This document shows positions 1 to 64,000 of a stretch of DNA of 64,000 nt, in pieces. Position 1 is the stretch's first letter. Every line of letters starts with the position of its first letter. The notes under the pieces were generated by a model. The model ran no database searches, had not been told where the DNA came from, and worked only from the letters and a program-made list of their open reading frames with translations. Origin of the DNA: an uncultured Acidobacteriota bacterium (GTDB lineage: Bacteria; Acidobacteriota; Vicinamibacteria; Vicinamibacterales; CAVVIG01); assembly GCA_963773035.1 (NCBI GenBank), contig CAVYZX010000038.1:320234-384233 (forward strand). The letters run 5' to 3'. The position numbers and the translations under genes are program-made.

Positions 1-61
1 GTGGAGGTCGAAAAGCGCAAGGCTAAGCAGCCTGTGACATCCACCGCGGCGCGGTAGCGGT

Positions 62-898
62 GTGACCTCATACGTGATACGTGTCGCGACGGGAGTCGCG
101 CTCGCCAGTTGGTTCGTTCTCGGCATCGGCGGGAGCGCCGCGCAGCTCCCGCTCGAGCCAAGCCGGGAATCCGGCCAGAGCATCACCGCCGCATACGAGG
201 GATGGTTCAAGAACGCGGACGGAACCTTCACTCTGTTGCTGGGCTATTACAACCGGAACTCGAAACAAGTCCTGGATATTTCCGTCGGGCCCGACAACCG
301 GATCGAACCAGGCGGGCCCGATCGCGGACAACCCACACATTTTCTTCCGCGGCGTCAGTGGGGTGTCTTCACCGTCGTCGTGCCGGCGGACTTCGGCGAC
401 AAGAAGCTCACATGGACGCTGACCGCAAACGGGAAGACCACGTCGGTCCCGATGGGCTTGCAGCGGGACTATGAAGTCGATCCGTTCCGCGACGCGGCCG
501 AGAAGAACACGCCGCCGGTCCTGAAATTTCAACCGCAGGGCACTCCCCTCCAAGGCCCGCCTCGCGGCATCAGCGCTTCATACGACGCGATGGTCGGAGC
601 CCCGCTCACGTTGACGGTCTGGGCGAGCGACGACGCGATTGTGGATGCCAGCCGGCGTACCCCCGAAGCTCCTGTAACCTTGAGTTGGAGCATGTTCCGC
701 GGCCTTGGTGCCGTGACGTTCAGCAATCCCAAGCCGCCCATCGACAAGGCCGACGGAAAGGCCACGACCACTGCTACGTTCAGTCAGGCCGGGGAATACA
801 TCATCCGCGCCCAGGCCAACGACGTATCCGGAGAGGGCGGCGGAGGATTTCAGTGCTGCTGGACGAACGCGCACATCAAGGTCACGGTGAAACCATGA
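62..898 (+). CDS. hypothetical secreted protein
   Basis: 278-aa ORF (GTG start) with an N-terminal hydrophobic signal-like segment (VATGVALASWFVLGIGGSAAQ) and coding-like composition. I recognise no motif. Confidence 0.6.
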   Translation: MTSYVIRVATGVALASWFVLGIGGSAAQLPLEPSRESGQSITAAYEGWFKNADGTFTLLLGYYNRNSKQVLDISVGPDNRIEPGGPDRGQPTHFLPRRQWGVFTVVVPADFGDKKLTWTLTANGKTTSVPMGLQRDYEVDPFRDAAEKNTPPVLKFQPQGTPLQGPPRGISASYDAMVGAPLTLTVWASDDAIVDASRRTPEAPVTLSWSMFRGLGAVTFSNPKPPIDKADGKATTTATFSQAGEYIIRAQANDVSGEGGGGFQCCWTNAHIKVTVKP

Positions 899-900
899 CT

Positions 901-962
901 GTGCTGGGTGCTGGGTGCTCGGTGCTCGGTGCTGGTGCCATGTGCTAGGTGCTTGGTGCCAC
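901..962. repeat. tandem heptamer array (GGTGCTS-like), about 9 units
   Basis: Read directly: gtgctgg gtgctgg gtgctcg gtgctcg gtgctgg tgccatg tgctagg tgcttgg tgccacg. It fills the gap between the stop at 898 and the best start (GTG 963) of the next gene. Confidence 0.8.
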
Positions 963-1781
963 GTGCGGCGTGCTGCGGGCAAGTCTGCTCTTGTCGCAGT
1001 CAGTGCATTTCTGGCGACCGTGCCGTTATCGGCACAGTGGCTCAAATACCCGACGGCTAACGTCCCGAGGACGGCCAGCGGACAGCCCAATCTGAATGCT
1101 CCCACGCCGAAGATCTCCGACGGCAAGCCGGATCTTTCAGGTCTGTGGGAAGCAGAACAGACCAGACCCTGCCCGCCTGCTGGCTGTGCCGATCTGCCGG
1201 CCGGCGAGCAGTTCTTCGATCTCGGCTGGGGACTCCAAGGCGGCCTGCCGTACCAGCCCTGGGCCGCCGATCTGGTGAAAGCGCGTCGCGAGCAGAACGG
1301 CAAGGACGATCTCATCAGCCGGTGTCTGCCGACCGGCGTGCCGCGCATGCATGCGATGCCGCTCCTGAGAAAGCTGGTTCAGGTGCCTGGCGTGCTCGTC
1401 ATCCTCAACGAACAGAATGCGTCGTTCCGGCAGATCTTCACGGATGGCCGGACGTTACCCGACGACCCTCAGCCATCCTGGAACGGCTACTCGTCAGCGA
1501 AGTGGGACAACGACACGCTGGTTGTGCAGAGCAACGGATTCCGCGATGGAATCTGGCTCGATCGCTTCGGCAGCCCGATGACGGACGCGGCCAGAGTCAC
1601 CGAACGGTTTCGTCGAGTAAACTTTGGCAAGCTCGAGATCGAGGTGACGGTCGACGATCCGAAGGCATATACCAAGCCGTGGACCGTGAAGCTGAATCAC
1701 TTCATCGCTCTCGATACTGATCTGCTGGATTACTTCTGCCTGGAAAACGAAAGGGACGTCGGACGTCTGGTCGGAAAATAG
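963..1781 (+). CDS. hypothetical secreted protein (paralog of 60004..61146)
   Basis: ORF is open from 915. GTG at 963 gives a clean signal peptide MRRAAGKSALVAVSAFLATVPLSAQ. It shares the blocks DLSG(L/V)W, W-x-(G)NTLVV and T(V/I)DDPK-YT-PWT with the minus-strand gene at 60004..61146. Confidence 0.7.
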   Translation: MRRAAGKSALVAVSAFLATVPLSAQWLKYPTANVPRTASGQPNLNAPTPKISDGKPDLSGLWEAEQTRPCPPAGCADLPAGEQFFDLGWGLQGGLPYQPWAADLVKARREQNGKDDLISRCLPTGVPRMHAMPLLRKLVQVPGVLVILNEQNASFRQIFTDGRTLPDDPQPSWNGYSSAKWDNDTLVVQSNGFRDGIWLDRFGSPMTDAARVTERFRRVNFGKLEIEVTVDDPKAYTKPWTVKLNHFIALDTDLLDYFCLENERDVGRLVGK

Positions 1782-1828
1782 TCCCGGCAGATTCTCGCGC
1801 CGGGTCGAGCATCCATCACGGAGGAAAG

Positions 1829-3109
1829 ATGATTCGCAAGGTGATTCTGGCAAGTTCCACGTGTCTCGTGTTGTGTTCCCTTGGTGTGTCGGCGGCGCAG
1901 GCCCCGCGCGCCGTTCCGCGTCCACCGGCGCCGCCGCCCGGGCCGCCAAGAGCCGAAGATGGGAGTGCCGCTCCCGACGGGTACGCGCCGATCCCCGAAT
2001 GGATGGGACAGACTCGGGCGCCCAAGCCGGCCAAAATTGCGGCCTTCCAATCGGAGACCTTTGCTCAAGGGTTGATGGGCGCGTTCTCGTTCAATTTCCT
2101 CCCGGACGGCCGGATGCTCGTGGCCGAACGGCCGGGTCGCATCAAGATCGTTGGGAAAGACGGCAAGGTCTCGGATCCAATCGCGGGGTTGCCGTCGAAT
2201 CTGTGGGCGAAGGGCGGACAGGGCATTTACGAGGCGAGGCCAGACAAGGCGTTCACCACGAACCGCACGCTCTATCTTCTTTACACCGTGCTGCCCGAGG
2301 GTACGAATCCAGAAACGCCGCCGCGCTCCGCCGGCGTCATCGTCGCGGCGAGCGCGAAGCTTTCCGCGGACGACAAGCGGCTCGAAGATGTCAAAGTGCT
2401 TTTGAACGCCGAGGGCACGAGCGGGCGCTTGATCCAGGCGCCCGATGGCTCGCTGTTGATTACGTCCGCGCTGCCTGGCGGTGTCGGCGTGCTCTCGGTC
2501 GACTGGCCGCAGGCGCAGCAGCTCGACAGCAACATGGGCAAGGTGCTGCGGATCAATCCTGACGGCTCGATTCCAAAGGACAACCCGTTTGTCGGACGCA
2601 CCGGGGTGCATCCGGAGATCTTTGCCCTCGGGATCCGCGACGACCAGGGCGTGGCGATTCACCCGCGCACGGGCAAATTGTGGGCAAGCGAGCACGGACC
2701 ACGCGGCGGCGATGAAATCAACGCGATTGTCAAAGGCAAGAACTACGGATTTCCGACGATTGGATACGGCCACGAATACACTGGCAAGCCCATTAACGGC
2801 GACAAAACGGAGCAAGAGGGAATGGAGCAGCCCGTGTACTTCTGGACGCCGGACATCGCGCCCGCAGGCATTGCGTTCTACACCGGGAAGCTTTTTCCGG
2901 CATGGCAGGGAGATCTCTTCGTCGCGTCTCTCGCCGGGCGCGCGCTCGTGAGACTGGTTCTGAAGGACGAGCGCGTAATCGGCGAAGAACGGCTCCTGAC
3001 CGATCTCAATAGCAGAATCAGAGGCGTGAACGAAGGCCCGGATGGCGCGCTCTATGTGATGACGGACGGGAACGAGGGCAAGATCCTGAAGCTTACGCCC
3101 AAAAAATAG
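1829..3109 (+). CDS. PQQ-dependent sugar dehydrogenase (soluble glucose/sorbosone dehydrogenase, YliI-like)
   Basis: 426 aa with RBS ggagg upstream and a signal peptide. Blocks FLPDGRMLVAERPGRIKIV, INPDGSIPKDNPF, HPEIFALGIRDDQG, SEHGPRGGDEIN and KGKNYGFP are typical of the GSDH beta-propeller family. Confidence 0.85.
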   Translation: MIRKVILASSTCLVLCSLGVSAAQAPRAVPRPPAPPPGPPRAEDGSAAPDGYAPIPEWMGQTRAPKPAKIAAFQSETFAQGLMGAFSFNFLPDGRMLVAERPGRIKIVGKDGKVSDPIAGLPSNLWAKGGQGIYEARPDKAFTTNRTLYLLYTVLPEGTNPETPPRSAGVIVAASAKLSADDKRLEDVKVLLNAEGTSGRLIQAPDGSLLITSALPGGVGVLSVDWPQAQQLDSNMGKVLRINPDGSIPKDNPFVGRTGVHPEIFALGIRDDQGVAIHPRTGKLWASEHGPRGGDEINAIVKGKNYGFPTIGYGHEYTGKPINGDKTEQEGMEQPVYFWTPDIAPAGIAFYTGKLFPAWQGDLFVASLAGRALVRLVLKDERVIGEERLLTDLNSRIRGVNEGPDGALYVMTDGNEGKILKLTPKK

Positions 3110-3149
3110 TCCGTGATGCGGGTGGCACCACGCATGTCCAACTAATCCC

Positions 3150-3233
3150 GGAAATCACTTGACTTGACGTGGTAGGAGAGCATTTCCACGAGAGCGAGAT
3201 GGGTCGGTTACCACGTCAAGTCAAGTGATTTCC
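3150..3233. repeat. perfect 25-bp inverted repeat with 34-nt spacer
   Basis: ggaaatcacttgacttgacgtggta (3150-3174) and its exact reverse complement taccacgtcaagtcaagtgatttcc (3209-3233), 40 nt after the stop of the dehydrogenase gene. Confidence 0.9.
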
Positions 3234-3289
3234 GATCTAGTTGTCCGAGGCAGCGTCACGGCGGCGCGCACGGCGCGCCCGCGAGGGAG

Positions 3290-3402
3290 AGGAGCGGGGC
3301 GTGGGGCCCCCGCGAGCGACCGAGCCGGCCGCCTTCGCTTTGCTTCGGCGAGCCTCGCCGTAGCTCGAAGAGCGGAGGCGGGGGTGTGGGGCAGAGCCCC
3401 AC
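3290..3402. repeat. GC-rich structured intergenic repeat (copy A of a dispersed element)
   Basis: The core gcttcggcgagcctcgccgtagctcgaagagcggag (3342-3377) is about 85% identical to the reverse complement of 40805-40841. The region ends in the hairpin gtggggc-aga-gccccac (3386-3402). Confidence 0.55.
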
Positions 3403-3424
3403 GTGTAACGATGGGAGCGTGTCT

Positions 3425-4444
3425 ATGAACCTTCGGGCACCGATCTCCGCATTCTCCTGTGCCTTCGTCATCTCGTTGATTACTTCCGCATCGCCGCACC
3501 CTGAGGTCCTCGCGCAGAGCCCGGGCAAGATCGCGCCGATGCACGTTCATCACGTCCACCTGAATTCGGTGAACCCGAAGGCTGCGGCCGAGTACTACCC
3601 GAAGCCGTTTTCAGCTTCGGCCGTGAAAACGACGTTCAATGGTTTCGAAGCCGTCAAAACCAGCAACCTTTATCTGCTCTTCACGAAAGTCGACACGCCT
3701 CCACAGACCGAGCTGACCGGACCACAGACGTCGATCTGGCACTTCGGCTGGAACACTCCGGACTCGCGCAAGTACAACGAGCGGTTTCGCGCGATGGGGC
3801 TCGAGATCGCCCAGATGTGGGACGCTGCCGATGGAAAGCTCGTCGACATGTCGAGCGACACGCTGCCCGGACTTCCGACGCAAGAGCAAATCCTGGAATT
3901 GCGGGCGAAGGGCGCGACGCCTGCCAGGCAGGGAGGCTTCGGCTATCTCCGCGGTCCCGACGGCGCGCTGGTCGAGAACGCACAAGCCGGTCAAGTGGAG
4001 CGGTTCAACCACGTGCACATGTATCACGAGCATCCGCTGTGCGCCGTGCGCTGGTACGTCGAGCACCTCGGTGCCACGCTTCCACAAGGCCGGGGCGGTG
4101 CGCCGCCCGAGCCGCCTTCCGGCGAGTGCAAGCAGCCCTACGCTCCGCCGACCTGGCCCTCGTTCTTCAAGTTTCCCGGCTTCGTCCGGGAGCCGTCCGG
4201 CGGCGTGAACTTCGACGACATCTCCATCCTGATCCGGCCGTGGCCCGGCGGAGGGCTGGTCAGCACGCGGGGACACATCGTCGATCACTGGGCCTTGAGT
4301 GTTTCCGACCTCGACGGCACCGTGAGCCGGTTGAAAGGGGAGGGCATCAAGTTCCTCGAAGAGATCCACCCGTCGGGAAGCATGCGGGCCGCCATGATCG
4401 AGGGGCCCGATCGCGTGGCTATTGAGCTGGTCGAGGTGAAATAG
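3425..4444 (+). CDS. VOC (glyoxalase/bleomycin-resistance/dioxygenase) family protein, secreted
   Basis: ORF is open from 3386. ATG 3425 gives signal peptide MNLRAPISAFSCAFVISLITSASP. There are two VOC-like modules (VHHVHLNSVNPKAAAEYY and HIVDHWALSVSDLDGTVSRLKGEGIKF). Confidence 0.75.
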   Translation: MNLRAPISAFSCAFVISLITSASPHPEVLAQSPGKIAPMHVHHVHLNSVNPKAAAEYYPKPFSASAVKTTFNGFEAVKTSNLYLLFTKVDTPPQTELTGPQTSIWHFGWNTPDSRKYNERFRAMGLEIAQMWDAADGKLVDMSSDTLPGLPTQEQILELRAKGATPARQGGFGYLRGPDGALVENAQAGQVERFNHVHMYHEHPLCAVRWYVEHLGATLPQGRGGAPPEPPSGECKQPYAPPTWPSFFKFPGFVREPSGGVNFDDISILIRPWPGGGLVSTRGHIVDHWALSVSDLDGTVSRLKGEGIKFLEEIHPSGSMRAAMIEGPDRVAIELVEVK

Positions 4445-4454
4445 GAGGGAGGTC

Positions 4455-5114
4455 GTGATGCTGAAGAAGGGGCTGCGTATCCTCACGATGGCGATCGCGG
4501 CGTTTCCCGCGGTCGGAATTGCTCAAGCTCCGAAAGAGACGGTGTTCGTCAGCGACGAGGACATCAAGGCAGTGTTGAAGTACGCGGCCGACACGAAGCG
4601 TACGATTCCAGACAACACGATCAGGGTGGTCGACATGGGCAACTACCAGCTTGGCGTGGCGGTCATTCATCGAGGCGCGACCGGCGCCGCGGCTGCGGCG
4701 GGCGGTGCCAACCCGGCACGCGGTGCCGCGCCGGCTCCGACTCCGCAGGCGCAATGCGGTGAGCAACGCGCTGGTGCAACCGGCCCTGGCGGAATCTTCC
4801 ACGACGACACGGCCGAGACGTACATCGTCATTTCTGGTGCCGCGACGCTGATCACCGGAGGCACGATCGTCAACGGACGGCGATCGGCGGCTGACAACGA
4901 GGTGACAACGGTCCTCAACGGACCGTCTTGCAACGGAACGATGGTGGGATACGAGAGCCGTCAGGTCAAAGTGGGCGACGTCATCGTCATTCCCGAGCGC
5001 GTGCCGCACGGATTTTCAGTCGTCCCCGATCACGTCACCTACTTGAGCGTACGGCCGGACCTCAAGAAGGTCCTGCAGCACGGGTACGTCAATCCGGCAC
5101 TAGCCAAGAAATAG
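4455..5114 (+). CDS. secreted cupin-domain protein
   Basis: RBS ggaggga upstream and a signal peptide. The C-terminal beta-barrel blocks ETYIVISGAATLITGG and VKVGDVIVIPERVPHGF are paralogous to the next gene. Confidence 0.6.
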   Translation: MMLKKGLRILTMAIAAFPAVGIAQAPKETVFVSDEDIKAVLKYAADTKRTIPDNTIRVVDMGNYQLGVAVIHRGATGAAAAAGGANPARGAAPAPTPQAQCGEQRAGATGPGGIFHDDTAETYIVISGAATLITGGTIVNGRRSAADNEVTTVLNGPSCNGTMVGYESRQVKVGDVIVIPERVPHGFSVVPDHVTYLSVRPDLKKVLQHGYVNPALAKK

Positions 5115-5144
5115 ACGAATTATCCGGCTAACGAGGAGGGGACC

Positions 5145-5579
5145 ATGAAGTTCTTCTTGATCGGAGCGATGCTGTCACTGATGGTGGCGTTCACGATCGC
5201 GGACGGCGTACCGACCGTCGTGACTTATATTCCGCACGACAAAGTATCCGCGACCATGCAAAAGGGCGGATCGATCCTCAACGATCATGGCTTGATCTTG
5301 CTGGCCCAACGCCGCGGCGCCGGTGAGGTCGAAGTGCACGAGAAAACGAACCACGTCTTCATCATCGTCGAAGGCGAGGCGACATTCGTGACGGGTGGAA
5401 CGCTGGTGGACGCCAGGCAGACGGCGCCGGGCCAGACTCGTGCGCCGAGCGTTCAGGGGGGCGAGACCCATCACCTGACCAAGGGCGACGTCATTACCAT
5501 TCCGGCGAAGACACCACATTGGTTCAAGGAAGTCCCGACGCAGACCATCGCCTATTACGCGGTGAACACAGAACCCTGA
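5145..5579 (+). CDS. secreted cupin-domain protein
   Basis: 144 aa with RBS gaggaggg and a signal peptide. Cupin-like blocks HEKTNHVFIIVEGEATFVTGG and LTKGDVITIPAKTPHWF. Confidence 0.7.
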   Translation: MKFFLIGAMLSLMVAFTIADGVPTVVTYIPHDKVSATMQKGGSILNDHGLILLAQRRGAGEVEVHEKTNHVFIIVEGEATFVTGGTLVDARQTAPGQTRAPSVQGGETHHLTKGDVITIPAKTPHWFKEVPTQTIAYYAVNTEP

Positions 5580-5588
5580 TTCGGATTC

Positions 5589-6506
5589 CTACCAGCCGGC
5601 GCCTCGACTCGCCTTTGGCAGCTTGATGCGCCCGGCTGGATCGACGATCGCCACGAGCGTGTGGCGGATACGATCCTGGTAAGCCGTCGGGCCAATGCCG
5701 ATTCCACGGACCGACGGCGATTCGCCGGGACGCGTGTCCGGCGTCACGTGATATTCCACGGTGCCGATGGCGCCGTGGAGCGCGACTTTGAACTCGTCCA
5801 GCGTCTTCGTCTTGCCGCGATCGCCCGAGACACGAACCGGGCGCCTGAACTTGAAGTAGATGACGTGGTTTCCTGCCTTGATTTCGTAGATTTCAGACCA
5901 GGACACGTCGGCTTCGGCACGCAAGCCGCCCAGGCAGCCGCCCAGGGCGCGCCACAACCCGATCGCTTCAGGTCCCGGAAACTCAGGAACTCCCAGGTGG
6001 CGTTCGAACGAGCCGGCGGCCTCAGCGAAGCGATAGACTCGAATGCCCGTGGCGCTGAACGCCATGAGGAAGTAGTCGTGCGCGTCGACGTCGTACAGCG
6101 TCGCCGTCCAGACGATGGCGCCGCCGGCGTCGAAGACACGGGCGATTTCTGCGCGAGCGCGATCGCCGTCTTCGCCGAGCACGACGAGCTGGCGCGCGAC
6201 CTGCGCGTGCGCGAGCATGTTGTGGCTGTCGATCTCGAGCGCGCGCTCGGCGATGGCGAGCGAACCTTCGTTGATGTCTGCCAGCGCGTCGCGATAGGGC
6301 TCCAACGTGATGTCAAAGGCATCCCACCACTCGGTCCGCGGACGGGTGAGGTTCAACGCCTGGGCCTCGGTGGTCAAGCGATAGCTGGTTTCACGCAGTT
6401 GCGCAGGGTCGCATGTCAGCGTCCTCGTGTCTGAGGACCGGGCCCCGATGGGGGCCGAGGACATCGCCAACGCCAGACCGACCAGCAGGGAGGACACGCG
6501 AGCCAT
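5589..6506 (-). CDS. hypothetical secreted protein
   Basis: ORF is open to 6536. ATG at 6506 gives signal peptide MARVSSLLVGLALAMSSAPIGA. Composition is coding-like and I recognise no motif. Confidence 0.6.
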   Translation of the reverse strand: MARVSSLLVGLALAMSSAPIGARSSDTRTLTCDPAQLRETSYRLTTEAQALNLTRPRTEWWDAFDITLEPYRDALADINEGSLAIAERALEIDSHNMLAHAQVARQLVVLGEDGDRARAEIARVFDAGGAIVWTATLYDVDAHDYFLMAFSATGIRVYRFAEAAGSFERHLGVPEFPGPEAIGLWRALGGCLGGLRAEADVSWSEIYEIKAGNHVIYFKFRRPVRVSGDRGKTKTLDEFKVALHGAIGTVEYHVTPDTRPGESPSVRGIGIGPTAYQDRIRHTLVAIVDPAGRIKLPKASRGAGW

Positions 6507-6600
6507 GACAGCACCTCTAGCTCGTCTTATCGGCAAGTGACGTATCGCACAAAGCTGTAATCGGGTCTAACGCGGACGGCGAATTACAATCCAGCTACAT

Positions 6601-7599
6601 ATGCCAACGAACAAGCAATGGCGGCTCGCAAGCCGTCCGTCCGGCTGGGTCCGCGCGGAAAACTTCAGACTGGTCGAGACGGCCCTGCCCGAACCGAAGG
6701 ACGGCGAAGCCCTGGTCGAGAACTTGTGGTTGTCGCTCGACCCGTACATGCGCGGCCGCATGAGCGACGCGAAGAGTTACGTGAAGGGTCTCGAGATTGG
6801 CGACGTCATCGGCGGTCAAACCGTCGGCCGAGTGCTCGAGTCCCGTGCGGCTGGTCTTGAGTCCGGAAACACCGTGTTGACGCAGCTCGGCTGGCAACTC
6901 TATGGGTGTGCGAAGGGCGAGCATCTGACGAAGGTGGACGGATCACGGATTCCACTTACGTATTATCTCGGCATGCTGGGCATGCCAGGGATGACGGCCT
7001 ACTTTGGCCTGAAGGAGATCGGCCGACCGAAAGCAGGTGAGACGGTCGTCGTTTCGGCGGCGTCCGGCGCCGTCGGCAGCGTCGTCGGGCAGCTGGCCAA
7101 GATGGGCGATTGCCGCGCCGTCGGAATCGCAGGAGGTCCCAAGAAGTGCGACTACGTGGTCAACGAGCTTGGCCTCGACTCCTGCGTTGACTACAAGGAT
7201 CAGAATTTCGAGCGTGCGTTGAAACAGGCCTGCGCCAGCGGCGTCGATGTCTACTTCGACAACGTTGGCGGCCCCGTGCTCGACGCCGTCCTCCCGCTGA
7301 TGAACCTCGCGTCACGTCTGGTGGTATGTGGCACCATCGCCGACTACAACGCCAATGAGCCTTACGCCGTGAGGAATTGGCGGTCCATTCTGGTCAACCG
7401 GATTCACGTTCAGGGCATGATCGTGCTCGATTGGACGAATCGGTACGGCGAGGCGCTGCAAGCGTTGGTCGCGGCATACGCGCAGGGACGGCTGAAGACA
7501 CGGGAGTCCGTCATCGAAGGCATCGAGAACGCGCCGCAGGGTCTGATCGGTCTGCTGAAGGGAGAGAACTTCGGCAAGCAGTTAGTCAAGCTTGCTTGA
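6601..7599 (+). CDS. NADP-dependent oxidoreductase (medium-chain dehydrogenase/reductase, YncB/CurA/PTGR1-like)
   Basis: 332 aa. The N-terminus NKQWRLASRPSGWVRAENFRLVE...LSLDPYMRGRM and the Rossmann block VVVSAASGAVGSVVGQLAK are characteristic of this subfamily. Confidence 0.9.
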   Translation: MPTNKQWRLASRPSGWVRAENFRLVETALPEPKDGEALVENLWLSLDPYMRGRMSDAKSYVKGLEIGDVIGGQTVGRVLESRAAGLESGNTVLTQLGWQLYGCAKGEHLTKVDGSRIPLTYYLGMLGMPGMTAYFGLKEIGRPKAGETVVVSAASGAVGSVVGQLAKMGDCRAVGIAGGPKKCDYVVNELGLDSCVDYKDQNFERALKQACASGVDVYFDNVGGPVLDAVLPLMNLASRLVVCGTIADYNANEPYAVRNWRSILVNRIHVQGMIVLDWTNRYGEALQALVAAYAQGRLKTRESVIEGIENAPQGLIGLLKGENFGKQLVKLA

Positions 7600-7623
7600 C
7601 CGTCAGGTCATAAGCCGATTGAT

Positions 7624-7643
7624 CTTCCGGCTGAAGCCGGAAG
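7624..7643. repeat. GC-rich hairpin cttccggc-tgaa-gccggaag (variant of the 28-bp palindrome family)
   Basis: 8-bp stem with a 4-nt loop, 25 nt after the stop of the oxidoreductase gene. It has the same core as the palindromes at 30771 and 36072. Possible terminator, but there is no U-tract. Confidence 0.6.
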
Positions 7644-7690
7644 CCACACGTGCAGATGCCCAAGTGTCCTTAGACGCCCATTGAACGCGC

Positions 7691-8125
7691 ATGCTCTCGA
7701 AACTCCTGCTGGCCTGGTGCCTGATGGCGTTGTGCGTGGTGATTCACGCGTCGGCCGTGACGTCGGCCATGCAGTGGGTCCGTCGTCACCCAGCCAAGTC
7801 CCAACAATTCTGGGTCTGGACATGGCTCTTCGTTCGCGTTGCTGGCTGGATGATTCTCTTCCACCTCATTGAAATTTTCGTCTGGGCCTTGTCATATGTG
7901 TGGCTGCGCGCCATGCCCGACGTACAATCTGCGCTGTACTTCAGCGTCGTGACTTACACGACGACCGGCTACGGCGACCTTGTGTTACCACAAGAGTGGC
8001 AAATGTTGGGGGGAGTTGAGGCTCTCACCGGCATCCTGATGTGCGGGCTGTCCACGGGTTTCTTTTTCGTGGTCGTCAGCCGGATGTTCGAGCCGAGGAT
8101 ACGCTCGGCCGATCCCAGAGAATGA
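7691..8125 (+). CDS. minimal two-TM potassium channel
   Basis: 144 aa. The canonical K+ selectivity filter TTTGYGD ([14 protein letters not shown]) lies between hydrophobic helices, and there is no cytoplasmic regulatory domain. Confidence 0.85.
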
Positions 8126-9219
8126 CGGCGCTGCTCGGAGAACTTCGTCGCAATCCGCTGCTGTGGCTGGTAGCGTTCGTGCCCGTCGTATTCTTCGCGA
8201 AGGCACTGGCGCCGGAGGCGCACGCGCTGCTCTTCGCCTTGTCGATCCTGGCCATCGTGCCGCTCGCCGCGCTGCTCAGCCACGCCACCGAATCGGTGGC
8301 GGCAAAAACCGGTGATACTGTCGGCGGGCTGCTCAACGCCACTCTGGGCAACCTGACAGAACTGATCATTGCGCTGTCCGCGTTGGGCGCCGGTCAGTAC
8401 ATGCTCGTCAAGGCGTCTATCGCCGGCGCCATCGTCACCAACACCTTGTTCATGTTGGGCGCATCGTTTCTTCTGGGAGGGTTGAAGCATCACGTCCAGG
8501 AGTTCAACCGCATCAGTGCGAGGCTGCAGGCGAGTCTGTTGTTCCTGGCCACGATCGCGTTGTTGATTCCGTCGGCCGTCAGGGCAGCAGATGCAGGGCC
8601 GACGGTGGTTTTCACCCAGCAACTGAGCGTGGGATTGTCCCTCTTACTCCTCGCCGCTTATGGGCTCGGAATGGTGTTTTCGCTCAAGTCACATCGGGAG
8701 TTGTTCGCCGCTGCGGCGCACTCGACGGACGAGGAGAAGCCCTGGCCGATCGGGCTGGCGACGGCGACGCTTGCCGGTGTGACACTGCTCATCGCGCTCG
8801 TGAGCGAAGTGTTCGTGGAATCGGTGCAGCAAGCGGCCACGACTTTCGGGATGACTCCGGCGTTCGTGGGCTTTATCGTGGTTGCGCTGGTGGGCGGTGC
8901 GGCAGAAATGACGTCGGCGTTCTCCGGCGCCCGCAAGAATCGCTTGGACCTCAGCGTGGGCATCGCACTGGGCAGCGCTGCCCAAATCGCGTTGTTCGTG
9001 GCGCCCGTCCTCGTGCTGCTCAGTTACGTCATTGGGCCCACGCCGATGGACTTGCGATTCTGGCCGGGGGCGGTGGTCATGATCCTCATTGCGACGTTCA
9101 CCGCGTCACTGGTGACCAACAGCGGGCGGTCGGCATGGTTCGTCGGCGTGCTGGTCTTGATCGTCTACTTGATTTTTGCCCTGACGCTCTATCTCTTGCC
9201 GCCCCTGGCTGAACGATGA
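8122..9219 (+). CDS. calcium/proton exchanger (CAX/ChaA family)
   Basis: ATG 8122 overlaps the channel stop (ATGA). About 11 TM segments. Two alpha-repeat signatures: [13 protein letters not shown] and [35 protein letters not shown]. Confidence 0.9.
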
Positions 9220-9223
9220 CGCC

Positions 9224-9931
9224 TTACTTGCAGCTCTCGATCTCCTGATAAAGTCGGTTGGACAGATCGATTTCCGAAGCCTTCAACCGGTGCACCTGAT
9301 TCTTCTCCACCGTGAACCGAACGTTGAAGCCCTGCTTCTTCATCTCGTCGGCTTGCCGCTGCATGGATGTCATCCAGCCGCTATCCTGATCGCCGACGTG
9401 CATGAAGATGCACATGGACTTGAGCACGGACATCTTGCCGACATCGGGGCCGTCCAACAATCCTGGATAGCCGGTCAACGTGCCGACGTATTGGGGGTAC
9501 CACGCGGCGACATGGAACGCGCTGAGGCCGCCGTTCGAGTGACCGGCTACGTGAAACTTTCCGCCCTTCACCTTGTAGTCGCGCAGAAGCTGCTCCAGGA
9601 ATTCCGGGAAGACGCGGTCGGCGCCTTCGAAGAAGAGGCTTCCGTCAGGCGTCCCGGGGCTGACCAGGATGTAGCCGCGGCGCTCGCCCTCCTTGCGCCA
9701 GTCCGATTCGAGCGTGTTCGCGGCCATCTGAAGAGTTTGAGGCCCGCCGGTGAAGACGAGCACCGTCGGATACGTCCGCGTCGCGTCGTAGCCGTCGGGA
9801 AGCACGACCTTGTAGGTGAGCTTCAAGCCGCCAAACGTCCCGCTCTTCTCGATGAGCTCGGCACCTGCGGGGATAGAGGTACCGGTTACCATCAAGATCG
9901 TGACCGCTGCTGAAACAAAGATTCTCTGCAT
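9224..9931 (-). CDS. secreted alpha/beta-hydrolase (esterase)
   Basis: 235 aa with a signal peptide. Nucleophile elbow GHSNGG (GxSxG), and the downstream blocks HVGDQD and VH are compatible with an Asp/His triad. Confidence 0.7.
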   Translation of the reverse strand: MQRIFVSAAVTILMVTGTSIPAGAELIEKSGTFGGLKLTYKVVLPDGYDATRTYPTVLVFTGGPQTLQMAANTLESDWRKEGERRGYILVSPGTPDGSLFFEGADRVFPEFLEQLLRDYKVKGGKFHVAGHSNGGLSAFHVAAWYPQYVGTLTGYPGLLDGPDVGKMSVLKSMCIFMHVGDQDSGWMTSMQRQADEMKKQGFNVRFTVEKNQVHRLKASEIDLSNRLYQEIESCK

Positions 9932-9959
9932 AGGTGTCTCGTGAGTCGTTCTGGCGAGT

Positions 9960-12413
9960 TCAGACGTGGGCTTTCAGTGGCTCGTGCATCGGGCGGCCGT
10001 TCTCGAGCGCCATCAGGATGACGTCCGCCGTCACCGGCGAGCGGCGGAACACTTCGTCGCCCACGGCATCGGCAATCGCGTTCAGCACCGCGCCGTAACC
10101 GGCGCCGACCGGCGGTTCGCCCACCCCACGTGCGCCAACCGGTGTTTCCGGATCCGCCATATCCAATGCGGTCGTCTGCATCGTCTCTGGAATATCGAGG
10201 ATCGTCAGCGGCCTGTTGTAGTGGAACCGGCGGGCCAGTGAGACTCCGTATTGCGGATCGACCACCGACTTCTGAAACAGCGCGTGCGCAATCCCGAGGT
10301 TGAGGCCGCCCCGGATTTGCGCGAGGAGGCTCCGCGGATGAATCACCGTTCCTACGTCGCCGACGCCGAGCATGTCGACGAGCCTGACGTTGCCTGTTTC
10401 GACGTCCACTTCGACCTCGGCGAACCCGATCACGAACGAATAGGTGGCGCCATCACGTGGATGGTTGTCTTTGGCGACGCCCATCAGGCCGAGACCGGCC
10501 AGAGCTGCCGCCGATCGCTTGGTCATGGCATTGATGTCTTCCGGAACCTCGTGGCCGTCGTACCTGCCGCCCAGCTCGATGGCGCGTTTGGCAGCCTCCG
10601 CGTAAGTCATGCCGCGGCCCGGGGCGCCACGACGGTACACACGCTGGCCGCCGATCTCGAAGTCTTCAGGTGAGCCGCCGAGGTCATGCGCCGCAATCTC
10701 CCGCAGCTTGCGCTTCGCATCCATCGCGCCCGCGTAGTTCGCGCGCGTCATCGCATGGGTCGTCTGGCTGCCGACCGAGAGACACGTCCACGGCAGATGC
10801 TTGCCCGTGTCGCCCCAGATCACCTCGACGTTCTGCCACGGCATGTCGAGGACTTCAGCCGCGACACGCGCCAGATCCATCACGGAGTGTGTGCCGAGAT
10901 TGCCGACCCCCGACTGTACGTAGAGCCGGCCGTCGGGCCGGATCGTCATGATGCTGTCCCATCCGACTGAGCCTGCGCCGTGCGGTCCGATAGTGACGCC
11001 AACGCCGCGCACCTTCGATCCCTGGCGCTGGCCGGCGCGCGCCTTTCGATCGTTCCAGTTGAACAGCGCTGCCCCTCGATCCAGCGCTTCTCTGACAAAC
11101 GCGCTGGTGACGTGATTCCGTTGGCCGTTCTGCCCCGCGGGCCCGAACAGGGCCTTGCCCGCCGGCGCATTGATCTTGCGAATTTCGACTTGATCGACTC
11201 CAAGCTTGCGGGCGGCCTTGCTGACGACCGGATCGATGATGCCGTTCGCCTGCATCGGTCCAGGCGAGCGCTGCTGCGATCGGGGCGGGGTGTTGGTCAA
11301 CACGTTCACCGCCCGCCACCGCATCGCGGGCGGCTGGTAGATGAGCGACGCCGCGAGGCCGGCTGAGCGATGGTCGCCCAACGGGCCATAGGCGCCCGTG
11401 TCTTGAACGATGAAGAGGTCGAGCGCGGTGATGCGTCCGTTTTGCGCGAACCCCACCTTCACGCGTCCGGTCATGTTGGTGCGCGCGCGCCCGATGTAGC
11501 CCTCCTCCTCGCGGCTGATCCGCATCATGACCGGCGCATTTGCCTTGCGGGACAACAGCGCAGGTATGGCCATCGACACGGCGCCGCCGCCTTTGCTCCC
11601 GAATCCGCCGCCCGTGTATTGGCAGATGAGCACGACTTGTGACGGATCGATGCCGACCCACCGCGCGATGTTGCCTTGCGTCTGGGCCACGCTCTGCGTG
11701 GAGGCATGGATGAACAGCTTGCCGTTTTGCCAATACGCCATCGCGCTGCGCGTTTCCATCGGGTGATGGCCGGTCGACTGCACGACGAACGTCTCGTCCA
11801 ACACGAGTGCCGCGGCCTTGAATCCAGCTTCCAGGTCGCCGTATGCCCACTCTTCGAGCGGAGCGCCCATCGGCAGGCGTCCGTTCTTGGCCTCGGCAAA
11901 GTCTGCCTCGGTCCACTTAATCGTTTGGAGTGGGGGAGCCGCCGGTGGCCCGGGAGGACCTTGTCCGGGTGGAGGCGGAGGTCCCCACGCATTGCCGTCG
12001 AGTCGGGCATTCGGGCCGTCGGGCCTCAGGCTCTCGAGAGGATCGGTGACGAACGGAAGCAGCTCGAGGTCGATCTCGATCCGCTCGACCGCCTCCGTGG
12101 CAGTCGGCTCGTCCACGGCGGCGACGGCGAGGATCGGCTCGCCCTGGTAGCGCGGCTCGTTGGTGAGCGCTCGTTCGGCGCCGCCTGGCAGCTCGGGCAA
12201 GTCGTCAGCCGTGAGGATCGCCTTCACACCCGGCATCGCCAGCGCCTGGCTTGTATCGATGCCTCGCACGCGCGCGTGTGGCATCGGGCTGAGCAAGAGC
12301 TTCGCGAACAGCATGCCCTCGGCGCGAAAGTCTTCGGCGTATTTCGCGCGCCCGGTCACCTTGGCGATCTGATCTGCAGGCGTGTAGTTCTGGCCGATGT
12401 ATTTGCCAGCCAT
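9960..12413 (-). CDS. xanthine dehydrogenase family protein, molybdopterin-binding subunit
   Basis: 817 aa. The aldehyde-oxidase a/b-hammerhead N-terminus (LLSPMPHARVRGIDTSQALAMPGVKAILTADDLP) and Mo-cofactor-binding blocks (QYTGGGFGSKG, GVGEPP) are present. Confidence 0.9.
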   Translation of the reverse strand: MAGKYIGQNYTPADQIAKVTGRAKYAEDFRAEGMLFAKLLLSPMPHARVRGIDTSQALAMPGVKAILTADDLPELPGGAERALTNEPRYQGEPILAVAAVDEPTATEAVERIEIDLELLPFVTDPLESLRPDGPNARLDGNAWGPPPPPGQGPPGPPAAPPLQTIKWTEADFAEAKNGRLPMGAPLEEWAYGDLEAGFKAAALVLDETFVVQSTGHHPMETRSAMAYWQNGKLFIHASTQSVAQTQGNIARWVGIDPSQVVLICQYTGGGFGSKGGGAVSMAIPALLSRKANAPVMMRISREEEGYIGRARTNMTGRVKVGFAQNGRITALDLFIVQDTGAYGPLGDHRSAGLAASLIYQPPAMRWRAVNVLTNTPPRSQQRSPGPMQANGIIDPVVSKAARKLGVDQVEIRKINAPAGKALFGPAGQNGQRNHVTSAFVREALDRGAALFNWNDRKARAGQRQGSKVRGVGVTIGPHGAGSVGWDSIMTIRPDGRLYVQSGVGNLGTHSVMDLARVAAEVLDMPWQNVEVIWGDTGKHLPWTCLSVGSQTTHAMTRANYAGAMDAKRKLREIAAHDLGGSPEDFEIGGQRVYRRGAPGRGMTYAEAAKRAIELGGRYDGHEVPEDINAMTKRSAAALAGLGLMGVAKDNHPRDGATYSFVIGFAEVEVDVETGNVRLVDMLGVGDVGTVIHPRSLLAQIRGGLNLGIAHALFQKSVVDPQYGVSLARRFHYNRPLTILDIPETMQTTALDMADPETPVGARGVGEPPVGAGYGAVLNAIADAVGDEVFRRSPVTADVILMALENGRPMHEPLKAHV

Positions 12414-12535
12414 CTACGCTTCTCCCAGCACTGAGCGCCAGGCATGAACGGCGTGAGCCTGGACCAATGCTAGGCCCGACTCTAGACCTGGGCTGTGGCG
12501 CTGTCAACGGAGCAAGGCGGGCTCGGTGAACGCTC

Positions 12536-13183
12536 TCAGTTGGTCGCGAAACAGTAGAGCATGCCGGCGCCGCCAGTCGGGGCGAGTTGCTCGATGCCGC
12601 AGCCTTGTGACGGGTGGATCGCGTTCCACGAGTTCACGCCGGGGTTTCGCCCCAGGCGATCGGCGTGGCCGAGCATCGCTTTCGCGGAGGCGTCGCCGAC
12701 CGTCCAATCCTTGCAGGTGTCCGCGTTCTTCGTGCCGTCCTCATTGGTCCCTGTCAAGATGTCGTGCTGCAACGGCTGCGCGACGGGCGCAGGCGGGTTG
12801 CCCGCCAGGTAGTTCGGTGCAGTGCCCTTTTCCGTCAGCGCCGTCGACGCCGAAATCTTGTTGTTCGGGCTGTGCAGGTCGGCGACGTTCGCCGCGATTT
12901 GCTGGCCCTTGGAGTTGGACCAGGGGCCGTTGCCGATCCGGCTCTTCGCGTCGACCGTGCTCGTGCTCAAGTACGCGTGCCATGTCTTGCTGCCAGCGCC
13001 AGCCGCCTGCGCCAGCGATTGACACACCGCGTCCGCCCCGGCCAGGCCGCCGAGGTTGCCGCCCTTCGGGTTCGAGCTCGTGACGAAGAAACTCATGTTC
13101 GCCGCCGGGCTCTGTGCGACCGCGTTGTAGACCGCACCGAGTGTGAGCGCCGCCATTACCGCCACCAGAAGTCTCTTGTTCAT
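12536..13183 (-). CDS. secreted hypothetical protein (tentatively DUF1554-like)
   Basis: 215 aa with a signal peptide. The block MSFFVTSSNPKGGNLGGLAGADAVCQSLA resembles DUF1554-type proteins from memory only. Confidence 0.55.
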   Translation of the reverse strand: MNKRLLVAVMAALTLGAVYNAVAQSPAANMSFFVTSSNPKGGNLGGLAGADAVCQSLAQAAGAGSKTWHAYLSTSTVDAKSRIGNGPWSNSKGQQIAANVADLHSPNNKISASTALTEKGTAPNYLAGNPPAPVAQPLQHDILTGTNEDGTKNADTCKDWTVGDASAKAMLGHADRLGRNPGVNSWNAIHPSQGCGIEQLAPTGGAGMLYCFATN

Positions 13184-13290
13184 CGATCGCTGCTCCTCTT
13201 CTTTCGGTTGGAAGCTCGATTCAGAAACGTGTTCCCGCGTTCAACCGTCTGTCAAGACCGACACGCACGCAGCGCTGGCGCAAAGGTTCT

Positions 13291-13833
13291 CTACCTGTCA
13301 GGCTGAATCGAGGCTAGAAGCGCATTGAAGTTCTTCTCATGCCTGGCAATTGTTTTCGAAGGGCCCGTGAGTTTGAAGAACACCGTGCCACCTGGGCCTT
13401 CGACAATCGCGCCAAGGAGGCGGTAGCCTGGGACTGGCTTTGCCGAACCCGCCACCGGGCCGCCCATCCCCGTGTAAGAACCTGAAATGTCGAGGACGAC
13501 TACAGGCAACCCATGAACCGTGCGTTTTTCGACGTTGGCCGGGGCCGGCTTGCCGTCCGGTCCCTGCACTTGTCCCTTCCAGCGCTCGATGTTGGCATCG
13601 ATGCCACCACCCTGACCGGGGCCAAAGTAGTTCACGATGCATTCCGCGATGCCCTGATCACCCGCGACTGGAGCCACTGAGTAGGTTGCAGCCCGCATCG
13701 GGCGAGGCGCCCCGGCGTTCCACTCCGCGGGGGCGGTCCACCGGATTCCCCCGGCGGACTCGGCAAGAAGGCCAACAGAACCGACCACGAGCAAGAATGT
13801 CGCGACGCATGCGCGCATGCATGGAGTATACAT
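13291..13833 (-). CDS. hypothetical secreted protein
   Basis: ORF is open to 13944. ATG 13833 gives signal-like MYTPCMRACVATFLLVVGSVGLLA and leaves a 10-nt gap to the upstream gene. Confidence 0.55.
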   Translation of the reverse strand: MYTPCMRACVATFLLVVGSVGLLAESAGGIRWTAPAEWNAGAPRPMRAATYSVAPVAGDQGIAECIVNYFGPGQGGGIDANIERWKGQVQGPDGKPAPANVEKRTVHGLPVVVLDISGSYTGMGGPVAGSAKPVPGYRLLGAIVEGPGGTVFFKLTGPSKTIARHEKNFNALLASIQPDR

Positions 13834-13843
13834 ACGCGTCAAT

Positions 13844-15119
13844 CTACGACTTTTTCCAGGTGTCCCAGGTTCGCAGGATCTGTCCGGCGATCTTCGCCGG
13901 ATCGGCGCCGGGAATCGGCTCGAACTTTTGGACGCGCCCGGCAAAACAGTCGGCCACGTACAAATTCCCGAGTTGATCGGTACTCATCCCATGCGAACAG
14001 CCGAGTCGCCCTGGCTGTCCACCTGGAGCGCCCCAGCTGTACAAGTAGTTGCCATTCAGATCGAACTTGAGGATGCGGTTCGTGGGGGCGTCGCCCACCC
14101 AGATGAATCCGTTCTGGTCGATGAAGTGATTCACCATCAGCGTACCCTGGTTGCTCGGCCAGTGCGGTGAACGCAGCGGCCACATGTCGAGGAACTTACC
14201 GTTTTCGTCGAACACCTGCATCCGCTGATGCCCGCGATCGACGACGAAGAGCCGTGCGGTCGGCGCTGATGGCGATGCTGTGGACGGTGTTGAACTCGTT
14301 CGGTCCCGGATTCTGCGGATCGGCCGGCGCCTTACCCCAGTCCGTGATGAAGTTGTCGTTCGCGTCGTACTTGGCGACGCGTGTGCCACCGTAGCCGTCG
14401 GTAATGAAGTACGTCCCGTCCGGCAGCCAGGCGATGTCCGTCGGTCGATCGAAGGTGTTCGGCCCGCGGCCGCGTTTGCCAAGCTCGCCTTTGCTGTGGA
14501 CCAGCTTTCCGTCGTACGTGAAGCGATAGATCATGTGGAGCTGGTCGTCGATGATCCAGACGTGCTTTTCTTTGTCGTAAGGACTGATCTTGATTTGGTG
14601 CGGGCCCCGACCGCAGGGGAGCTTGTCGAACATTTCGTTGAGATGAGACCACTCGTCGACCAGGTTGCCCTGGCCGTCGACGATCAGGATGGAGTGCTGA
14701 AACCGCCGTTCCCATCCGCGCTTGGCCACGGGTTCGCAGGTTGGCGAGAGGCCGTCGGCGTTGCCGGTGGCGACGAGGGGCGGGTTGAGCGCGACATACG
14801 GCGTCCACGGCGTTGCGCCTTTGGGAAGCGGCAGCTCGCCGCGCATCGCGATCCAGATTCGATCCGGGTTCTCCGCATACACCCCGCCGAAAGAGCCCCA
14901 CGTCCAGCCGTCATGAGAGTGGCGCGTGTCGGGTAACGGCTTGGGCCAGCCCTCCACGACTTTGTAGTGGCCGGTGGGCCAGTCCTGGTGACTCAATCGT
15001 CCGGTGGTCGCGGCGGGAGCCGCCGACGGCTTCTGCGGATCGCTGGTGCCGCAAGCCCCGCCAATCGATGCCAGAGTCATGGTCAGGAACAGTCGCGCTA
15101 CTGAGTGGGTGCGGCACAT
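13844..15119 (-). pseudogene. NHL-repeat beta-propeller protein (peptidyl-alpha-hydroxyglycine lyase-like), single frameshift
   Basis: Two overlapping ORFs (14196..15170 and 13844..14482) join into one protein at about 14253: ...NTVHSIAISADRT | RLFVVDRGHQRMQVFDENGKF.... NHL-type blades are present on both sides of the join. Confidence 0.7.
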
Positions 15120-15420
15120 AAGAAGCCTCCAAGACGGAATGCGATTCACCTGTTGGCTGAGCTCAACCATCAGAGGCCGAGATTATAGGCAAATCTCGCG
15201 GTTCCCAAGTCCAGATTCATCCGAAGTCGACATCATGTCCCCAGGGTCGAAGGCGGCTGACGACGGTCGCCCCAGAACGTCATAGGTCGAATGCAAAACG
15301 TACAATAATGCCGAACTTGCGTTTCGCGCTTTCGTTCTGCGTCTCAGGATAGCTTTACATCACCCTTCTGGGACGTTGATCGAATGCGGGAACGCGCGGA
15401 TGAATGAGGGAGACATCGCC

Positions 15421-16288
15421 ATGTATGCGGTCTTCGGAGCCACTGGCAATACTGGACGAGCAACGGTCAGAGAACTTCAGGCGTTGGGAGAGGATCCGCT
15501 CTGCATCGTGCGCAATCCCGAGAAAGCGCGTGAGGTACTCGGTGCCGACGCCAGAACAGCGGTCGCGGAGATCACCGATCGTCCCGCGATGGAAAAAGCG
15601 CTCAAGAGTATCAAGCGCGTGTTCGTGGTGACCGGCCACAACCCGCAGGCGGGCGAACAGCAGATCAACATCCTCGAGGCCGCAAGGGCGGCTGGCGTCG
15701 AGTTCTTCGTCAAGGTATCAGGGGGGCGTGACGTGGTCGGCCCGAACGTTGAATCAATCGTCGGCCGCGGGCATTATGCGGTCGAGGAGGCGATGAAGAA
15801 GAGCGGCATGCCCTGGTGCGTGCTGAGCCCCGGCCTCTTCATGCAGAACACGTTCGGCCAGGCGCCGTCGATCAAGAACGACGGCAAGCTGTTGCAGCCG
15901 TTCGGTAGAGATCTACCCTTGGCGTTTATCGACGTGCGCGACACCGGCGCGGTCGGCGCACGCGTGCTGCGCGATCCGGGCCAGCACGTCGGCAAGACTC
16001 ATGCGTTTACAGGGCTGACGACCACGTTCGAGGAATTCGCCCGTGTGTTCTCCGAGGTGCTGAGCAAGCCGGTCGAGGTACGTGGCCCTCTCGATCGAGC
16101 AGGCGCAGGCCGGGATGAAGGCGCGCAACATGCCTGACTGGCTGGTGGGCCATCTCGTGGCGATCGCGCATGCCGGCGCGAAGGGCGCGTTCTCCAGGGA
16201 ACAGACAGGCCCAATCCGCGAGATCGTCGGCCGCGCACCGATCACGACCCGACAATTCGTCCAGGATTTCAAGGCGACGTTCGTCTGA
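15421..16288 (+). pseudogene. NmrA-like NAD(P)-binding protein, single frameshift
   Basis: MYAVFGATGNTGRA Rossmann motif. The frame switches at about 16078 (..SKPVE | (Y)VALSIEQAQAGMKARNMPDWLVGHL..). The downstream part is the ORF 16082..16288. Confidence 0.75.
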
Positions 16289-16326
16289 TAGCATCCCCGC
16301 CCCGCCTCGCGTCCGCCAATCGACGC

Positions 16327-18114
16327 TCACGGCAACGGCAAATTGTCCGGCGTGTAACCATTCGGGTAGAAGTGCACCGCAGCGATGACCGGTACGCCAC
16401 GGCTGCCGAACCACAGCGTGTTGTCGGCCGCCAGCTCGAACTTGGGCAGGCTCTGGTTCGGTTGAGGCATCGGGTAGAAGGTCCATCGGTTCGCACGCGG
16501 ATCCAGCTTCACGATGGCGCTGTGCACGTGATCCGCGGTCCAGATGTTGTCTGATTTGTCCGGCCACGCGTCGTAGGGCTGCGCGCCGGCCACCGGGATC
16601 TTGTAGTCGGTCATCTTGCCTGTCGCCGGGTCGAGCCTCACGAGGATCCCGGTGTTGTACGCCGAGCCCCAGACGATGCCCTTCGAGTCCACGCATATCC
16701 GGCGAATCTGTCCCCACGCGCTCGGCACCTTGTATTCGGTTACCACTTCGGTCTTCGCGTCCCACTTGTTGATCGTGCCCTTCTGCCACCCGGCACCCCA
16801 CATGTTGCCTTCCTGATCGACGTCCAGCCCGTAGATGCCGTTGTCGGGGGTCGGCGTTGGATACATGTGCAACCGGCGCGTCGTCGCTTCCATCCTTCCG
16901 AAAAAGGCTCCCCAGATGATGCTGAAGTCGATGTTCTGGTCCTTGTCGACGACCACCTGCAACATGGCGCCGGCTTGTGCCGGCAACGCGTATCGAATCT
17001 GCTTGCGTGTCACCGGATCGAGCTCGCCGAGTCTCGAGCCTCGTGCTTCCGCCCAGTACACTCGGCCCTTCTTGTCGACAGCAATACCGGTCGGATGAAC
17101 GTACGGCTCGCCCTTGATCGGATGGTTATCCCAGCGCTTGCCGGGATCCAGCTGCTTCGGATCGAGGCCCAGGATGGAGCTGGAAGCGCGTGAGCTGTAC
17201 CAGACGCGGCCGTCTACCGGAGAAATGGCCGCCGCCTGCAGGTGATGACGGGTTTCGGGCGCGAGTTGGGGAATCACGCCGTCGACCATGGTCCCACCTA
17301 TCTGATTCCCCATCGAGGGAAACGGCAGGTCGTCGGGGATATCGTAGGACACATAGATCGACTTCGATGCCACGTTCTCATCGAATACCAGAGGATCTTC
17401 TTTGAGCTTCTTGTCCTGCATCTCTGGACCAAAGTGTTTCGCCAGGTACTCCGCCAGCTGTGCTTTCTGCGGTTTGCTGATGGGGGTTCTGCCGAGGGCC
17501 AGCGAGTAGTGATTGTTCGCCGGACCGGTTTCGGTCATCTTTTCGATGCCGCGAACGAATGCTTCTTTCGTGTAGTGCATGGTCCCGAAGTCGTCGCGGT
17601 GACAGCCGATGCAGTGTTCCCTCAACAGCTCTCTCTCCGGGCCAGCCGGATACAGTTCTTCGAGCGAATCGAAGTACATGGTCTTTGCGGATCTCCCGGG
17701 ACGGGCCTGCGGGCCTTCGTCGCCCCTGGCCTGGATGCGTTCCTGTTGCGCAGCTCGCCTCTTCACTGCCAGATCGCGTTTCTGAGTCTCTCCCGCTCCC
17801 AGATTCACTGACAGCCGAGGCGATTCGTAGTCGGGCTCGACCACGGTCAGCTCGTAACGACCCGGCAAGGCTTGAGGAACGGTGTACTGACTCTTCTCGG
17901 TGAAGACGGTGTACCAAATTCGGCGATCGAGGTTGTGAGCAGCCACGCGGAACGCGCGCACCTGACCCTGATCGGCTGTGATGCGGCCCGAGATTGTGCC
18001 GCGACCAGAGGACTGCCCGAAGACGACGAGTTCAACACCGAGCAGCACCGCCGCGGCCGGGCCCACGGCCAGTGCCACATGGCGCAACATGGTTCGGTTT
18101 TTTCGAGAATTCAT
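16327..18114 (-). CDS. secreted multidomain protein: carboxypeptidase-regulatory-like domain + CXXCH haem motif + Vgb-like beta-propeller
   Basis: 595 aa with a signal peptide. N-terminal domain is GTISGRITADQG...LPGRYELTV. A single CIGCH motif is encoded at 17599-17613. Repeated blades fit the pattern G-IW...G-I-(K/R)-(L/W)D(P/A). Confidence 0.75.
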   Translation of the reverse strand: MNSRKNRTMLRHVALAVGPAAAVLLGVELVVFGQSSGRGTISGRITADQGQVRAFRVAAHNLDRRIWYTVFTEKSQYTVPQALPGRYELTVVEPDYESPRLSVNLGAGETQKRDLAVKRRAAQQERIQARGDEGPQARPGRSAKTMYFDSLEELYPAGPERELLREHCIGCHRDDFGTMHYTKEAFVRGIEKMTETGPANNHYSLALGRTPISKPQKAQLAEYLAKHFGPEMQDKKLKEDPLVFDENVASKSIYVSYDIPDDLPFPSMGNQIGGTMVDGVIPQLAPETRHHLQAAAISPVDGRVWYSSRASSSILGLDPKQLDPGKRWDNHPIKGEPYVHPTGIAVDKKGRVYWAEARGSRLGELDPVTRKQIRYALPAQAGAMLQVVVDKDQNIDFSIIWGAFFGRMEATTRRLHMYPTPTPDNGIYGLDVDQEGNMWGAGWQKGTINKWDAKTEVVTEYKVPSAWGQIRRICVDSKGIVWGSAYNTGILVRLDPATGKMTDYKIPVAGAQPYDAWPDKSDNIWTADHVHSAIVKLDPRANRWTFYPMPQPNQSLPKFELAADNTLWFGSRGVPVIAAVHFYPNGYTPDNLPLP

Positions 18115-18321
18115 GAGCAGTCCCTCTGTTCACACGTGGCACCTTGACCAAGCTGCGCGCCTCGCCTGGAAGAAAGGATAGGACAGGGTTAGCGGCCTCA
18201 TGCGGTCCATAGGGAGCTAGATTATGCCTGATCGAAAGCCGAGCCATTTGCGGCTTATTTTCGCAACCTATCCAGCTTTCACGAAGTGATCGATATCCAT
18301 GGTAGGTTTTGGATTAGATCG

Positions 18322-19347
18322 ATGTGGCCCGTCAGGATGACATGGAGGCGACTTGCTGTCGGTGTGGTTGCTGCGCTCTGCGCGGCAGGCGCGAGGCCGA
18401 CACAGACGCCTCCTGACCTTCCCAAGCTCGACCTCACGATCGGGCCCTCCACACGGTTGCTCGTGGTTGCGCCCCATCCCGACGATGAGACCCTGGCGGC
18501 CGGGGGATTGATACACCGCGTCGTCTCGAGCGGCGGATCGGTTCGGGTGGTCTGGCTGACGAGCGGCGATGCGTTCGCGGAAGGCGTTGAAACGAAGAAC
18601 AAGATCAAGGACCCGAGGCCACGGGACTATCGGAGCTACGGCACCTTCCGCGAGGGGGAGGCACGGAACGCTTTGACGATGCTCGGCCTGGATCGGAAAG
18701 CCCTCACGTTTCTCGGCTTTCCAGACGATGGTCTCTGCCTGCTCGCGTCGAAGTACCTGTCGGCCAAGAAGCGCGCGTTCGAATCGCCCTACACCGATCG
18801 ATTCAGCCCGCCGCTGACCGAGCAGATGATTCGAGGCGTTCGATACCGCGGAGATGACGTCCGCCGTGAGCTGGAGCGGATCCTGCGCGAGTTCGAGCCG
18901 ACCGTGATCGTCTATTCGCACCCGGAAGACGAGCATCCCGACCACTGTGCGGCCCACATTTTCGTTCGGGAGGCGCTCATGGCTGTAGCGCGAGGGCAGC
19001 CGCGGCCCCGCGAGCTGATGTATCTCGTGCATTACAGGCAGTGGCCGGTGAGCGAGGACGCTGGCACCGGCAGCGAGCTGCACTCTCCAGCAGAGTTTCC
19101 GCCGGGAGAGGGTGGCTGGGCGAACTTCGCGCTCCAACCGGATGAAATCGAGCTCAAGAAACGCGCGCTCCTGGCCTACTCGAGCCAGATGCTCGTCATC
19201 GGCCGGTTCATGCTGGCATTCGGGCGCAGCAACGAGCTGTTCCTGGAAGGAGAGCCGGCTTCGATGCCCGAGTGCTGGTGTGACGGCGAGAACGTGGCCA
19301 CCGAGCTGCCAGCCTCGCAGTATCGGCGTCGTCCGCGACGACGGTGA
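18322..19347 (+). CDS. PIG-L/LmbE family deacetylase
   Basis: ORF is open from 18286. ATG 18322 gives a signal/TM segment. The hallmark LVVAPHPDDETLAAGG and the block HPEDEHPDH are present. Confidence 0.85.
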   Translation: MWPVRMTWRRLAVGVVAALCAAGARPTQTPPDLPKLDLTIGPSTRLLVVAPHPDDETLAAGGLIHRVVSSGGSVRVVWLTSGDAFAEGVETKNKIKDPRPRDYRSYGTFREGEARNALTMLGLDRKALTFLGFPDDGLCLLASKYLSAKKRAFESPYTDRFSPPLTEQMIRGVRYRGDDVRRELERILREFEPTVIVYSHPEDEHPDHCAAHIFVREALMAVARGQPRPRELMYLVHYRQWPVSEDAGTGSELHSPAEFPPGEGGWANFALQPDEIELKKRALLAYSSQMLVIGRFMLAFGRSNELFLEGEPASMPECWCDGENVATELPASQYRRRPRRR

Positions 19348-20462
19348 AAACGGCCGCTCACCACATCGTGTCGCTCGACGTGTTTCGCGGCGCGACGATC
19401 GCCGCGATGATCCTGGTCAACAACCCCGGTAACTGGAACGCTGTCTTTCCCCAACTCCTTCACGCCAACTGGAACGGCTGTACTGCCGCCGACGTCGTGT
19501 TCCCATTCTTCGTCTTCATCATGGGATGCGCGATGCCCTTTGCGTTCGAGCGGAGTCGAGGACGAATGTCCGATGCCGGCTTTTTCGCGCGCGTGTTCCG
19601 GCGAGGGCTGACGCTCGTCGCGCTCGGACTGGTGTTGAACGCAGTCGTCGCAGCGCCGCACTTCACGGCGATTCGCGTGCCGGGCGTGCTTCAGCGCCTG
19701 GGTCTTGCGTACATCGGGGCGGCGTTTCTGGTCCGTTACACGAGCCCACGGACTCAGGGGGCCGTGGCCGCGTTGCTGATGCTGGTCCACTGGGCGCTCA
19801 TGACGCTCGTTCCGTTCGCCGGCTATCCAGCAGGAACGTTGACGCCGAATCACAACCTGGCTGGCTACATCGACAGATGGGTCTTCGGAACGCACACGCT
19901 GAAGGCGAGCTTGGATCCGGAAGGGCTCCTGGGCGCGCTGCCGACGGTGGCCACGGCGTTGCTGGGCAGTCTGGCCGGTCAGTGGCTCCAACGTCAGGCC
20001 GACCCTCTGCGCCGCTGTTACGGCCTCGCGCTCGGCGGCGTTGTAGCAAGTTCACTTGGCTATGCCTGGTCGTTCGTGTGGCCGATGAACAAGTCTCTCT
20101 GGTCGGGATCGTACGCGCTCGTGACGGTGGGGCTGGCCGCCCTGGCGCTTTCCATCTGCTTCTACGTGGTCGATGTGAAGCGCTCCAGTGACTGGGCGCG
20201 CCCACTGGTCTGGCTCGGCGTCAATCCTCTCGCGGTGTACGCGCTTTCCGAGCTCACCGGTCACCTCATCGAGCGCCCGATGATCAACGGTCTCTCGGGG
20301 CGCATGGCGCTGAAAGACTGGCTGTTCTGGCGACATGTGGCGCCTCTCGTCGGCGATGCTGGTGCAGCCTGGTCCTCCCTGGTCTACGCCGCATGTTTCA
20401 CAGCGATCTGGATCCTTGTCGCGGGTCTGCTCTACAAGCGCGGCACGCTTTTGCGGGCGTAA
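19344..20462 (+). CDS. HGSNAT-like transmembrane acyltransferase (DUF5009/DUF1624)
   Basis: The GTG start overlaps the upstream stop (GTGA). Polytopic membrane protein. N-terminal block SLDVFRGATIAAMILVNNPGNW...HANWNGCTAADVVFPFFVFIMG. Confidence 0.8.
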   Translation: MKTAAHHIVSLDVFRGATIAAMILVNNPGNWNAVFPQLLHANWNGCTAADVVFPFFVFIMGCAMPFAFERSRGRMSDAGFFARVFRRGLTLVALGLVLNAVVAAPHFTAIRVPGVLQRLGLAYIGAAFLVRYTSPRTQGAVAALLMLVHWALMTLVPFAGYPAGTLTPNHNLAGYIDRWVFGTHTLKASLDPEGLLGALPTVATALLGSLAGQWLQRQADPLRRCYGLALGGVVASSLGYAWSFVWPMNKSLWSGSYALVTVGLAALALSICFYVVDVKRSSDWARPLVWLGVNPLAVYALSELTGHLIERPMINGLSGRMALKDWLFWRHVAPLVGDAGAAWSSLVYAACFTAIWILVAGLLYKRGTLLRA

Positions 20463-20641
20463 GGCCTCTTCTCTGAACGATTAGCGAGGTTGCCGCGTGA
20501 GGGTCTACTGGCGACCGTGCGCGACGGCGAGGCCGCAGTGACCGGCGACTATTGCGCGTGGTCACGGGATGGCTTCGAGGGCGGATCCCTACGGCTGTCG
20601 AGAGGCGATCCGAACTGCAGGGAATACGAGTCCATGAATCG

Positions 20642-23600
20642 TCAAGTCGTTCGGTCTGGGATTCGCCTGGTCGTGCATCGGTCGCAGCGAACATCAGCGA
20701 GTGCTACGCGAACAGCAAACCAGTTGACGACCACTTCGAATCGCGTGACTTGCGGCGCGCCAGGTTGACTTGCGGCTGAGGGGACAACGCCCACCCACCT
20801 CCCGTCAGGCAGGATGTCGTAGTTGCGCTGGTTCGCGGGGGTTGTGCCTTCGGAGAAACCTCGAGAAATCGGGATCGGGATCGCCGAACGTGAAGGTCGG
20901 CCGTGTCATGATCTGCCCGAACAGCGAACTTGCCTGGCAGCGGGAATGTAGAACAGCTCCTTTCCGTCCCGCGACCACACCGGATGGCTGTGCGTCCTTC
21001 GTTCCTGGAGATTCTGAATCGTCGCCCCAGTCGGAGGGAACGGCTGCACGAAGACATTGCCCCTCCCGAACTCGCCAGATTGATAGGCGACCCAGGCGCC
21101 GTCCGGCGAGAACGCGGCGTTGATGGGCATTGGCGAGAGCACGCCGCCGAGCTCGGTCGCTCGCTTCGTCCTGTGATCGAGAACGCCGACAGCGTGAATT
21201 TCGAGTCCTTCATCACGCTGAAGAGAAGATGGTCGCCCTTCGGCGACCACGACGTCGGCACCTGCGCCTGCTCCGTTTTTCTGCCGTGGTCAAGCGCTCA
21301 GCCGGACTGTGCGTCGCGCGTGGCGCCGTCAGCACGCTGCCAGAAGATCCGCGAGGTCGCCCTCGCGATCGGACTGAAACGTAATCCGTTCGCCTTCAGC
21401 CGTCCAGACGGGGAAGCGGTTGCGTCCGCCGATGGTCAGACCGGCGAATCGCGGACGCTCCGGACAGGCTCATAAATCCAGACGCTCGCCTCTTTCCCGA
21501 TCGTCTGATAACCACAGCAACGCGTTTGCCATCCGGCGAGACGCGGGGAGCCTCGAATGGGCCCGGTGGAACCTTCAACTCATCGATGCTGCCTTTCCGA
21601 TTCGACGAGGACGAGGCTGCGTTGCGCCGTATGGCGTCAGTGACGCCGGCCCTGGTAACGAACACGAGCGTGCCGGTGTCCGAGACGCTGAACTGGTGCG
21701 GTCCCATTCCCAAACGAAGCCCGTCACTATGGCTGCCCGCCTGATGCCTTCGACAACGGGCGCCTGATCGCCAGTGCTTTAGAGCTTCGGACATGGAATG
21801 GCATGGCAAACAGCACGCCCCATTCCGTAGAGAAAGGTGGCCTGTCGCCACGTAGCGGCGTTACTTCCTCCTCGAAGATTGTCGTCCGCTTGCCATTGAT
21901 GAATGAAGTGTAGTGCACGACGATTGGCCTTTGTTCGAACGCTCCGGCTCGGGGTTTCTCCTTATGACAACGCATAACAACAGACCGCCGAACAGAATCT
22001 GGGTGCCTGGTTGCCGTGTCTCATGCTGTTTGAAATCGAAGGGCGCAGCAAACAGCACGCCCCCATTCGCGCGGAGGTGCCCAGTTGCGAGGTATCGGGC
22101 GTTACTACCCGCTTCAAAGATAGTCGTCCGCCGGCCTGTCTGTAATGAATGCACGATGATCTGGCCTTTGTCCCAGCGCTCGGGCTCGGGGACGTCCCTT
22201 CTGGCAACGCTCGAACAACAACAGACCGTTCGGCAGCATCTGGGGATGCGCCGGGATCTCGTTGTTTTCCACGCTCAAGAGCAGTTGCGGGCTTGCCCCC
22301 GCTCGGCGACACACGCTGAATGCTTTCCGGTAATGTCGGCAAACACGATGCCGTCTGGTCCCCAATCGAGGCCCGTCGTCAGCCCCTCGGGAGAACAGAT
22401 CGTCACGAGGTCGGAATCCGCCAGTGACGGCGATCCGCTTGATCGTCACGTCGAAACCAGTCTGCGAGGATGTGCTGGACGAGGCAGCGAAAAGACGCTA
22501 CGGCGTTGCCGTCCGGCGAGAAGACGGGATCGAACAGCCCGATGGCGGCAGGCATGTCACTGCCGGGATTGGTTTGCTTCAGATTTGACGCTGCGCGAAG
22601 GTACAAGCGACCGCTCGCGACGTACACGATTTTGGACCCATCCGGTGACACTGCCAGAAAGGAGCGCGCGGTAGTAGGAGTCGTGACTCCCAGCGCGAGA
22701 ATCGTTGACGAAGGCGGCGCCGCCGTGAAACCAGGGCGGTCGCCGCGATTGGCGCGAGGCGGCGCCAGAGCGGACGCGATGGCGGCAGAGTCGCACCGCT
22801 CGTCGGGTTGATGCGAGCCGGTGGCTTCAGGATCGATGGCTCGCCGAGGACGAACAGCGCCGTTGAGATATCGGCGACGCGCTTACGCCGATCTTTTTCG
22901 AGACACCGTTCGATCAGTGTTCGAATGGAGCCAGACGCGTCGTTTGGCAGCGCGCTCAAATCGGGATCGGCTCGCAGCACTGCCGCCAACGTGTCGCTGA
23001 CGTCTTCCCCTTCGAAGGCGCGCTTTCCGGTCAACATCTCGTAGAGCACGCAGCCGTACGCCCAGACGTCGCTGCGCTTGTCGGCGGCGCGTCCTTTCGC
23101 CTGCTCCGGGCTCATGTAGGCGGCTGTGCCGAGAATAACGCCCATGCGTGTCATGGCGGGCGTGGTGATCGTCGGGGAGTGCAGACAGCATCGCAGGGCT
23201 AAAGCCCTGCGCTACAGCCGCACCAGCCTCTCGTGCCTCTCCCGCCGTTCCTGCCCCTCCCGCCGCTCCTGCGTCTCCAGCCTCCAGCATCTTCGCGAGC
23301 CCGAAATCCAGAACCTTGACCGCGCCGTCGGGCCGCAACTTGATGTTCGCGGGCTTCAAGTCTCGATGGATCACGCCCTGCTCGTGGGCCGCCTCGAGCG
23401 CCTCGCCGATTTGACGAGCTATTGGCAACGCCTCGTCGAGTGGAATTCGTCCCTCGCTGATCCGTCCGGTTAAAGTCAGACCTTCGACCAATTCCAGCAC
23501 CAGCGCCTGGGTGCCCGACGCGTCTTCGAAACCGTAGATGGCGCCGATGTTGGGATGATTGAGCGAAGCCAGCACCTGCGCTTCTCGCTTGAAGCGCGCG

Positions 23601-23761
23601 AGGCGTTCGGCATCAAGCGCGAAGGCCTCCGGCAGGATCTTGAGCGCGACATCGCGATTGAGCTTCGTGTCGCGCGCGCGCCAGACCTGCCCCATGCCGC
23701 CCTCGCCAATGAGGGCGGCGATTTCGTAACCGGCCAGGCGCGCACCGGGGGTCAGGGGCAT
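20642..23761 (-). pseudogene. Ser/Thr protein kinase with C-terminal TolB-like beta-propeller, multiply frameshifted
   Basis: Kinase subdomains I-VII are intact in ORF 22883..23761 (GEGGMGQVW, VALK, HRDLKPANI, DFGLAK). The activation loop and subdomain VIII onward (GTAAYMSPEQ) are in another frame (22579..23154). The propeller (SPDGSKIVYVA, FSPDGNAVA, VSPDGKRVAV, FSPDGAWVAY, YDILPDGRWV, VVVNWF) is scattered over at least 6 further frame changes. Confidence 0.8.
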
Positions 23762-23872
23762 ATGTTCGAAGTCGCGGTGATTATAGCGAGTCTTCGATCG
23801 CGACGTCCTCGCGGAATGGACCGATAGCTGTGGAGGCCGTGGATAATTCTCAGTCCGACGTCACGGCAGATG

Positions 23873-24280
23873 TCAGTACGCGAGGACGTCAAGACCTGGA
23901 GTGTGATCGAAGTGCCTGCGGTTCGCGGTCACGAGCGCGGCTTCGTCAACTATAGCAGCGGTGGCGATAAGCAGATCCATGGTGCTCATGGATTTTCCGC
24001 TTCGGTGGAGCTTGACGAGCACTTCACCATAGATCGGCGCAAAGCGCTCGTCCGGATAGACCACATCGATAGCCTGAAACAGCGATCGGACCCGCGCCAG
24101 TTCGCGAGACGGAGACGAAGCATTGGCCGCACCAGCCTCGAGCTCGCAGACGACGAACACCGAAGCGACCAGGCGATCCGAGGCGTGTTGTTCGAGAAAC
24201 GCTGTGGCCCGTCCATGCGTGGCGCGTGCGTGCTCCCGGAGGAGATCGATCAGGTACGAAGAGTCGGCATGAATCACCAC
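23873..24280 (-). CDS. vapC: type II toxin VapC (PIN domain ribonuclease)
   Basis: 135 aa. PIN acidic residues are in the expected contexts (IHADSSYLID, VCELE, MDLLIATAA, TANRRHF). The start overlaps the stop of the upstream small gene. Confidence 0.85.
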   Translation of the reverse strand: MVIHADSSYLIDLLREHARATHGRATAFLEQHASDRLVASVFVVCELEAGAANASSPSRELARVRSLFQAIDVVYPDERFAPIYGEVLVKLHRSGKSMSTMDLLIATAAIVDEAALVTANRRHFDHTPGLDVLAY

Positions 24281-24507
24281 GTTCGAATCCGCGCCCGGCT
24301 CCGCCGGCGAGCACGAACCTGCGCCTCCATCTCGTCGAGGGCTTCTTCCGACAGCCGGTGCCGCCTCACGGCCTCCAGGAGATCGCGGCCGGTCGAACCG
24401 CTGGCGAAGTGCTGCTTGATCACGTCGGAAAACGACTGCCCGGGCCGCTTCTGGCGTGCGAGCGCTTCGTAGGCGGCGAGATCAATGGTGATGGTCTTCA
24501 CGGCCAT
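24274..24507 (-). CDS. antitoxin partner of VapC
   Basis: 77 aa from ATG 24507 (MAVKTITIDLAAYEALARQK...). Small, charged, and it overlaps the VapC start, which is the classic TA arrangement. Confidence 0.7.
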   Translation of the reverse strand: MAVKTITIDLAAYEALARQKRPGQSFSDVIKQHFASGSTGRDLLEAVRRHRLSEEALDEMEAQVRARRRSRARIRTW

Positions 24508-24673
24508 GCACTTATCGTGCACTTACCTGTTGGACGTGTCAAGATGCCCGACGCGGACCTCGGAGGCCGCGAGATCCCTGTGGTTGACACGGGCGATGTG
24601 TATGCTTCTGGCGGCACGCGGTCGAGACGTCCCGTGACGCCAATTCACCCGTCTCGCTGTAGTGAGGGCCGTG

Positions 24674-25684
24674 ATGAAACATGCGTTAGTGGGGATGGCA
24701 CTTTGCCTGGCGCTGATCCGTCCAGCATCTGCCCGAACGCTCGAGATCTTCTTCATCGACGTCGAAGGTGGGGAAGCCACCCTCATCGTGACCCCCAGCG
24801 GGGAATCGCTGTTGATTGATGCTGGATACGCCGGGCGCGGCGGCCGCGATCCCGCGAGAATACTGGCGGCCGCCCGCGAGGCCGGCATCGATCGCATCGA
24901 CTACCTCCTGATTACACATTTCCATCCCGACCACGTCGGGGGAGTGCCCGAGCTCGCGTCGTTGATTCCGATTCGCACGCTCATCGACTATGGCGAACCA
25001 CTGGGCACAGACCGCATGGCGATCGGAGGCTTTCGCAATTACGAGCCCGTACGCAGCCAACGACTTCATTTGCAGCCAAAACCTGGCGACCGCCTGCCTC
25101 TCGCGGGTCTGCACATCGACGTCGTCAGTGCGGCCGGCGAGATCCTGTCGAGGCCGCTTCCGGGCGCCGGTCAGAAGAACGACGCCTGCTCGACGCTCGA
25201 ACCGCAGCCCGAGGACGGAACCGAAAACTTCAGGTCGATTGGCCTCCGGCTGCAGTTCGGCGAGTTCCGCTTCGTCGACCTTGGCGATTTGAGCGGCAAC
25301 ACGCTCGGAGCGCTCGTGTGTCCGACGAATCTGCTCGGCGGAACCTCCGTCTATCTCGTCCCGCATCACGGGAACTACGACTCGAACGTGCCCGCGGTGC
25401 TTGCCGCGTTACGTCCGCGGGTGGCGATCATGAACAACGGCGTCGCCAAGGGCGGAGCGCCAGTCGCCATTGCCACGGTGCGCCAGCAGTCCGGTTTGGA
25501 GGATCTATGGCAGCTTCACGCGTCGAAGAATCCGGATGCCGACAACTCGCCGGACGCCTACGTCGCCAATGTCGATGACGGGCAGACCGGCTACTGGATC
25601 AGGCTGACGGCATCCGACGACGGCAGCTTTACCGTGATCAACGGCCGGAACGGGTTCAGCAAGGAATACACGATTTTCCGCTGA
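24674..25684 (+). CDS. secreted MBL-fold metallo-hydrolase (ComEC-type beta-lactamase domain)
   Basis: Signal peptide, the HxHxDH motif (LITHFHPDHVGG) and the later VPHHGN block. Confidence 0.85.
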   Translation: MKHALVGMALCLALIRPASARTLEIFFIDVEGGEATLIVTPSGESLLIDAGYAGRGGRDPARILAAAREAGIDRIDYLLITHFHPDHVGGVPELASLIPIRTLIDYGEPLGTDRMAIGGFRNYEPVRSQRLHLQPKPGDRLPLAGLHIDVVSAAGEILSRPLPGAGQKNDACSTLEPQPEDGTENFRSIGLRLQFGEFRFVDLGDLSGNTLGALVCPTNLLGGTSVYLVPHHGNYDSNVPAVLAALRPRVAIMNNGVAKGGAPVAIATVRQQSGLEDLWQLHASKNPDADNSPDAYVANVDDGQTGYWIRLTASDDGSFTVINGRNGFSKEYTIFR

Positions 25685-25906
25685 CTACATGCGTGCTAAG
25701 TCCCTAACTTTCCTTTTCCTTGCGCCGCCTCGTCGTTATACTCCACGGCGACGCGGAGTCTTTCTGACGGAGGACAGATATGCAGGCTGTTGCCCGACGC
25801 TCGATGCTGGCGCTGTTGGCGATTGCGCTGATCGGGGAGCGCTGCAGGACTGGGGGCGGACCATCCGCTGGCCTCCCCGGAGTCGGTCGGCTTCTCGGCC
25901 GACGGG

Positions 25907-27049
25907 TTGAAGGCGCTGCAGCGGACGATGCGCGGGTTGGTCGACGACGGCAAGCTCGCTGGTGTCACCACGCTCGTCGCACGGCACGGCAAGGTCGTGT
26001 ACCTCGATGCCTACGGCGTCCAGGATCTGGCGACCAAGAAGCCGGTCACCCGGGACACGATCTTCCGCCTCGCGTCGATGACCAAGCCGATCGTGGGCGT
26101 GGCCATGATGATGCTCTGGGAGCAGGGTAAGTGGACGCTTGACGACCCGGTGGCGAAGCACATCCCGGAGTTCGACGGCCTCAAGGTGGCGACGCCGGGC
26201 GGCGAGGTGCCGCAGATCAAACCGATGACGATGCGGCAGCTGATGAGCCACACCGCCGGCTTCGACGTCAATGCGGGGTACGCAAAGCTCAACATCCCGG
26301 ATCGCGATCAGCCGCTCCAGGCGATGATCGACAGGCTTGCGAAGCTGCCGCTCGCCGCCCAGCCGGGCAGTGATTGGCGGTACGGACCCAGCGTCGACAT
26401 TCAGGGCTACATCGTCGAGAAATTGTCGGGCCAGCCGCTCGACGTGTTCCTGCGAACGAATCTTTTCGAGCCGCTGGGGATGAAGGACACGGGCTTCTCT
26501 GTGGAAAAGTCGAAGGTCGATCGCGTGACGAGCATCTTCACCTACGGTCCCGACAAGCGCGTGATCAGTGCGACAGCTGCGCAGGAACAACGAGGTGATC
26601 CTTCGTCGAAGCCGGCGTTTCTATCCGGCAGCGGCGGGCTGCTCTCCACGATCGACGATTACTTCCGGTTCGCTCAGATGGTGCTGGACGGCGGCGAGGC
26701 GAACGGCAAGCGGTTCCTGAAAGCGTCGACAGTGCAGCTGATGCGGACGAACGTGCTCGCGGACGGCGTTGCGGTCGATACCTACGGCCCGAGTCAGCCT
26801 GGCATCGGATTCGGGCTGGACTTCGCGATCGTGATGGATCCTGCGGCAGCGAACACCCAGGAGGGCAAGGGCTCTTTCTACTGGGGCGGCGCGTTCGGCA
26901 CGTGGTTCTGGCTCGATCCCGAGAACGACGTTGTCGTCGTGGGCATGATGCAGAACGTCAACGGCAGCTCGCCGACCGGCGGCTCGCCTCAGGTGCGACC
27001 GCTGTCACGACAGCTGGTGTATCAGGCGCTGGTGGATCGCAAGAAGTAG
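25907..27049 (+). CDS. serine hydrolase (class C beta-lactamase/PBP-like); signal peptide lies in another frame upstream
   Basis: SxxK motif LASMTKPIV. The mature N-terminus GADHPLASPESVGFSADGL is in this frame from 25832. The signal peptide MQAVARRSMLALLAIALIG (from 25780) is in frame +1, with the switch at a gggg run at about 25834-25837. Confidence 0.8.
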   Translation: MKALQRTMRGLVDDGKLAGVTTLVARHGKVVYLDAYGVQDLATKKPVTRDTIFRLASMTKPIVGVAMMMLWEQGKWTLDDPVAKHIPEFDGLKVATPGGEVPQIKPMTMRQLMSHTAGFDVNAGYAKLNIPDRDQPLQAMIDRLAKLPLAAQPGSDWRYGPSVDIQGYIVEKLSGQPLDVFLRTNLFEPLGMKDTGFSVEKSKVDRVTSIFTYGPDKRVISATAAQEQRGDPSSKPAFLSGSGGLLSTIDDYFRFAQMVLDGGEANGKRFLKASTVQLMRTNVLADGVAVDTYGPSQPGIGFGLDFAIVMDPAAANTQEGKGSFYWGGAFGTWFWLDPENDVVVVGMMQNVNGSSPTGGSPQVRPLSRQLVYQALVDRKK

Positions 27050-27097
27050 CGCGGAGCGGGCGCTGGGTATACCATTGGGGCACTTCCACCGACGCTC

Positions 27098-28966
27098 ATG
27101 ACTCGCCGAGCCACTCGGTCGCTCCCGGTCTTCGCGCGCTTCTCGTGCTTTGTACTGATCGTCCTCATTTCATCCCTGACAGCTCCTGTCGGAGTCGGCG
27201 CTGGCTTGCTCGTCGATGTCGCACGGGATGAGGTTGCGGCCTCACGGGTTGATGATCTGTCGCCGATCTCTTCGATCGATTGGAATTACGACCGCGCAGC
27301 CCATCTTCTCGAGCGCGGCGGCTTTGGCGGCACCCCTGAAGAGATCGCCCGCCTCGCCCGCATGACACCGCAGCAGGCGGTGAATTGGCTCGTGGACTAC
27401 GAGTCGATCGACCCGAGCAGTCTGAAACCATTCGACGAGTCGGGAATCTGGGATTCTGGAATGGACCCCTTTCCGCCGAGCCGTGCCGAAGCCGTTCGCA
27501 TTGCCCGGGCCAGGGGAGAGGGACTCGGAATCAAGGTCCTGCCAGAAGGCACGCCGCGCAGGCTCCAGCCGATCGTCGACAAGTTCTTCTACAGCTTGAC
27601 CGCGAACAATTTCGAGACGCAGCGGCTCGGCCTCTGGTGGGCGAACCGGATGTTGACGACGCCGAGGCCGCTCGAAGAGAAGCTCACGCTCTTCTGGCAC
27701 GGGCACTTTGCGACCGGTCAGAACAAGACGCGGGATTATCGGATGATGCTGCGGCAGAACGAGCTGTTCCGCGCCAACGCGTCCGGAAGCTTCCGCGAGC
27801 TGCTAATCGGGATCCTCAAAGATCCGGCGATGCTCGTCTATCTCGACAACGGCGAGAACGTGAAGGCTCACCCGAACGAAAACTTCGGCCGCGAGCTGCT
27901 CGAGCTCTTTACGATGGGCGTTGGCCATTACACCGAGCACGACGTTCGAGAAGCAGCCCGGTCGTTCACCGGCTGGACCAACGACGTCCTGACGTTCAAG
28001 TTCGACGCCGAACAGCACGATTTTGGCCGGAAGATTTTCCTCGACCGGACGGGCGACTTCAACGGCGAGGACATCATCAAGGCGATCCTCGATCAGCAGG
28101 TCACGGGCGAGTTCATGGCTGGGAAGATCTACCGGTTCTTCGTGCGCGAGGAAGTATCCGAGCCGGTGAAGGCCGATCTCGGCCGCACGTTTCGGGAGAG
28201 CGGATATCAGTTGAAGCCGTTGCTCAAACGAATCTTTCTGTCAAAGGACTTCTACAGCTCAGCGTCGAACGGGACTCAGATCAAGAGCCCCGTGCACCTC
28301 GTCGTGTCGACATACAAGAAGATGGGCCTTCGAGAGGTGCCGACAATCCCCGACTTCGGTCGCATGACGGGCGGGCTCGGCCAGTCGCTCTTCGACCCGC
28401 CGAATGTTGCGGGCTGGGCCGGCGGCCGTACCTGGATGACGCCGGCGACACTGCTTCAACGTGGAAACTCGATGCGCGACGTGCTGTTTCCCGACGTGAA
28501 ATCGTTCCGTCCGCCGGACCGGTCGATGTCCGCGACGGACGCGCGGGTCGGGCAGCGCCTGACACAGGGGATGGACATCACGGCAGCGACCCGTGAGGGC
28601 GACGCGGAATCGAACATGATGGTCGACCGCGACGAGGACTACAACACGCGTTATGGCGGCTACAAGGGCTACCTCCTGGCGTTCGAACGGGTGAAGCTGA
28701 TTCCAAGGCGCACGGCCGACGTCAATCTGACGGCGATGGTTTCTGCGGCAGGCGCCGACACCGTGGACAAGGTCGTCGATCATTTCGTGGACCGATTTCT
28801 GCGGGTGAAGCTCAATGAGAGGGATCGGACGGCATTCGTCGGCTTCTTGCGAGAGAAGCTCGGAACGGCGAGCATTCGCCAGGCTGAGGCGAATGAGAAG
28901 CTGGAAACGTCGCTTCGGGAACTTTTGTATCTGGTGCTGAGTACACCGGAATACCAGCTGGGGTAG
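27098..28966 (+). CDS. DUF1800 domain-containing protein
   Basis: 622 aa. Blocks LTLFWHGHFATG, LLELFTMGVGHYTEHDVREAARSFTGW and PPNVAGW are characteristic of DUF1800. Confidence 0.85.
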   Translation: MTRRATRSLPVFARFSCFVLIVLISSLTAPVGVGAGLLVDVARDEVAASRVDDLSPISSIDWNYDRAAHLLERGGFGGTPEEIARLARMTPQQAVNWLVDYESIDPSSLKPFDESGIWDSGMDPFPPSRAEAVRIARARGEGLGIKVLPEGTPRRLQPIVDKFFYSLTANNFETQRLGLWWANRMLTTPRPLEEKLTLFWHGHFATGQNKTRDYRMMLRQNELFRANASGSFRELLIGILKDPAMLVYLDNGENVKAHPNENFGRELLELFTMGVGHYTEHDVREAARSFTGWTNDVLTFKFDAEQHDFGRKIFLDRTGDFNGEDIIKAILDQQVTGEFMAGKIYRFFVREEVSEPVKADLGRTFRESGYQLKPLLKRIFLSKDFYSSASNGTQIKSPVHLVVSTYKKMGLREVPTIPDFGRMTGGLGQSLFDPPNVAGWAGGRTWMTPATLLQRGNSMRDVLFPDVKSFRPPDRSMSATDARVGQRLTQGMDITAATREGDAESNMMVDRDEDYNTRYGGYKGYLLAFERVKLIPRRTADVNLTAMVSAAGADTVDKVVDHFVDRFLRVKLNERDRTAFVGFLREKLGTASIRQAEANEKLETSLRELLYLVLSTPEYQLG

Positions 28967-28984
28967 TGGAGTTCGCTGATTCAT

Positions 28985-29058
28985 GAACCACAAAGCTCAC
29001 AAAGGCCACAAAGCTACTCTAGGGTTGTTCCTAGTGTTCTTCGTGTTCTTTGTGGTTC
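28985..29058. repeat. composite intergenic element: inverted arms of short-period repeats (CACAAAG / CTTTGTG)
   Basis: The left arm gaaccacaaagctcacaaaggccacaaag faces the right arm gttcttcgtgttctttgtggttc. It lies between the DUF1800 stop and the DUF1501 start. Confidence 0.75.
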
Positions 29059-29091
29059 CTCGAAGAGGTGCCTCCATCGAGGGACTCAATC

Positions 29092-30345
29092 ATGACAAGC
29101 AAATTGTGTCCGTGTTCGCGGCGCGAATTTCTGGCGCGGGGGCTTTACGGCGTCGGCGTTGGAGCCGGGTTGCCGCTCCTTCTCAGCCGGACATCCGCAG
29201 CTCTCGCCGCGCAAGCGCTGCAGGGCACCAGCCTCGAAAAACATCCCGAGCGCATCCTCGTCGTCGTCGAGCTGTCGGGTGGCAACGACGGCTTGAATAC
29301 GGTCGTCCCGTTCGGTGACGCCGCCTACTATCGCGCCAGGCCGAAATTGGGAATCGCCGAACGCGACGTGATCAAGGTTGCGAATGGTTTCGGATTTCAT
29401 CCCTCGATGATTGGCTTCGAGCGGTTGTACAAGGATGGCTTGCTGAGCGTCATCCACGGCTGCGGGTACGAACATCCCAGCTTGTCTCACTTCTCCTCGA
29501 TGGGCTACTGGCATACTGGCATTCCGAACGGAGGCGACGCGTTGGGATGGCTGGGTCGTCTGGCCGACGAGACCTACGCGGCTTCGACGCGCAACGTCAT
29601 CGTGAACATCGGCAACGCGCAATCGATGGCGGTCCGCAGCCGGAAACATTCACCACTCGTGTTCGACGATCCCGCTCGCTTCCGCCGGGACGGAACCGCA
29701 GACGAGCAGCATGTCCTCGCGGAGGCCGGTCAAGCTCACAAAACGAGCAACTCGACGCTCGAGTTCCTGACGACGATGGCACGCAATGCCAACGAGAGCT
29801 CGGAGCTGGTGCGTCAGGCATCAGCGACCTATCGCACCCCTGTCGACTATGGGTCGGGGGGAGGACTCAGCATCAACCTTCAGCGAGTCGCCGCGCTCAT
29901 CGCCGCTGAAATGCCGACTCGGCTGTACTACGTCAGCTATCAGGGGAATGCGTTCGATACCCACGTCCAGCAGGCCGATCTCCACGGCCGGCTTCTGATG
30001 TACACGGCAGACGCCGTGCGGGGATTCCTGGACGACGTCAATCGCATCGGCCGCAAAGACGACGTCGCGGTGATGCTGTTCACCGAATTCGGCCGTCGCG
30101 TCGAGGAGAACGGCAGCCTGGGCACGGACCACGGCACTGCTACGCCGATGTTCGTCGCCGGTCATGGCGTCAAGGGCGGCTTCTACGGGACACCCCCGAG
30201 CCTGACCGACCTCGACGACGGGAACATGAAGATGACGACCGATTTCAGGCGTGTGTACGCATCGCTGATCCAGGAATGGCTCGGTTACGACGACACACCG
30301 TTGGTCCTCAAAGGCCGCTTCGACCCAATCGGGATGTTCGCGTGA
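29092..30345 (+). CDS. DUF1501 domain-containing protein (sulfatase-like fold, Tat signal)
   Basis: ATG 29092 gives MTSKLCPCSRREFLARGLYGVGVGAG. Blocks VVELSGGNDGLNTVVP and TEFGRRVEENGSLGTDHG are present. Confidence 0.85.
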   Translation: MTSKLCPCSRREFLARGLYGVGVGAGLPLLLSRTSAALAAQALQGTSLEKHPERILVVVELSGGNDGLNTVVPFGDAAYYRARPKLGIAERDVIKVANGFGFHPSMIGFERLYKDGLLSVIHGCGYEHPSLSHFSSMGYWHTGIPNGGDALGWLGRLADETYAASTRNVIVNIGNAQSMAVRSRKHSPLVFDDPARFRRDGTADEQHVLAEAGQAHKTSNSTLEFLTTMARNANESSELVRQASATYRTPVDYGSGGGLSINLQRVAALIAAEMPTRLYYVSYQGNAFDTHVQQADLHGRLLMYTADAVRGFLDDVNRIGRKDDVAVMLFTEFGRRVEENGSLGTDHGTATPMFVAGHGVKGGFYGTPPSLTDLDDGNMKMTTDFRRVYASLIQEWLGYDDTPLVLKGRFDPIGMFA

Positions 30346-30355
30346 AATACACAAA

Positions 30356-30766
30356 ATGCCTGTGCACACACACGGCCTGACACATGTGGCGCTCGCCGTG
30401 CGCGACCCGCAAAAATCTCTCCGCTTCTACCAGTCCGTGATCGGTGTCGTGCCCGTCTACGTGCAGAGCGATTTCGTTCAGGCGCAGACGCCAGGCAGCC
30501 GCGATGTGCTCGTCTTCGAGCGCAAGCCCAGGCATGCTGGTAAACCGGGCGGAGTCGCCCACTTCGGCTTCCGCTTGAAGCGCGCCGCAGACATCAAACG
30601 GGCTTTGACAGCCATTCGCGCGGCGGGCGGCAAAGTGCGCGAGCACGGCGAGTTCGTTCCGGGCGAGCCATACGTGTTCTTTCAGGATCCAGACGGCTAC
30701 GACGTGGAAATCTGGTACGAGCTGCCGACTCCAATCGACCCGCCGATTCCCCAACGCTCGCGGTAA
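30356..30766 (+). CDS. VOC/glyoxalase family protein
   Basis: 136 aa with the blocks LTHVALAVRDPQKSLRFYQSVIG and FFQDPDGYDVEIW. Confidence 0.85.
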   Translation: MPVHTHGLTHVALAVRDPQKSLRFYQSVIGVVPVYVQSDFVQAQTPGSRDVLVFERKPRHAGKPGGVAHFGFRLKRAADIKRALTAIRAAGGKVREHGEFVPGEPYVFFQDPDGYDVEIWYELPTPIDPPIPQRSR

Positions 30767-30770
30767 CCGG

Positions 30771-30798
30771 GTAGCTTCCGGCTTAAGCCGGAAGCTAC
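30771..30798. repeat. perfect 28-bp palindrome gtagcttccggcttaagccggaagctac (copy 1)
   Basis: Sits exactly between two convergent genes and overlaps the stop codon of the minus-strand gene (30795-30797). Identical to 36072-36099. Possible bidirectional terminator, but there is no U-tract. Confidence 0.85.
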
Positions 30799-31994
30799 GG
30801 CTTCACGAACGCTCTCGCCTGTTGGCCGACGATATCCAAAAGATTACCCATCGCCAGGTTCATATCGATCAGGTGAAGCCCCCAGTTCGCCAGCACCTGA
30901 CCGTTCGCGCCAAGATCGCCGGTGATGTCGTCGGTGCGAGGATCGGATGGATTGCCGTGAACCGTCACTTCGAGAAACGTCGCCTGTTCGTTGGACGTGC
31001 ATCGAGCGGTCAGTAAGCCGGGAACACTGACCCACGGTGTCGCGATTGACTGTTCGGGCACGACCCAGGGCTTCGGTTGCGAAATGCCGACGATGGTTCG
31101 TCCGTCCGTCGCGAGATAGGCGTGCAGCTCGCCGCTGCCACCGGCGAGAGCAGTGGGATTCGTGCAGGCCGCCACCATCCCCTGGTCGGCCACTTTTCCG
31201 AACAATGTGTTGCTCGGAGGCGGTACCGTCGATCGGAATGACGCGAACGTGAGAACGCATCCCGTCTGGGTGGCCCTTTCACAAAGAGGAATGTGCTGAA
31301 AGGTTCCGCCGACGGTCTTCCCGCGCGGCACGGCCAGCGTGGCGCCGAGCAGCACTGCCGAAACCAACCGCGATTGCACGGGTTGTCCGTCGATCTCCTT
31401 GCGAATCAGCTCGGCCAGGACGAAGGAGCCCTGCGAGTGACCGACCAGCACGAAACCGCGGCCCTTGTTGTCGTGCTCGAGATAGTGGTGCCACGCGTTG
31501 CGGACATCGTCGTACCCGATGCCCCGGTCGAGCGAGACACCGCCACCTGCCATCATCTGACGGAGGCCTGCCAGGCTCACTTGGCGATATAGCGGCGCGT
31601 AGAGGCGGCACTTCGACCCGAAACGCGCGAATTGCTGGCGCACGACGTTCAATTCGGCCGGGTCGGCGTTCATGTCGCTGTTGGGTGTTGGGTCGGTTGA
31701 AACAGTCGGGTAGAGGTAGAAACAATCAATGGACGCGTTCGGATCGGCGGTCCACCCTTCCCGGGTCAGTGCGCCGTTCGCAGCGATCACGGTCGCCGTC
31801 AAATCGACATCGCAGGCGTCGTGACGGCCCGGCCGGCAGAGCCACGTCTTCCCGTCGCTGTAGTCGTTTGGCCGTACAGCTTCAGCAGGCGGTGACGCCG
31901 TCGTCTGCGCGCGAGCAGGCCAGGCGCCGAGCAGAACCACGACTGAAACCACAGCATGTCGACCAGATCGTTTCGCATGTGATCTCCACACCAC
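30795..31994 (-). CDS. secreted alpha/beta hydrolase (DUF3089-like, tentative)
   Basis: 399 aa with a signal peptide and a GHSQGS nucleophile elbow. The block IDCFYLYPTVS resembles DUF3089 from memory. Confidence 0.7.
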   Translation of the reverse strand: MVWRSHAKRSGRHAVVSVVVLLGAWPARAQTTASPPAEAVRPNDYSDGKTWLCRPGRHDACDVDLTATVIAANGALTREGWTADPNASIDCFYLYPTVSTDPTPNSDMNADPAELNVVRQQFARFGSKCRLYAPLYRQVSLAGLRQMMAGGGVSLDRGIGYDDVRNAWHHYLEHDNKGRGFVLVGHSQGSFVLAELIRKEIDGQPVQSRLVSAVLLGATLAVPRGKTVGGTFQHIPLCERATQTGCVLTFASFRSTVPPPSNTLFGKVADQGMVAACTNPTALAGGSGELHAYLATDGRTIVGISQPKPWVVPEQSIATPWVSVPGLLTARCTSNEQATFLEVTVHGNPSDPRTDDITGDLGANGQVLANWGLHLIDMNLAMGNLLDIVGQQARAFVKP

Positions 31995-32032
31995 ATGTCA
32001 CTTTCCAACTATTCCACTTTTCCCTTTTACTT

Positions 32033-33424
32033 TTAAATTTGCGAGAGCGTCGGGTGCATAGTATGCCACTTCGTCGCGCGCTCGTACGCAAGCGCGACGC
32101 GGAGTATGGTTGCTTCGTCGTACAGGCGGCCCGTGATCATCAACGCTTGTGGCAGGCCGTCGACGAAACCTGCCTTCAGGCATACGGCGGGGTGGCCGGT
32201 CAGGTTGGTGAGCGGCAGGCTCGCGCTGTTCCGTGCCGATGAAAGAAAGACGTCGTACCGCGCCATCAGCGCGTCCATGCGACGGCAGAGCAGTGTTCGA
32301 GCCCGCTGGGCACGAATGTATTCGACCGCCGGAATGAAGCGCGAGGTCCTGAACGTGTTCGGCCACGACGTAGGGGCTTGTTCGGTCAGGTCGTCGATGC
32401 CCTTGCTGCGCGTCAAGTCGTCGAACGCCGCCGCTGCTTCGGCGGACAGGATAAAGTTCATCGCGGCGATGGGAAAGTCCGGCAGAGCAATCGGTTCTGG
32501 CTTCGCCCCGATCGAGCGGAACACATCCAAGGCGTCCTTCAAGAGTTTTGGGTTTGCAAGAGGGTTCGGCTGATCGCTGGTGAATTCCTGCTCGACGTAT
32601 CCAATGCGAAGTTTTGAAAGCGGCACTCGAGGATTCCACGTAAACGGGGCATCGACCGCCGAGTCGTCTCGGCCGTCGGTGCCGTAGATCGCGTTGAACA
32701 CGAGCGCGCAGTCCTCGACGCTCCGACACATCGGTCCGATCTTGTCCATCGTCCAACTCAGTCCCATCGCTCCGTAGCGGCTGACGCGCCCGTAGGTGGG
32801 ACGCAGGCCGACGACGCCGCAAATGCTCGATGGGGTGATGATCGACCCGCGCGTCTCGGTACCGAGCGCGAACCCGACCAGTCCGGCTGCCGTCGCCGAT
32901 CCCGGACCGGCGGATGATCCGCTCGAGCCAGTCTCGGGCATCCATGGATTGCGGGTCGTGCCGCCGAACCACACTCCGCCTTGCGCCAGCGATCCCATGG
33001 AGAGCTTTGCGACCAGGACTGCTCCGGCTTCCCGCAGGCGCTCGACGACAGTCGCATCGACGTCGAGCACCTGAGATTCAAATGGCTTCGCGCCCCAGGT
33101 CGTCCGGATGCCCTTGGTGGCGAAGAGATCTTTCGCACCCCATGGAATGCCGTGCAGCGGCCCGCGGTATCGGCCCCTTTTCAGTTCCCGGTCCGCCTTT
33201 GCGGCCTCCGCGAGTGCGAGATCCTTGGTGAGGGTCACGACGCAATGCAGCGGGTCGCCGTAGTGCTCCAGGCGGTCGAGATACATCTTGGTCAAGGCAC
33301 TCGCTGTGATTCGGCGGCTCTTGATGAGCGACGAGAGCACGGTGACCGGCTCGAACGCCAATTCGTCGAGGCGGGATGTGACTCGCACGTGCGCTCGTCT
33401 TACCGGCAATCGCGAGCGGAGCAT
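32033..33424 (-). CDS. amidase (amidase-signature family); Tat-signal N-terminus lies in another frame upstream
   Basis: AS-family blocks GIPWGAKDLF and GSSGSSAGPGSATAAGLVGFALGTETRGSIITPS. The ORF 33078..33764 encodes MKQFSRRRFFAAVAAASA... plus a typical amidase leader up to about 33430, so the gene is probably one frameshifted unit, 32033..33764. Confidence 0.85.
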   Translation of the reverse strand: MLRSRLPVRRAHVRVTSRLDELAFEPVTVLSSLIKSRRITASALTKMYLDRLEHYGDPLHCVVTLTKDLALAEAAKADRELKRGRYRGPLHGIPWGAKDLFATKGIRTTWGAKPFESQVLDVDATVVERLREAGAVLVAKLSMGSLAQGGVWFGGTTRNPWMPETGSSGSSAGPGSATAAGLVGFALGTETRGSIITPSSICGVVGLRPTYGRVSRYGAMGLSWTMDKIGPMCRSVEDCALVFNAIYGTDGRDDSAVDAPFTWNPRVPLSKLRIGYVEQEFTSDQPNPLANPKLLKDALDVFRSIGAKPEPIALPDFPIAAMNFILSAEAAAAFDDLTRSKGIDDLTEQAPTSWPNTFRTSRFIPAVEYIRAQRARTLLCRRMDALMARYDVFLSSARNSASLPLTNLTGHPAVCLKAGFVDGLPQALMITGRLYDEATILRVALAYERATKWHTMHPTLSQI

Positions 33425-33831
33425 TGCGGGTTGCGCGTCCTCGCGGCTGTTTTCCTGGTGGGTAGGGCCGAAAGGTCAGCGGTGGCTCCGTGTCCAGCGG
33501 AATGTCGATGGCGCGCAGCGCCTCGTAGCTCTCGAGGTTTCGGTTGACTCCTGCGATCGCCATGTCTTCTTCGGGATCGGTGAAGTGCAAGCCGGCGATC
33601 GCTTCGGCGGCTTGCAGGGCGTCGTTTCCGACGCGAACCCGCGTCGCTTCCTGCTGAGCCTCGGTTGCGTTGAAGTCCTTCGCCACATCGGCGATTGAAA
33701 CGCTTGGTACGGCGGAGGCTGCTGCGACCGCAGCAAAAAATCGTCGGCGGCTGAACTGCTTCATGAAAGTGCGCTCCAGTTGGGTAATTACCGAGACCTT
33801 CTAGCACAAACGCCGATAAGATTGATTGGAG

Positions 33832-36027
33832 ATGTCAGTCGGTCATGCAAGCGACATCGAAACGGCGCTGGCTCGATTGGCGGCGGGGCGCAGCAGCGAT
33901 CCGTTCGCCGTCCTCGGCCCTCATCCTGCCGAATCCTCCCGTGGCACGGTCATCCGGGTCTTTCAGCCGGCCGCTCGATCCGTAGCCCTCCGACTGGCTT
34001 CGGGCGACGTGCCCATGAAGCCGCGCAGTCCAGAAGGGCTGTACGAGGCCACCGTCGATCTCAACGCACCGGATTATCGCCTGCGCGTGACATATTCTGG
34101 CGATCACGCGATCGATCTCGACGATCCATACCGCTACGGGCGGGTCCTGACCGATTTCGACCTGCATTTGCTGAGCGAAGGTACACATCATCGAGCGTTC
34201 GAAAAGCTGGGCGCGCATCGAATCTCGGTCGGATCGACCGCAGGTGTGCACTTTGCGGTGTGGGCGCCAAACGGGGAGCGCGTCAGCGTCATCGGCGACT
34301 TCAACGGCTGGGACGGCCGCGTTCATCCCATGCGGATGCTGGCGCCCAGCGGCATCTGGGAAATCTTCATTCCAGGCTTGCCGGACGGCGAGAAGTACAA
34401 GTTCGAGATTCGTACTCGAGAGGGCGTGCTTCTCAAGAAGAGCGATCCCATCGGGTTTGCGTTCGAGTCGCCGCCACACTCGGCTTCATTGGTTCGAGAC
34501 ATATCGAAGTACCCATGGCAGGACGAGCGGTGGATGACGACCCGTGTCGGCTATGACCGATGGCTCCCACAGCCGATGGCGATTTACGAGGTCCATTTAG
34601 GGTCCTGGGCGCGCGTGCCCGAGGAGGGCAATCGGTTTCTCACCTATCGCGAACTGGCGCACCGGCTGGTGCCGTACGTCAAGGAAATGGGGTTCACACA
34701 CATCGAGCTGCTGCCGGTGATGGAACATCCATTTTCAGGATCGTGGGGGTATCAGGTGCTGGGGTTCTTTGCCCCGACAAGCCGGTTCGGTCCACCGGAA
34801 GATTTCAAGATGTTCGTCGACGCGTGTCATCGGGCCGACATCGGCGTCATCCTCGACTGGGTGCCCGGCCACTTTCCGAAAGACGAATACGGCCTCGCGC
34901 ATTTCGATGGAACTGCCCTCTACGAGCACGCGGATCCAAGACAAGGCGAACACCCGGACTGGGGAACGCTGGTCTTCAACTACGGACGCCACGAGGTCAG
35001 AAACTTTCTGCTGTCGAACGCGCTGTTCTGGCTGGAGGAGTACCACGCCGACGGTCTGCGCGTCGATGCGGTCGCATCGATGCTCTATCTGGATTATTCG
35101 CGCGGTAAAGGGGAGTGGGTCCCGAATCGCTTCGGGGGACGCGAGAACCTCGAGGCGGTCGAATTTCTGCAGGAGCTGAACCGGCTCACGCACGGTTATG
35201 CCGGCACGATGACAGCGGCGGAGGAGTCCACCTCGTGGCCTGGAGTCAGCCGGCCGGTGCACCTTGGTGGGCTCGGTTTTACCTACAAGTGGAACATGGG
35301 TTGGATGCACGACATGCTCGGTTACGCGCATCTGGACCCGGTTCATCGTCGCTGGAAGCACAGCCTCGTGACGTTCTCCGGCCTCTACATGCACAGCGAG
35401 AACTTCATCCTGCCCTTCTCGCACGACGAGGTCGTGCACGGCAAAGGGGCGATGCTGGACAAGATGCCCGGAGACGTCTGGCAGAAGCACGCCACGCTCC
35501 GCACTTTGTATGGCTACATGTACGGCCACCCGGGCAAGAAGCTGATGTTCATGGGCAGTGAGTTCGGTCAGTGGCGCGAATGGCACCACGATCGCAGCCT
35601 CGACTGGCATCTGCTGGATGATCCGGCCCATGTCGGACTGCGCCGCTACGTCCAGGCGCTCAACTGGCACTATCGCTCGGAGCCGGCGTTGTACGAGCGC
35701 GACTACGAGCCTGACGGTTTCCGCTGGATCGATTGCGACGACAACGAAAACAGCGTGGTCTCGCTGGTGCGCTACGCCAGAAATCGAGAAGACTTCGTGG
35801 TCATGGTGTTCAATTTCACGCCAGTACCACGACCCGAATATCGCATCGGGGTCCCGGCCGCGGGCTGGTACGCCGAGTTGTTGAACAGTGACGCGTCGAT
35901 TTACGGAGGCAGCAACATGGGCAATTGTGGCGGCGTCCACAGCGAGCCCATCAAGGACCACGGCTTCGACCACTCGCTTCGCGTCCTCGTCCCGCCGCTT
36001 GGTTGCCTGCTACTGAAGAAACGCTGA
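33832..36027 (+). CDS. glgB: 1,4-alpha-glucan branching enzyme
   Basis: About 731 aa with GH13 blocks [35 protein letters not shown] and [17 protein letters not shown] is open from TTG 33826 and the first ATG is at 33832. Confidence 0.95.
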
Positions 36028-36045
36028 TTAGCCTCGTAGGCCTGT

Positions 36046-36135
36046 AACCACGAAGTCACGAAGGCCAAAAAGTAGCTTCCGGCTTAAGCCGGAAGCTACA
36101 GTGGAGAGCTTCGTGCTCTTCGTGTCTTCGTGGTT
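36046..36135. repeat. composite intergenic element: CACGAAG-repeat arms flanking the 28-bp palindrome (copy 2 at 36072-36099)
   Basis: The order is aaccacgaagtcacgaaggcc, then gtagcttccggcttaagccggaagctac, then gcttcgtgctcttcgtgtcttcgtggtt. The arms are mutually reverse-complementary. Confidence 0.85.
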
Positions 36136-36142
36136 TACTGGC

Positions 36143-37348
36143 ATGCGATCGACTCGTATGGCGCTGGAATCGTCCCGAACTGCCGTCCTGGCAATTGTCA
36201 TCCTGGCGACCTTCACGGACATCGTCGCCTACTCGATCGCCGTGCCAGTACTGCCGGACTTGAGCCGGAAGCTTGGCGCCTCTCCCACGACGATCGGTCT
36301 GTTGTTCGCGTCGTTCGGTGTGACGCTGCTCAGCGTCTCGATCCCGATGGGCGCGGCGTCGGACCGGATCGGCCGCAAAGGTCCGCTGGTTGCGGGCCTC
36401 GCCGGATTGGCGGCAGCCACCCTCTTGTTCGCGTTCGCCAACAGTCTGCCCGGGCTCTTTGCCGCACGTCTCGCTCAAGGTGCCGCCGATGCTGTGGCAT
36501 GGGTTGTCGGGCTGGCGTTGTTGGCGGACGTGTACGAGCCTTCCGAGCGCGGATGGGCCACAGGGATCGTGATGTCGGGGTCGAGTTTCGCGTTCATGAT
36601 CGGGCCGTCTCTCGGAGGATGGCTGTACGAGATCGGCGGCATCCGCCTCCCCTTCATCATCGTCGCCGTGATGGCCGCAACCGCGGCGATAGGCGCGGCG
36701 CGACTCAAGCTTCCAGATCGCCAGGCAGACGCCGAACCGATTCCGGTTGCTTCGATCGTCCGATTACCCGCCGTTGGAGCCTGCGCGGCTGCGGTTGTCG
36801 TCGCTGCGGCCACCATTTCCATGCTCGAGCCGGTGCTGGCGCTCCAACTCGAGTCCTTGGGCGTGAATCCCGGTCGGGTCGGCATCGTCTTTGGTGTGGC
36901 GGCTCTAGCGTCGGCTGGATTACATCCGGTGGCGGGCCGACTTGCCGATCGCTTTGGAGCGCGCCGCCTCACGCTTTGGGGCCTGGTGATTTTTGCAGCC
37001 GTGCTTCCGATCCTCGGCCTCACGTGGAACTTCGAATCGGCGATCGTGTTTTATGTGATTCAGGCCGCAGCCATGGCGCTCGTAATCGCTCCGTCGGTGG
37101 CATACATGGGCGACGCGGTGTCAGCCGCCGGCATCGGATCGTTCGGCGTGGCGTACGGCCTTTATAACGTCGCCTGGGGTGCGGGTCTGCTGGGCGGGCC
37201 AGCCCTCGGTGGGTTTCTATTCGAGCGCCTGGGATTCGGACCTCTGACGCTTGCCTGGGCGCCGGCGGTCGTGATGGCCACGCTCCTCATCGCCAGGGTC
37301 GGGACCACGCCCAACCCACGCCAGGCACAGGCCGACGTTGGGCTATGA
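36143..37348 (+). CDS. MFS transporter
   Basis: 12-TM-like profile with the MFS motif GAASDRIGRKGPL. ORF is open from 36101, but the first 14 codons are the repeat arm, so ATG 36143 (or 36158) is preferred. Confidence 0.85.
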   Translation: MRSTRMALESSRTAVLAIVILATFTDIVAYSIAVPVLPDLSRKLGASPTTIGLLFASFGVTLLSVSIPMGAASDRIGRKGPLVAGLAGLAAATLLFAFANSLPGLFAARLAQGAADAVAWVVGLALLADVYEPSERGWATGIVMSGSSFAFMIGPSLGGWLYEIGGIRLPFIIVAVMAATAAIGAARLKLPDRQADAEPIPVASIVRLPAVGACAAAVVVAAATISMLEPVLALQLESLGVNPGRVGIVFGVAALASAGLHPVAGRLADRFGARRLTLWGLVIFAAVLPILGLTWNFESAIVFYVIQAAAMALVIAPSVAYMGDAVSAAGIGSFGVAYGLYNVAWGAGLLGGPALGGFLFERLGFGPLTLAWAPAVVMATLLIARVGTTPNPRQAQADVGL

Positions 37349-39358
37349 CTCTCCGGCGAGTTTTCTCTGAGCTTCGTCCTCGTGGAAGACCCTTTCGAAC
37401 TCAGGGGCGACGCCGATGAACGCGTCGACCACTGCCGGATCGAAGTGTGTGCCTTTGCACGAAACGATGAAGTTCACGGTGTCGTCGTGGCCTCGAGATT
37501 GCCGATAGACGTTTCGCGTGACGGCGGCGTCGTAAACGTCCACGAGCGCCATCACTCGTCCCGGAATCGGAATGTCCGTGCCCCTCAAGCCCTCGGGATA
37601 CCCCGTACCATCCCATCGTTCGTGATGTGTGTAGACGATGTCTTTGGCCAGCGTGAGGATCGTGTCGTCGGGGACGCCTGCCTGTTGTTCAGCTTTTAGG
37701 ATGACGTCACGGCCGTGAACTGGATGCTTCCGCATCTCAGCGAGCTCCTCGGGAGTCAGGGCGCCTGGCTTGTTGAGAATGCGATCGGGCACGCCGACCT
37801 TGCCGATGTCATGGAGCGGCGCGAGGCTCGACAGCAGGTCGATCCGCTCTGGCGTCAGATACTCGCGGAATCTCGGATGCGTCGCCAGTTGCTGGGCCAA
37901 TAGCTTCGCGTACAACTGCGTCCGGCGCGAATGACGACCCGTTTCCGGATCTCTGACTTCTGTCAACGACAGCAGCGACTGCACCATCAGGCGCTGCGCT
38001 GTCGACTTCTCTTGTCCGGCGAGATCGGCCCGCTGACGTTCGATCGTGACCCGGGCTCGCGTCATGACGGTGAGCGCCAAGACCACGCCGGCGGACGGAA
38101 ACAGGGGAGAAACGAAAAGGCCGTTGGCCGATAGCAACCAGAGAGCTCCCCACCACAACGTGACAAACGTGCCGGCTCCGGCGATCGTTCCAAGCAGGAG
38201 TCCCCCTCTTGCCACGATCAGAGAGAGCGCGACACCCAGAACGAGCGTGATCTGGCTTTCGAGCGCCGAGCCGACCGCGTGGCGCCGGATGAAGTCCTTT
38301 CGAAGAAGATTGTCGGCGACAGTGGCATGGACCTCGACGCCCGCAAACAGCGTGTCGAGCGGTGTGGCGACGACCTCTCTCGTGCCGAGCGCGGTCGTTC
38401 CGACGAAGACGATCTTGTCCTTCACGCTGCCAGGCGGCAACTGACCGCTGAGCACGTCGGCTGCCGACAAATAGGGGAACGTCCGCTTGCGTCCGCGATA
38501 CCGGACCAGCAAATTGCTCTTCCCGTCCACGGGCACGATCCGGTCGTCGAGAATCAAATGTGCCGTGTTGATGTTGGAGACCCGGAGCGCCGTGTAGCGG
38601 GTGCCCGTCACGGCGGAGACTGCGGCAAGACCGAGCCCAGGATAGGCGCGTCCATCGAGCTGGATCACGAGGGGCACTCGTCTCAGAATGCCGTCCGGAT
38701 CCGGAGCGGCGTTCAGGAAACCGGATGCTCCAGCTGCCTGTGACAGTTCCGGAAGGTTGCAGACGGCGCCGGTTGCGTGAAAGAACGCCGCGTCGCTTTC
38801 CTCCCGCGACTGCACGGCAAGACCTACGGGATGAAGCACGCAGCCGCCCGGCGCGCTGGCAGCCGGGTCGAACGTCATCGCGTAGCCGAGGATCACACGG
38901 CCCTGGTGGAGTGTCTCCGTCAGCGTCGAGTCGGAAGTGGCTGTAGACGGCTTCGAGACCGTGGCGCGGGGCTTTAGCCCCGCGTCCTGCGCCACCTGGG
39001 GCTCTACCTCCGCGAGCCGCGAATCATCGTAGCGATCTCGTTCGGCAAAGATGATGTCGAGTGCGACGGTTGCCGCGCCCAGATCGCGCAGGTTTGCGAT
39101 CAACCGGCCGACCAGGTCGCGGCGCCACGGCCATTGACCAACGGTCGACAGGCTGCGTTCGTCGACGTCGACGATGACGACTTGTCCGGACGGCGGTCTT
39201 GTTGGGCACCAGCGAAGCAGGAGATCGTACACGCCATTGTCGAACCTGGCGATGAACGAGGGGCGATAAAGAGCCAGGACCGCAACGATGATGGTCGGTA
39301 CTAGGCCGCACAGGAAGGTGATGCGACGAACGGTCGAATGATGGTCGTGCGAGGCCAA
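37343..39358 (-). CDS. CHASE2 sensor / HD-GYP phosphodiesterase
   Basis: 671 aa. CHASE2 block VVIVDVDERSLSTVGQWPWRRDLVGRLIANLRDLGAATVALDIIFAE, three C-terminal CHASE2 TM helices, then HD-GYP (LHDIGKVGVPDRIL..., HHERWDGTGYPEGL). Confidence 0.85.
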   Translation of the reverse strand: MASHDHHSTVRRITFLCGLVPTIIVAVLALYRPSFIARFDNGVYDLLLRWCPTRPPSGQVVIVDVDERSLSTVGQWPWRRDLVGRLIANLRDLGAATVALDIIFAERDRYDDSRLAEVEPQVAQDAGLKPRATVSKPSTATSDSTLTETLHQGRVILGYAMTFDPAASAPGGCVLHPVGLAVQSREESDAAFFHATGAVCNLPELSQAAGASGFLNAAPDPDGILRRVPLVIQLDGRAYPGLGLAAVSAVTGTRYTALRVSNINTAHLILDDRIVPVDGKSNLLVRYRGRKRTFPYLSAADVLSGQLPPGSVKDKIVFVGTTALGTREVVATPLDTLFAGVEVHATVADNLLRKDFIRRHAVGSALESQITLVLGVALSLIVARGGLLLGTIAGAGTFVTLWWGALWLLSANGLFVSPLFPSAGVVLALTVMTRARVTIERQRADLAGQEKSTAQRLMVQSLLSLTEVRDPETGRHSRRTQLYAKLLAQQLATHPRFREYLTPERIDLLSSLAPLHDIGKVGVPDRILNKPGALTPEELAEMRKHPVHGRDVILKAEQQAGVPDDTILTLAKDIVYTHHERWDGTGYPEGLRGTDIPIPGRVMALVDVYDAAVTRNVYRQSRGHDDTVNFIVSCKGTHFDPAVVDAFIGVAPEFERVFHEDEAQRKLAGES

Positions 39359-39366
39359 CCCGTCGA

Positions 39367-40020
39367 TTACCTGACCGCAATCTCGACGCGGCGATTGCGC
39401 GGCTCCAGCGTCTCGTCGGGAGTGCGAATCAACAGATCCCGTTCGCCGTGCGACATGACCTCGAGGGCGTCGGCGCTGAGCCCCGCGTTCACGAGCAGAT
39501 TTCGAATGGTGGTGGCCCGCTTGAGGCCCAGCTCGAAATTCGCCTGGGTCGTTCCCGTCGTATCCGTGTGTCCGACGACAACAACGTCGGGGACGACTCG
39601 TTCGGTGACGGCCTTCAGGATCTCCGGGACGAGAGCTCGAGACTCTTCGGTCAGCTCGTCGGACTCGAATCGGAAATGCAGAGTAAAGCGTCTAGGTGCC
39701 GGCGGCAGCGCCGCAAGCGCGTCGCCAAAGAGTCGATCGACCTCGCCCTCAGCCAGTGTGGTCACCTCGCCGGGAGGTCCGTCGCCGATCCGAGTGGAGT
39801 GGCGGCCCGCGACGAGATCCACGCCCCCGGCTGAATTCGAGACGCGGGCGCGCCCAACCACGCCGCTCTCTGCGTCGGGCAGCAACACAATGGTTTCAGT
39901 GATGACTGGGGCTGTGGGCGGCGTTGCGACGGGTTGCTTGGCTGCGCAGGCTGTGATCAGCCACGCTGCCGCGATGGTTACGAGCAGGAGTCGAATTCGC
40001 GGCAGCGGCAGCTGAGTCAT
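39367..40020 (-). CDS. OmpA-family lipoprotein
   Basis: Lipobox-like WLITAC. C-terminal OmpA peptidoglycan-binding block VVVVGHTDTTGTTQANFELGLKRATTIRNLL...NRRVEIAV. ATG 40020 overlaps the upstream stop (TGATG). Confidence 0.85.
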   Translation of the reverse strand: MTQLPLPRIRLLLVTIAAAWLITACAAKQPVATPPTAPVITETIVLLPDAESGVVGRARVSNSAGGVDLVAGRHSTRIGDGPPGEVTTLAEGEVDRLFGDALAALPPAPRRFTLHFRFESDELTEESRALVPEILKAVTERVVPDVVVVGHTDTTGTTQANFELGLKRATTIRNLLVNAGLSADALEVMSHGERDLLIRTPDETLEPRNRRVEIAVR

Positions 40021-40472
40021 CAAGGTTCGACGCGTACGGCCAGACTCGTCCCGCGAACGCCGACGATGGCGGCGGGCGTTTCGAGCCGGATCGAATCGGG
40101 CGCGAGCTTGGCAATTTGCCCGGAAACATAGGCCGCCACGCCGCGCACGATGTTGAAAACGAAACCGAGACGCCCGTCGGCAGGCGCGTAAACGAAGCGA
40201 TCGATCCGCGCTTCACTGTTTGGTCCCAGCGAAACCCGCGTATCGTCCTTCAACGTGACGCCAATCCGGCCGTCGGCTCCCGTTCGGAGCCCGTCGGTCT
40301 CGAACACCACCTGGCCGAGCTCGGCGGGAATCGTGGCACTTTGCCGAAGGATAAAGGCGGACCCGGACAAAACCTTGATCCGGCCCACCGCTGCCGTCTC
40401 CTGACCCCACACGGGTGCGGAACCGGCGAGAACGAGGACGACGACGCCAAGCGCGAATCGTGGATTAGTCAT
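40020..40472 (-). CDS. FecR-domain protein (secreted)
   Basis: 150 aa with a signal peptide. FecR-like block GRIKVLSGSAFILRQS...VFETDGLRTGADGRIGVTLKDDTRVSLGPNSEARIDRF. Confidence 0.8.
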   Translation of the reverse strand: MTNPRFALGVVVLVLAGSAPVWGQETAAVGRIKVLSGSAFILRQSATIPAELGQVVFETDGLRTGADGRIGVTLKDDTRVSLGPNSEARIDRFVYAPADGRLGFVFNIVRGVAAYVSGQIAKLAPDSIRLETPAAIVGVRGTSLAVRVEP

Positions 40473-40804
40473 GTGGCCCCCTGAATCTCACGATACCCTC
40501 GCAAGACCCACGCCCTTCACGCTTCTGCACGTCACCTTTTGGTCTGGAAACGCTGGCACCACCTATATGGATCATCGTTCCGAAGAAGAGTTGACTGCAG
40601 GGGAAAGGCGGCGCCTCTGCCTGTATCTTCAGCACGAATTGCGTAAGAAGTCAGAATCCGAGGGGACGGTCGCTCGCGCTGCACAAGCTGGCACCTAGTC
40701 TGCGATGCATTCGGGGTTTGACGTCGGTGTCGTTCGCTTCACGAGTTCGTCATGGGGTGTGCCGTATTGCGACAGCGGATTACGGATCACAAGGGCTGGC
40801 CTGT

Positions 40805-40866
40805 CTCCGCGCTTCGCGCTACGGCGAGACGTCACCGAAGCTCGCTGCGACCGAGCGAAGCCGGGA
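40805..40866. repeat. GC-rich structured intergenic repeat (copy B, inverted relative to copy A at 3342-3377)
   Basis: ctccgcgcttcgcgctacggcgagacgtcaccgaagc aligns with the reverse complement of 3342-3377 with a few mismatches. The following gcgaccgagc block is also shared with 3315-3325. Confidence 0.55.
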
Positions 40867-40911
40867 AGGCCTGCGCTGCACTTGATGTCCTTGGTCGACT
40901 TTGTCAGATCG

Positions 40912-41133
40912 TCAATTTTCCGGCCGGATATCTACGGCTCCCGCGCCCCGTGTCGACGGCGCGGGAAACCGCATCTCCAGGAGGTCTGTACAACGCCGGC
41001 CAGGTCCTCGACCTGGCCTGGACAGGTAACCAACCACTTCACCAGCGCGAACTTCGAAGCTGACGTCGCTGACGACTGCCGTCCCGAAGAATCGCTTCAC
41101 GAGGTGTCGTGCTTCCAGCGTCGGTGCCTCCAT
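40912..41133 (-). pseudogene. 5' remnant of an ABC transporter ATP-binding gene
   Basis: MEAPTLEARHLVKRFFGTAVVSDVSFEVRAGEVVGYL is a typical ABC ATPase N-terminus. Walker A is corrupted (SRPGRGPGRRCT instead of GPNGAGKT), and the ORF stops after about 74 codons with no room for the rest of the gene. Confidence 0.5.
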
Positions 41134-41164
41134 GAGCCACGGGTCGACAATTGGTGCTGACTCT

Positions 41165-43684
41165 CTACTCGATTCGCAATGCGGTGGTCGGCTCGAGACG
41201 TGTTGCGCGCTGCGCCGGGACGATGGACGCGACCAGCGCAACGATCGCGAGGACGGCGACCATCGCGATGAGCATCACGGGATCGCGCGCGTCGGTGCGC
41301 ACCACATTGTTCTGCAACAGGCGACCGACAGCGAGTGACGCCGGCAGGCCGACCGCGAGCCCGCCAACCACGACCCAGGCGCTGGTCTTCAAGAATAGCC
41401 AGCGCACATGTCTGGCCTGCGCCCCGAGCGCCATTCTGACCGCGATCTCCTGCGTCCGCCGTCTCACGGCGTACGCCAGCGCCGAATAGAGGCCCACCCC
41501 GGAAAGGACGAGCGCCAGGCCGCTGATCTTCGCGAACTGCGACTCCAGCCCGGTCCCTCTCGAGCGATCGCGCAGCTCGTCCAGCGTTCTCGCCACGCCA
41601 AGCGCGAGATCGGGATCGATCGCGTGCGCCGCCTGGCGGGCCGCCGACACGACCCGGGCAGACCCACCGGAGCCGCGCACGATCAACGTGACCGCAGCTG
41701 GCGCCTCAGCCCGAAACGGCAGATACACCACCGGCACCGCGTCCTCCTGACCCTGCCGAATGTCGGGAGACACGCCGACGATCGTCACGCGAACCGGCGG
41801 CGCGGGGCCTTCGGCCTCTCTCAGGTAAGTCCGTTGGGCGGTTGGCGGCCGGAGCTCGAGGTGATGGCCGATCGGACTCCCGGCGCCGAGGTACACGTCG
41901 GCGAATCGGTGATTCACGATCGCCGCCTCGTGCCCGAGAGTCCCGTGCAACTCGGAGAAGGACTCGCCGAGGACGAGACCGCGAACGACGGTGTGAAAGT
42001 AGGCGGGCTCCACGACCAGGGTCATGACGTCCGGGGGCGGATCGCTCGTGGGCTGTCCATCCACGGCGGTCAGCCTGCGCCTGCCAGCCGACGAGAAGGG
42101 CGCCGCGCTCGCGACGGCGCTCGCCGTAATCTCGGGAACCGCCAGCAACCGATCGCGCAGCTGCTGATGGAAGGCGACCCGCTGCTCGGGCGTCGCGTAC
42201 GTCTGCAGCGGGAGTCGAATGAACGTCGTCACCGCATCCGACGTCTGCACATTGCGGTCAAGGGCATAGGCCTTGTAAAACGCCTTGCCCGTCAGACCGG
42301 CGCCGCTCAGGAGCGCCAGCGTCAAGGCAAACTGCCCGACGAGCAGCGCGTTGGTCCAACGCCGCATCTTCGGCGTTGCGCTCATGCGTCCGCCTTCTTT
42401 CAGCCCGTCGGCGGTCCCGCGACGCGAGGCATGGAGTGCCGGCGCCAGGCCGAAGAGTCCCGTGGTGAGCATCGCAACGGCGGCAAGCATGCCCAGCAGG
42501 CGGACGTCCATCTTCAGGCGCCAATAGGGCAGCCCGACTTGCGAGGTCGAGAGTTTCAGAGCGAGCCATGAGCCTCCGACGGCCAGGATCCACGCCATGA
42601 GCGCCAACAGCAGGCTCTCGATCAACAGTTGCCGCACGATCCGCCAGCGAGTGGCGCCGATCGCCACGCGGATCGCGATCTCCCGCGATCTCGACGCCCC
42701 GCGTGCCAGCAAGAGATTCGCCAGGTTGGCGGACGCGATGAGCAGGACGAATGCGGCGGCCAGTAGCTGCAGCAGGGTCAGGGAGTCCGTCAGCAACAGC
42801 CCGCCGTTGTACGCCTCATAGAACGAGTTCACCAGAGGCCGAACGTCCTTGTTCGTCTCTGGATACGTGGCGGCGAGGTTCTCCGCGAGGGGCGAGAGCT
42901 CGGTTCGAACGCGGTCGAGATCGATGCCGTCGGGGAGGCGACCGATCATGAGCAGCCCACGGGCCTCACGACGTTGCCGCGTCGATCCCGGCATCTGTGA
43001 TAGCGGCAACCACACATCCGTCGTGTCAACGAAGCGGAAGCCGTCGGGCATGACACCGATGATCGTCGCGGGAGTGGCGCCGTTCACCGACACCTTGCGG
43101 CCCAGAACGTCGCGGCTTGCAGCGTACCGGTTTTTCCAGATGTTGCTGCCGATGATGGCCACGGCTTCGGCGCCAGGACGATCGTCAGCCGCCGAAAAAT
43201 CGCGGCCGATGACGGGCTTGACGCGGAGCACGGTGAACGTTTCGACAGACACATACAGGCCGTCGAACTGTTCGGGAACAGCACCGTCCCGCCCGAGGCT
43301 GATGGTGCTTATCGCAAAAGCGGCCGCCCTCCCGTCGAACACCCGTGAGTCCCGGCGAAAGTCCTCGAAGTCAGGGTAGGACACGCCGCCGTCTCGCCCG
43401 CGTCCATCCAGCGTCCGCACAATCGCGACGCGCTCGGGCCGCTCGAACGGCAGGTCGCGCATGAGCGTGGCGTACGTGAAGATGAACGTCGTGTTCGCCA
43501 CGCCCATCGCCAGTGCGAGGGTGAGGATGGCGCCGACGCTGAACCACCGATCCTTGGCGAGGGTTCGCCACGCAAATCGCAGATCTGCGCCTAAGTCGGC
43601 CAGGGCAGGCGGGCGACGGACGTCGCGGCATTTCTCTTTGACCTGGTCGAGGCCGCCAGACGTCAACCGGATCTGCCGGCGCAC
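41165..43684 (-). CDS. ADOP-family duplicated FtsX/MacB-like permease
   Basis: 839 aa with two MacB-periplasmic-core plus FtsX modules and the conserved LRFAWRTLAKDRWFS start of the mature permease. The in-frame upstream sequence to 43831 encodes a permease-prefix helix but has no canonical start codon. Confidence 0.9.
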   Translation of the reverse strand: MRRQIRLTSGGLDQVKEKCRDVRRPPALADLGADLRFAWRTLAKDRWFSVGAILTLALAMGVANTTFIFTYATLMRDLPFERPERVAIVRTLDGRGRDGGVSYPDFEDFRRDSRVFDGRAAAFAISTISLGRDGAVPEQFDGLYVSVETFTVLRVKPVIGRDFSAADDRPGAEAVAIIGSNIWKNRYAASRDVLGRKVSVNGATPATIIGVMPDGFRFVDTTDVWLPLSQMPGSTRQRREARGLLMIGRLPDGIDLDRVRTELSPLAENLAATYPETNKDVRPLVNSFYEAYNGGLLLTDSLTLLQLLAAAFVLLIASANLANLLLARGASRSREIAIRVAIGATRWRIVRQLLIESLLLALMAWILAVGGSWLALKLSTSQVGLPYWRLKMDVRLLGMLAAVAMLTTGLFGLAPALHASRRGTADGLKEGGRMSATPKMRRWTNALLVGQFALTLALLSGAGLTGKAFYKAYALDRNVQTSDAVTTFIRLPLQTYATPEQRVAFHQQLRDRLLAVPEITASAVASAAPFSSAGRRRLTAVDGQPTSDPPPDVMTLVVEPAYFHTVVRGLVLGESFSELHGTLGHEAAIVNHRFADVYLGAGSPIGHHLELRPPTAQRTYLREAEGPAPPVRVTIVGVSPDIRQGQEDAVPVVYLPFRAEAPAAVTLIVRGSGGSARVVSAARQAAHAIDPDLALGVARTLDELRDRSRGTGLESQFAKISGLALVLSGVGLYSALAYAVRRRTQEIAVRMALGAQARHVRWLFLKTSAWVVVGGLAVGLPASLAVGRLLQNNVVRTDARDPVMLIAMVAVLAIVALVASIVPAQRATRLEPTTALRIE

Positions 43685-44152
43685 GTCGGCTTCGGATTGT
43701 CCGGCGCGGACGCCTTCCGCGACCTCGCGCTCGATGTGGTCGCGCAGCTCCGCATCGAGCTCGGGCTCGAGCGCCCGTCGCAGCGAAACGCCTGGACGGC
43801 CGTGCTCAGCGGTTTGTTGTAGACCCCACGATTACCGCTCAGTCTCCTGCCTTATCAAAACATGTGTTCGCGAAAATGCCGGTTTGACGTTTCCATCTTC
43901 GAAGCGCATGGCTACCGGTTACCGATTTCTTATTACATCGATCGCGTTGATCCACAGTTGTGAACTTTCGTTTCTGACTCTGAGGACTTCAAGCCAGCAC
44001 AGCCGTTGGAAGCTTTCATCGCGGGGCTTGAAATACTTTCGGTTAGAAGTCCTCTATGAAATTGGAAGCCGTGTGTTCGACTGGCACTTCTTCTGCAGCG
44101 CGTCGCTGCTTCGATTTCTTCGTTCGAGTAATTTTGCGCTCGTGTAATACAG

Positions 44153-45958
44153 ATGAGTTCGATCGCGCACCTGGCGGATTTCGATTTCACAGCTGCGCTT
44201 GCCGCTCCTCAATCGGCCAATCCCTGGATGATTCTCCTCCTCGGGAGCATCTCGGGATTGCTGGTCTTCGCGTTCAGCAACGCGCTTCGTGTGTTTCTCG
44301 TCAGGCATCGCGCGCAGAAGGTTGCGCGAACGTCTTCGCGTCTCTGGCCCGCTGCCGCGATCGTCGTCGCTCTGGTCGGCGGCGTGATGGTCGCGAACCT
44401 GTTCCTGGGCCGCATCGAAGTCAACGGTCAGGGCTTGCTGTTTGGCGACGATCTGTTCGTCGCCACCAGGCGTGCGGGATTCCTGCCGAGCTATCCGAGC
44501 ACTCCGAACCACGTCAAGAAGGGCGATCCGATTCTGGTGGTTCGCCGGGATGCCGGTCCCGATGAGATCGCGGCCGCCGAAAATCGGCGGGCCCGGCTGC
44601 GCCACGAGTTCGAGTACATCAAGTCGGACGCGCTCGAAGTCGATCCGCTGGTTCTGCGCGAGTACACGCTCGCGGAAAGCTCGCTGCGGGAGCTCGATGA
44701 ACGTTCGCAGAAGCAGCTCGATGCGCGCGACACGCTGGTTCGCGAGGCACCCCAACAGCGATTGGAGAATGAGGCGCGGCGGCAGGCGCTCGAGAAAGAC
44801 TTTCAAGCGATTGAAGGCGAGCTCGACCAGGTCAAGCTGAGCCTCGAGTCGGCGACCCGTATTTATGAAGCGGGCGAACGCGCGATGGCCAAAGGACTCA
44901 TTCCGCAGGATGAGTTCGAGAAACGCCGGGAGCGCATGAACGTTCTGCGGAGCCGTCAAGAGGAGCTCGTGACCCGAGTTGGCGCGCTTCGAAAGGAACG
45001 GGCCCAGACGACCGACCTCACCTCCACGACGGAAGGCACGTATAGCAATCAGCTCGCACTGCGATCGAACGAAATTTCTGCTCTCAACAGACGGATTGGT
45101 CTCGCCAGGCAGGCCGTCAAAGAGGCGGCTCAGAAGCTGGATGAAGACAAGATCCGTGCCGCGGCCCAGCGCGAGAAGCGGTTGAAGCAGGTCCAGATTC
45201 AGATCGACGAGCTCAATACTCTACTCGACGCCTCCGAAGCGACGTTGAGCGCACGGGCGCCCTGGGACGGCGTCGTCGGCTTCCGCGAGCCGTCGCCCGC
45301 GAGCGTGAGGTCCGATGTCCGCCCGCTGCTGGTGCTGTTTCAGCCTGGGAAGGTGTCGACCCGTATGCAGCTCCCCGCCGCGCATGCGCTGGTCTATCCA
45401 GGCGAAAAGCTCGACATCCGTCTCCGCGCGCTCACACCCGAAGCCGTCAACACGACGATCAGCGGCGAGCTCGTCGAGCGGGTTCCACTCGAGGATGGAA
45501 CGGTGGAGCTGCGCATCACATGTCATCCGCCGCCCAGCGCAGTCCGCGATCTGGCGATGGGGAACACCATCCCGATCAGTGTCGTGGTGCGCCGGCCCGA
45601 TCTTCTCGCGCGGCTTGGACTGAGCTGGCCCGTGGCGTTCGGGTTCATTTGTCTGATCGCTGTGTGCATCAGCGAATTGCGGCTCCGATTCAAGCAGCGG
45701 CGGGCTGCTCGCGCATCGGTGGGTGATCGGCTCGCGCACGGATTGCCATCGCGTTCGAAACGCATCGATTGGGGAGGGGACCCCAACGAGTTCCAGGAAT
45801 TTATCGTCGGCGTGGGGCTCGTCTCGAGGAAGGTCTCAGCAGTAGGTCGGCGGATGCCTCCGCTGACCTCGTCGGCGACAACGGGGCGCCCTGTAGCTCC
45901 GGAGGGTTTCGGGGCGGCCGAAGCTCCCTTGTCGTCGTACCACGACGTCACCACCTAG
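44153..45958 (+). CDS. HlyD/membrane-fusion-like coiled-coil membrane protein (atypical, extra C-terminal TM)
   Basis: 601 aa. Two N-terminal TM helices, the KKGDPILVV hairpin motif, about 250 aa of heptad-rich Glu/Arg/Leu coiled coil, a beta-rich segment (ARAPWDGVVGF), then the TM helix LSWPVAFGFICLIAVCISEL. Confidence 0.7.
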   Translation: MSSIAHLADFDFTAALAAPQSANPWMILLLGSISGLLVFAFSNALRVFLVRHRAQKVARTSSRLWPAAAIVVALVGGVMVANLFLGRIEVNGQGLLFGDDLFVATRRAGFLPSYPSTPNHVKKGDPILVVRRDAGPDEIAAAENRRARLRHEFEYIKSDALEVDPLVLREYTLAESSLRELDERSQKQLDARDTLVREAPQQRLENEARRQALEKDFQAIEGELDQVKLSLESATRIYEAGERAMAKGLIPQDEFEKRRERMNVLRSRQEELVTRVGALRKERAQTTDLTSTTEGTYSNQLALRSNEISALNRRIGLARQAVKEAAQKLDEDKIRAAAQREKRLKQVQIQIDELNTLLDASEATLSARAPWDGVVGFREPSPASVRSDVRPLLVLFQPGKVSTRMQLPAAHALVYPGEKLDIRLRALTPEAVNTTISGELVERVPLEDGTVELRITCHPPPSAVRDLAMGNTIPISVVVRRPDLLARLGLSWPVAFGFICLIAVCISELRLRFKQRRAARASVGDRLAHGLPSRSKRIDWGGDPNEFQEFIVGVGLVSRKVSAVGRRMPPLTSSATTGRPVAPEGFGAAEAPLSSYHDVTT

Positions 45959-45987
45959 TTTTTCGTTCGAGGTTTGAGAGTTACCAG

Positions 45988-47391
45988 ATGGATCGCATCG
46001 CTGATCGCTCCGATCGTTTCGACAGGGGTGGCAGACGGCCTCGTTCTCCTGCGCTGTTTCTCGTGACCGGGACGTTCGGAGCGCTCGTGCTGGTGACCGC
46101 GCAGCTTTACTACTTCGTCAAGCTGCAATCGGTGATTGCCGGCTTATCGGGCGCCGGGTTCTGGTTGAGCGTGGCGTTTGGCACCTCGTTCCTGCTTTGC
46201 TGCTGGGTCGCCGCCGTCCGGTACGTGTTGATGATGCTCTGCGCGTACTTCGGGTGGGCAGCCTCGGTGCGGCCAGTCTCGCGTCCCATCCGTTGGCCGC
46301 GCGTGTCGGTCCTGATTCCCGCCTACAACGAAGCCGGTCGTATCGCCGCGACGCTGCGTTCGATCCTCAGCCTCGACTACCCGGATTTTCAGGTCATCGT
46401 CGTGGACGATGGTTCTGAAGACGAGACGCTCGACGCCGCTGCCGAGTTTGCACGGAGTGACGGCCGCGTGCGCGTCCTTCGCAAGCCCAATGGCGGAAAG
46501 AGCTCCGCTCTCAATCTGGGCTTCCATGAATCGTCAGGCGACCTGGTGTTCTGTGTTGACGCCGATTCGCAGCTCGAGCCGAGCTCGCTGCGAAGGATCG
46601 TGCCGCTGTTCGAGGATCCGCGCGTTGGTGCGGTGGCGGGTCAAGTGCGCGTCCGCAATCGCGGCACGCTGGTGTCGAAGCTGCAGGCGCTCGAATACGC
46701 GCTGATGAACGGCATGCCGCGGCTGGCGCAGAGCAATTTCGCCCAGGTGCTCATTGCGCCAGGTCCGATTGCCGTCTTCCGGCGCAACCTGCTCGAGGAG
46801 ATTTGGAAACGCTGGGGCTCGGCAGAGCCCCACAGCGCCAGGGCTGGGGCGGTGGCCGGTCCCTGGGAAAGCGATACCTTCGCGGAGGATTGCGACGTCA
46901 CGCTGAACGCGCTGCTTCTCAGATACCGCGTGGTGTTTCAGCCGGCTGCGATTTCCTTCACGACTTCGCCCGCCGGCCTGTTTCCTCTGTTGAACCAGCG
47001 TTACCGCTGGATCCGCGGCAACCTTCAGGCCATCAAGAAATGTTGGCGCCGCTGGCATGCCCTGCCGAGTGCTCCCGGCGCTCTGCCTCTCTGGCTCAGC
47101 CTCTTCATCGTCGAGACGGTTGTCTGGCCGGCAGTGAATATCTACGGCCTCGTCTTGTTCGTGGCGCTCGTCGCCACGGTCGGGCAGATCGGAAACCTGT
47201 GGCCCTGGTATTTGATTCTGCTCGGCATCGAGGTGAACGCCGCCGCTTTTTCGATCCGCGCCGTCGGGGAAAAGGCCGTGTTGATCGTCTTGATGCCGAT
47301 CTTCCGAAGCGTTTACGGCGTGATTCTGGATGTGAATACCCTCTGCGCCGTGTGCGCCGAGCTGATGCGTCAACGAATGCGATGGGCATGA
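45988..47391 (+). CDS. processive family-2 glycosyltransferase (PgaC/NodC/chitin-synthase-like)
   Basis: ATG 45988, with the ORF open from 45769. TM helices lie on both sides of the GT-A domain. Blocks VSVLIPAYNE, VVDDGSED, CVDADS and QRYRWIRG (QxxRW). Confidence 0.9.
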   Translation: MDRIADRSDRFDRGGRRPRSPALFLVTGTFGALVLVTAQLYYFVKLQSVIAGLSGAGFWLSVAFGTSFLLCCWVAAVRYVLMMLCAYFGWAASVRPVSRPIRWPRVSVLIPAYNEAGRIAATLRSILSLDYPDFQVIVVDDGSEDETLDAAAEFARSDGRVRVLRKPNGGKSSALNLGFHESSGDLVFCVDADSQLEPSSLRRIVPLFEDPRVGAVAGQVRVRNRGTLVSKLQALEYALMNGMPRLAQSNFAQVLIAPGPIAVFRRNLLEEIWKRWGSAEPHSARAGAVAGPWESDTFAEDCDVTLNALLLRYRVVFQPAAISFTTSPAGLFPLLNQRYRWIRGNLQAIKKCWRRWHALPSAPGALPLWLSLFIVETVVWPAVNIYGLVLFVALVATVGQIGNLWPWYLILLGIEVNAAAFSIRAVGEKAVLIVLMPIFRSVYGVILDVNTLCAVCAELMRQRMRWA

Positions 47392-48485
47392 ACAAATACA
47401 CATTCCGCACACTGATCCTGACCCTGCTTGCCGCTGCCTCGATCTGGGCCTGCAGCGCCGCCGATGCGGCGGATCCGTCGCAGTCGGCTCTTCCCGCCAG
47501 GTCGTTCAGACGACCAGTCATCTGCTACGTCGAGACGCTGTTCGGCGGAGCCACGGCAGCCGATCTCGATTTCCGTCCGTGCACGCACGTCGTCGAGGCT
47601 TTTGTCGTCGTGGATCCGTCGGGCGCCGTCAGGCCAGTCAACGGGCTGCCTCGACGCGACATCATCTCGGCCGCCCGGAGCGTTGGGGCTCGCGTGCTCG
47701 TCTCGGTTGGTGGGGCGACAGTGCCAGGCTCTACGTTCTCGGCCATCGCCAGCGATCAGACACGTCTCGAGAGTTTTGCGAACGCACTCGCCGATTTCGT
47801 CGCGCAGTCGGGCTACGACGGTGTCGATCTCGACTGGGAATTCCCGTCGCCTCTCGAATCGAGGCAACACCTTACATTGGTCCGCGCCGTGAGGTCGGCA
47901 TTGTTTTCGCGAGCTGGTGTGCAACCGGCTCAGCCGCGGCGGCGTCGCAGTCCGGCCGACACGCCCGCGCCGACGATCACGGTTCCCGTCGCCGCGTACT
48001 GGATTCCGAGCTACAACCTGGCGGCCCTTCACGATGAAGTGGATTACGTCATTCTGATGGGATACGACTTTCGGAATCCGGCGCTGGGTCCGTGGATGAA
48101 CGACGCGAAGCTCTGGCCGGTCAATGCGGTCACGCCAATCGAGGGGTCGGTACGTGGCGCGGCCTCCGAAATGATTCGAAGCGGCCTTGGGCACGACAAG
48201 CTGGTGATCGCCCTTCCGTTCTATTCCAGCGCGTGGGAGCCCTGGGTAGACGTTCGCGCGCGCGCCTCCTCTGCGGGCCCGCTGCACCCGCTATTCCTGG
48301 AAAAGCTGCTCGGCGACGTATGGATCACAGATCCTGAGGCGCTCGAGAAGAAGATCACGGCGGCTGTATTCGGCTCGCAGATCAATGGCGGAAATGCGGC
48401 AGGCATCGGGGTGTGGCAACTGGGACACCAAGGCAAGTTCCGGGACCTGAGCGACGCGATTCTTCGCGTGATGGCCAGACCTTGA
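47388..48485 (+). CDS. secreted GH18 glycoside hydrolase (chitinase-like)
   Basis: ATG 47388 overlaps the GT2 stop (ATGA). Signal peptide MNKYTFRTLILTLLAAASIWAC. Intact catalytic motif YDGVDLDWEFP (DxxDxDxE). Confidence 0.85.
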   Translation: MNKYTFRTLILTLLAAASIWACSAADAADPSQSALPARSFRRPVICYVETLFGGATAADLDFRPCTHVVEAFVVVDPSGAVRPVNGLPRRDIISAARSVGARVLVSVGGATVPGSTFSAIASDQTRLESFANALADFVAQSGYDGVDLDWEFPSPLESRQHLTLVRAVRSALFSRAGVQPAQPRRRRSPADTPAPTITVPVAAYWIPSYNLAALHDEVDYVILMGYDFRNPALGPWMNDAKLWPVNAVTPIEGSVRGAASEMIRSGLGHDKLVIALPFYSSAWEPWVDVRARASSAGPLHPLFLEKLLGDVWITDPEALEKKITAAVFGSQINGGNAAGIGVWQLGHQGKFRDLSDAILRVMARP

Positions 48486-48508
48486 ACGTGAGCGGGACTA
48501 CACCGAAT

Positions 48509-48919
48509 CTACGCAGGGCGATCGGCCATTTCGAGGATGCGTTTCCATTCGGCATCGGATACAGGCATCACCGACAACCGTGAGATTCTGACGAGCGGGA
48601 AATCCTTGAAGGCCGAATCGGCCTTGATCTCCGCCAGCCTCACTGGTCGCGGCAGCTTCTTCGCCGGTGCGACGTCGACGACGGATTGTTTACCACTCTT
48701 GTCGCTCGGATCCGCGTACGCGTTGCCGAGCGCGGTGGCAATTCCCACGACCGACTTTTCGTCACCCGTGTGATAGTAGAAGATCCGATCGCCCTTCTTC
48801 ACCGATCGGAGATGTTTCTGGGCCAGGGGATTCTTCACGCCGCTCCAGACAGCCTTTTTGTCTTTGACGAGCTCGTCGTAGCCGTAGTGCGTCGGTTCTT
48901 CTTTGAACAGCCAATTCAT
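48509..48919 (-). CDS. EVE (PUA-like) domain protein
   Basis: 136 aa. MNWLFKEEPTHYGYDELVKDKKAVWSGVKNPLAQKHLRSVKKGDRIFYYHTG is typical of EVE domains. Confidence 0.85.
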   Translation of the reverse strand: MNWLFKEEPTHYGYDELVKDKKAVWSGVKNPLAQKHLRSVKKGDRIFYYHTGDEKSVVGIATALGNAYADPSDKSGKQSVVDVAPAKKLPRPVRLAEIKADSAFKDFPLVRISRLSVMPVSDAEWKRILEMADRPA

Positions 48920-48943
48920 AAAGTAAATTGTAGTTTGTAAATT

Positions 48944-49630
48944 GTGAATTCGGGACTACGTGATCGCATTGGGCGCGGCGTTCGTGTCTTGCTCGTCGGT
49001 ATCAATCCTGGCGTCCGCTCAGCAGCGATCGGTCACCATTTCGCCGGCTACTCGAACCGCTTCTGGAAGCTGTTGTACGACGCGTCCCTCGTACCCGAAC
49101 CGATCGGCACCGAGGACGATTACCGGCTGCCCGAGTGGGGGTTCGGCATCACCAACCTCATTTCGCGTCCGACTCCAGGTATCGATACGTTGAGGTTCGA
49201 AGAATATGAGGCGGGCCTTCGAGTGTTACGCCGCAAGGTTCGACGATGGAAGCCGAAGATCGTGGCTTTTGTGGGTGTCACTCTATTTCGATTCGTCGCT
49301 GTGCGGCCGGCTTCGGCCCGGGTCGGAGTTGGGCTTCAGGTTGAGCGTTTCGAAGGCGCTCGCGTGTTCGTGCTACCGAACCCCAGTGGCCGCAACGCGA
49401 ACTTCTCGTACGCGGAGATGCTCGCCGCGTATCGATCCCTTGCGACTTTCCTGCACGATGCAACGCATCAGAACGCACCACACCGCGATCAGCCCCCACG
49501 AATGCAAAGAGTAGATAGTGACCGCGGTCCACGGCGTGAACGCCGCTCGACCCATCAACAGAGGCACCGGCCAGACGAACGCCAGCCAGGGAATAAGAAC
49601 GCTCGGCGTTCGAAGCGCCACCGCGGTTAG
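48944..49630 (+). CDS. mug: G/U mismatch-specific uracil-DNA glycosylase (Mug family) with an aberrant C-terminal tail
   Basis: Blocks LLVGINPG, GHHFAGYSNRFW, GITNL and LPNPSGRN. The last 55 or so codons (from HDATHQ...) are Arg-rich and overlap the convergent gene. Confidence 0.8.
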   Translation: MNSGLRDRIGRGVRVLLVGINPGVRSAAIGHHFAGYSNRFWKLLYDASLVPEPIGTEDDYRLPEWGFGITNLISRPTPGIDTLRFEEYEAGLRVLRRKVRRWKPKIVAFVGVTLFRFVAVRPASARVGVGLQVERFEGARVFVLPNPSGRNANFSYAEMLAAYRSLATFLHDATHQNAPHRDQPPRMQRVDSDRGPRRERRSTHQQRHRPDERQPGNKNARRSKRHRG

Positions 49631-50554
49631 AGATCCGGCAAGCAAGGGAAGGTAGTAGAGCCAGCCGAGCGGGTTGACGAGTAACGAAAGCACACCGCAG
49701 GCGAGCCACTCGGTGTCCACATCGTCGACCTTGCGGATCACGACGATCGTCGCCACCACGAAAAACAGCGTCAACGGCAGCCAGGCGTGCCATCCGATAT
49801 CGGCACGGGCGAGCAACCCGGCGATCGACGCGTTGAGCGGATGTTCGAACCACGAAACCTGGCGGCCGACTTCGATCCAGCGCGAGAAACTGTGGGCGCC
49901 TGCCACGGCCACGCCGACGGCCACAGACATTAGAGCCGCGACGATAGACCAGAAGATCGTCGTCCACTGACGACGGAGCAGCGCGACCAGAAGGAAGCAG
50001 CCCATGAAAGGTTTGAGGCTCACCAAGACGCCGAGAAGAGATCCGGCGAGCTCCCGGTTGTCCCGGCGTTGTGCCGACCACGCGATGGTGCACAGCAACG
50101 CGAAGATACCGAGGGGTTGCCCCTCTTCGAAGCCGAACACGATGCCTGTGCTGACGCCGGTGATGGCGATGGCGGCCATGAACGCCATGTTCGAGCGAGG
50201 CAGATCCAGCTCACGCCAGATGATGACCGCCGCGCCGATTGCCGCCGCGACGTTGATCGCGAGCCAAACTTTGACGGCTACATCCGGCGGGAACCACGTC
50301 AAAGGGGCAAAGGCGACGATGAACTGGGGAGGGTTCAGATTGGGAGCCACTCGCGCAGTTGCATACAGATCCCCACCGGTCCTCCATGCCATCCCGCTCT
50401 CGTAGAAGACTCGAAAGTCGATTCCCCAGGCCCGTGTCCCTGCGTTTCTGAGCGCGCTGACAATGAGGCCCAAACCCAGGCCTGCGGCAGCGCCGAATGC
50501 CCAGAAACGGATCCTGGATCGATCGAGAAAGGCGGGTCGCGGGTCGGCGCTCAT
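49373..50554 (-). CDS. polytopic membrane glycosyltransferase (DUF2029/GT87-like)
   Basis: ATG 50554 overlaps the upstream stop (ATGA). Block WGIDFRVFYESGMAWRTGGDLY, followed by about 10 TM helices. Confidence 0.7.
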   Translation of the reverse strand: MSADPRPAFLDRSRIRFWAFGAAAGLGLGLIVSALRNAGTRAWGIDFRVFYESGMAWRTGGDLYATARVAPNLNPPQFIVAFAPLTWFPPDVAVKVWLAINVAAAIGAAVIIWRELDLPRSNMAFMAAIAITGVSTGIVFGFEEGQPLGIFALLCTIAWSAQRRDNRELAGSLLGVLVSLKPFMGCFLLVALLRRQWTTIFWSIVAALMSVAVGVAVAGAHSFSRWIEVGRQVSWFEHPLNASIAGLLARADIGWHAWLPLTLFFVVATIVVIRKVDDVDTEWLACGVLSLLVNPLGWLYYLPLLAGSLTAVALRTPSVLIPWLAFVWPVPLLMGRAAFTPWTAVTIYSLHSWGLIAVWCVLMRCIVQESRKGSIRGEHLRVREVRVAATGVR

Positions 50555-52086
50555 CGGCTGAACACCTGCCACGTCATGTCCGCGTACCGAGTGTGCCAGC
50601 CGTCACTCAACAGGCGATTGGCAAGGGGTGTTCCGGTCCTGGTCAACGCGCATTCAATCTGGTACTGCTCAAAGAGGGGCGCGTAGTCACCGGAGAGCTC
50701 CGCGTGAATGTGCGCGTCAATCAGCGAAGCCGGATACGGATCCAGTCGGCTATCCAGAAAGACCTTTCGTTCGGGAACGAACCAGATCAAGTACCCCCCA
50801 TCGTCATAGTTGTTGTAAAGCGGCCCGGGGCACGCACGCACGGCCGAGATGGCCTCGGAAGGGAACGGATGCCACTGCAGTCGCGGAATCTGGGAGGACC
50901 ATGCGTACGCGACCATGGCAACGGAGGCTACGCTCGCGGCGGTCAGCAAGCAGAAGTTGAACGTCGGCCGCTCACGACGTTCTGTAAGAGATCCACGCGA
51001 CGGAAAGCGCCAGTCGAGAAGCGATGCAAGCGCAGGAGCTGCAAGGAGCAGGAACACAGGAACATTCCTGGCTGAGCCGAGTGCAAATGGAAGAAGGGCC
51101 AGGGCACCCACGACCGCCGTGGCATGAACCGAGCCTCGCTCCACAGCGTTGATGGCGGTTCCGCGCACCTGTTGCGAAAGCCAACGCACACCGAGCACCG
51201 CGACAGCCATCGCGATCAGCCAGAAAGGAAGCAGAGGCAAGTCGCCAAGGCCCGGGGGTTTCCATTCGAGAACCTGGTGGTGACGCAGCCGTGCGAGCGT
51301 TGGCGGAATCTCGGTCCATAACGTCCATCCGAGCGGGGTCATCGTCGTGAGGACGACACACAAGCCAAGGACGACGAGACAGTCTGTCGGGATGCGGCGC
51401 GTCTCGAGGGTGATCTGGGCCGTCGCAGCGGTCATGAATACGATGCCGAGGACGACCCCTCCGTGGAGGTTGGCCCAGATCAGAAAGAGGAACGGAAGAC
51501 ATCGGTACAACCGCCGCTCGAGGAGGTAACAAGTACACGCGACGAGAACCAGAGTGAACAGTTGCGGGCGCAACGACCAAGCCATTGCGGAGGGAATTGC
51601 GGCGAGTGACACGACGACCAATTTCCGCGTCGGACTGCTTTTGACCAAATGCCAGACGATGAACCACGTTGTGAGGACTAGAACCGCGGAGGCGGCTGTC
51701 AACAGCGGCATGCCGCCGAGTTGGTGGAGCGCGTAGAAAAGAATCTCTGACAGCCATTCGCGATTCGGCCAATATCCGCCATTTACGGTGAACGAGAAGC
51801 TGTCGCTCAAGCGAACGGCGCCAGACTTCCAGATTTCCTCCCCGGTCCGAAGCAGCCACCACGTGTCGCTTTGCGCCGGCATCAGGCAGGCGGTGCAGCC
51901 GAGTGCGAGAAACAGAAGGGAAGCACTGAGACGATCGAAGGTGATCCAGTCGGCCCACGCGTGAAACCTGTTCAGGCTCGATTCTGCGGGACCGGTCCGC
52001 TCGACTTCTGCGCCGAACCGACCTACAGGAGGTGCAAATCTGTGAGCCGGGTTCCCGCGATCGACGAACGGCGTGGAAGGTCGCAC
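50551..52086 (-). CDS. polytopic membrane protein, GT-C-like (function tentative)
   Basis: 511 aa with about 12 TM helices and a C-terminal soluble domain (NNYDDGGYLIWFVPERKVFLDSRLDPYP). I cannot name a family with confidence. Confidence 0.6.
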   Translation of the reverse strand: MRPSTPFVDRGNPAHRFAPPVGRFGAEVERTGPAESSLNRFHAWADWITFDRLSASLLFLALGCTACLMPAQSDTWWLLRTGEEIWKSGAVRLSDSFSFTVNGGYWPNREWLSEILFYALHQLGGMPLLTAASAVLVLTTWFIVWHLVKSSPTRKLVVVSLAAIPSAMAWSLRPQLFTLVLVACTCYLLERRLYRCLPFLFLIWANLHGGVVLGIVFMTAATAQITLETRRIPTDCLVVLGLCVVLTTMTPLGWTLWTEIPPTLARLRHHQVLEWKPPGLGDLPLLPFWLIAMAVAVLGVRWLSQQVRGTAINAVERGSVHATAVVGALALLPFALGSARNVPVFLLLAAPALASLLDWRFPSRGSLTERRERPTFNFCLLTAASVASVAMVAYAWSSQIPRLQWHPFPSEAISAVRACPGPLYNNYDDGGYLIWFVPERKVFLDSRLDPYPASLIDAHIHAELSGDYAPLFEQYQIECALTRTGTPLANRLLSDGWHTRYADMTWQVFSR

Positions 52087-52266
52087 AACGCTTGCTGGCG
52101 CAACGTCGATGCCGTTGGAAGTTGGCAGGAGAGAACGGGCTAAGGACCCAGTGGCATGGAAGTTCGGGCGAGAACAATCGCTGTGTTCGTGCGTCAGGAG
52201 GTCGCGTCGATCCCCAGAGCGATCACAAGTTCGTCAGTTGAGGGACAAACTTGAGAAGGTCGGTAA

Positions 52267-53244
52267 CTATTGCTGCTGCTGTTGCTGTTGTTCTTGTTCG
52301 GGTGCGCTCTCGACTGACTTCACCTCGCGAGGCGCAGCCGTCGTTTCCTCCAGGTACTCCTTCCCGTCGTCGTCCAGCGCAGGTCGCAGCCCGACGTCGA
52401 CGAAGAGCTGCTGTCCGGCGTGTCCTTTATATACACCGCGGACCGGCGCCACGTCGCCGTAGTCGCGACCGTGCGCCACGCGAACGTGGCGAGCCCCGAC
52501 CGGTTCACCGAGCGTCGGGTCCAGTCCGATCCAGCCGAAGCCAGGCACCAGCATTTCCATCCATGCGTGCGACGCTTGCCCACCGATAACGTCTTCGGCG
52601 GATGGATCCTCACCGGCCGCGGAGAAAGGCACCAGGTAGCCGGACACGTAACGTCCTGGAATGCCCCGCATCCTGACGGCTGCCAACATCACGTGAGCGA
52701 AGTCCTGACACACTCCCGCTCCCGTTTCAATCGCATCGAGCACGGTCGACTGGACATGCGTCGCACCCTTTTCGTAGCGGAATCGATCGCGAATAGCCGA
52801 GGCAAGCTTCAGGCCGAATCCAACGAGAATCGAATCGCTGTCGAGTGCGGCCGCGTCGATGAGGCTCTGCAGGGCGGGCGGATGCGGAACGTAGGCCGTA
52901 GGCGCCAGAAAATCGAAGTGCTCGTCGAGATCCTCGTGCATGGAGTCGACGGCTTGCAGGCTGATGCTCTCGGTCGGAATGGCTGGCGGTCGATATACGT
53001 GGACGAGCGATTGCGTTTCGATCCGCAGAGCGCGATGTTCGCCGAGAACGTTGAACCCGTGCATCCAGTTTCCCCAGTGGTCTACATACGACGAGATGCG
53101 AGACGCTGGCTCCGTTTGCAGCTTGAACGACAAGCAGCTCTGAAATTCGTCGTCGCGAGGACGAAGCCGGACGGTGTTATAGCTCTCCGACACGGGTCCG
53201 TCGTAGCGGAACTCTGTGACGTGTACGAGGCGGTAACGGTTCAT
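52267..53244 (-). CDS. transglutaminase-family cysteine protease/ligase (Bact_transglu_N + transglutaminase core), poly-Gln tail
   Basis: N-terminus MNRYRLVHVTEFRYDGPVSESYN. The catalytic Cys context is GVCQDFAHVMLAAVRMRGIPGRYVSGY, with His/Asp blocks ASHAWMEM and GLDPT. It ends ...EQEQQQQQQQ. Confidence 0.9.
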   Translation of the reverse strand: MNRYRLVHVTEFRYDGPVSESYNTVRLRPRDDEFQSCLSFKLQTEPASRISSYVDHWGNWMHGFNVLGEHRALRIETQSLVHVYRPPAIPTESISLQAVDSMHEDLDEHFDFLAPTAYVPHPPALQSLIDAAALDSDSILVGFGLKLASAIRDRFRYEKGATHVQSTVLDAIETGAGVCQDFAHVMLAAVRMRGIPGRYVSGYLVPFSAAGEDPSAEDVIGGQASHAWMEMLVPGFGWIGLDPTLGEPVGARHVRVAHGRDYGDVAPVRGVYKGHAGQQLFVDVGLRPALDDDGKEYLEETTAAPREVKSVESAPEQEQQQQQQQ

Positions 53245-53248
53245 AGGG

Positions 53249-53396
53249 CAGCTATCAGCTCTCAGCGTTCAGTTCTCAGCCATTGAAACTTTCACCTAAG
53301 AGTCGTTCACGGATGCGGTCCACTGATAGCCGACGACTGATAGCCGACAGCCGACAGCCGATAGCTGACAGCCGATAGCTGACAGCCGATAGCCGT
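53249..53396. repeat. two blocks of 7-nt periodic repeats in an intra-operon spacer
   Basis: 53323-53394 reads gccgacg actgata gccgaca gccgaca gccgata gctgaca gccgata gctgaca gccgata. 53249-53281 (cagctatcagctctcagcgttcagttctcagcc) is related to its reverse complement. Confidence 0.8.
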
Positions 53397-54347
53397 TTAA
53401 GCAACTGCATAGTAGAAGTATTTGCGCGCGATGTGTTCGCCGATCGCACGGCAGGTCCGCTGCAGGTTTCGCAGGAAGTCGTGGAGTCCGCGGTCGAAAA
53501 TGTCCTCCATCCGGTCGTAGAGCAGCGTTTCGTGGAGCTTTCCGGTCAGGCGTTCGGCCTCGGTTGCGTATGTACCAGGCGTCGCCCGGCTGATGGCCTG
53601 TAAGGATGCCTGCAGCTCTCCGATGTTGAATCGAATCGAGCGCGGGTGGCGTGGGTGCAGAACGAGCAGCTCGGCGACTTTTTGCGGATCGATGCTCGAG
53701 TGGAACTCGCGGCGGTACACCTCGTACGCCGCAACCGATTTCAGAACCGCCATCCACTGGTGGTTGTCCGATTCGTGCGCCAGTCGACCCTCGAGCAGCG
53801 TGTGGTACTCGACGTCCACGATCCGAGCTGTTTTTTCGGCGCGCTCGAGGGCCCGGCCGGCTCGGAGAAACTGCCACCCTTCGTCGTGCGGCAACGTGTC
53901 GTCGGCGACGCCGCGGAACTGGTGGCTCGAGAACTTCACCTCGGTGCAGAAACGATGCGGGCCGGCGAGGATCTCCGACGCGGCGCGGAATCCGCGGAGG
54001 CGGTGGTAGAAGCTGTTGATGTCTTCCCAGAGCTCGCGCGAAATGCGTTCCCGAATGGTTCTGGCATTCTCTCGCACCCGGGTAACGCAACCCACGATCG
54101 AATTGGGGTTGTCTTCACGAAATCCGAGGAATTCGAATACGGTCTGCGGCGTCGCTTCGCTGTAACACTGAAAGAATCTGTCGTACTCGCCGCTGATGCT
54201 GATCATCGAGTCCCAGCGCAATAGATAAGTCTGCTGCGACTGCTCGAGCAGCGTGTGGAAGTGGACGTCGAGCAGGCGGGCCGTATCCTCAGCTCGCTCC
54301 ATGTAGCGGCCCATCCAGAAGAGCGATTCTGCGAGGCGCGACAGCAT
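53397..54347 (-). CDS. alpha-E domain protein
   Basis: ATG 54347 shares one base with the upstream stop (TGATG). MLSRLAESLFWMGRYMERAEDTARLLDV is the canonical alpha-E start, and a second block FLRAGRALERAEKTARIVDV is present. Confidence 0.9.
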   Translation of the reverse strand: MLSRLAESLFWMGRYMERAEDTARLLDVHFHTLLEQSQQTYLLRWDSMISISGEYDRFFQCYSEATPQTVFEFLGFREDNPNSIVGCVTRVRENARTIRERISRELWEDINSFYHRLRGFRAASEILAGPHRFCTEVKFSSHQFRGVADDTLPHDEGWQFLRAGRALERAEKTARIVDVEYHTLLEGRLAHESDNHQWMAVLKSVAAYEVYRREFHSSIDPQKVAELLVLHPRHPRSIRFNIGELQASLQAISRATPGTYATEAERLTGKLHETLLYDRMEDIFDRGLHDFLRNLQRTCRAIGEHIARKYFYYAVA

Positions 54348-55846
54348 CAGCAGGCACCTCGCAGTACCCAGGTGTCCTTGCTGCCGCCTCCCTGCGACGA
54401 GTTGACAACCATAGACTCGGCCTTCAGCGCGACCCGCGTCAGCCCGCCCGGGATGATCGTCACCTTTTCGCCGTCGAAGAGACAGTACGGCCGCAGATCG
54501 ACGTGTCTTCCCACCAGCCTTCCCGAGCTCTGGTCGTACGACGGCACCCGAGAGAGTTGCACCACCGGTTGAGCAATGTAATTCCGGGGATCGACGCGCA
54601 GCCGGCTGCGAAATTCCTCGATCGCCGCTTTGGTCGCCCACGGGCCCATCAGCATGCCGTAGCCGCCCGATTCACCGACGGCTTTGACGACGAGCTCGTG
54701 CGTGTGGGTCAGGGCGTGCGACAGGTCTGCGGGCCGCGAGCAGACGTAGGTGTCGACGTTGCGCAGCACCGGATCCTCACCGAGGTAGTAGCGGATGATT
54801 TCTGGAACGTAGGCGTAGACCGCTTTGTCGTCGGCGACACCGTTGCCGACGGCGTTTGCCAGAGCCACGTTCCCCGCGCGATACGCCGCCATCAACCCCG
54901 GCACGCCCAGCAGCGAGTCCGGCCGGAACGTCACAGGGTCCAGGAATTCGTCATCCACCCGCCGGTAGATCACGTCCACACGCGTCAACCCGTGGATCGT
55001 CTTCATGTAGACGACGTCGGCGTCGACAATGAGATCGCGGCTTTCGACGAGCTCGACGCCCATCTGTTGAGCAAGGAAGCTGTGCTCGAAATAGGCGCTG
55101 TTGTGGACACCTGGCGTCAACGTCACGATGACAGGATCGGCCGCGCGTGGAGAAATCGCCCGCAGCACCTGACAGAGCTCGGCGGGATAGTGATCGATCG
55201 GCAGGACCTCCTGGCGCTGAAACGCCCGCGGAAACATCCGCGTCATGACCAGCCGGTTTTCGAGAACGTACGAGACGCCGCTCGGCGTGCGAACGTTGTC
55301 CTCGAGGACGAAGAACTCGCCGGACGCGGAATCTCGCACCAGATCGATCCCCGCGACATGTGTATAGATGCCTCGCGGCACGGAGACCCCGCTCATCTCG
55401 CGCCGGAAGTGGCGGCACGACTGGACGAGCGACCGCGGAACTTTGCGATCTTTCAGAATGCGCTGCTGGCCGTAGATATCCTGCAGAAACAGGTTGAGAG
55501 CGACCACGCGCTGCGACAGGCCGCGCTCGATGCGATCCCATTCGTCCCGCGGCAGAATGCGCGGCACGAGATCGAAGGGAAAGAGCCGTTCCGTGCCCAG
55601 CCCGTCGTTGTAGACCGTGAACGTGATGCCTTGAAGCAGGAAGGCCAGATCGGCCAGGCGCCGGCGCTCGTCGAATTGCGCCGGCGCCATGTGCGCGAGC
55701 TCGTCGTAGAACGGGACGCAATGAGGCCGCGGCTCCCCGTTCGCGGTGAACATTTCGTCGTAGAAAGCCCCGGGCGCGTAGTCGTCGAGCAACGTCACCA
55801 GAGCTTGGGAGAGTTTCTGTGCCTCCATGAACGCGCGCGGCGACAT
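54347..55846 (-). CDS. circularly permuted type-2 ATP-grasp protein
   Basis: 499 aa with the blocks YDELAHM, ITFTVYND, LVPRILP, VLEDNVRTPSGVSYVLENR and GVPGLMAAYRAGNVALANAVGNGVADDKAVYAYVPEIIRYYLGE. Confidence 0.9.
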   Translation of the reverse strand: MSPRAFMEAQKLSQALVTLLDDYAPGAFYDEMFTANGEPRPHCVPFYDELAHMAPAQFDERRRLADLAFLLQGITFTVYNDGLGTERLFPFDLVPRILPRDEWDRIERGLSQRVVALNLFLQDIYGQQRILKDRKVPRSLVQSCRHFRREMSGVSVPRGIYTHVAGIDLVRDSASGEFFVLEDNVRTPSGVSYVLENRLVMTRMFPRAFQRQEVLPIDHYPAELCQVLRAISPRAADPVIVTLTPGVHNSAYFEHSFLAQQMGVELVESRDLIVDADVVYMKTIHGLTRVDVIYRRVDDEFLDPVTFRPDSLLGVPGLMAAYRAGNVALANAVGNGVADDKAVYAYVPEIIRYYLGEDPVLRNVDTYVCSRPADLSHALTHTHELVVKAVGESGGYGMLMGPWATKAAIEEFRSRLRVDPRNYIAQPVVQLSRVPSYDQSSGRLVGRHVDLRPYCLFDGEKVTIIPGGLTRVALKAESMVVNSSQGGGSKDTWVLRGAC

Positions 55847-56242
55847 CCTACTTCACGGGCGGGAGAGGCGTCCGACGAAAGTCACGAACATGCCGCCGCG
55901 CGCGCTGAACCAAGGAGCAAGATGAGCGCCAAGCTCGCGATCGCAACCTCGCATGGGTAGCGCGTAAATGGCGGGCGTTTCCTCAATGATTCGCAGTCCC
56001 TGTCAACAGGGTGCGCCCTACGTTAATGTTGAAAGCGTGGGATCAGGCCGACATAGATGTCGTTCTCGGCTATTGTCGAGGTACGGCAGTGCTGCGACGA
56101 GTGGCGCTGAAATCTGAAGGTAGTCGCAGGGACGCGGCGGGACTTCGGCCGATGACGCCAGCCAAGAAGCCTGCCCTACGTTTCTGTGGTGAAGACGCTA
56201 CGGAACTTCAGAATTGTCGAAACGGGTTTTCGGCCGGAGGGG

Positions 56243-56470
56243 CTAGCTGTTCCGATTTCGAATGCGGCGCTCGGCTTCGAGCCAGTCCTCGAGGTCTTGT
56301 CCGTGCTCGGCGCCTCTCGCCAGGAACAACTCGTGTGCGAGGCTTGCGATATCGGCATCCGAGCCCGCGGGCTCGCGAAGGAGTCGGTCGCCGGCCGTTT
56401 CAACCGGCCCGGAAGCGTTGGAGGTTTTCCTGGAACTCGTACGTCCTTGTCTAGGTCGTGATGTGGTCAT
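56243..56470 (-). CDS. DUF2934 domain protein
   Basis: 75 aa from ATG 56470. The C-terminal block IASLAHELFLARGAEHGQDLEDWLEAERRI matches the DUF2934 pattern. Confidence 0.65.
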   Translation of the reverse strand: MTTSRPRQGRTSSRKTSNASGPVETAGDRLLREPAGSDADIASLAHELFLARGAEHGQDLEDWLEAERRIRNRNS

Positions 56471-56496
56471 ACGTCCAGTATATCGTGTGGTGGCCG

Positions 56497-56715
56497 TCAC
56501 TCGGCGCGGGCGATTGTGCCCGACGGCGTCCAGCGCAGGAATTCCGACCCGACGAGCACGTCGATCACTCGACCGCAAGCCGCAGGCTCGAGTCCCCAAA
56601 AACGCGTGGCCTGCGCGGGAGTCAGCGTCAAGCCCGGCATTTCGAGAAATTCAGCACGTACCCGATCGACGAGGGCGTCGAAGTTCGAATGGCGATTCAA
56701 TCTGTCTGGGCTCAT
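56497..56715 (-). CDS. small hypothetical protein (possible winged-helix)
   Basis: 72 aa from ATG 56715 with a strong RBS (gggagg). Sequence MSPDRLNRHSNFDALVDRVRAEFLEMPGLTLTPAQATRFWGLEPAACGRVIDVLV.... The upstream part of the 197-aa ORF runs through repeat DNA. Confidence 0.6.
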   Translation of the reverse strand: MSPDRLNRHSNFDALVDRVRAEFLEMPGLTLTPAQATRFWGLEPAACGRVIDVLVGSEFLRWTPSGTIARAE

Positions 56716-56781
56716 GAAGCCTCCCAAAGCTTGCTTCGCCCTCAAGCAAGATGTGGGCCGCGGGTGCAGAACGAAACTATT

Positions 56782-56922
56782 AACCACAGAGGACACAGAG
56801 GACACGGAGTTCGAGCGCTCAGACGGGCGCCTACTCGGTGACTTAGTGACTCTGTGGCCCAACCGGCTTTCCGGCAACTTGCTCGTCTTCGTGACAATTT
56901 CGTGGGCTTCGTGCCTTCGTGA
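56782..56922. repeat. composite intergenic element: CACAGAG/CACGGAG and CTTCGTG short-period repeat arms
   Basis: The order is aaccacagaggacacagaggacacggag, then gtgacttagtgactctgtgg, then cttcgtgacaatttcgtgggcttcgtgccttcgtga. Confidence 0.75.
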
Positions 56923-57099
56923 TGGACAAGCGCCCCGGCGACTGGTTGACTGTATCCGACGGATTACTACCAGATCACGATCAACGCGGAGACCGCAAAG
57001 CCCGCCGAGACAACATGTCATTCCAGATTGAGACTCCGCGATCTCCGCGTTCTCTGCGTTCGACGTCGTGACCGGTACTGATTCAGCCAATACACTCCA

Positions 57100-59766
57100 C
57101 TAGAACCGACTCATGTCGCAGCTAGTGCCGCCGGCCGCTGGAATGTAGGCGTTGAGCACGTAGTCCATCACCATTCGATCGGCACTGAAGCGCCACCCAA
57201 GCGTGCGAATTGCGCGCTTCATGCGTGCAATCCATTTCCGGGGCAAGCCGTCCTGATCGCGTTCGTAGTACTGGGGAATCACCTCGTCGCGCAGGACCTT
57301 GAAAAGCGCTTCGCCGTCTCGAAAATCGTGCAGCTGAATCGACGTGTGCGTCTCGCCGCTGCCGATGGCGAAGCCATTCAGCCCGTCGTAGGCTTCGGCC
57401 CACCATCCGTCGAGGATGGACAGGTTCAATCCGCCATTCAAGACGACCTTCTGACCGCTCGTGCCGCAGGCTTCGAGGGGCCGTCGCGGGTTGTTGATCC
57501 AGCAGTCCACGCCCTGCACCAGGTGCCGGCCGACGTTGATGTCGTAGTCCTCGATGAACACGACTTTGCCGGCGAACCGCGGATCGCGCATCAAGTGGGC
57601 GACCTCCTGAAGCACCTCCTTCCCCGGCCGATCCTGTGGATGAGCTTTACCGGCAAAGACCAGCTGGATCGGTGTCTGTGAGTCGTTCGCAAGCGCCGCG
57701 ATGGCTTCGATGTCGCGGAGGATCAGATTGGCGCGCTTGTAGGTCGCGAAGCGCCTGGCGAATCCCACCGTCAGGGCATCCAGGCTCAGCGACCGCCGCA
57801 GCTGGCCGACGAACTCTGGCGACTCGCCGCGTCGTTCGGCCGATTGAGCGGCCCGCATTCGCGCGATGTCGATGAGGCGGACTTTGAGTGCCTGGTGTGT
57901 CTCCCACAGTTCGCCGTCGTCCACCTGGTCGATGGCTTCCCAGAAACCTGGTTCACCGCATCTCTGCGGCCAGTCGGGACCGAGGTGGCGCTCGTAGAGC
58001 TGTTGCATCTGCGGTGCGAGCCAGGTGTGAACGTGAATGCCGTTCGTGATGTGCCCGATTGGCACGCGGTCCTCGCTCCGATCGGGAAAGAGCGGTCCCC
58101 ACATCGCTCGCGACACCTGTCCGTGAAGCGACGAGACCGCATTGGCGCGGCGGGACATCTTGAGGGCCAGGACGGTCATGCAGAACTCTTCGTGCGAATC
58201 CGCTGGATTCACCCGTCCACAGGCCATGAGCTGCAGGTCGCTGATTCCCAGAGTGTCGCGGACCGGCCCCAAATGTTCCTCGATCAGCTCGGCCGGGAAC
58301 CGATCGTGGCCGGCGGGCACCGGTGTGTGCGTCGTGAACACGATCTGCTGAGCCACGCGGCGCATGGCTTCGTCGGCGCCGATGCCTTCGGTCGCCATGC
58401 GATGCCGTACGAGCTCGAGCGCGGCGAATGCGCTGTGACCTTCATTCAAGTGAATGACGCCGGGCGAGACACCCATCGCCGCCAGGGCGCGCACGCCACC
58501 GATGCCGAGGAGCAGTTCCTGGCGGATCCGGACGCGATGATCGCCACCGTACAGGCGAGAAGTCAGCTCACGGTCTTCGGGTAGATTCCCGTCTACGTTC
58601 GAGTCGAGCAGCAGCAGCGTCCGGCGTCCTACGAGCAGTTTCCAGACATGGGCCTTGATCGTGCCGGTCCGGGTGTCGATCGACACGCGAATCGGCACGC
58701 CGTTGTTCATGGCCGGCTGAATGGGAAGCAACCGGCTGTCGACGTCGATATAGTCCTCGTGCTGCCACCCGTCGCGATCCAGCCGTTGCCTGAAGTAGCC
58801 CTGGTCGTAATAGAGCCCCACGCCGATCAAGGGGATCCCGAGATCCGACGCGCTTTTGATGTGATCGCCCGCAAGAATCCCGAGGCCGCCTGAATAGATC
58901 GGAATCGATTCGTGCAGTCCGAATTCGGCAGAGAAATAGGCGACGGGCCTGGCCCACAGCACACCTGCGTGCCTGTCGCCCCACGTGCGATGCGATTCGA
59001 GATAGTCCTGCATGCGCCGATAGGCGTAGTTGATGCGGCTGTGCAGCGCGAGCTCCGAAGTTCGCTCTTCGATCTTCTCGATGGACGTGTGGCGAAGGAG
59101 AGCAATCGGATTGTTCCCCGACTCCCGCCACATGATCGGATCGAGCTGACGGAACAGGGTCCGGCTGTCGGTGTCGAACGTCCACCACAGGTTCTGCGCC
59201 AGGGCGGAAAGGCGCTGGTGCGTCGGCGCGACGAATTGAGCAAGAGTACGGACCTCGCTGACCAGGGAGGCCAGTTGAGCGCCTGCCATCACCAGCATCC
59301 GCACGTCGTTCTGGCCGAACGCGCGTGGTTCGATCGTTTGAACGATGAGCACACCCTGGAGGCGTGCCCGGTCGATGACCGGGACACCGAGGAACGAGTG
59401 ATAGGAATCCTCGCCGGCTTCAGCGAAATATTTGAACCGTGGGTGTGACCTGGCGTCGGCGACGACCTGGGGCTGCATCTGCTCAGCCACCAGGCCGACC
59501 AACCCTTCGTCGAGCCGCATGCGGATCCGGCCCACGCTTTCAGGTTGAAGCCCAATCGTCGCGGCCAGGACCAGGCTGGACCGATCGGGCTCGAGGAGAT
59601 AGACGGAGCAGACGTCGGTGTCGAACCGGCGCCGAATCAGATGGACGATGTTGGCCAGCGTTTCAGCGGGGCTTCCACTGTGCGAGACGAGGCGACTGAT
59701 CTCCTCGAGCGTCCAAAGTTCCGATCCTTCAGAAGTCTGGGTCAACGGGATCTCGGCCCGGCTCAC
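57100..59766 (-). CDS. glgP: alpha-glucan (glycogen/maltodextrin) phosphorylase with N-terminal GAF domain
   Basis: 888 aa. Residues 1 to about 185 are GAF-like (VCSVYLLEPDRSSLVLAATIG...FLGVPVIDRARLQGVLIVQT). The rest is an alpha-glucan-family phosphorylase (GGLGILAGDHIKSASDLGIPLIGVGLYY, ACGTSGQKVVLNGG). Confidence 0.9.
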   Translation of the reverse strand: MSRAEIPLTQTSEGSELWTLEEISRLVSHSGSPAETLANIVHLIRRRFDTDVCSVYLLEPDRSSLVLAATIGLQPESVGRIRMRLDEGLVGLVAEQMQPQVVADARSHPRFKYFAEAGEDSYHSFLGVPVIDRARLQGVLIVQTIEPRAFGQNDVRMLVMAGAQLASLVSEVRTLAQFVAPTHQRLSALAQNLWWTFDTDSRTLFRQLDPIMWRESGNNPIALLRHTSIEKIEERTSELALHSRINYAYRRMQDYLESHRTWGDRHAGVLWARPVAYFSAEFGLHESIPIYSGGLGILAGDHIKSASDLGIPLIGVGLYYDQGYFRQRLDRDGWQHEDYIDVDSRLLPIQPAMNNGVPIRVSIDTRTGTIKAHVWKLLVGRRTLLLLDSNVDGNLPEDRELTSRLYGGDHRVRIRQELLLGIGGVRALAAMGVSPGVIHLNEGHSAFAALELVRHRMATEGIGADEAMRRVAQQIVFTTHTPVPAGHDRFPAELIEEHLGPVRDTLGISDLQLMACGRVNPADSHEEFCMTVLALKMSRRANAVSSLHGQVSRAMWGPLFPDRSEDRVPIGHITNGIHVHTWLAPQMQQLYERHLGPDWPQRCGEPGFWEAIDQVDDGELWETHQALKVRLIDIARMRAAQSAERRGESPEFVGQLRRSLSLDALTVGFARRFATYKRANLILRDIEAIAALANDSQTPIQLVFAGKAHPQDRPGKEVLQEVAHLMRDPRFAGKVVFIEDYDINVGRHLVQGVDCWINNPRRPLEACGTSGQKVVLNGGLNLSILDGWWAEAYDGLNGFAIGSGETHTSIQLHDFRDGEALFKVLRDEVIPQYYERDQDGLPRKWIARMKRAIRTLGWRFSADRMVMDYVLNAYIPAAGGTSCDMSRF

Positions 59767-60003
59767 GTCCCTACCTCCTGTGGCAGCACCAGCGCCGCCG
59801 CACTCCCAAAAGGGCTGTAAACGCGCGGCTTACCCCAGCAAGAACATTGCCTCATCGGCTTCGTTGCGCTCGGCGCAGTCGTGAGTGACGCCATGCGGGT
59901 TCCCAACAAGACTGTAGGTTTGGCCGCTAAGCGTCTACAAAGTTGTCGGAAGTGACAAGGGCTGCCACGCGGCTGGCCCTTGCGAGAGGTTACAGGCTAC
60001 CAC

Positions 60004-61146
60004 CTACCTGGCTGGTCCGCCTTCGCCGCCTTGCGTCGTTGGAATGGGACGGGCGCCGGCGTCGAGGCCTTGTTGAACGCCCTTGCGCGCTCGAATGATG
60101 CCCTTCTTGGCATCTTCTTCGATCGCCTTGTCTTCGGCGCGTTCGCCGCCCAGGACCGCGGCGAGCATATAGTTGCCTTCGTGGCACTCGTACGGCAGCA
60201 GTTGGAAGCCCGCGGGTGAAATCAGCGGGATCGACAGTGTCCACGGTCGCGTGTAGGTCTTGGGATCGTCGATCGTCACTTCGTACTGAAGAACGTCGTG
60301 CTCGGTGCGGGTGAAGCGCTCGATCAGTTTCATGTCAGCGCTGTGACGCAGACCGTTGCCGTTGGGGCCGATGCTCGTCTCGTCGGTGAAGTTCGTGGTT
60401 TCGACGACGAGAGTGTTCCCTTCCCAATGGCCGCGCGAATCGCCGAGATACTGGCGAATCTTCTGACTGACGTGCGGCCGGCCGTCAAGAGGTATCACGC
60501 GCGTGTCGTGCACCATCTCGTAGCTGATGACGATCTGGCCGGGTGTCTGCAGAATCCGATTGCCGTTCCCGTACACGACAGGAAGGATCGACCCGACGAC
60601 GCCGCGGGTGATGCAGCGGTCGTACAACGTGAAGTCTTCCGGCCCATAGAATGGTCCTTCGCCAAAGCTGCCTCGGTCGCGCGGGGCGGCGCGCTTCTGG
60701 GCATCGGCCGCGAGCGGCGGGCGCCGTCCGTCGGCTGGCTCGACGATCAACGACGTTTGTCGGAACGACTTGTGAATCCATGCGCCATCGTTTCTAAACG
60801 CGCCCTCGGCGTTTTCGGCTTGAGTCCGCGTCTGTTCGTCTCGCTTCACCTTGGCGGCATATTCCTCGTCGCTGAGCACCGCCTTGCCGGCCAGTTGTTC
60901 GGGCCGTTCCGTCGGAATGCCGCGAACGCTATCGCTGGTCCAGACTCCGCTGAGGTCGGGGTCTCCCCATGCAGTTTTTGGCGCAGTCCATGTTGCTTTC
61001 GAGGTATCGGCCCGCCTGGCCTGGGCAGGTGCTTTCGCCGTCGTGCCTTGTGTCTCGGTCGCGGTTTGAGCGAAGGCCGGAGCGACGGCGAGACAGGCGA
61101 ACCCAATCACGGCGGTCAGCGCAGCACACTTCCCGAGGTTGTTCAT
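60004..61146 (-). CDS. hypothetical secreted protein (paralog of 963..1781)
   Basis: ATG 61146 with RBS ggagg and signal peptide MNNLGKCAALTAVIGFACLAVAPAFA. Shares conserved blocks with 963..1781. The longer ORF to 61362 lacks coding character. Confidence 0.75.
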   Translation of the reverse strand: MNNLGKCAALTAVIGFACLAVAPAFAQTATETQGTTAKAPAQARRADTSKATWTAPKTAWGDPDLSGVWTSDSVRGIPTERPEQLAGKAVLSDEEYAAKVKRDEQTRTQAENAEGAFRNDGAWIHKSFRQTSLIVEPADGRRPPLAADAQKRAAPRDRGSFGEGPFYGPEDFTLYDRCITRGVVGSILPVVYGNGNRILQTPGQIVISYEMVHDTRVIPLDGRPHVSQKIRQYLGDSRGHWEGNTLVVETTNFTDETSIGPNGNGLRHSADMKLIERFTRTEHDVLQYEVTIDDPKTYTRPWTLSIPLISPAGFQLLPYECHEGNYMLAAVLGGERAEDKAIEEDAKKGIIRARKGVQQGLDAGARPIPTTQGGEGGPAR

Positions 61147-61231
61147 CTGGGATCTCCTCCGAAGAATTATAGGCGACAAAGACAGTCCCGGCGGTTGACT
61201 CTCTCTTGCCCGCAGTGGAAGATGACGGCCT

Positions 61232-63811
61232 GTGAAATCTTCCGCGAAAATCGGCCTCAGAACCGGAGTGAGAGCCGGTGTCGCTCTGTGCGCGATCCTG
61301 CTGGCTCTGCAGTCCGATGCCCGACAAGGATCCTCAACGTCTCCGTTGGGTCTCCGGCTCATCGTCGTCGGATCTCAGGAAGAGGCCGAGGACGTGTTGG
61401 AACGGCTCGCTCGAGGCCAGGATTTCGAAGCGTTGGCCCGAGAAAAATCCATCGACACGACCGCCGGTGACGGCGGCTACCTGGGGAAGGTCGATCCTTC
61501 GACCTTGCGTCCGGAGCTGCGCGATGCCCTTCGAGGTGTTCAGCCGGGCCGATATACAGGCGTCGTCCGGATCCCGACAGGCTATGCGGTGCTGCTGGTT
61601 CTGTCCGATAGAGACTCTCCATCCTTCAAGGACGACAACAATCCCACACGCATCCTGGCCGCCTCGGCGACAGGAGCCGTACAAATCACGCTCCCGGTAG
61701 CCGGCTTGAACGAGGCGGACGCCGTTCTGCTTGGCGCGCCGAAGCCTGACGATTGGAATACCGATCTTCGAGCGATTTGCGACGCTCGTACCAAGCCAAT
61801 CGCCGAGCTGCTCGACCGTCTCGAACGGACGCCGATCACGGCAGACGATGAATCGAAGCTGGATGCCGTGGAGGCCCAATATGCGTGGGCTCAGCTCCAC
61901 GCGTATCTGGGCGACATGGCCAAGGCGATCGAGCGGTGGCGCGTAGCCGACTCCCTCGCGCAGATGTTCGTGACCCGCGCGATCCCGACGATGCTCGAAA
62001 CGATGGGCATCGCCTATTTTCACAAATCGGGGGTGGACAACGGTGTGTTTCGCAGCCCGGGCGAGTTTTGCCTCTTCCCACCACGGTCCGGGACACCGTA
62101 CCGCGACAGCGCGAGCGCCCAGCAAGCACTCCAATACTTCACCAAATATCTCGAGCAGAAGCCCAACGACCTCGAAGTGCGGTGGCTTCTGAATCTGACG
62201 TACGTCGCGCTGGGGCGCTATCCGGCCGGGGTTCCCCCTCAGCACCTGATTTCTCCGTCCGCGTTTCGCTCCGAGGCCGATATCGGCCGCTTCGTGGACG
62301 TCGCGACCGAAGCGGGCTTGAAGGTGTTTTCCATGGCCGGCGGCACGATCGTAGACCGGTTCCAGAAGGACGACCTCCTCGACGTCGTCACCTCGAGCAT
62401 GGACGTCTGCGAGCCGCTGCACTTTTTTCGCAACAATGGAAATGGCACGTTCACGGAACGGACGACAGAAGCCGGTCTGGCCGATCAGTTGGGCGGCTTG
62501 AACCTCGTCCAGGCGGACTACAACAACGATGGGTGCACGGACATCCTGGTGTTGCGTGGCGGCTGGGAATTCCCCATGCGAAAGTCGCTGTTGCGCAACA
62601 ACTGCAACGGCACATTCACCGATGTCACACGCGAAAGCGGTCTCTGGAACACGACCAGCAGCACGCAGACTGCGGCATGGGCCGACATCGACAACGATGG
62701 CTTTCTCGATCTCTTTGCCGGTAGCGAGAGCGGTCCGAGCCAGTTGTTCCGGAACAAAGGCAACGGGACGTTCGAAGACATCTCGCAGTCAGCCGGCATC
62801 GCGGTCTCGACTTTCGCCAAGGGCGTCGTGGCGGAAGACTACGACAACGACGGATACGTCGACTTCTATGTCTCCAATTACAACGGCAACAACCTTCTCT
62901 ATCACAACCAGCGCAATCGCAGGTTCACGGAAGTGGGAAAGTTGGCCGGCGTGCAGGCGCCGTGGCGGAGCTTTGCCGCGTGGTTTTTCGACTACGACAA
63001 CGACGGCTGGCCTGACTTGTTCGTAAACAGCTACTACATCAGCAGCGATGAGAGTATCCGGACGTATCTCGGCCTTCCGAACAACGCCGAGGTGTCGAGG
63101 TTGTACAGGAATCTGGGCGATGGCACCTTCCGCGACGTATCGGCTGAAGCGAAACTGGACAAAGTGTTCATGCCGATGGCTGCCAACTTCGGGGATGTCG
63201 ACAACGACGGCTATCTGGACATGTACCTCGGCATGGGGAGTCCGTCGTTTGCGTCGGTGCTGCCTCACGAGTTGCTCCTGAACAGAGACGGCAAGTTCGC
63301 GAGCGCGACCGCATCGTCTGGCACCGGCGAGCTGCACAAAGGACACGGAATTTCATTTGCCGATCTGGATCGCGACGGCGACGAGGACATCGTCGCCGAG
63401 ATTGGTGGTGCGGTGCCCGCCGATCGGCACGCGCTGCGGCTGTTCGAGAATCCCGGCGGTGAAAACGACTGGATCAACATCCGCCTGGTGGGCGTGACCA
63501 GCAATCGATCGGCGATTGGCGCGCGGATCACGGTCACCGTGGAGAGCGCGGGCGACAACGTTGTCGCCAAACGCTCCATATACCGAACCGTTGGCAGCGG
63601 CGGCTCGTTCGGCGCCAACCCTATGGAGCAGCACATCGGCCTCGGCAGACGAGCGAGAATCCAGAGCCTCGACATCTGGTGGCCGACCAGTAACACACGC
63701 CAGACATTTTCGAACGTCGCAAAGAACCAGTTCATCGAGATCCGCGAGTCCGCGAAGGATTACACGAAGCTCGAGAGAAGAACGGTTCGATTGGGAGGAA
63801 CGAGAAAGTAG
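61232..63811 (+). CDS. CRTAC1-family protein: parvulin-like PPIase + TPR-like region + FG-GAP/VCBS repeats + ASPIC/UnbV
   Basis: 859 aa with a signal peptide. PpiC-type block LRLIVVGSQEEAEDVLERLARGQDFEALAREKSID...GGYLGKV...GYAVLLVL. Repeated motifs DYNNDGCTDILV, DIDNDGFLDLF, DYDNDGYVDFYV, DYDNDGWPDLFV and DVDNDGYLDMYL. C-terminal UnbV_ASPIC block WINIRLVG...NRSAIGARITV. Confidence 0.85.
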   Translation: MKSSAKIGLRTGVRAGVALCAILLALQSDARQGSSTSPLGLRLIVVGSQEEAEDVLERLARGQDFEALAREKSIDTTAGDGGYLGKVDPSTLRPELRDALRGVQPGRYTGVVRIPTGYAVLLVLSDRDSPSFKDDNNPTRILAASATGAVQITLPVAGLNEADAVLLGAPKPDDWNTDLRAICDARTKPIAELLDRLERTPITADDESKLDAVEAQYAWAQLHAYLGDMAKAIERWRVADSLAQMFVTRAIPTMLETMGIAYFHKSGVDNGVFRSPGEFCLFPPRSGTPYRDSASAQQALQYFTKYLEQKPNDLEVRWLLNLTYVALGRYPAGVPPQHLISPSAFRSEADIGRFVDVATEAGLKVFSMAGGTIVDRFQKDDLLDVVTSSMDVCEPLHFFRNNGNGTFTERTTEAGLADQLGGLNLVQADYNNDGCTDILVLRGGWEFPMRKSLLRNNCNGTFTDVTRESGLWNTTSSTQTAAWADIDNDGFLDLFAGSESGPSQLFRNKGNGTFEDISQSAGIAVSTFAKGVVAEDYDNDGYVDFYVSNYNGNNLLYHNQRNRRFTEVGKLAGVQAPWRSFAAWFFDYDNDGWPDLFVNSYYISSDESIRTYLGLPNNAEVSRLYRNLGDGTFRDVSAEAKLDKVFMPMAANFGDVDNDGYLDMYLGMGSPSFASVLPHELLLNRDGKFASATASSGTGELHKGHGISFADLDRDGDEDIVAEIGGAVPADRHALRLFENPGGENDWINIRLVGVTSNRSAIGARITVTVESAGDNVVAKRSIYRTVGSGGSFGANPMEQHIGLGRRARIQSLDIWWPTSNTRQTFSNVAKNQFIEIRESAKDYTKLERRTVRLGGTRK

Positions 63812-64000
63812 GAAGCAAAGAAGCCAATCCGTACGAAAGTGTTGAAGCTCGGCGACGCGTTTGTTGTTTGCCGATCGTGAGTCTCTGACGATCGCGTGTT
63901 TCGTTCGAGAAATCACGAAGAATCGGCGCTGGTGCTCCTGCATCGCGTCTCCGGATCCCTTCTTGCTCTTCGACCGGTATGGCCGGTCGCATCGTTCGTT

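Follow-up and report, generated by a model that had tools for sequence, protein, structure and literature searches.

A predicted operon for synthesis and export of a GlcNAc-based, possibly chitin-like polysaccharide in an uncultured acidobacterium

That a GT2 synthase can cooperate with TolC and an HlyD-like adaptor has been established in the secretion of cellulose and of mixed-linkage glucan (PMC8892547, PMC13438883). In Sinorhizobium meliloti, an HlyD-type adaptor gene is followed by a membrane GT2 gene (bgsB and bgsA; L100), a tripartite synthase-adaptor-TolC complex, BgsA-BgsB-TolC, has been proposed with mixed-linkage beta-glucan as its product, and bgsBA requires tolC although the operon does not encode it (PMC13438883). 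The Thermosynechococcus cellulose system comprises BcsA/XcsA, HlyD-like and TolC-like proteins and BcsZ (Maeda et al. 2018, reviewed in PMC8892547), and there the HlyD-like inner-membrane adaptor and TolC-like exporter replace BcsB and BcsC and are joined by a cognate endo-hydrolase. In the Alg8-Alg44 pair, the GT2 synthase likewise needs a second inner-membrane protein, with a MexA/HlyD-like periplasmic part and a regulatory cytoplasmic part (PMC8892547). The hydrolase activity encoded by PNAG operons resides in the C-terminal domain of PgaB, and PNAG hydrolases belong to GH153 and GH20 (PMC5933820). Chitin exopolysaccharide has been proposed, but not shown, for the GT2 "bacterial chitin synthases" of Dickeya, Pectobacterium and others, some of which adjoin porin or efflux genes (PMC5122149). 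Our literature search found no published description of the gene combination reported here, and the sequence-only reading likewise knew of no characterized bacterial system of this composition.

The operon lies within a 64-kb window (the whole stretch of DNA that was analyzed) and consists of three co-directional ORFs on the + strand, at 44153..45958 (gene 1, 601 aa), 45988..47391 (gene 2, 467 aa) and 47388..48485 (gene 3, 365 aa). Genes 1 and 2 are spaced by 29 nt (TAG ... ATG), and genes 2 and 3 meet in an ATGA stop/start overlap; these coordinates, both junctions and every motif listed in the sequence-only reading were found in the sequence. The operon is isolated, its 5′ neighbor being a divergent MacB_PCD/FtsX permease gene and its 3′ neighbor a convergent EVE-domain gene. 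The promoter is presumed to lie in the intergenic region of ~470 bp between the permease gene and gene 1 (43685..44152, + strand; ORF map and sequence), where a consensus scan revealed no sigma-70 site, and it has not been identified. We consider it reasonably probable that the operon is a synthase-dependent module that polymerizes and exports a GlcNAc-based polysaccharide, most likely a chitin-like beta-1,4 GlcNAc polymer, with adaptor/TolC-type export as the best reading of how it leaves the cell. There are no experimental data, so the identity and linkage of the product are unproven, and the beta-1,4 linkage, polymer length and TolC dependence are all inferences.

As judged from its sequence and predicted structure, gene 2 encodes a GT2 integrated in the membrane, and both its fold and its catalytic motifs are those of processive synthase-translocases. 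It matches Pfam Glycos_transf_2 (3.6e-40) and, modestly yet above the model cut-off, Chitin_synth_2 (2.4e-11, 43 bits), and it carries VVDDGSED (residues 138-145), CVDADS (189-194), AEDCD (299-303) and QRYRW (337-341). In the AF2 model (pLDDT 92.6, pTM 0.91), the GT-A domain is flanked on both sides by 2+3 TM helices (22-50 and 55-94; 366-398, 402-426 and 430-459), and QRYRW sits on an interface helix. Foldseek aligned this model nearly full-length with hyaluronan synthases (E 5.7e-19, TM 0.6-0.66), and also with BcsA and chitin synthases. The processive architecture proposed earlier is therefore upheld; a non-processive GT2, or a model without a membrane channel, would have refuted it.

Gene 3 has, on the evidence of its motifs, the complete catalytic apparatus of a GH18. 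Its Pfam GH18 score is 105.6 bits against a cut-off of 29.6, and the motifs SVGG (106-109), DGVDLDWE (144-151), MGYD (224-227) and GVWQLG (341-346) are present, the catalytic D-x-D-x-E being conserved in operon-linked orthologs from five other loci. Chitinases, with PDB matches of up to 2.7e-21, are its best solved-structure relatives. The hydrophobic N-terminus resembles a signal peptide and may contain a lipobox (IWAC); secretion is inferred from this resemblance alone. GH18 catalysis is substrate-assisted and requires a 2-acetamido sugar at subsite -1.

The gene arrangement was compared across 13 independent loci from MAGs labelled Gemmatimonadota, Krumholzibacteria, Myxococcales, Gammaproteobacteria and Halieaceae and from unassigned contigs. 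A gene 1 homolog lies directly upstream of the GT2 in 13/13, and this recurrence establishes that the pairing is not due to chance; GH18 is adjacent in 9/13 and missing beside the pair in 3-4/13. A lack of co-conservation would have refuted the proposed module, and it is not what we observe. TolC-like OEP genes are linked in 4-5/13 loci (L004/L005, L089, L091, L094). In L004/L005 and L089 they are part of the co-directional module itself, with the order adaptor-GT2-GH18-OEP in L004 and L089, and in L091 and L094 they belong to a conserved block whose flanks differ; these genes support the periplasm-spanning export predicted by the sequence-only reading. Three further kinds of partner occur: a GbpA-type AA10 LPMO (LPMO_10 + GbpA_2 + CBM_5_12) in 2/13 loci (L091, L094), a CBM_2 protein in 2/13 (L003, L092) and a CE4 deacetylase in 1/13 (L090). 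These chitin-specific accessory genes strengthen the GlcNAc/chitin-like prediction beyond the earlier argument that a GH18 partner implies a beta-1,4-GlcNAc-type product, although the linkage is still inferred. None of these partner genes was found beside distant GT2 subfamilies (at most 41% identity). The OEP gene of L093 stands first in an RND operon and may have nothing to do with the module.

It is conceivable, though very unlikely, that the product is not the substrate of the GH18, which would instead cut peptidoglycan locally for passage of the machine or fiber, or be a chitin scavenger linked by chance. Some GH18 proteins, such as spore-cortex enzymes, do act on peptidoglycan, the gene is absent from some loci, and L006 has a second GH18 on the opposite strand. 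However, orthologs with 43-67% identity directly follow the GT2, often with overlapping or near-overlapping stop and start codons, in distant phyla and among unrelated flanks, and the closeness of gene 3 to chitinases also speaks against such a role.

The nearest characterized sequence relatives of gene 2 are PgaC, NodC and HasA, for all of which UDP-GlcNAc is a donor (HasA also takes UDP-GlcA). Linkage cannot be read from the synthase, because its motifs are mixed (EDxD and RWxRG are PgaC/BcsA-like, GQV and PGP are NodC/HAS-like) and its placement is weak. In an NJ tree, the gene 2 group forms a clade of its own, split from PgaC with 100% bootstrap and also apart from NodC/HasA, beside which it stands with only 67% support. 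A PNAG-like beta-1,6-GlcNAc product, with gene 1 replacing PgaD/PgaA and GH18 replacing the PgaB hydrolase domain, is unlikely but merits consideration: PgaC_IcaA is the best NCBIfam model (181.6 bits, E 2.3e-53, over 124 bits for NodC), EDxD and QRxRWxxG are PgaC-like, and several homologs carry the automatic JGI name PgaC. The Pga/Ica synthases also share the size and 2+3 TM topology of gene 2, polymerize UDP-GlcNAc, as is inferred for gene 2, and are encoded with hydrolase activity in the same operon. Nevertheless, the score is far under the PgaC equivalog cut-off of 422.3 bits, the split from PgaC in the tree is firm, and searches with single sequences or small profiles found no PgaD, PgaB (CE4+GH153) or PgaA porin in the window, the synthase having an adaptor-like partner and GH18 instead. 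Moreover, we know of no GH18 that cleaves beta-1,6-GlcNAc, and the AA10 LPMO/GbpA/CBM5_12 and CBM2 proteins encoded beside relatives are of kinds known for binding crystalline beta-1,4 polymers or acting on them; the CE4 deacetylase of L090 would fit PNAG and chitin equally well.

Alternatively, the GT2 could make short NodC-like chito-oligosaccharides, whose length the GH18 would control and which would leave via the adaptor (and TolC) as a signal or primer. NodC shows the highest identity over the GT domain (36%), the weakly supported NodC+HasA sister position and the NodC-like size and topology (467 aa, 2+3 TM) agree with this, and adaptor/TolC systems commonly move small molecules. We regard it as quite improbable, given that the score of 124 bits falls short of the 550 bits required by the NodC equivalog model, searches with single sequences or small profiles found no nodA/nodB-type partners, and the highest full-length structural similarity is to channel-forming HAS. 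In addition, the LPMO and CBM partners point to a polymer that is insoluble, and a dedicated 12-nm adaptor family co-evolving with the synthase would not be needed for small oligomers. Gene 2 shares GQ(V/L) and (S/C)GP with NodC, HasA and CvHAS but differs from them in the ED and QxxRW-flanking motifs, and we are aware of no adaptor, TolC or GH18 that partners NodC or HAS. Highly improbable, too, is a GlcNAc-containing heteropolymer (hyaluronan-, heparosan- or chitin-glucan-like). The top structural matches are hyaluronan synthases, in which a single GT2 domain alternates two sugars, HasA is near the gene 2 clade in the tree, and the GT2 motifs cleanly match no homopolymer synthase family; yet neither this operon and its flanks nor those of the inspected relatives contain a UDP-sugar dehydrogenase or epimerase gene, whereas hasB/hasC are typical members of bacterial has operons and, in L097, hasA is followed by galU and a UDP-glucose dehydrogenase gene. 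In addition, GH18, AA10, CBM5/12 and CE4 partners best suit plain chitin.

Gene 1 is, so far as sequence and structural model can tell, an atypical member of a divergent HlyD/EmrA-type periplasmic adaptor clade. At its N-terminus is a membrane hairpin (44228..44410, + strand; hydropathy and charge counts), in which TM1 (residues 26-50) and TM2 (64-86) are joined by a basic cytoplasmic loop (49-63, 5 K/R); across 48 family members R51 is invariant and G35 and V47 nearly so. Split lipoyl-like motifs, HVKKGDPILVVRRD at 120-133 and APWDGVVGFR at 369-378, flank a helical hairpin of ~225 aa (136-359, pLDDT 85-95) with the tip KGLIP at 247-251 (44510..45286, + strand; AF2 model, EmrA and BgsB-type alignments). 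The topology given by hydropathy and charge places this hairpin domain in the periplasm. A beta-rich domain, putatively equivalent to the adaptor beta-barrel (residues about 379-482; 45287..45598, + strand), has strands modeled at 394-480 (pLDDT 60-77), and the HlyD_3 and HlyD_D23 matches of family members fall in the same region; model confidence is low for the lipoyl and beta domains. The C-terminal TM helix (490-509), found in most family members by hydropathy, is followed directly by 7 K/R and a cytoplasmic tail (510-601) with the motif DWGGDPNEFQEFIVGVG at 539-555, which is kept in close homologs (45620..45955, + strand; hydropathy, charge and conservation). One distant member (P0268) of the family, which numbers 177 clusters at 50% identity, has a GGDEF domain as its tail.

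The earlier description of gene 1 as an atypical membrane-fusion-like protein, for which a structure prediction and Foldseek search had been proposed as a check, was borne out by the top matches to periplasmic adaptors: EmrA (7.3e-11), then MacA, EmrAB-TolC, AcrA and MexA, all with low TM-scores (0.15-0.3). The family profile retrieved EmrA from PDB sequences (E=0.0033), aligned at the tip and second lipoyl motif (KGLIP, APFDGVV), and in hhalign it aligned with the BgsB-type adaptor (410 aa) at the hairpin tip, in the second lipoyl half including APWDGVV, and in the barrel (E 2.7e-5, 16% identity). Pfam HlyD_3 is matched by 19/48 family members. Genes 2 and 3 had clear Pfam matches; gene 1 itself had no significant Pfam or NCBIfam adaptor match, HlyD included, and falls under the threshold of every curated adaptor HMM in both collections despite its EmrA likeness. 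Like EmrA, HlyD and MacA, it has split lipoyl motifs, a long hairpin, a KGL(I)P-type tip and a beta-barrel and lacks a membrane-proximal domain. Those proteins, however, have a single N-terminal TM helix and work with MFS or ABC transporters of drugs or proteins, whereas gene 1 has two TM helices at the N-terminus, another near the C-terminus and a cytoplasmic tail, an unusual set for an adaptor. The BgsB-type protein is, to our knowledge, conventional in this respect, with one N-terminal anchor.

The extra C-terminal helix gives gene 1 the topology of a polysaccharide co-polymerase rather than that of a classical adaptor. It may therefore be asked whether gene 1 is an inner-membrane co-polymerase, scaffold or regulator (compare BcsB, PgaD, Alg44 and PCP/Wzz) that stabilizes or gates the synthase, and not a TolC conduit, with something else providing outer-membrane passage. 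TM helices bracket the periplasmic domain as they do in PCP proteins; the cytoplasmic tail is conserved, and a distant family member has a GGDEF tail; conservation of R51, G35 and V47 suggests an interaction at the membrane level; and no OEP is present in 8-9/13 loci or in the window. Alg44 joins an adaptor-like domain with a non-TolC porin, alginate being exported via AlgK/AlgE, but it differs from gene 1 in that it begins with a PilZ domain and has a single TM helix, and its system makes polymannuronate and is associated with a lyase. We find this role for gene 1 rather doubtful, since OEP genes do occur inside the module or in a conserved block with different flanks, EmrA is matched best in both structure and sequence, and many genuine tripartite systems have their tolC gene elsewhere in the genome. 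A long hairpin is the hallmark of adaptors, such as EmrA and HlyD, that dock TolC tip-to-tip and whose inner-membrane partner has no periplasmic domain.

If the adaptor/TolC reading is correct, the GT2 would take UDP-GlcNAc at the cytoplasmic face and extrude the elongating chain through a channel in its own TM region. Gene 1 would be anchored by its three TM helices, probably packed against the synthase, and would oligomerize around it, its hairpin of ~12 nm (helix length x 1.5 Å per residue) reaching a TolC-family channel of the outer membrane to form a continuous duct, by analogy with what has been proposed for BgsA-BgsB-TolC and the cyanobacterial cellulose system. That channel would be encoded elsewhere in this genome and, in some relatives, within the module. 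The cytoplasmic tail is a candidate regulatory or synthase-contact element. The secreted GH18 may trim, release or clear the polymer, by analogy with BcsZ and cellulose or with fungal chitinases that act alongside chitin synthases; a sealed duct would shield the polymer from a periplasmic GH18, so its site of action is unclear. No homologs of TolC/OEP, PgaA/B/D, CE4, NodB or BcsA-type PilZ were found in the 64-kb window, in agreement with the absences listed in the sequence-only reading, by searches that used single-sequence queries or small profiles (the PilZ negative is especially weak). With no TolC-like gene found there, nothing from this organism itself supports the outer-membrane step.

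BgsA makes a glucan and is a 664-aa synthase with a c-di-GMP-binding C-terminal domain, whereas gene 2 stops just past the last TM helix and falls among GlcNAc transferases in the tree; bgsBA shares the gene order of adaptor before synthase but has no linked glycoside hydrolase. The cyanobacterial system, whose four-part logic is shared by the relatives L004 and L089, makes cellulose, has a PilZ domain on the synthase and an adaptor of a different family, and employs BcsZ (GH8) where GH18 is found here; its components lie dispersed over the genome, whereas those described here are gathered in a single operon. The Dickeya and Pectobacterium enzymes are likewise bacterial GT2s with a proposed chitin product, but they are division-1 synthases acquired from eukaryotes by horizontal transfer in about a dozen Proteobacteria (PMC5122149), in contrast to gene 2, which belongs to a compact, PgaC/NodC-sized bacterial family with its own dedicated adaptor family. 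The module would be a variant on the export principle of BgsBA-TolC and cyanobacterial cellulose, in a gene combination that is itself undescribed in the literature we found.

The three genes lie on the forward strand exactly where the sequence-only reading had placed them: gene 1 (44153..45958, 601 aa) encodes an adaptor-like protein, gene 2 (45988..47391, 467 aa) a family 2 glycosyltransferase (GT2) and gene 3 (47388..48485, 365 aa) a family 18 glycoside hydrolase (GH18). It had also described a 29-nt spacer and an ATGA stop/start overlap, both of which are real, and every motif it quoted was found again (KKGDPILVV in gene 1, CVDADS and QRYRW in gene 2, DGVDLDWE in gene 3). On the 5′ side, 470 bp of intergenic DNA separate the genes from a divergent gene for a duplicated MacB_PCD/FtsX permease (about 840 aa; 41165..43684, reverse strand), and on the 3′ side they are bounded by a convergent EVE-domain gene (48509..48919, reverse strand); they therefore form a self-contained three-gene operon. 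Scans for consensus promoters and terminators gave nothing above chance. The interpretation of these genes as a module that synthesizes and exports a chitin-like, beta-GlcNAc exopolymer is supported by our analyses and is reinforced by the evidence of synteny.

The gene 2 protein matches the Pfam families Glycos_transf_2 (3.6e-40), Glyco_tranf_2_3, Glyco_trans_2_3 and Chitin_synth_2 (2.4e-11), and its D/DxD/ED/QxxRW motifs (DDG at 138-145, DAD at 189-194, ED at 299-303 and QRYRW at 337-341) are invariant in 56 homologues. An AlphaFold model that drew on these homologues (pLDDT 92.6, pTM 0.91) has two transmembrane (TM) helices (22-50 and 55-94), a GT-A domain (about 104-325), an interface helix carrying QRYRW (331-358) and three C-terminal TM helices (366-459). 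When this model was compared with the PDB by Foldseek, hyaluronan synthases (HAS) ranked first, Xenopus HAS1 (5.7e-19) ahead of the Chlorella-virus enzyme, in near full-length alignments (TM-scores of 0.6-0.66 over about 430-510 aligned columns), followed by PcManGT, BcsA, chitin synthases and plant CesA. As modeled, the fold is that of a membrane-embedded, processive GT2 synthase; an open channel and processive polymerization are only inferred. A non-processive GT2, or one without a channel architecture, would have refuted the sequence-only reading, and neither is indicated by the model or the Foldseek matches. No c-di-GMP receptor is apparent on gene 2, as the protein ends at residue 467 right after its last TM helix and yields no PilZ-like match; the sole hint of c-di-GMP is the GGDEF tail of the distant adaptor P0268 described below.

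The identity of the polymer is more difficult to establish. Rival products are a PNAG-like beta-1,6 polymer and short oligomers of the kind made by NodC. The EDxD and QRxRWxRG motifs of gene 2 resemble those of PgaC and BcsA, and its GQV and PGP motifs those of NodC and HAS. Because the motifs are mixed in this way, we rejected any reading of the linkage from the GT2 sequence. Assignment of gene 2 to PgaC itself was also rejected, as the protein falls far short of the NCBIfam equivalog cut-off (PgaC_IcaA, TIGR03937: 181.6 bits against 422.3) and its clade is separate from PgaC; assignment to NodC fails in the same manner (TIGR04242: 124 bits against 550, with a tree position apart). The references in a small neighbor-joining tree were PgaC of E. 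coli and of Ralstonia, NodC of Rhizobium, HasA of B. anthracis and BcsA of E. coli. In this tree, the eleven GT2s linked to gene 1 relatives form one clade with 100% bootstrap support, which is separated from PgaC (100%) and from NodC plus HasA (100%) and is weakly (67%) sister to the latter pair. Moreover, phmmer searches (E<=1) found no homologues of PgaD/IcaD, of the PgaB/IcaB CE4 deacetylase or of the PgaA porin in the operon or the window, and no NodB homologue in the window. By these sequence comparisons, gene 2 belongs to the neighborhood of GlcNAc-transferring synthases, with a linkage that cannot be read from its sequence, and the automatic “PgaC” labels carried by its homologues are probably wrong. 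Among plasmid sequences, the GT2 is matched best (34.6% identity) by the C-terminal part of a 1123-aa fused glycosyltransferase of Sulfitobacter faviae (NZ_CP139727.1, locus L008, 5850-11743), which is followed by a DUF3131 protein. The idea that this glycosyltransferase represents an adaptor-GT2 fusion was rejected, as its N-terminal 717 aa, to which no function is assigned, are unlike the gene 1 family (hhalign probability 0.3%).

The nature of gene 1 is less evident at first sight, with Pfam yielding only coiled-coil noise and no adaptor match at E<0.1, and with the CzcB adaptor model TIGR00999 as its best NCBIfam match (E=0.014). Its structural model was built from only five sequences and has a mean pLDDT of 66, yet contains a helical hairpin (136-359, pLDDT 85-95) that turns at KGLIP (247-251), is flanked by short strands and is followed by a beta-rich domain (394-480) of moderate confidence only. 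Split lipoyl motifs, HVKKGDPILVV and APWDGVVGFR, lie on either side of the hairpin, the KKGDPILVV string being within residues 120-133. The sequence-only reading had proposed a structural comparison of this 601-aa protein with membrane fusion proteins, and adaptors do rank first: EmrA is the best Foldseek match in the PDB (4tko, 7.3e-11), followed by MacA in MacAB-TolC, EmrA in EmrAB-TolC, and AcrA, MexA and ZneB, with all of the top 13 matches being adaptors. The TM-scores are low, which is to be expected of a model that is elongated and partly of low confidence. EmrA is also the top PDB sequence for a profile of the gene 1 family (E=0.0033), in an alignment that equates the hairpin tip with EmrA KGLIP and APWDGVVGFR with EmrA APFDGVV, and hhalign matches the same profile to the S. 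meliloti adaptor of the BgsB type (E 2.7e-5).

In an exhaustive HMM search, this family resolves into 177 clusters at 50% identity, of which 129 score E<1e-10; lengths are mostly 600-750 aa. Among 48 diverse members, 19 match Pfam HlyD_3 (best 7.4e-7) and three match HlyD_D23. Word-indexed searches, whether with the single sequence or the profile, recover merely 6-8 proteins, because words from coiled coils crowd out other candidates, and are therefore insufficient to see the family. Similarly, a GTDB genome scan with gene 1 peptide patterns returned a single locus, from the same uncultured gammaproteobacterial metagenome-assembled genome (MAG) as locus L003. Judging from the model, the fold search, the profile and the HMM matches of its family, gene 1 is a divergent periplasmic adaptor, or membrane fusion protein.

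Classical periplasmic adaptors have a single N-terminal anchor, either a TM helix or a lipid, and a free periplasmic C-terminus. Gene 1 fails this criterion. Its predicted topology comprises an acidic N-terminus on the outside, TM1 (26-50), a basic loop, TM2 (64-86), the periplasmic adaptor domain, TM3 (490-509) and a basic cytoplasmic tail with the conserved motif DWGGDPxEFQEF. The pattern of two N-terminal and one C-terminal TM helices is kept in most family members, and among the 48 sampled the loop residue R51 is invariant and G35 and V47 of TM1 are nearly so. We assign gene 1 to a new adaptor subfamily, set apart by its cytoplasmic tail and the TM helix that precedes it, as far as can be predicted from sequence. 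In P0268, a distant member, the tail after the C-terminal TM helix (632-776) is a GGDEF diguanylate-cyclase domain (46 bits), and a second of the 48 members also matches GGDEF (8.6e-20). A regular-expression search of the 48 sequences found no canonical GG(D/E)EF string, so these domains may be degenerate. Such domains hint that in this adaptor family the tail serves as a regulatory module related to c-di-GMP, and they are compatible with an alternative in which gene 1 is a co-polymerase or regulator and not a conduit. The resemblance of the periplasmic part to EmrA and other adaptors is the evidence on the side of a conduit, together with the genetic linkage to outer-membrane proteins described below; on balance, it is an even question whether gene 1 provides a true duct to TolC.

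We compared 13 independent loci encoding a GT2 of the gene 2 clade (38-81% identity to the GT2 of the window), with confirmation by HMM. By their labels, the sources include Gemmatimonadota (L004/L005), Candidatus Krumholzibacteria (L089), Myxococcales (L006), Halieaceae (L091), the gammaproteobacterial MAG (L003, identical to L007) and several unassigned metagenome contigs. A gene of the gene 1 family lies directly 5′ of the GT2 gene on the same strand at all 13 loci, and synthase and adaptor genes are co-conserved across several phyla. A GH18 gene is adjacent in nine of the 13 (the window, L001, the P0003 contig, L004, L006, L089, L091, L093 and L094). The flanks differ in every lineage, which indicates that the association belongs to the module and not to a shared genome region; for example, L091 and L094 have GT2s of 72% identity and unrelated flanks. 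Furthermore, GT2s of other subfamilies (at most 41% identity), sampled at no fewer than 80 metagenome loci, lack gene 1, GH18 and outer-membrane protein neighbors, and the metagenome scan by GT2 patterns from which they come is useful only as this negative control.

Genes for TolC-like outer-membrane proteins (OEPs) complete a co-directional adaptor-GT2-GH18-OEP module in L004/L005 and L089 and belong to a conserved neighboring block in L091 and L094, amounting to linkage in 4-5 of 13 relatives. The role of the adaptor as a bridge to TolC is supported only indirectly, by the OEP genes linked at these loci. An OEP gene that follows the GH18 gene in L093 was rejected as a dedicated component: it does not match the profile of module-type OEPs and precedes genes for a CzcB-like adaptor and an RND pump. 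Being of another type and the first gene of a CzcB/RND operon, it is treated as ambiguous. At L095 (6237-8858), a Ralstonia solanacearum megaplasmid locus, genuine pgaBCD genes are followed, in convergent orientation, by a TolC-family gene and a gene for an HlyD-family type I secretion adaptor, a pair that is probably an unrelated type I secretion system.

Several further features of the relatives are recorded here. In L001, the GT2 is called as two ORFs of 247 and 227 aa (11558-12981) within a 371-kb contig that also carries a 63%-identical gene 1 homologue, and the split may reflect either an assembly-error frameshift or a pseudogene. In L006, a 1-kb gap without a called gene follows the GT2 (about 9440-10440, forward strand), and the GH18 profile scores 352 bits there, implying that an uncalled GH18 gene directly follows the GT2; a second GH18 gene lies at 10455-11525 on the reverse strand. 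Proteins of 139-168 aa without a Pfam match are encoded between the GH18 and LPMO genes of L091 (10329-10835, reverse strand) and L094 (8243-8662, reverse strand), a 338-aa protein without a Pfam match is encoded after the OEP gene of L089 (12254-13270, forward strand), and in L003 the GH18 position is occupied by a 342-aa protein (9552-10580, forward strand) that precomputed annotation assigns to DUF8021. It is possible that these recurring small and medium-sized proteins are further components of the module.

Gene 3 matches the GH18 family of Pfam (PF00704) with 105.6 bits against a gathering score of 29.6, and 117 GH18 sequences of the PDB match it at E<=1e-3, with chitinases first (best 5gzu, 2.7e-21). 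The protein has an N-terminus resembling a secretion signal and the motifs SVGG (106-109), DGVDLDWE (144-151), MGYD (224-227) and W343; six operon-linked GH18s of different lineages all share residues G108/G109, D149, E151 and W343. A lipobox-like cysteine, present also in the L004 protein, is not conserved. Gene 3 is thus a GH18 enzyme with complete catalytic motifs, from which hydrolysis of beta-1,4-linked GlcNAc is merely inferred, and it might instead act on peptidoglycan. GH18 catalysis needs an N-acetyl group at subsite -1. The neighbors found in other lineages bear on the possibility that the product is a heteropolymer, for which the leading position of hyaluronan synthases among the structural matches could be cited. 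L091 and L094 encode a protein with LPMO_10, GbpA_2 and two CBM_5_12 domains, which we take to be the architecture of chitin-active AA10 proteins of the GbpA type. A divergent CBM_2 protein is encoded upstream in L003 and L092, and a CE4 polysaccharide deacetylase is a neighbor in L090. Taken together, partners of the GH18, AA10/GbpA/CBM5_12, CBM2 and CE4 kinds all point toward a beta-1,4 product resembling chitin.

No TolC-like or other OEP gene was detectable in the window with three module OEPs and Ralstonia TolC as queries or by Pfam scans of mid-size ORFs, so an outer-membrane component is either encoded elsewhere in the genome or nonexistent. Searches of the window likewise found no homologues of PgaA, PgaB, PgaD, CE4, NodB, LPMO, CBM2 or BcsA-type PilZ proteins, in agreement with the earlier statement that TolC-like, PgaB-type deacetylase and PilZ genes are missing. 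Among other features of the window, a DUF1800 gene (27050-28963, forward strand; 361.7 bits) adjoins a DUF1501 gene (29035-30342, forward strand; 105.6 bits), and such pairs are reported as conserved neighbors of eukaryote-derived bacterial chitin synthase genes (PMC5122149). We did not count this pair in the system, given its position about 14 kb upstream of the GT2 gene and the possibility that the link is coincidental. Beyond the permease gene, 4 kb upstream of the operon, three co-directional genes (37343-40472, reverse strand) encode a CHASE2 sensor fused to HD_5/HD, possibly a c-di-GMP phosphodiesterase of the HD-GYP type, an OmpA-family protein and a FecR-domain protein. A membrane glycosyltransferase gene of family GT87 (49373-50572, reverse strand), 1 kb downstream of the operon, overlaps a 511-aa ORF without a Pfam match (50551-52086, reverse strand), and the two may represent a second envelope-glycan function nearby. 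ADOP-type permeases such as the duplicated one next to the operon are typical of Acidobacteriota and would accord with an origin in that phylum, and further ORFs of 800-900 aa (9963-12413 and 57103-59829 on the reverse strand, 61226-63808 on the forward strand) may be of the same kind.

Whereas the domain identities, topology and co-conservation of the components are established by these comparisons, the steps of a mechanism can only be inferred from them. The GT2 would polymerize GlcNAc from UDP-GlcNAc and thread the chain through its own channel. Gene 1 would oligomerize around the synthase, with its three TM helices touching the synthase as do the C-terminal helix of BcsB or PgaD, and its hairpin of roughly 12 nm would dock to a TolC-family trimer. 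A hairpin of this length typically occurs in adaptors like EmrA and HlyD, which work with an inner-membrane partner lacking a periplasmic domain. The chain would then exit the cell without entering the periplasm, and the secreted GH18 would trim, release, remodel or recycle the polymer, joined in some lineages by an LPMO, CBM proteins or a deacetylase. We regard synthesis and export of a GlcNAc polymer as the probable function of the module, with some room for doubt, and the narrower proposal that the product is beta-1,4 chitin can be put forward only tentatively.

Three known systems provide established or proposed precedents for combining a GT2 synthase with an HlyD-type adaptor and TolC. 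As described in a review (PMC8892547) of work by Maeda (2018), cyanobacterial cellulose involves BcsA and BcsZ homologues together with HlyD-like and TolC-like proteins, and the review also notes that Alg8/Alg44 pairs a GT2 with an adaptor-like protein. Mixed-linkage glucan of S. meliloti depends on bgsBA and TolC, with tolC encoded elsewhere (PMC13438883), and the adaptor-then-synthase order of bgsBA is that of genes 1 and 2. The present locus differs from these systems in having a synthase of the GlcNAc group without a c-di-GMP domain, a GH18 enzyme as its hydrolase, an adaptor from the new subfamily that ends in a TM helix and cytoplasmic tail, and a chitin-oriented accessory set. Adjacency and co-conservation of a GT2 gene with an HlyD-type adaptor gene, the criterion for a tripartite arrangement, is met in every one of the 13 loci, and we class the system as synthase-dependent exopolysaccharide secretion by the adaptor/TolC route, with TolC dependence inferred from genetic linkage. 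A full-text literature search found no description of this gene combination, and since subscription journals were mostly not covered, this absence is not proof of novelty.

Chitin is usually regarded as a polymer of eukaryotes, with bacteria acting only as its degraders, and the known bacterial GlcNAc products are PNAG and Nod-factor oligomers. There is a substantial chance that the module supports native production of chitin by bacteria. It is conceivable, while still short of an even prospect, that free-living bacteria of several phyla natively make true chitin as beta-1,4-GlcNAc fibers extruded by a dedicated synthase-adaptor-TolC machine. The lineages concerned would include that of the window and those of MAGs labeled Gemmatimonadota, Krumholzibacteria, Myxococcales and marine Gammaproteobacteria, whose own GH18, AA10 LPMO, CBM and CE4 proteins would remodel the fiber. 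Such a pathway for a bacterial chitin (or chitosan) matrix would have evolved independently of eukaryotic chitin synthases and would rely on a new adaptor subfamily with membrane anchors at both ends. The “bacterial chitin synthases” reported so far are eukaryote-derived division-1 CHS enzymes, which constitute a different family (PMC5122149).

If true, this finding would add a bacterial source to the environmental pools of chitin and amino sugars in soil and sea, and would offer a compact cassette of three or four genes for microbial production of chitin or chitosan. It would also extend the synthase-adaptor-TolC principle, recognized only recently, from cellulose and mixed-linkage glucan to amino-sugar polymers. 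Moreover, it would define a new adaptor architecture, with 2+1 TM helices, a cytoplasmic tail and sometimes a GGDEF domain, which could reveal the basis of coupling between a periplasmic adaptor and a glycosyltransferase instead of a transporter.
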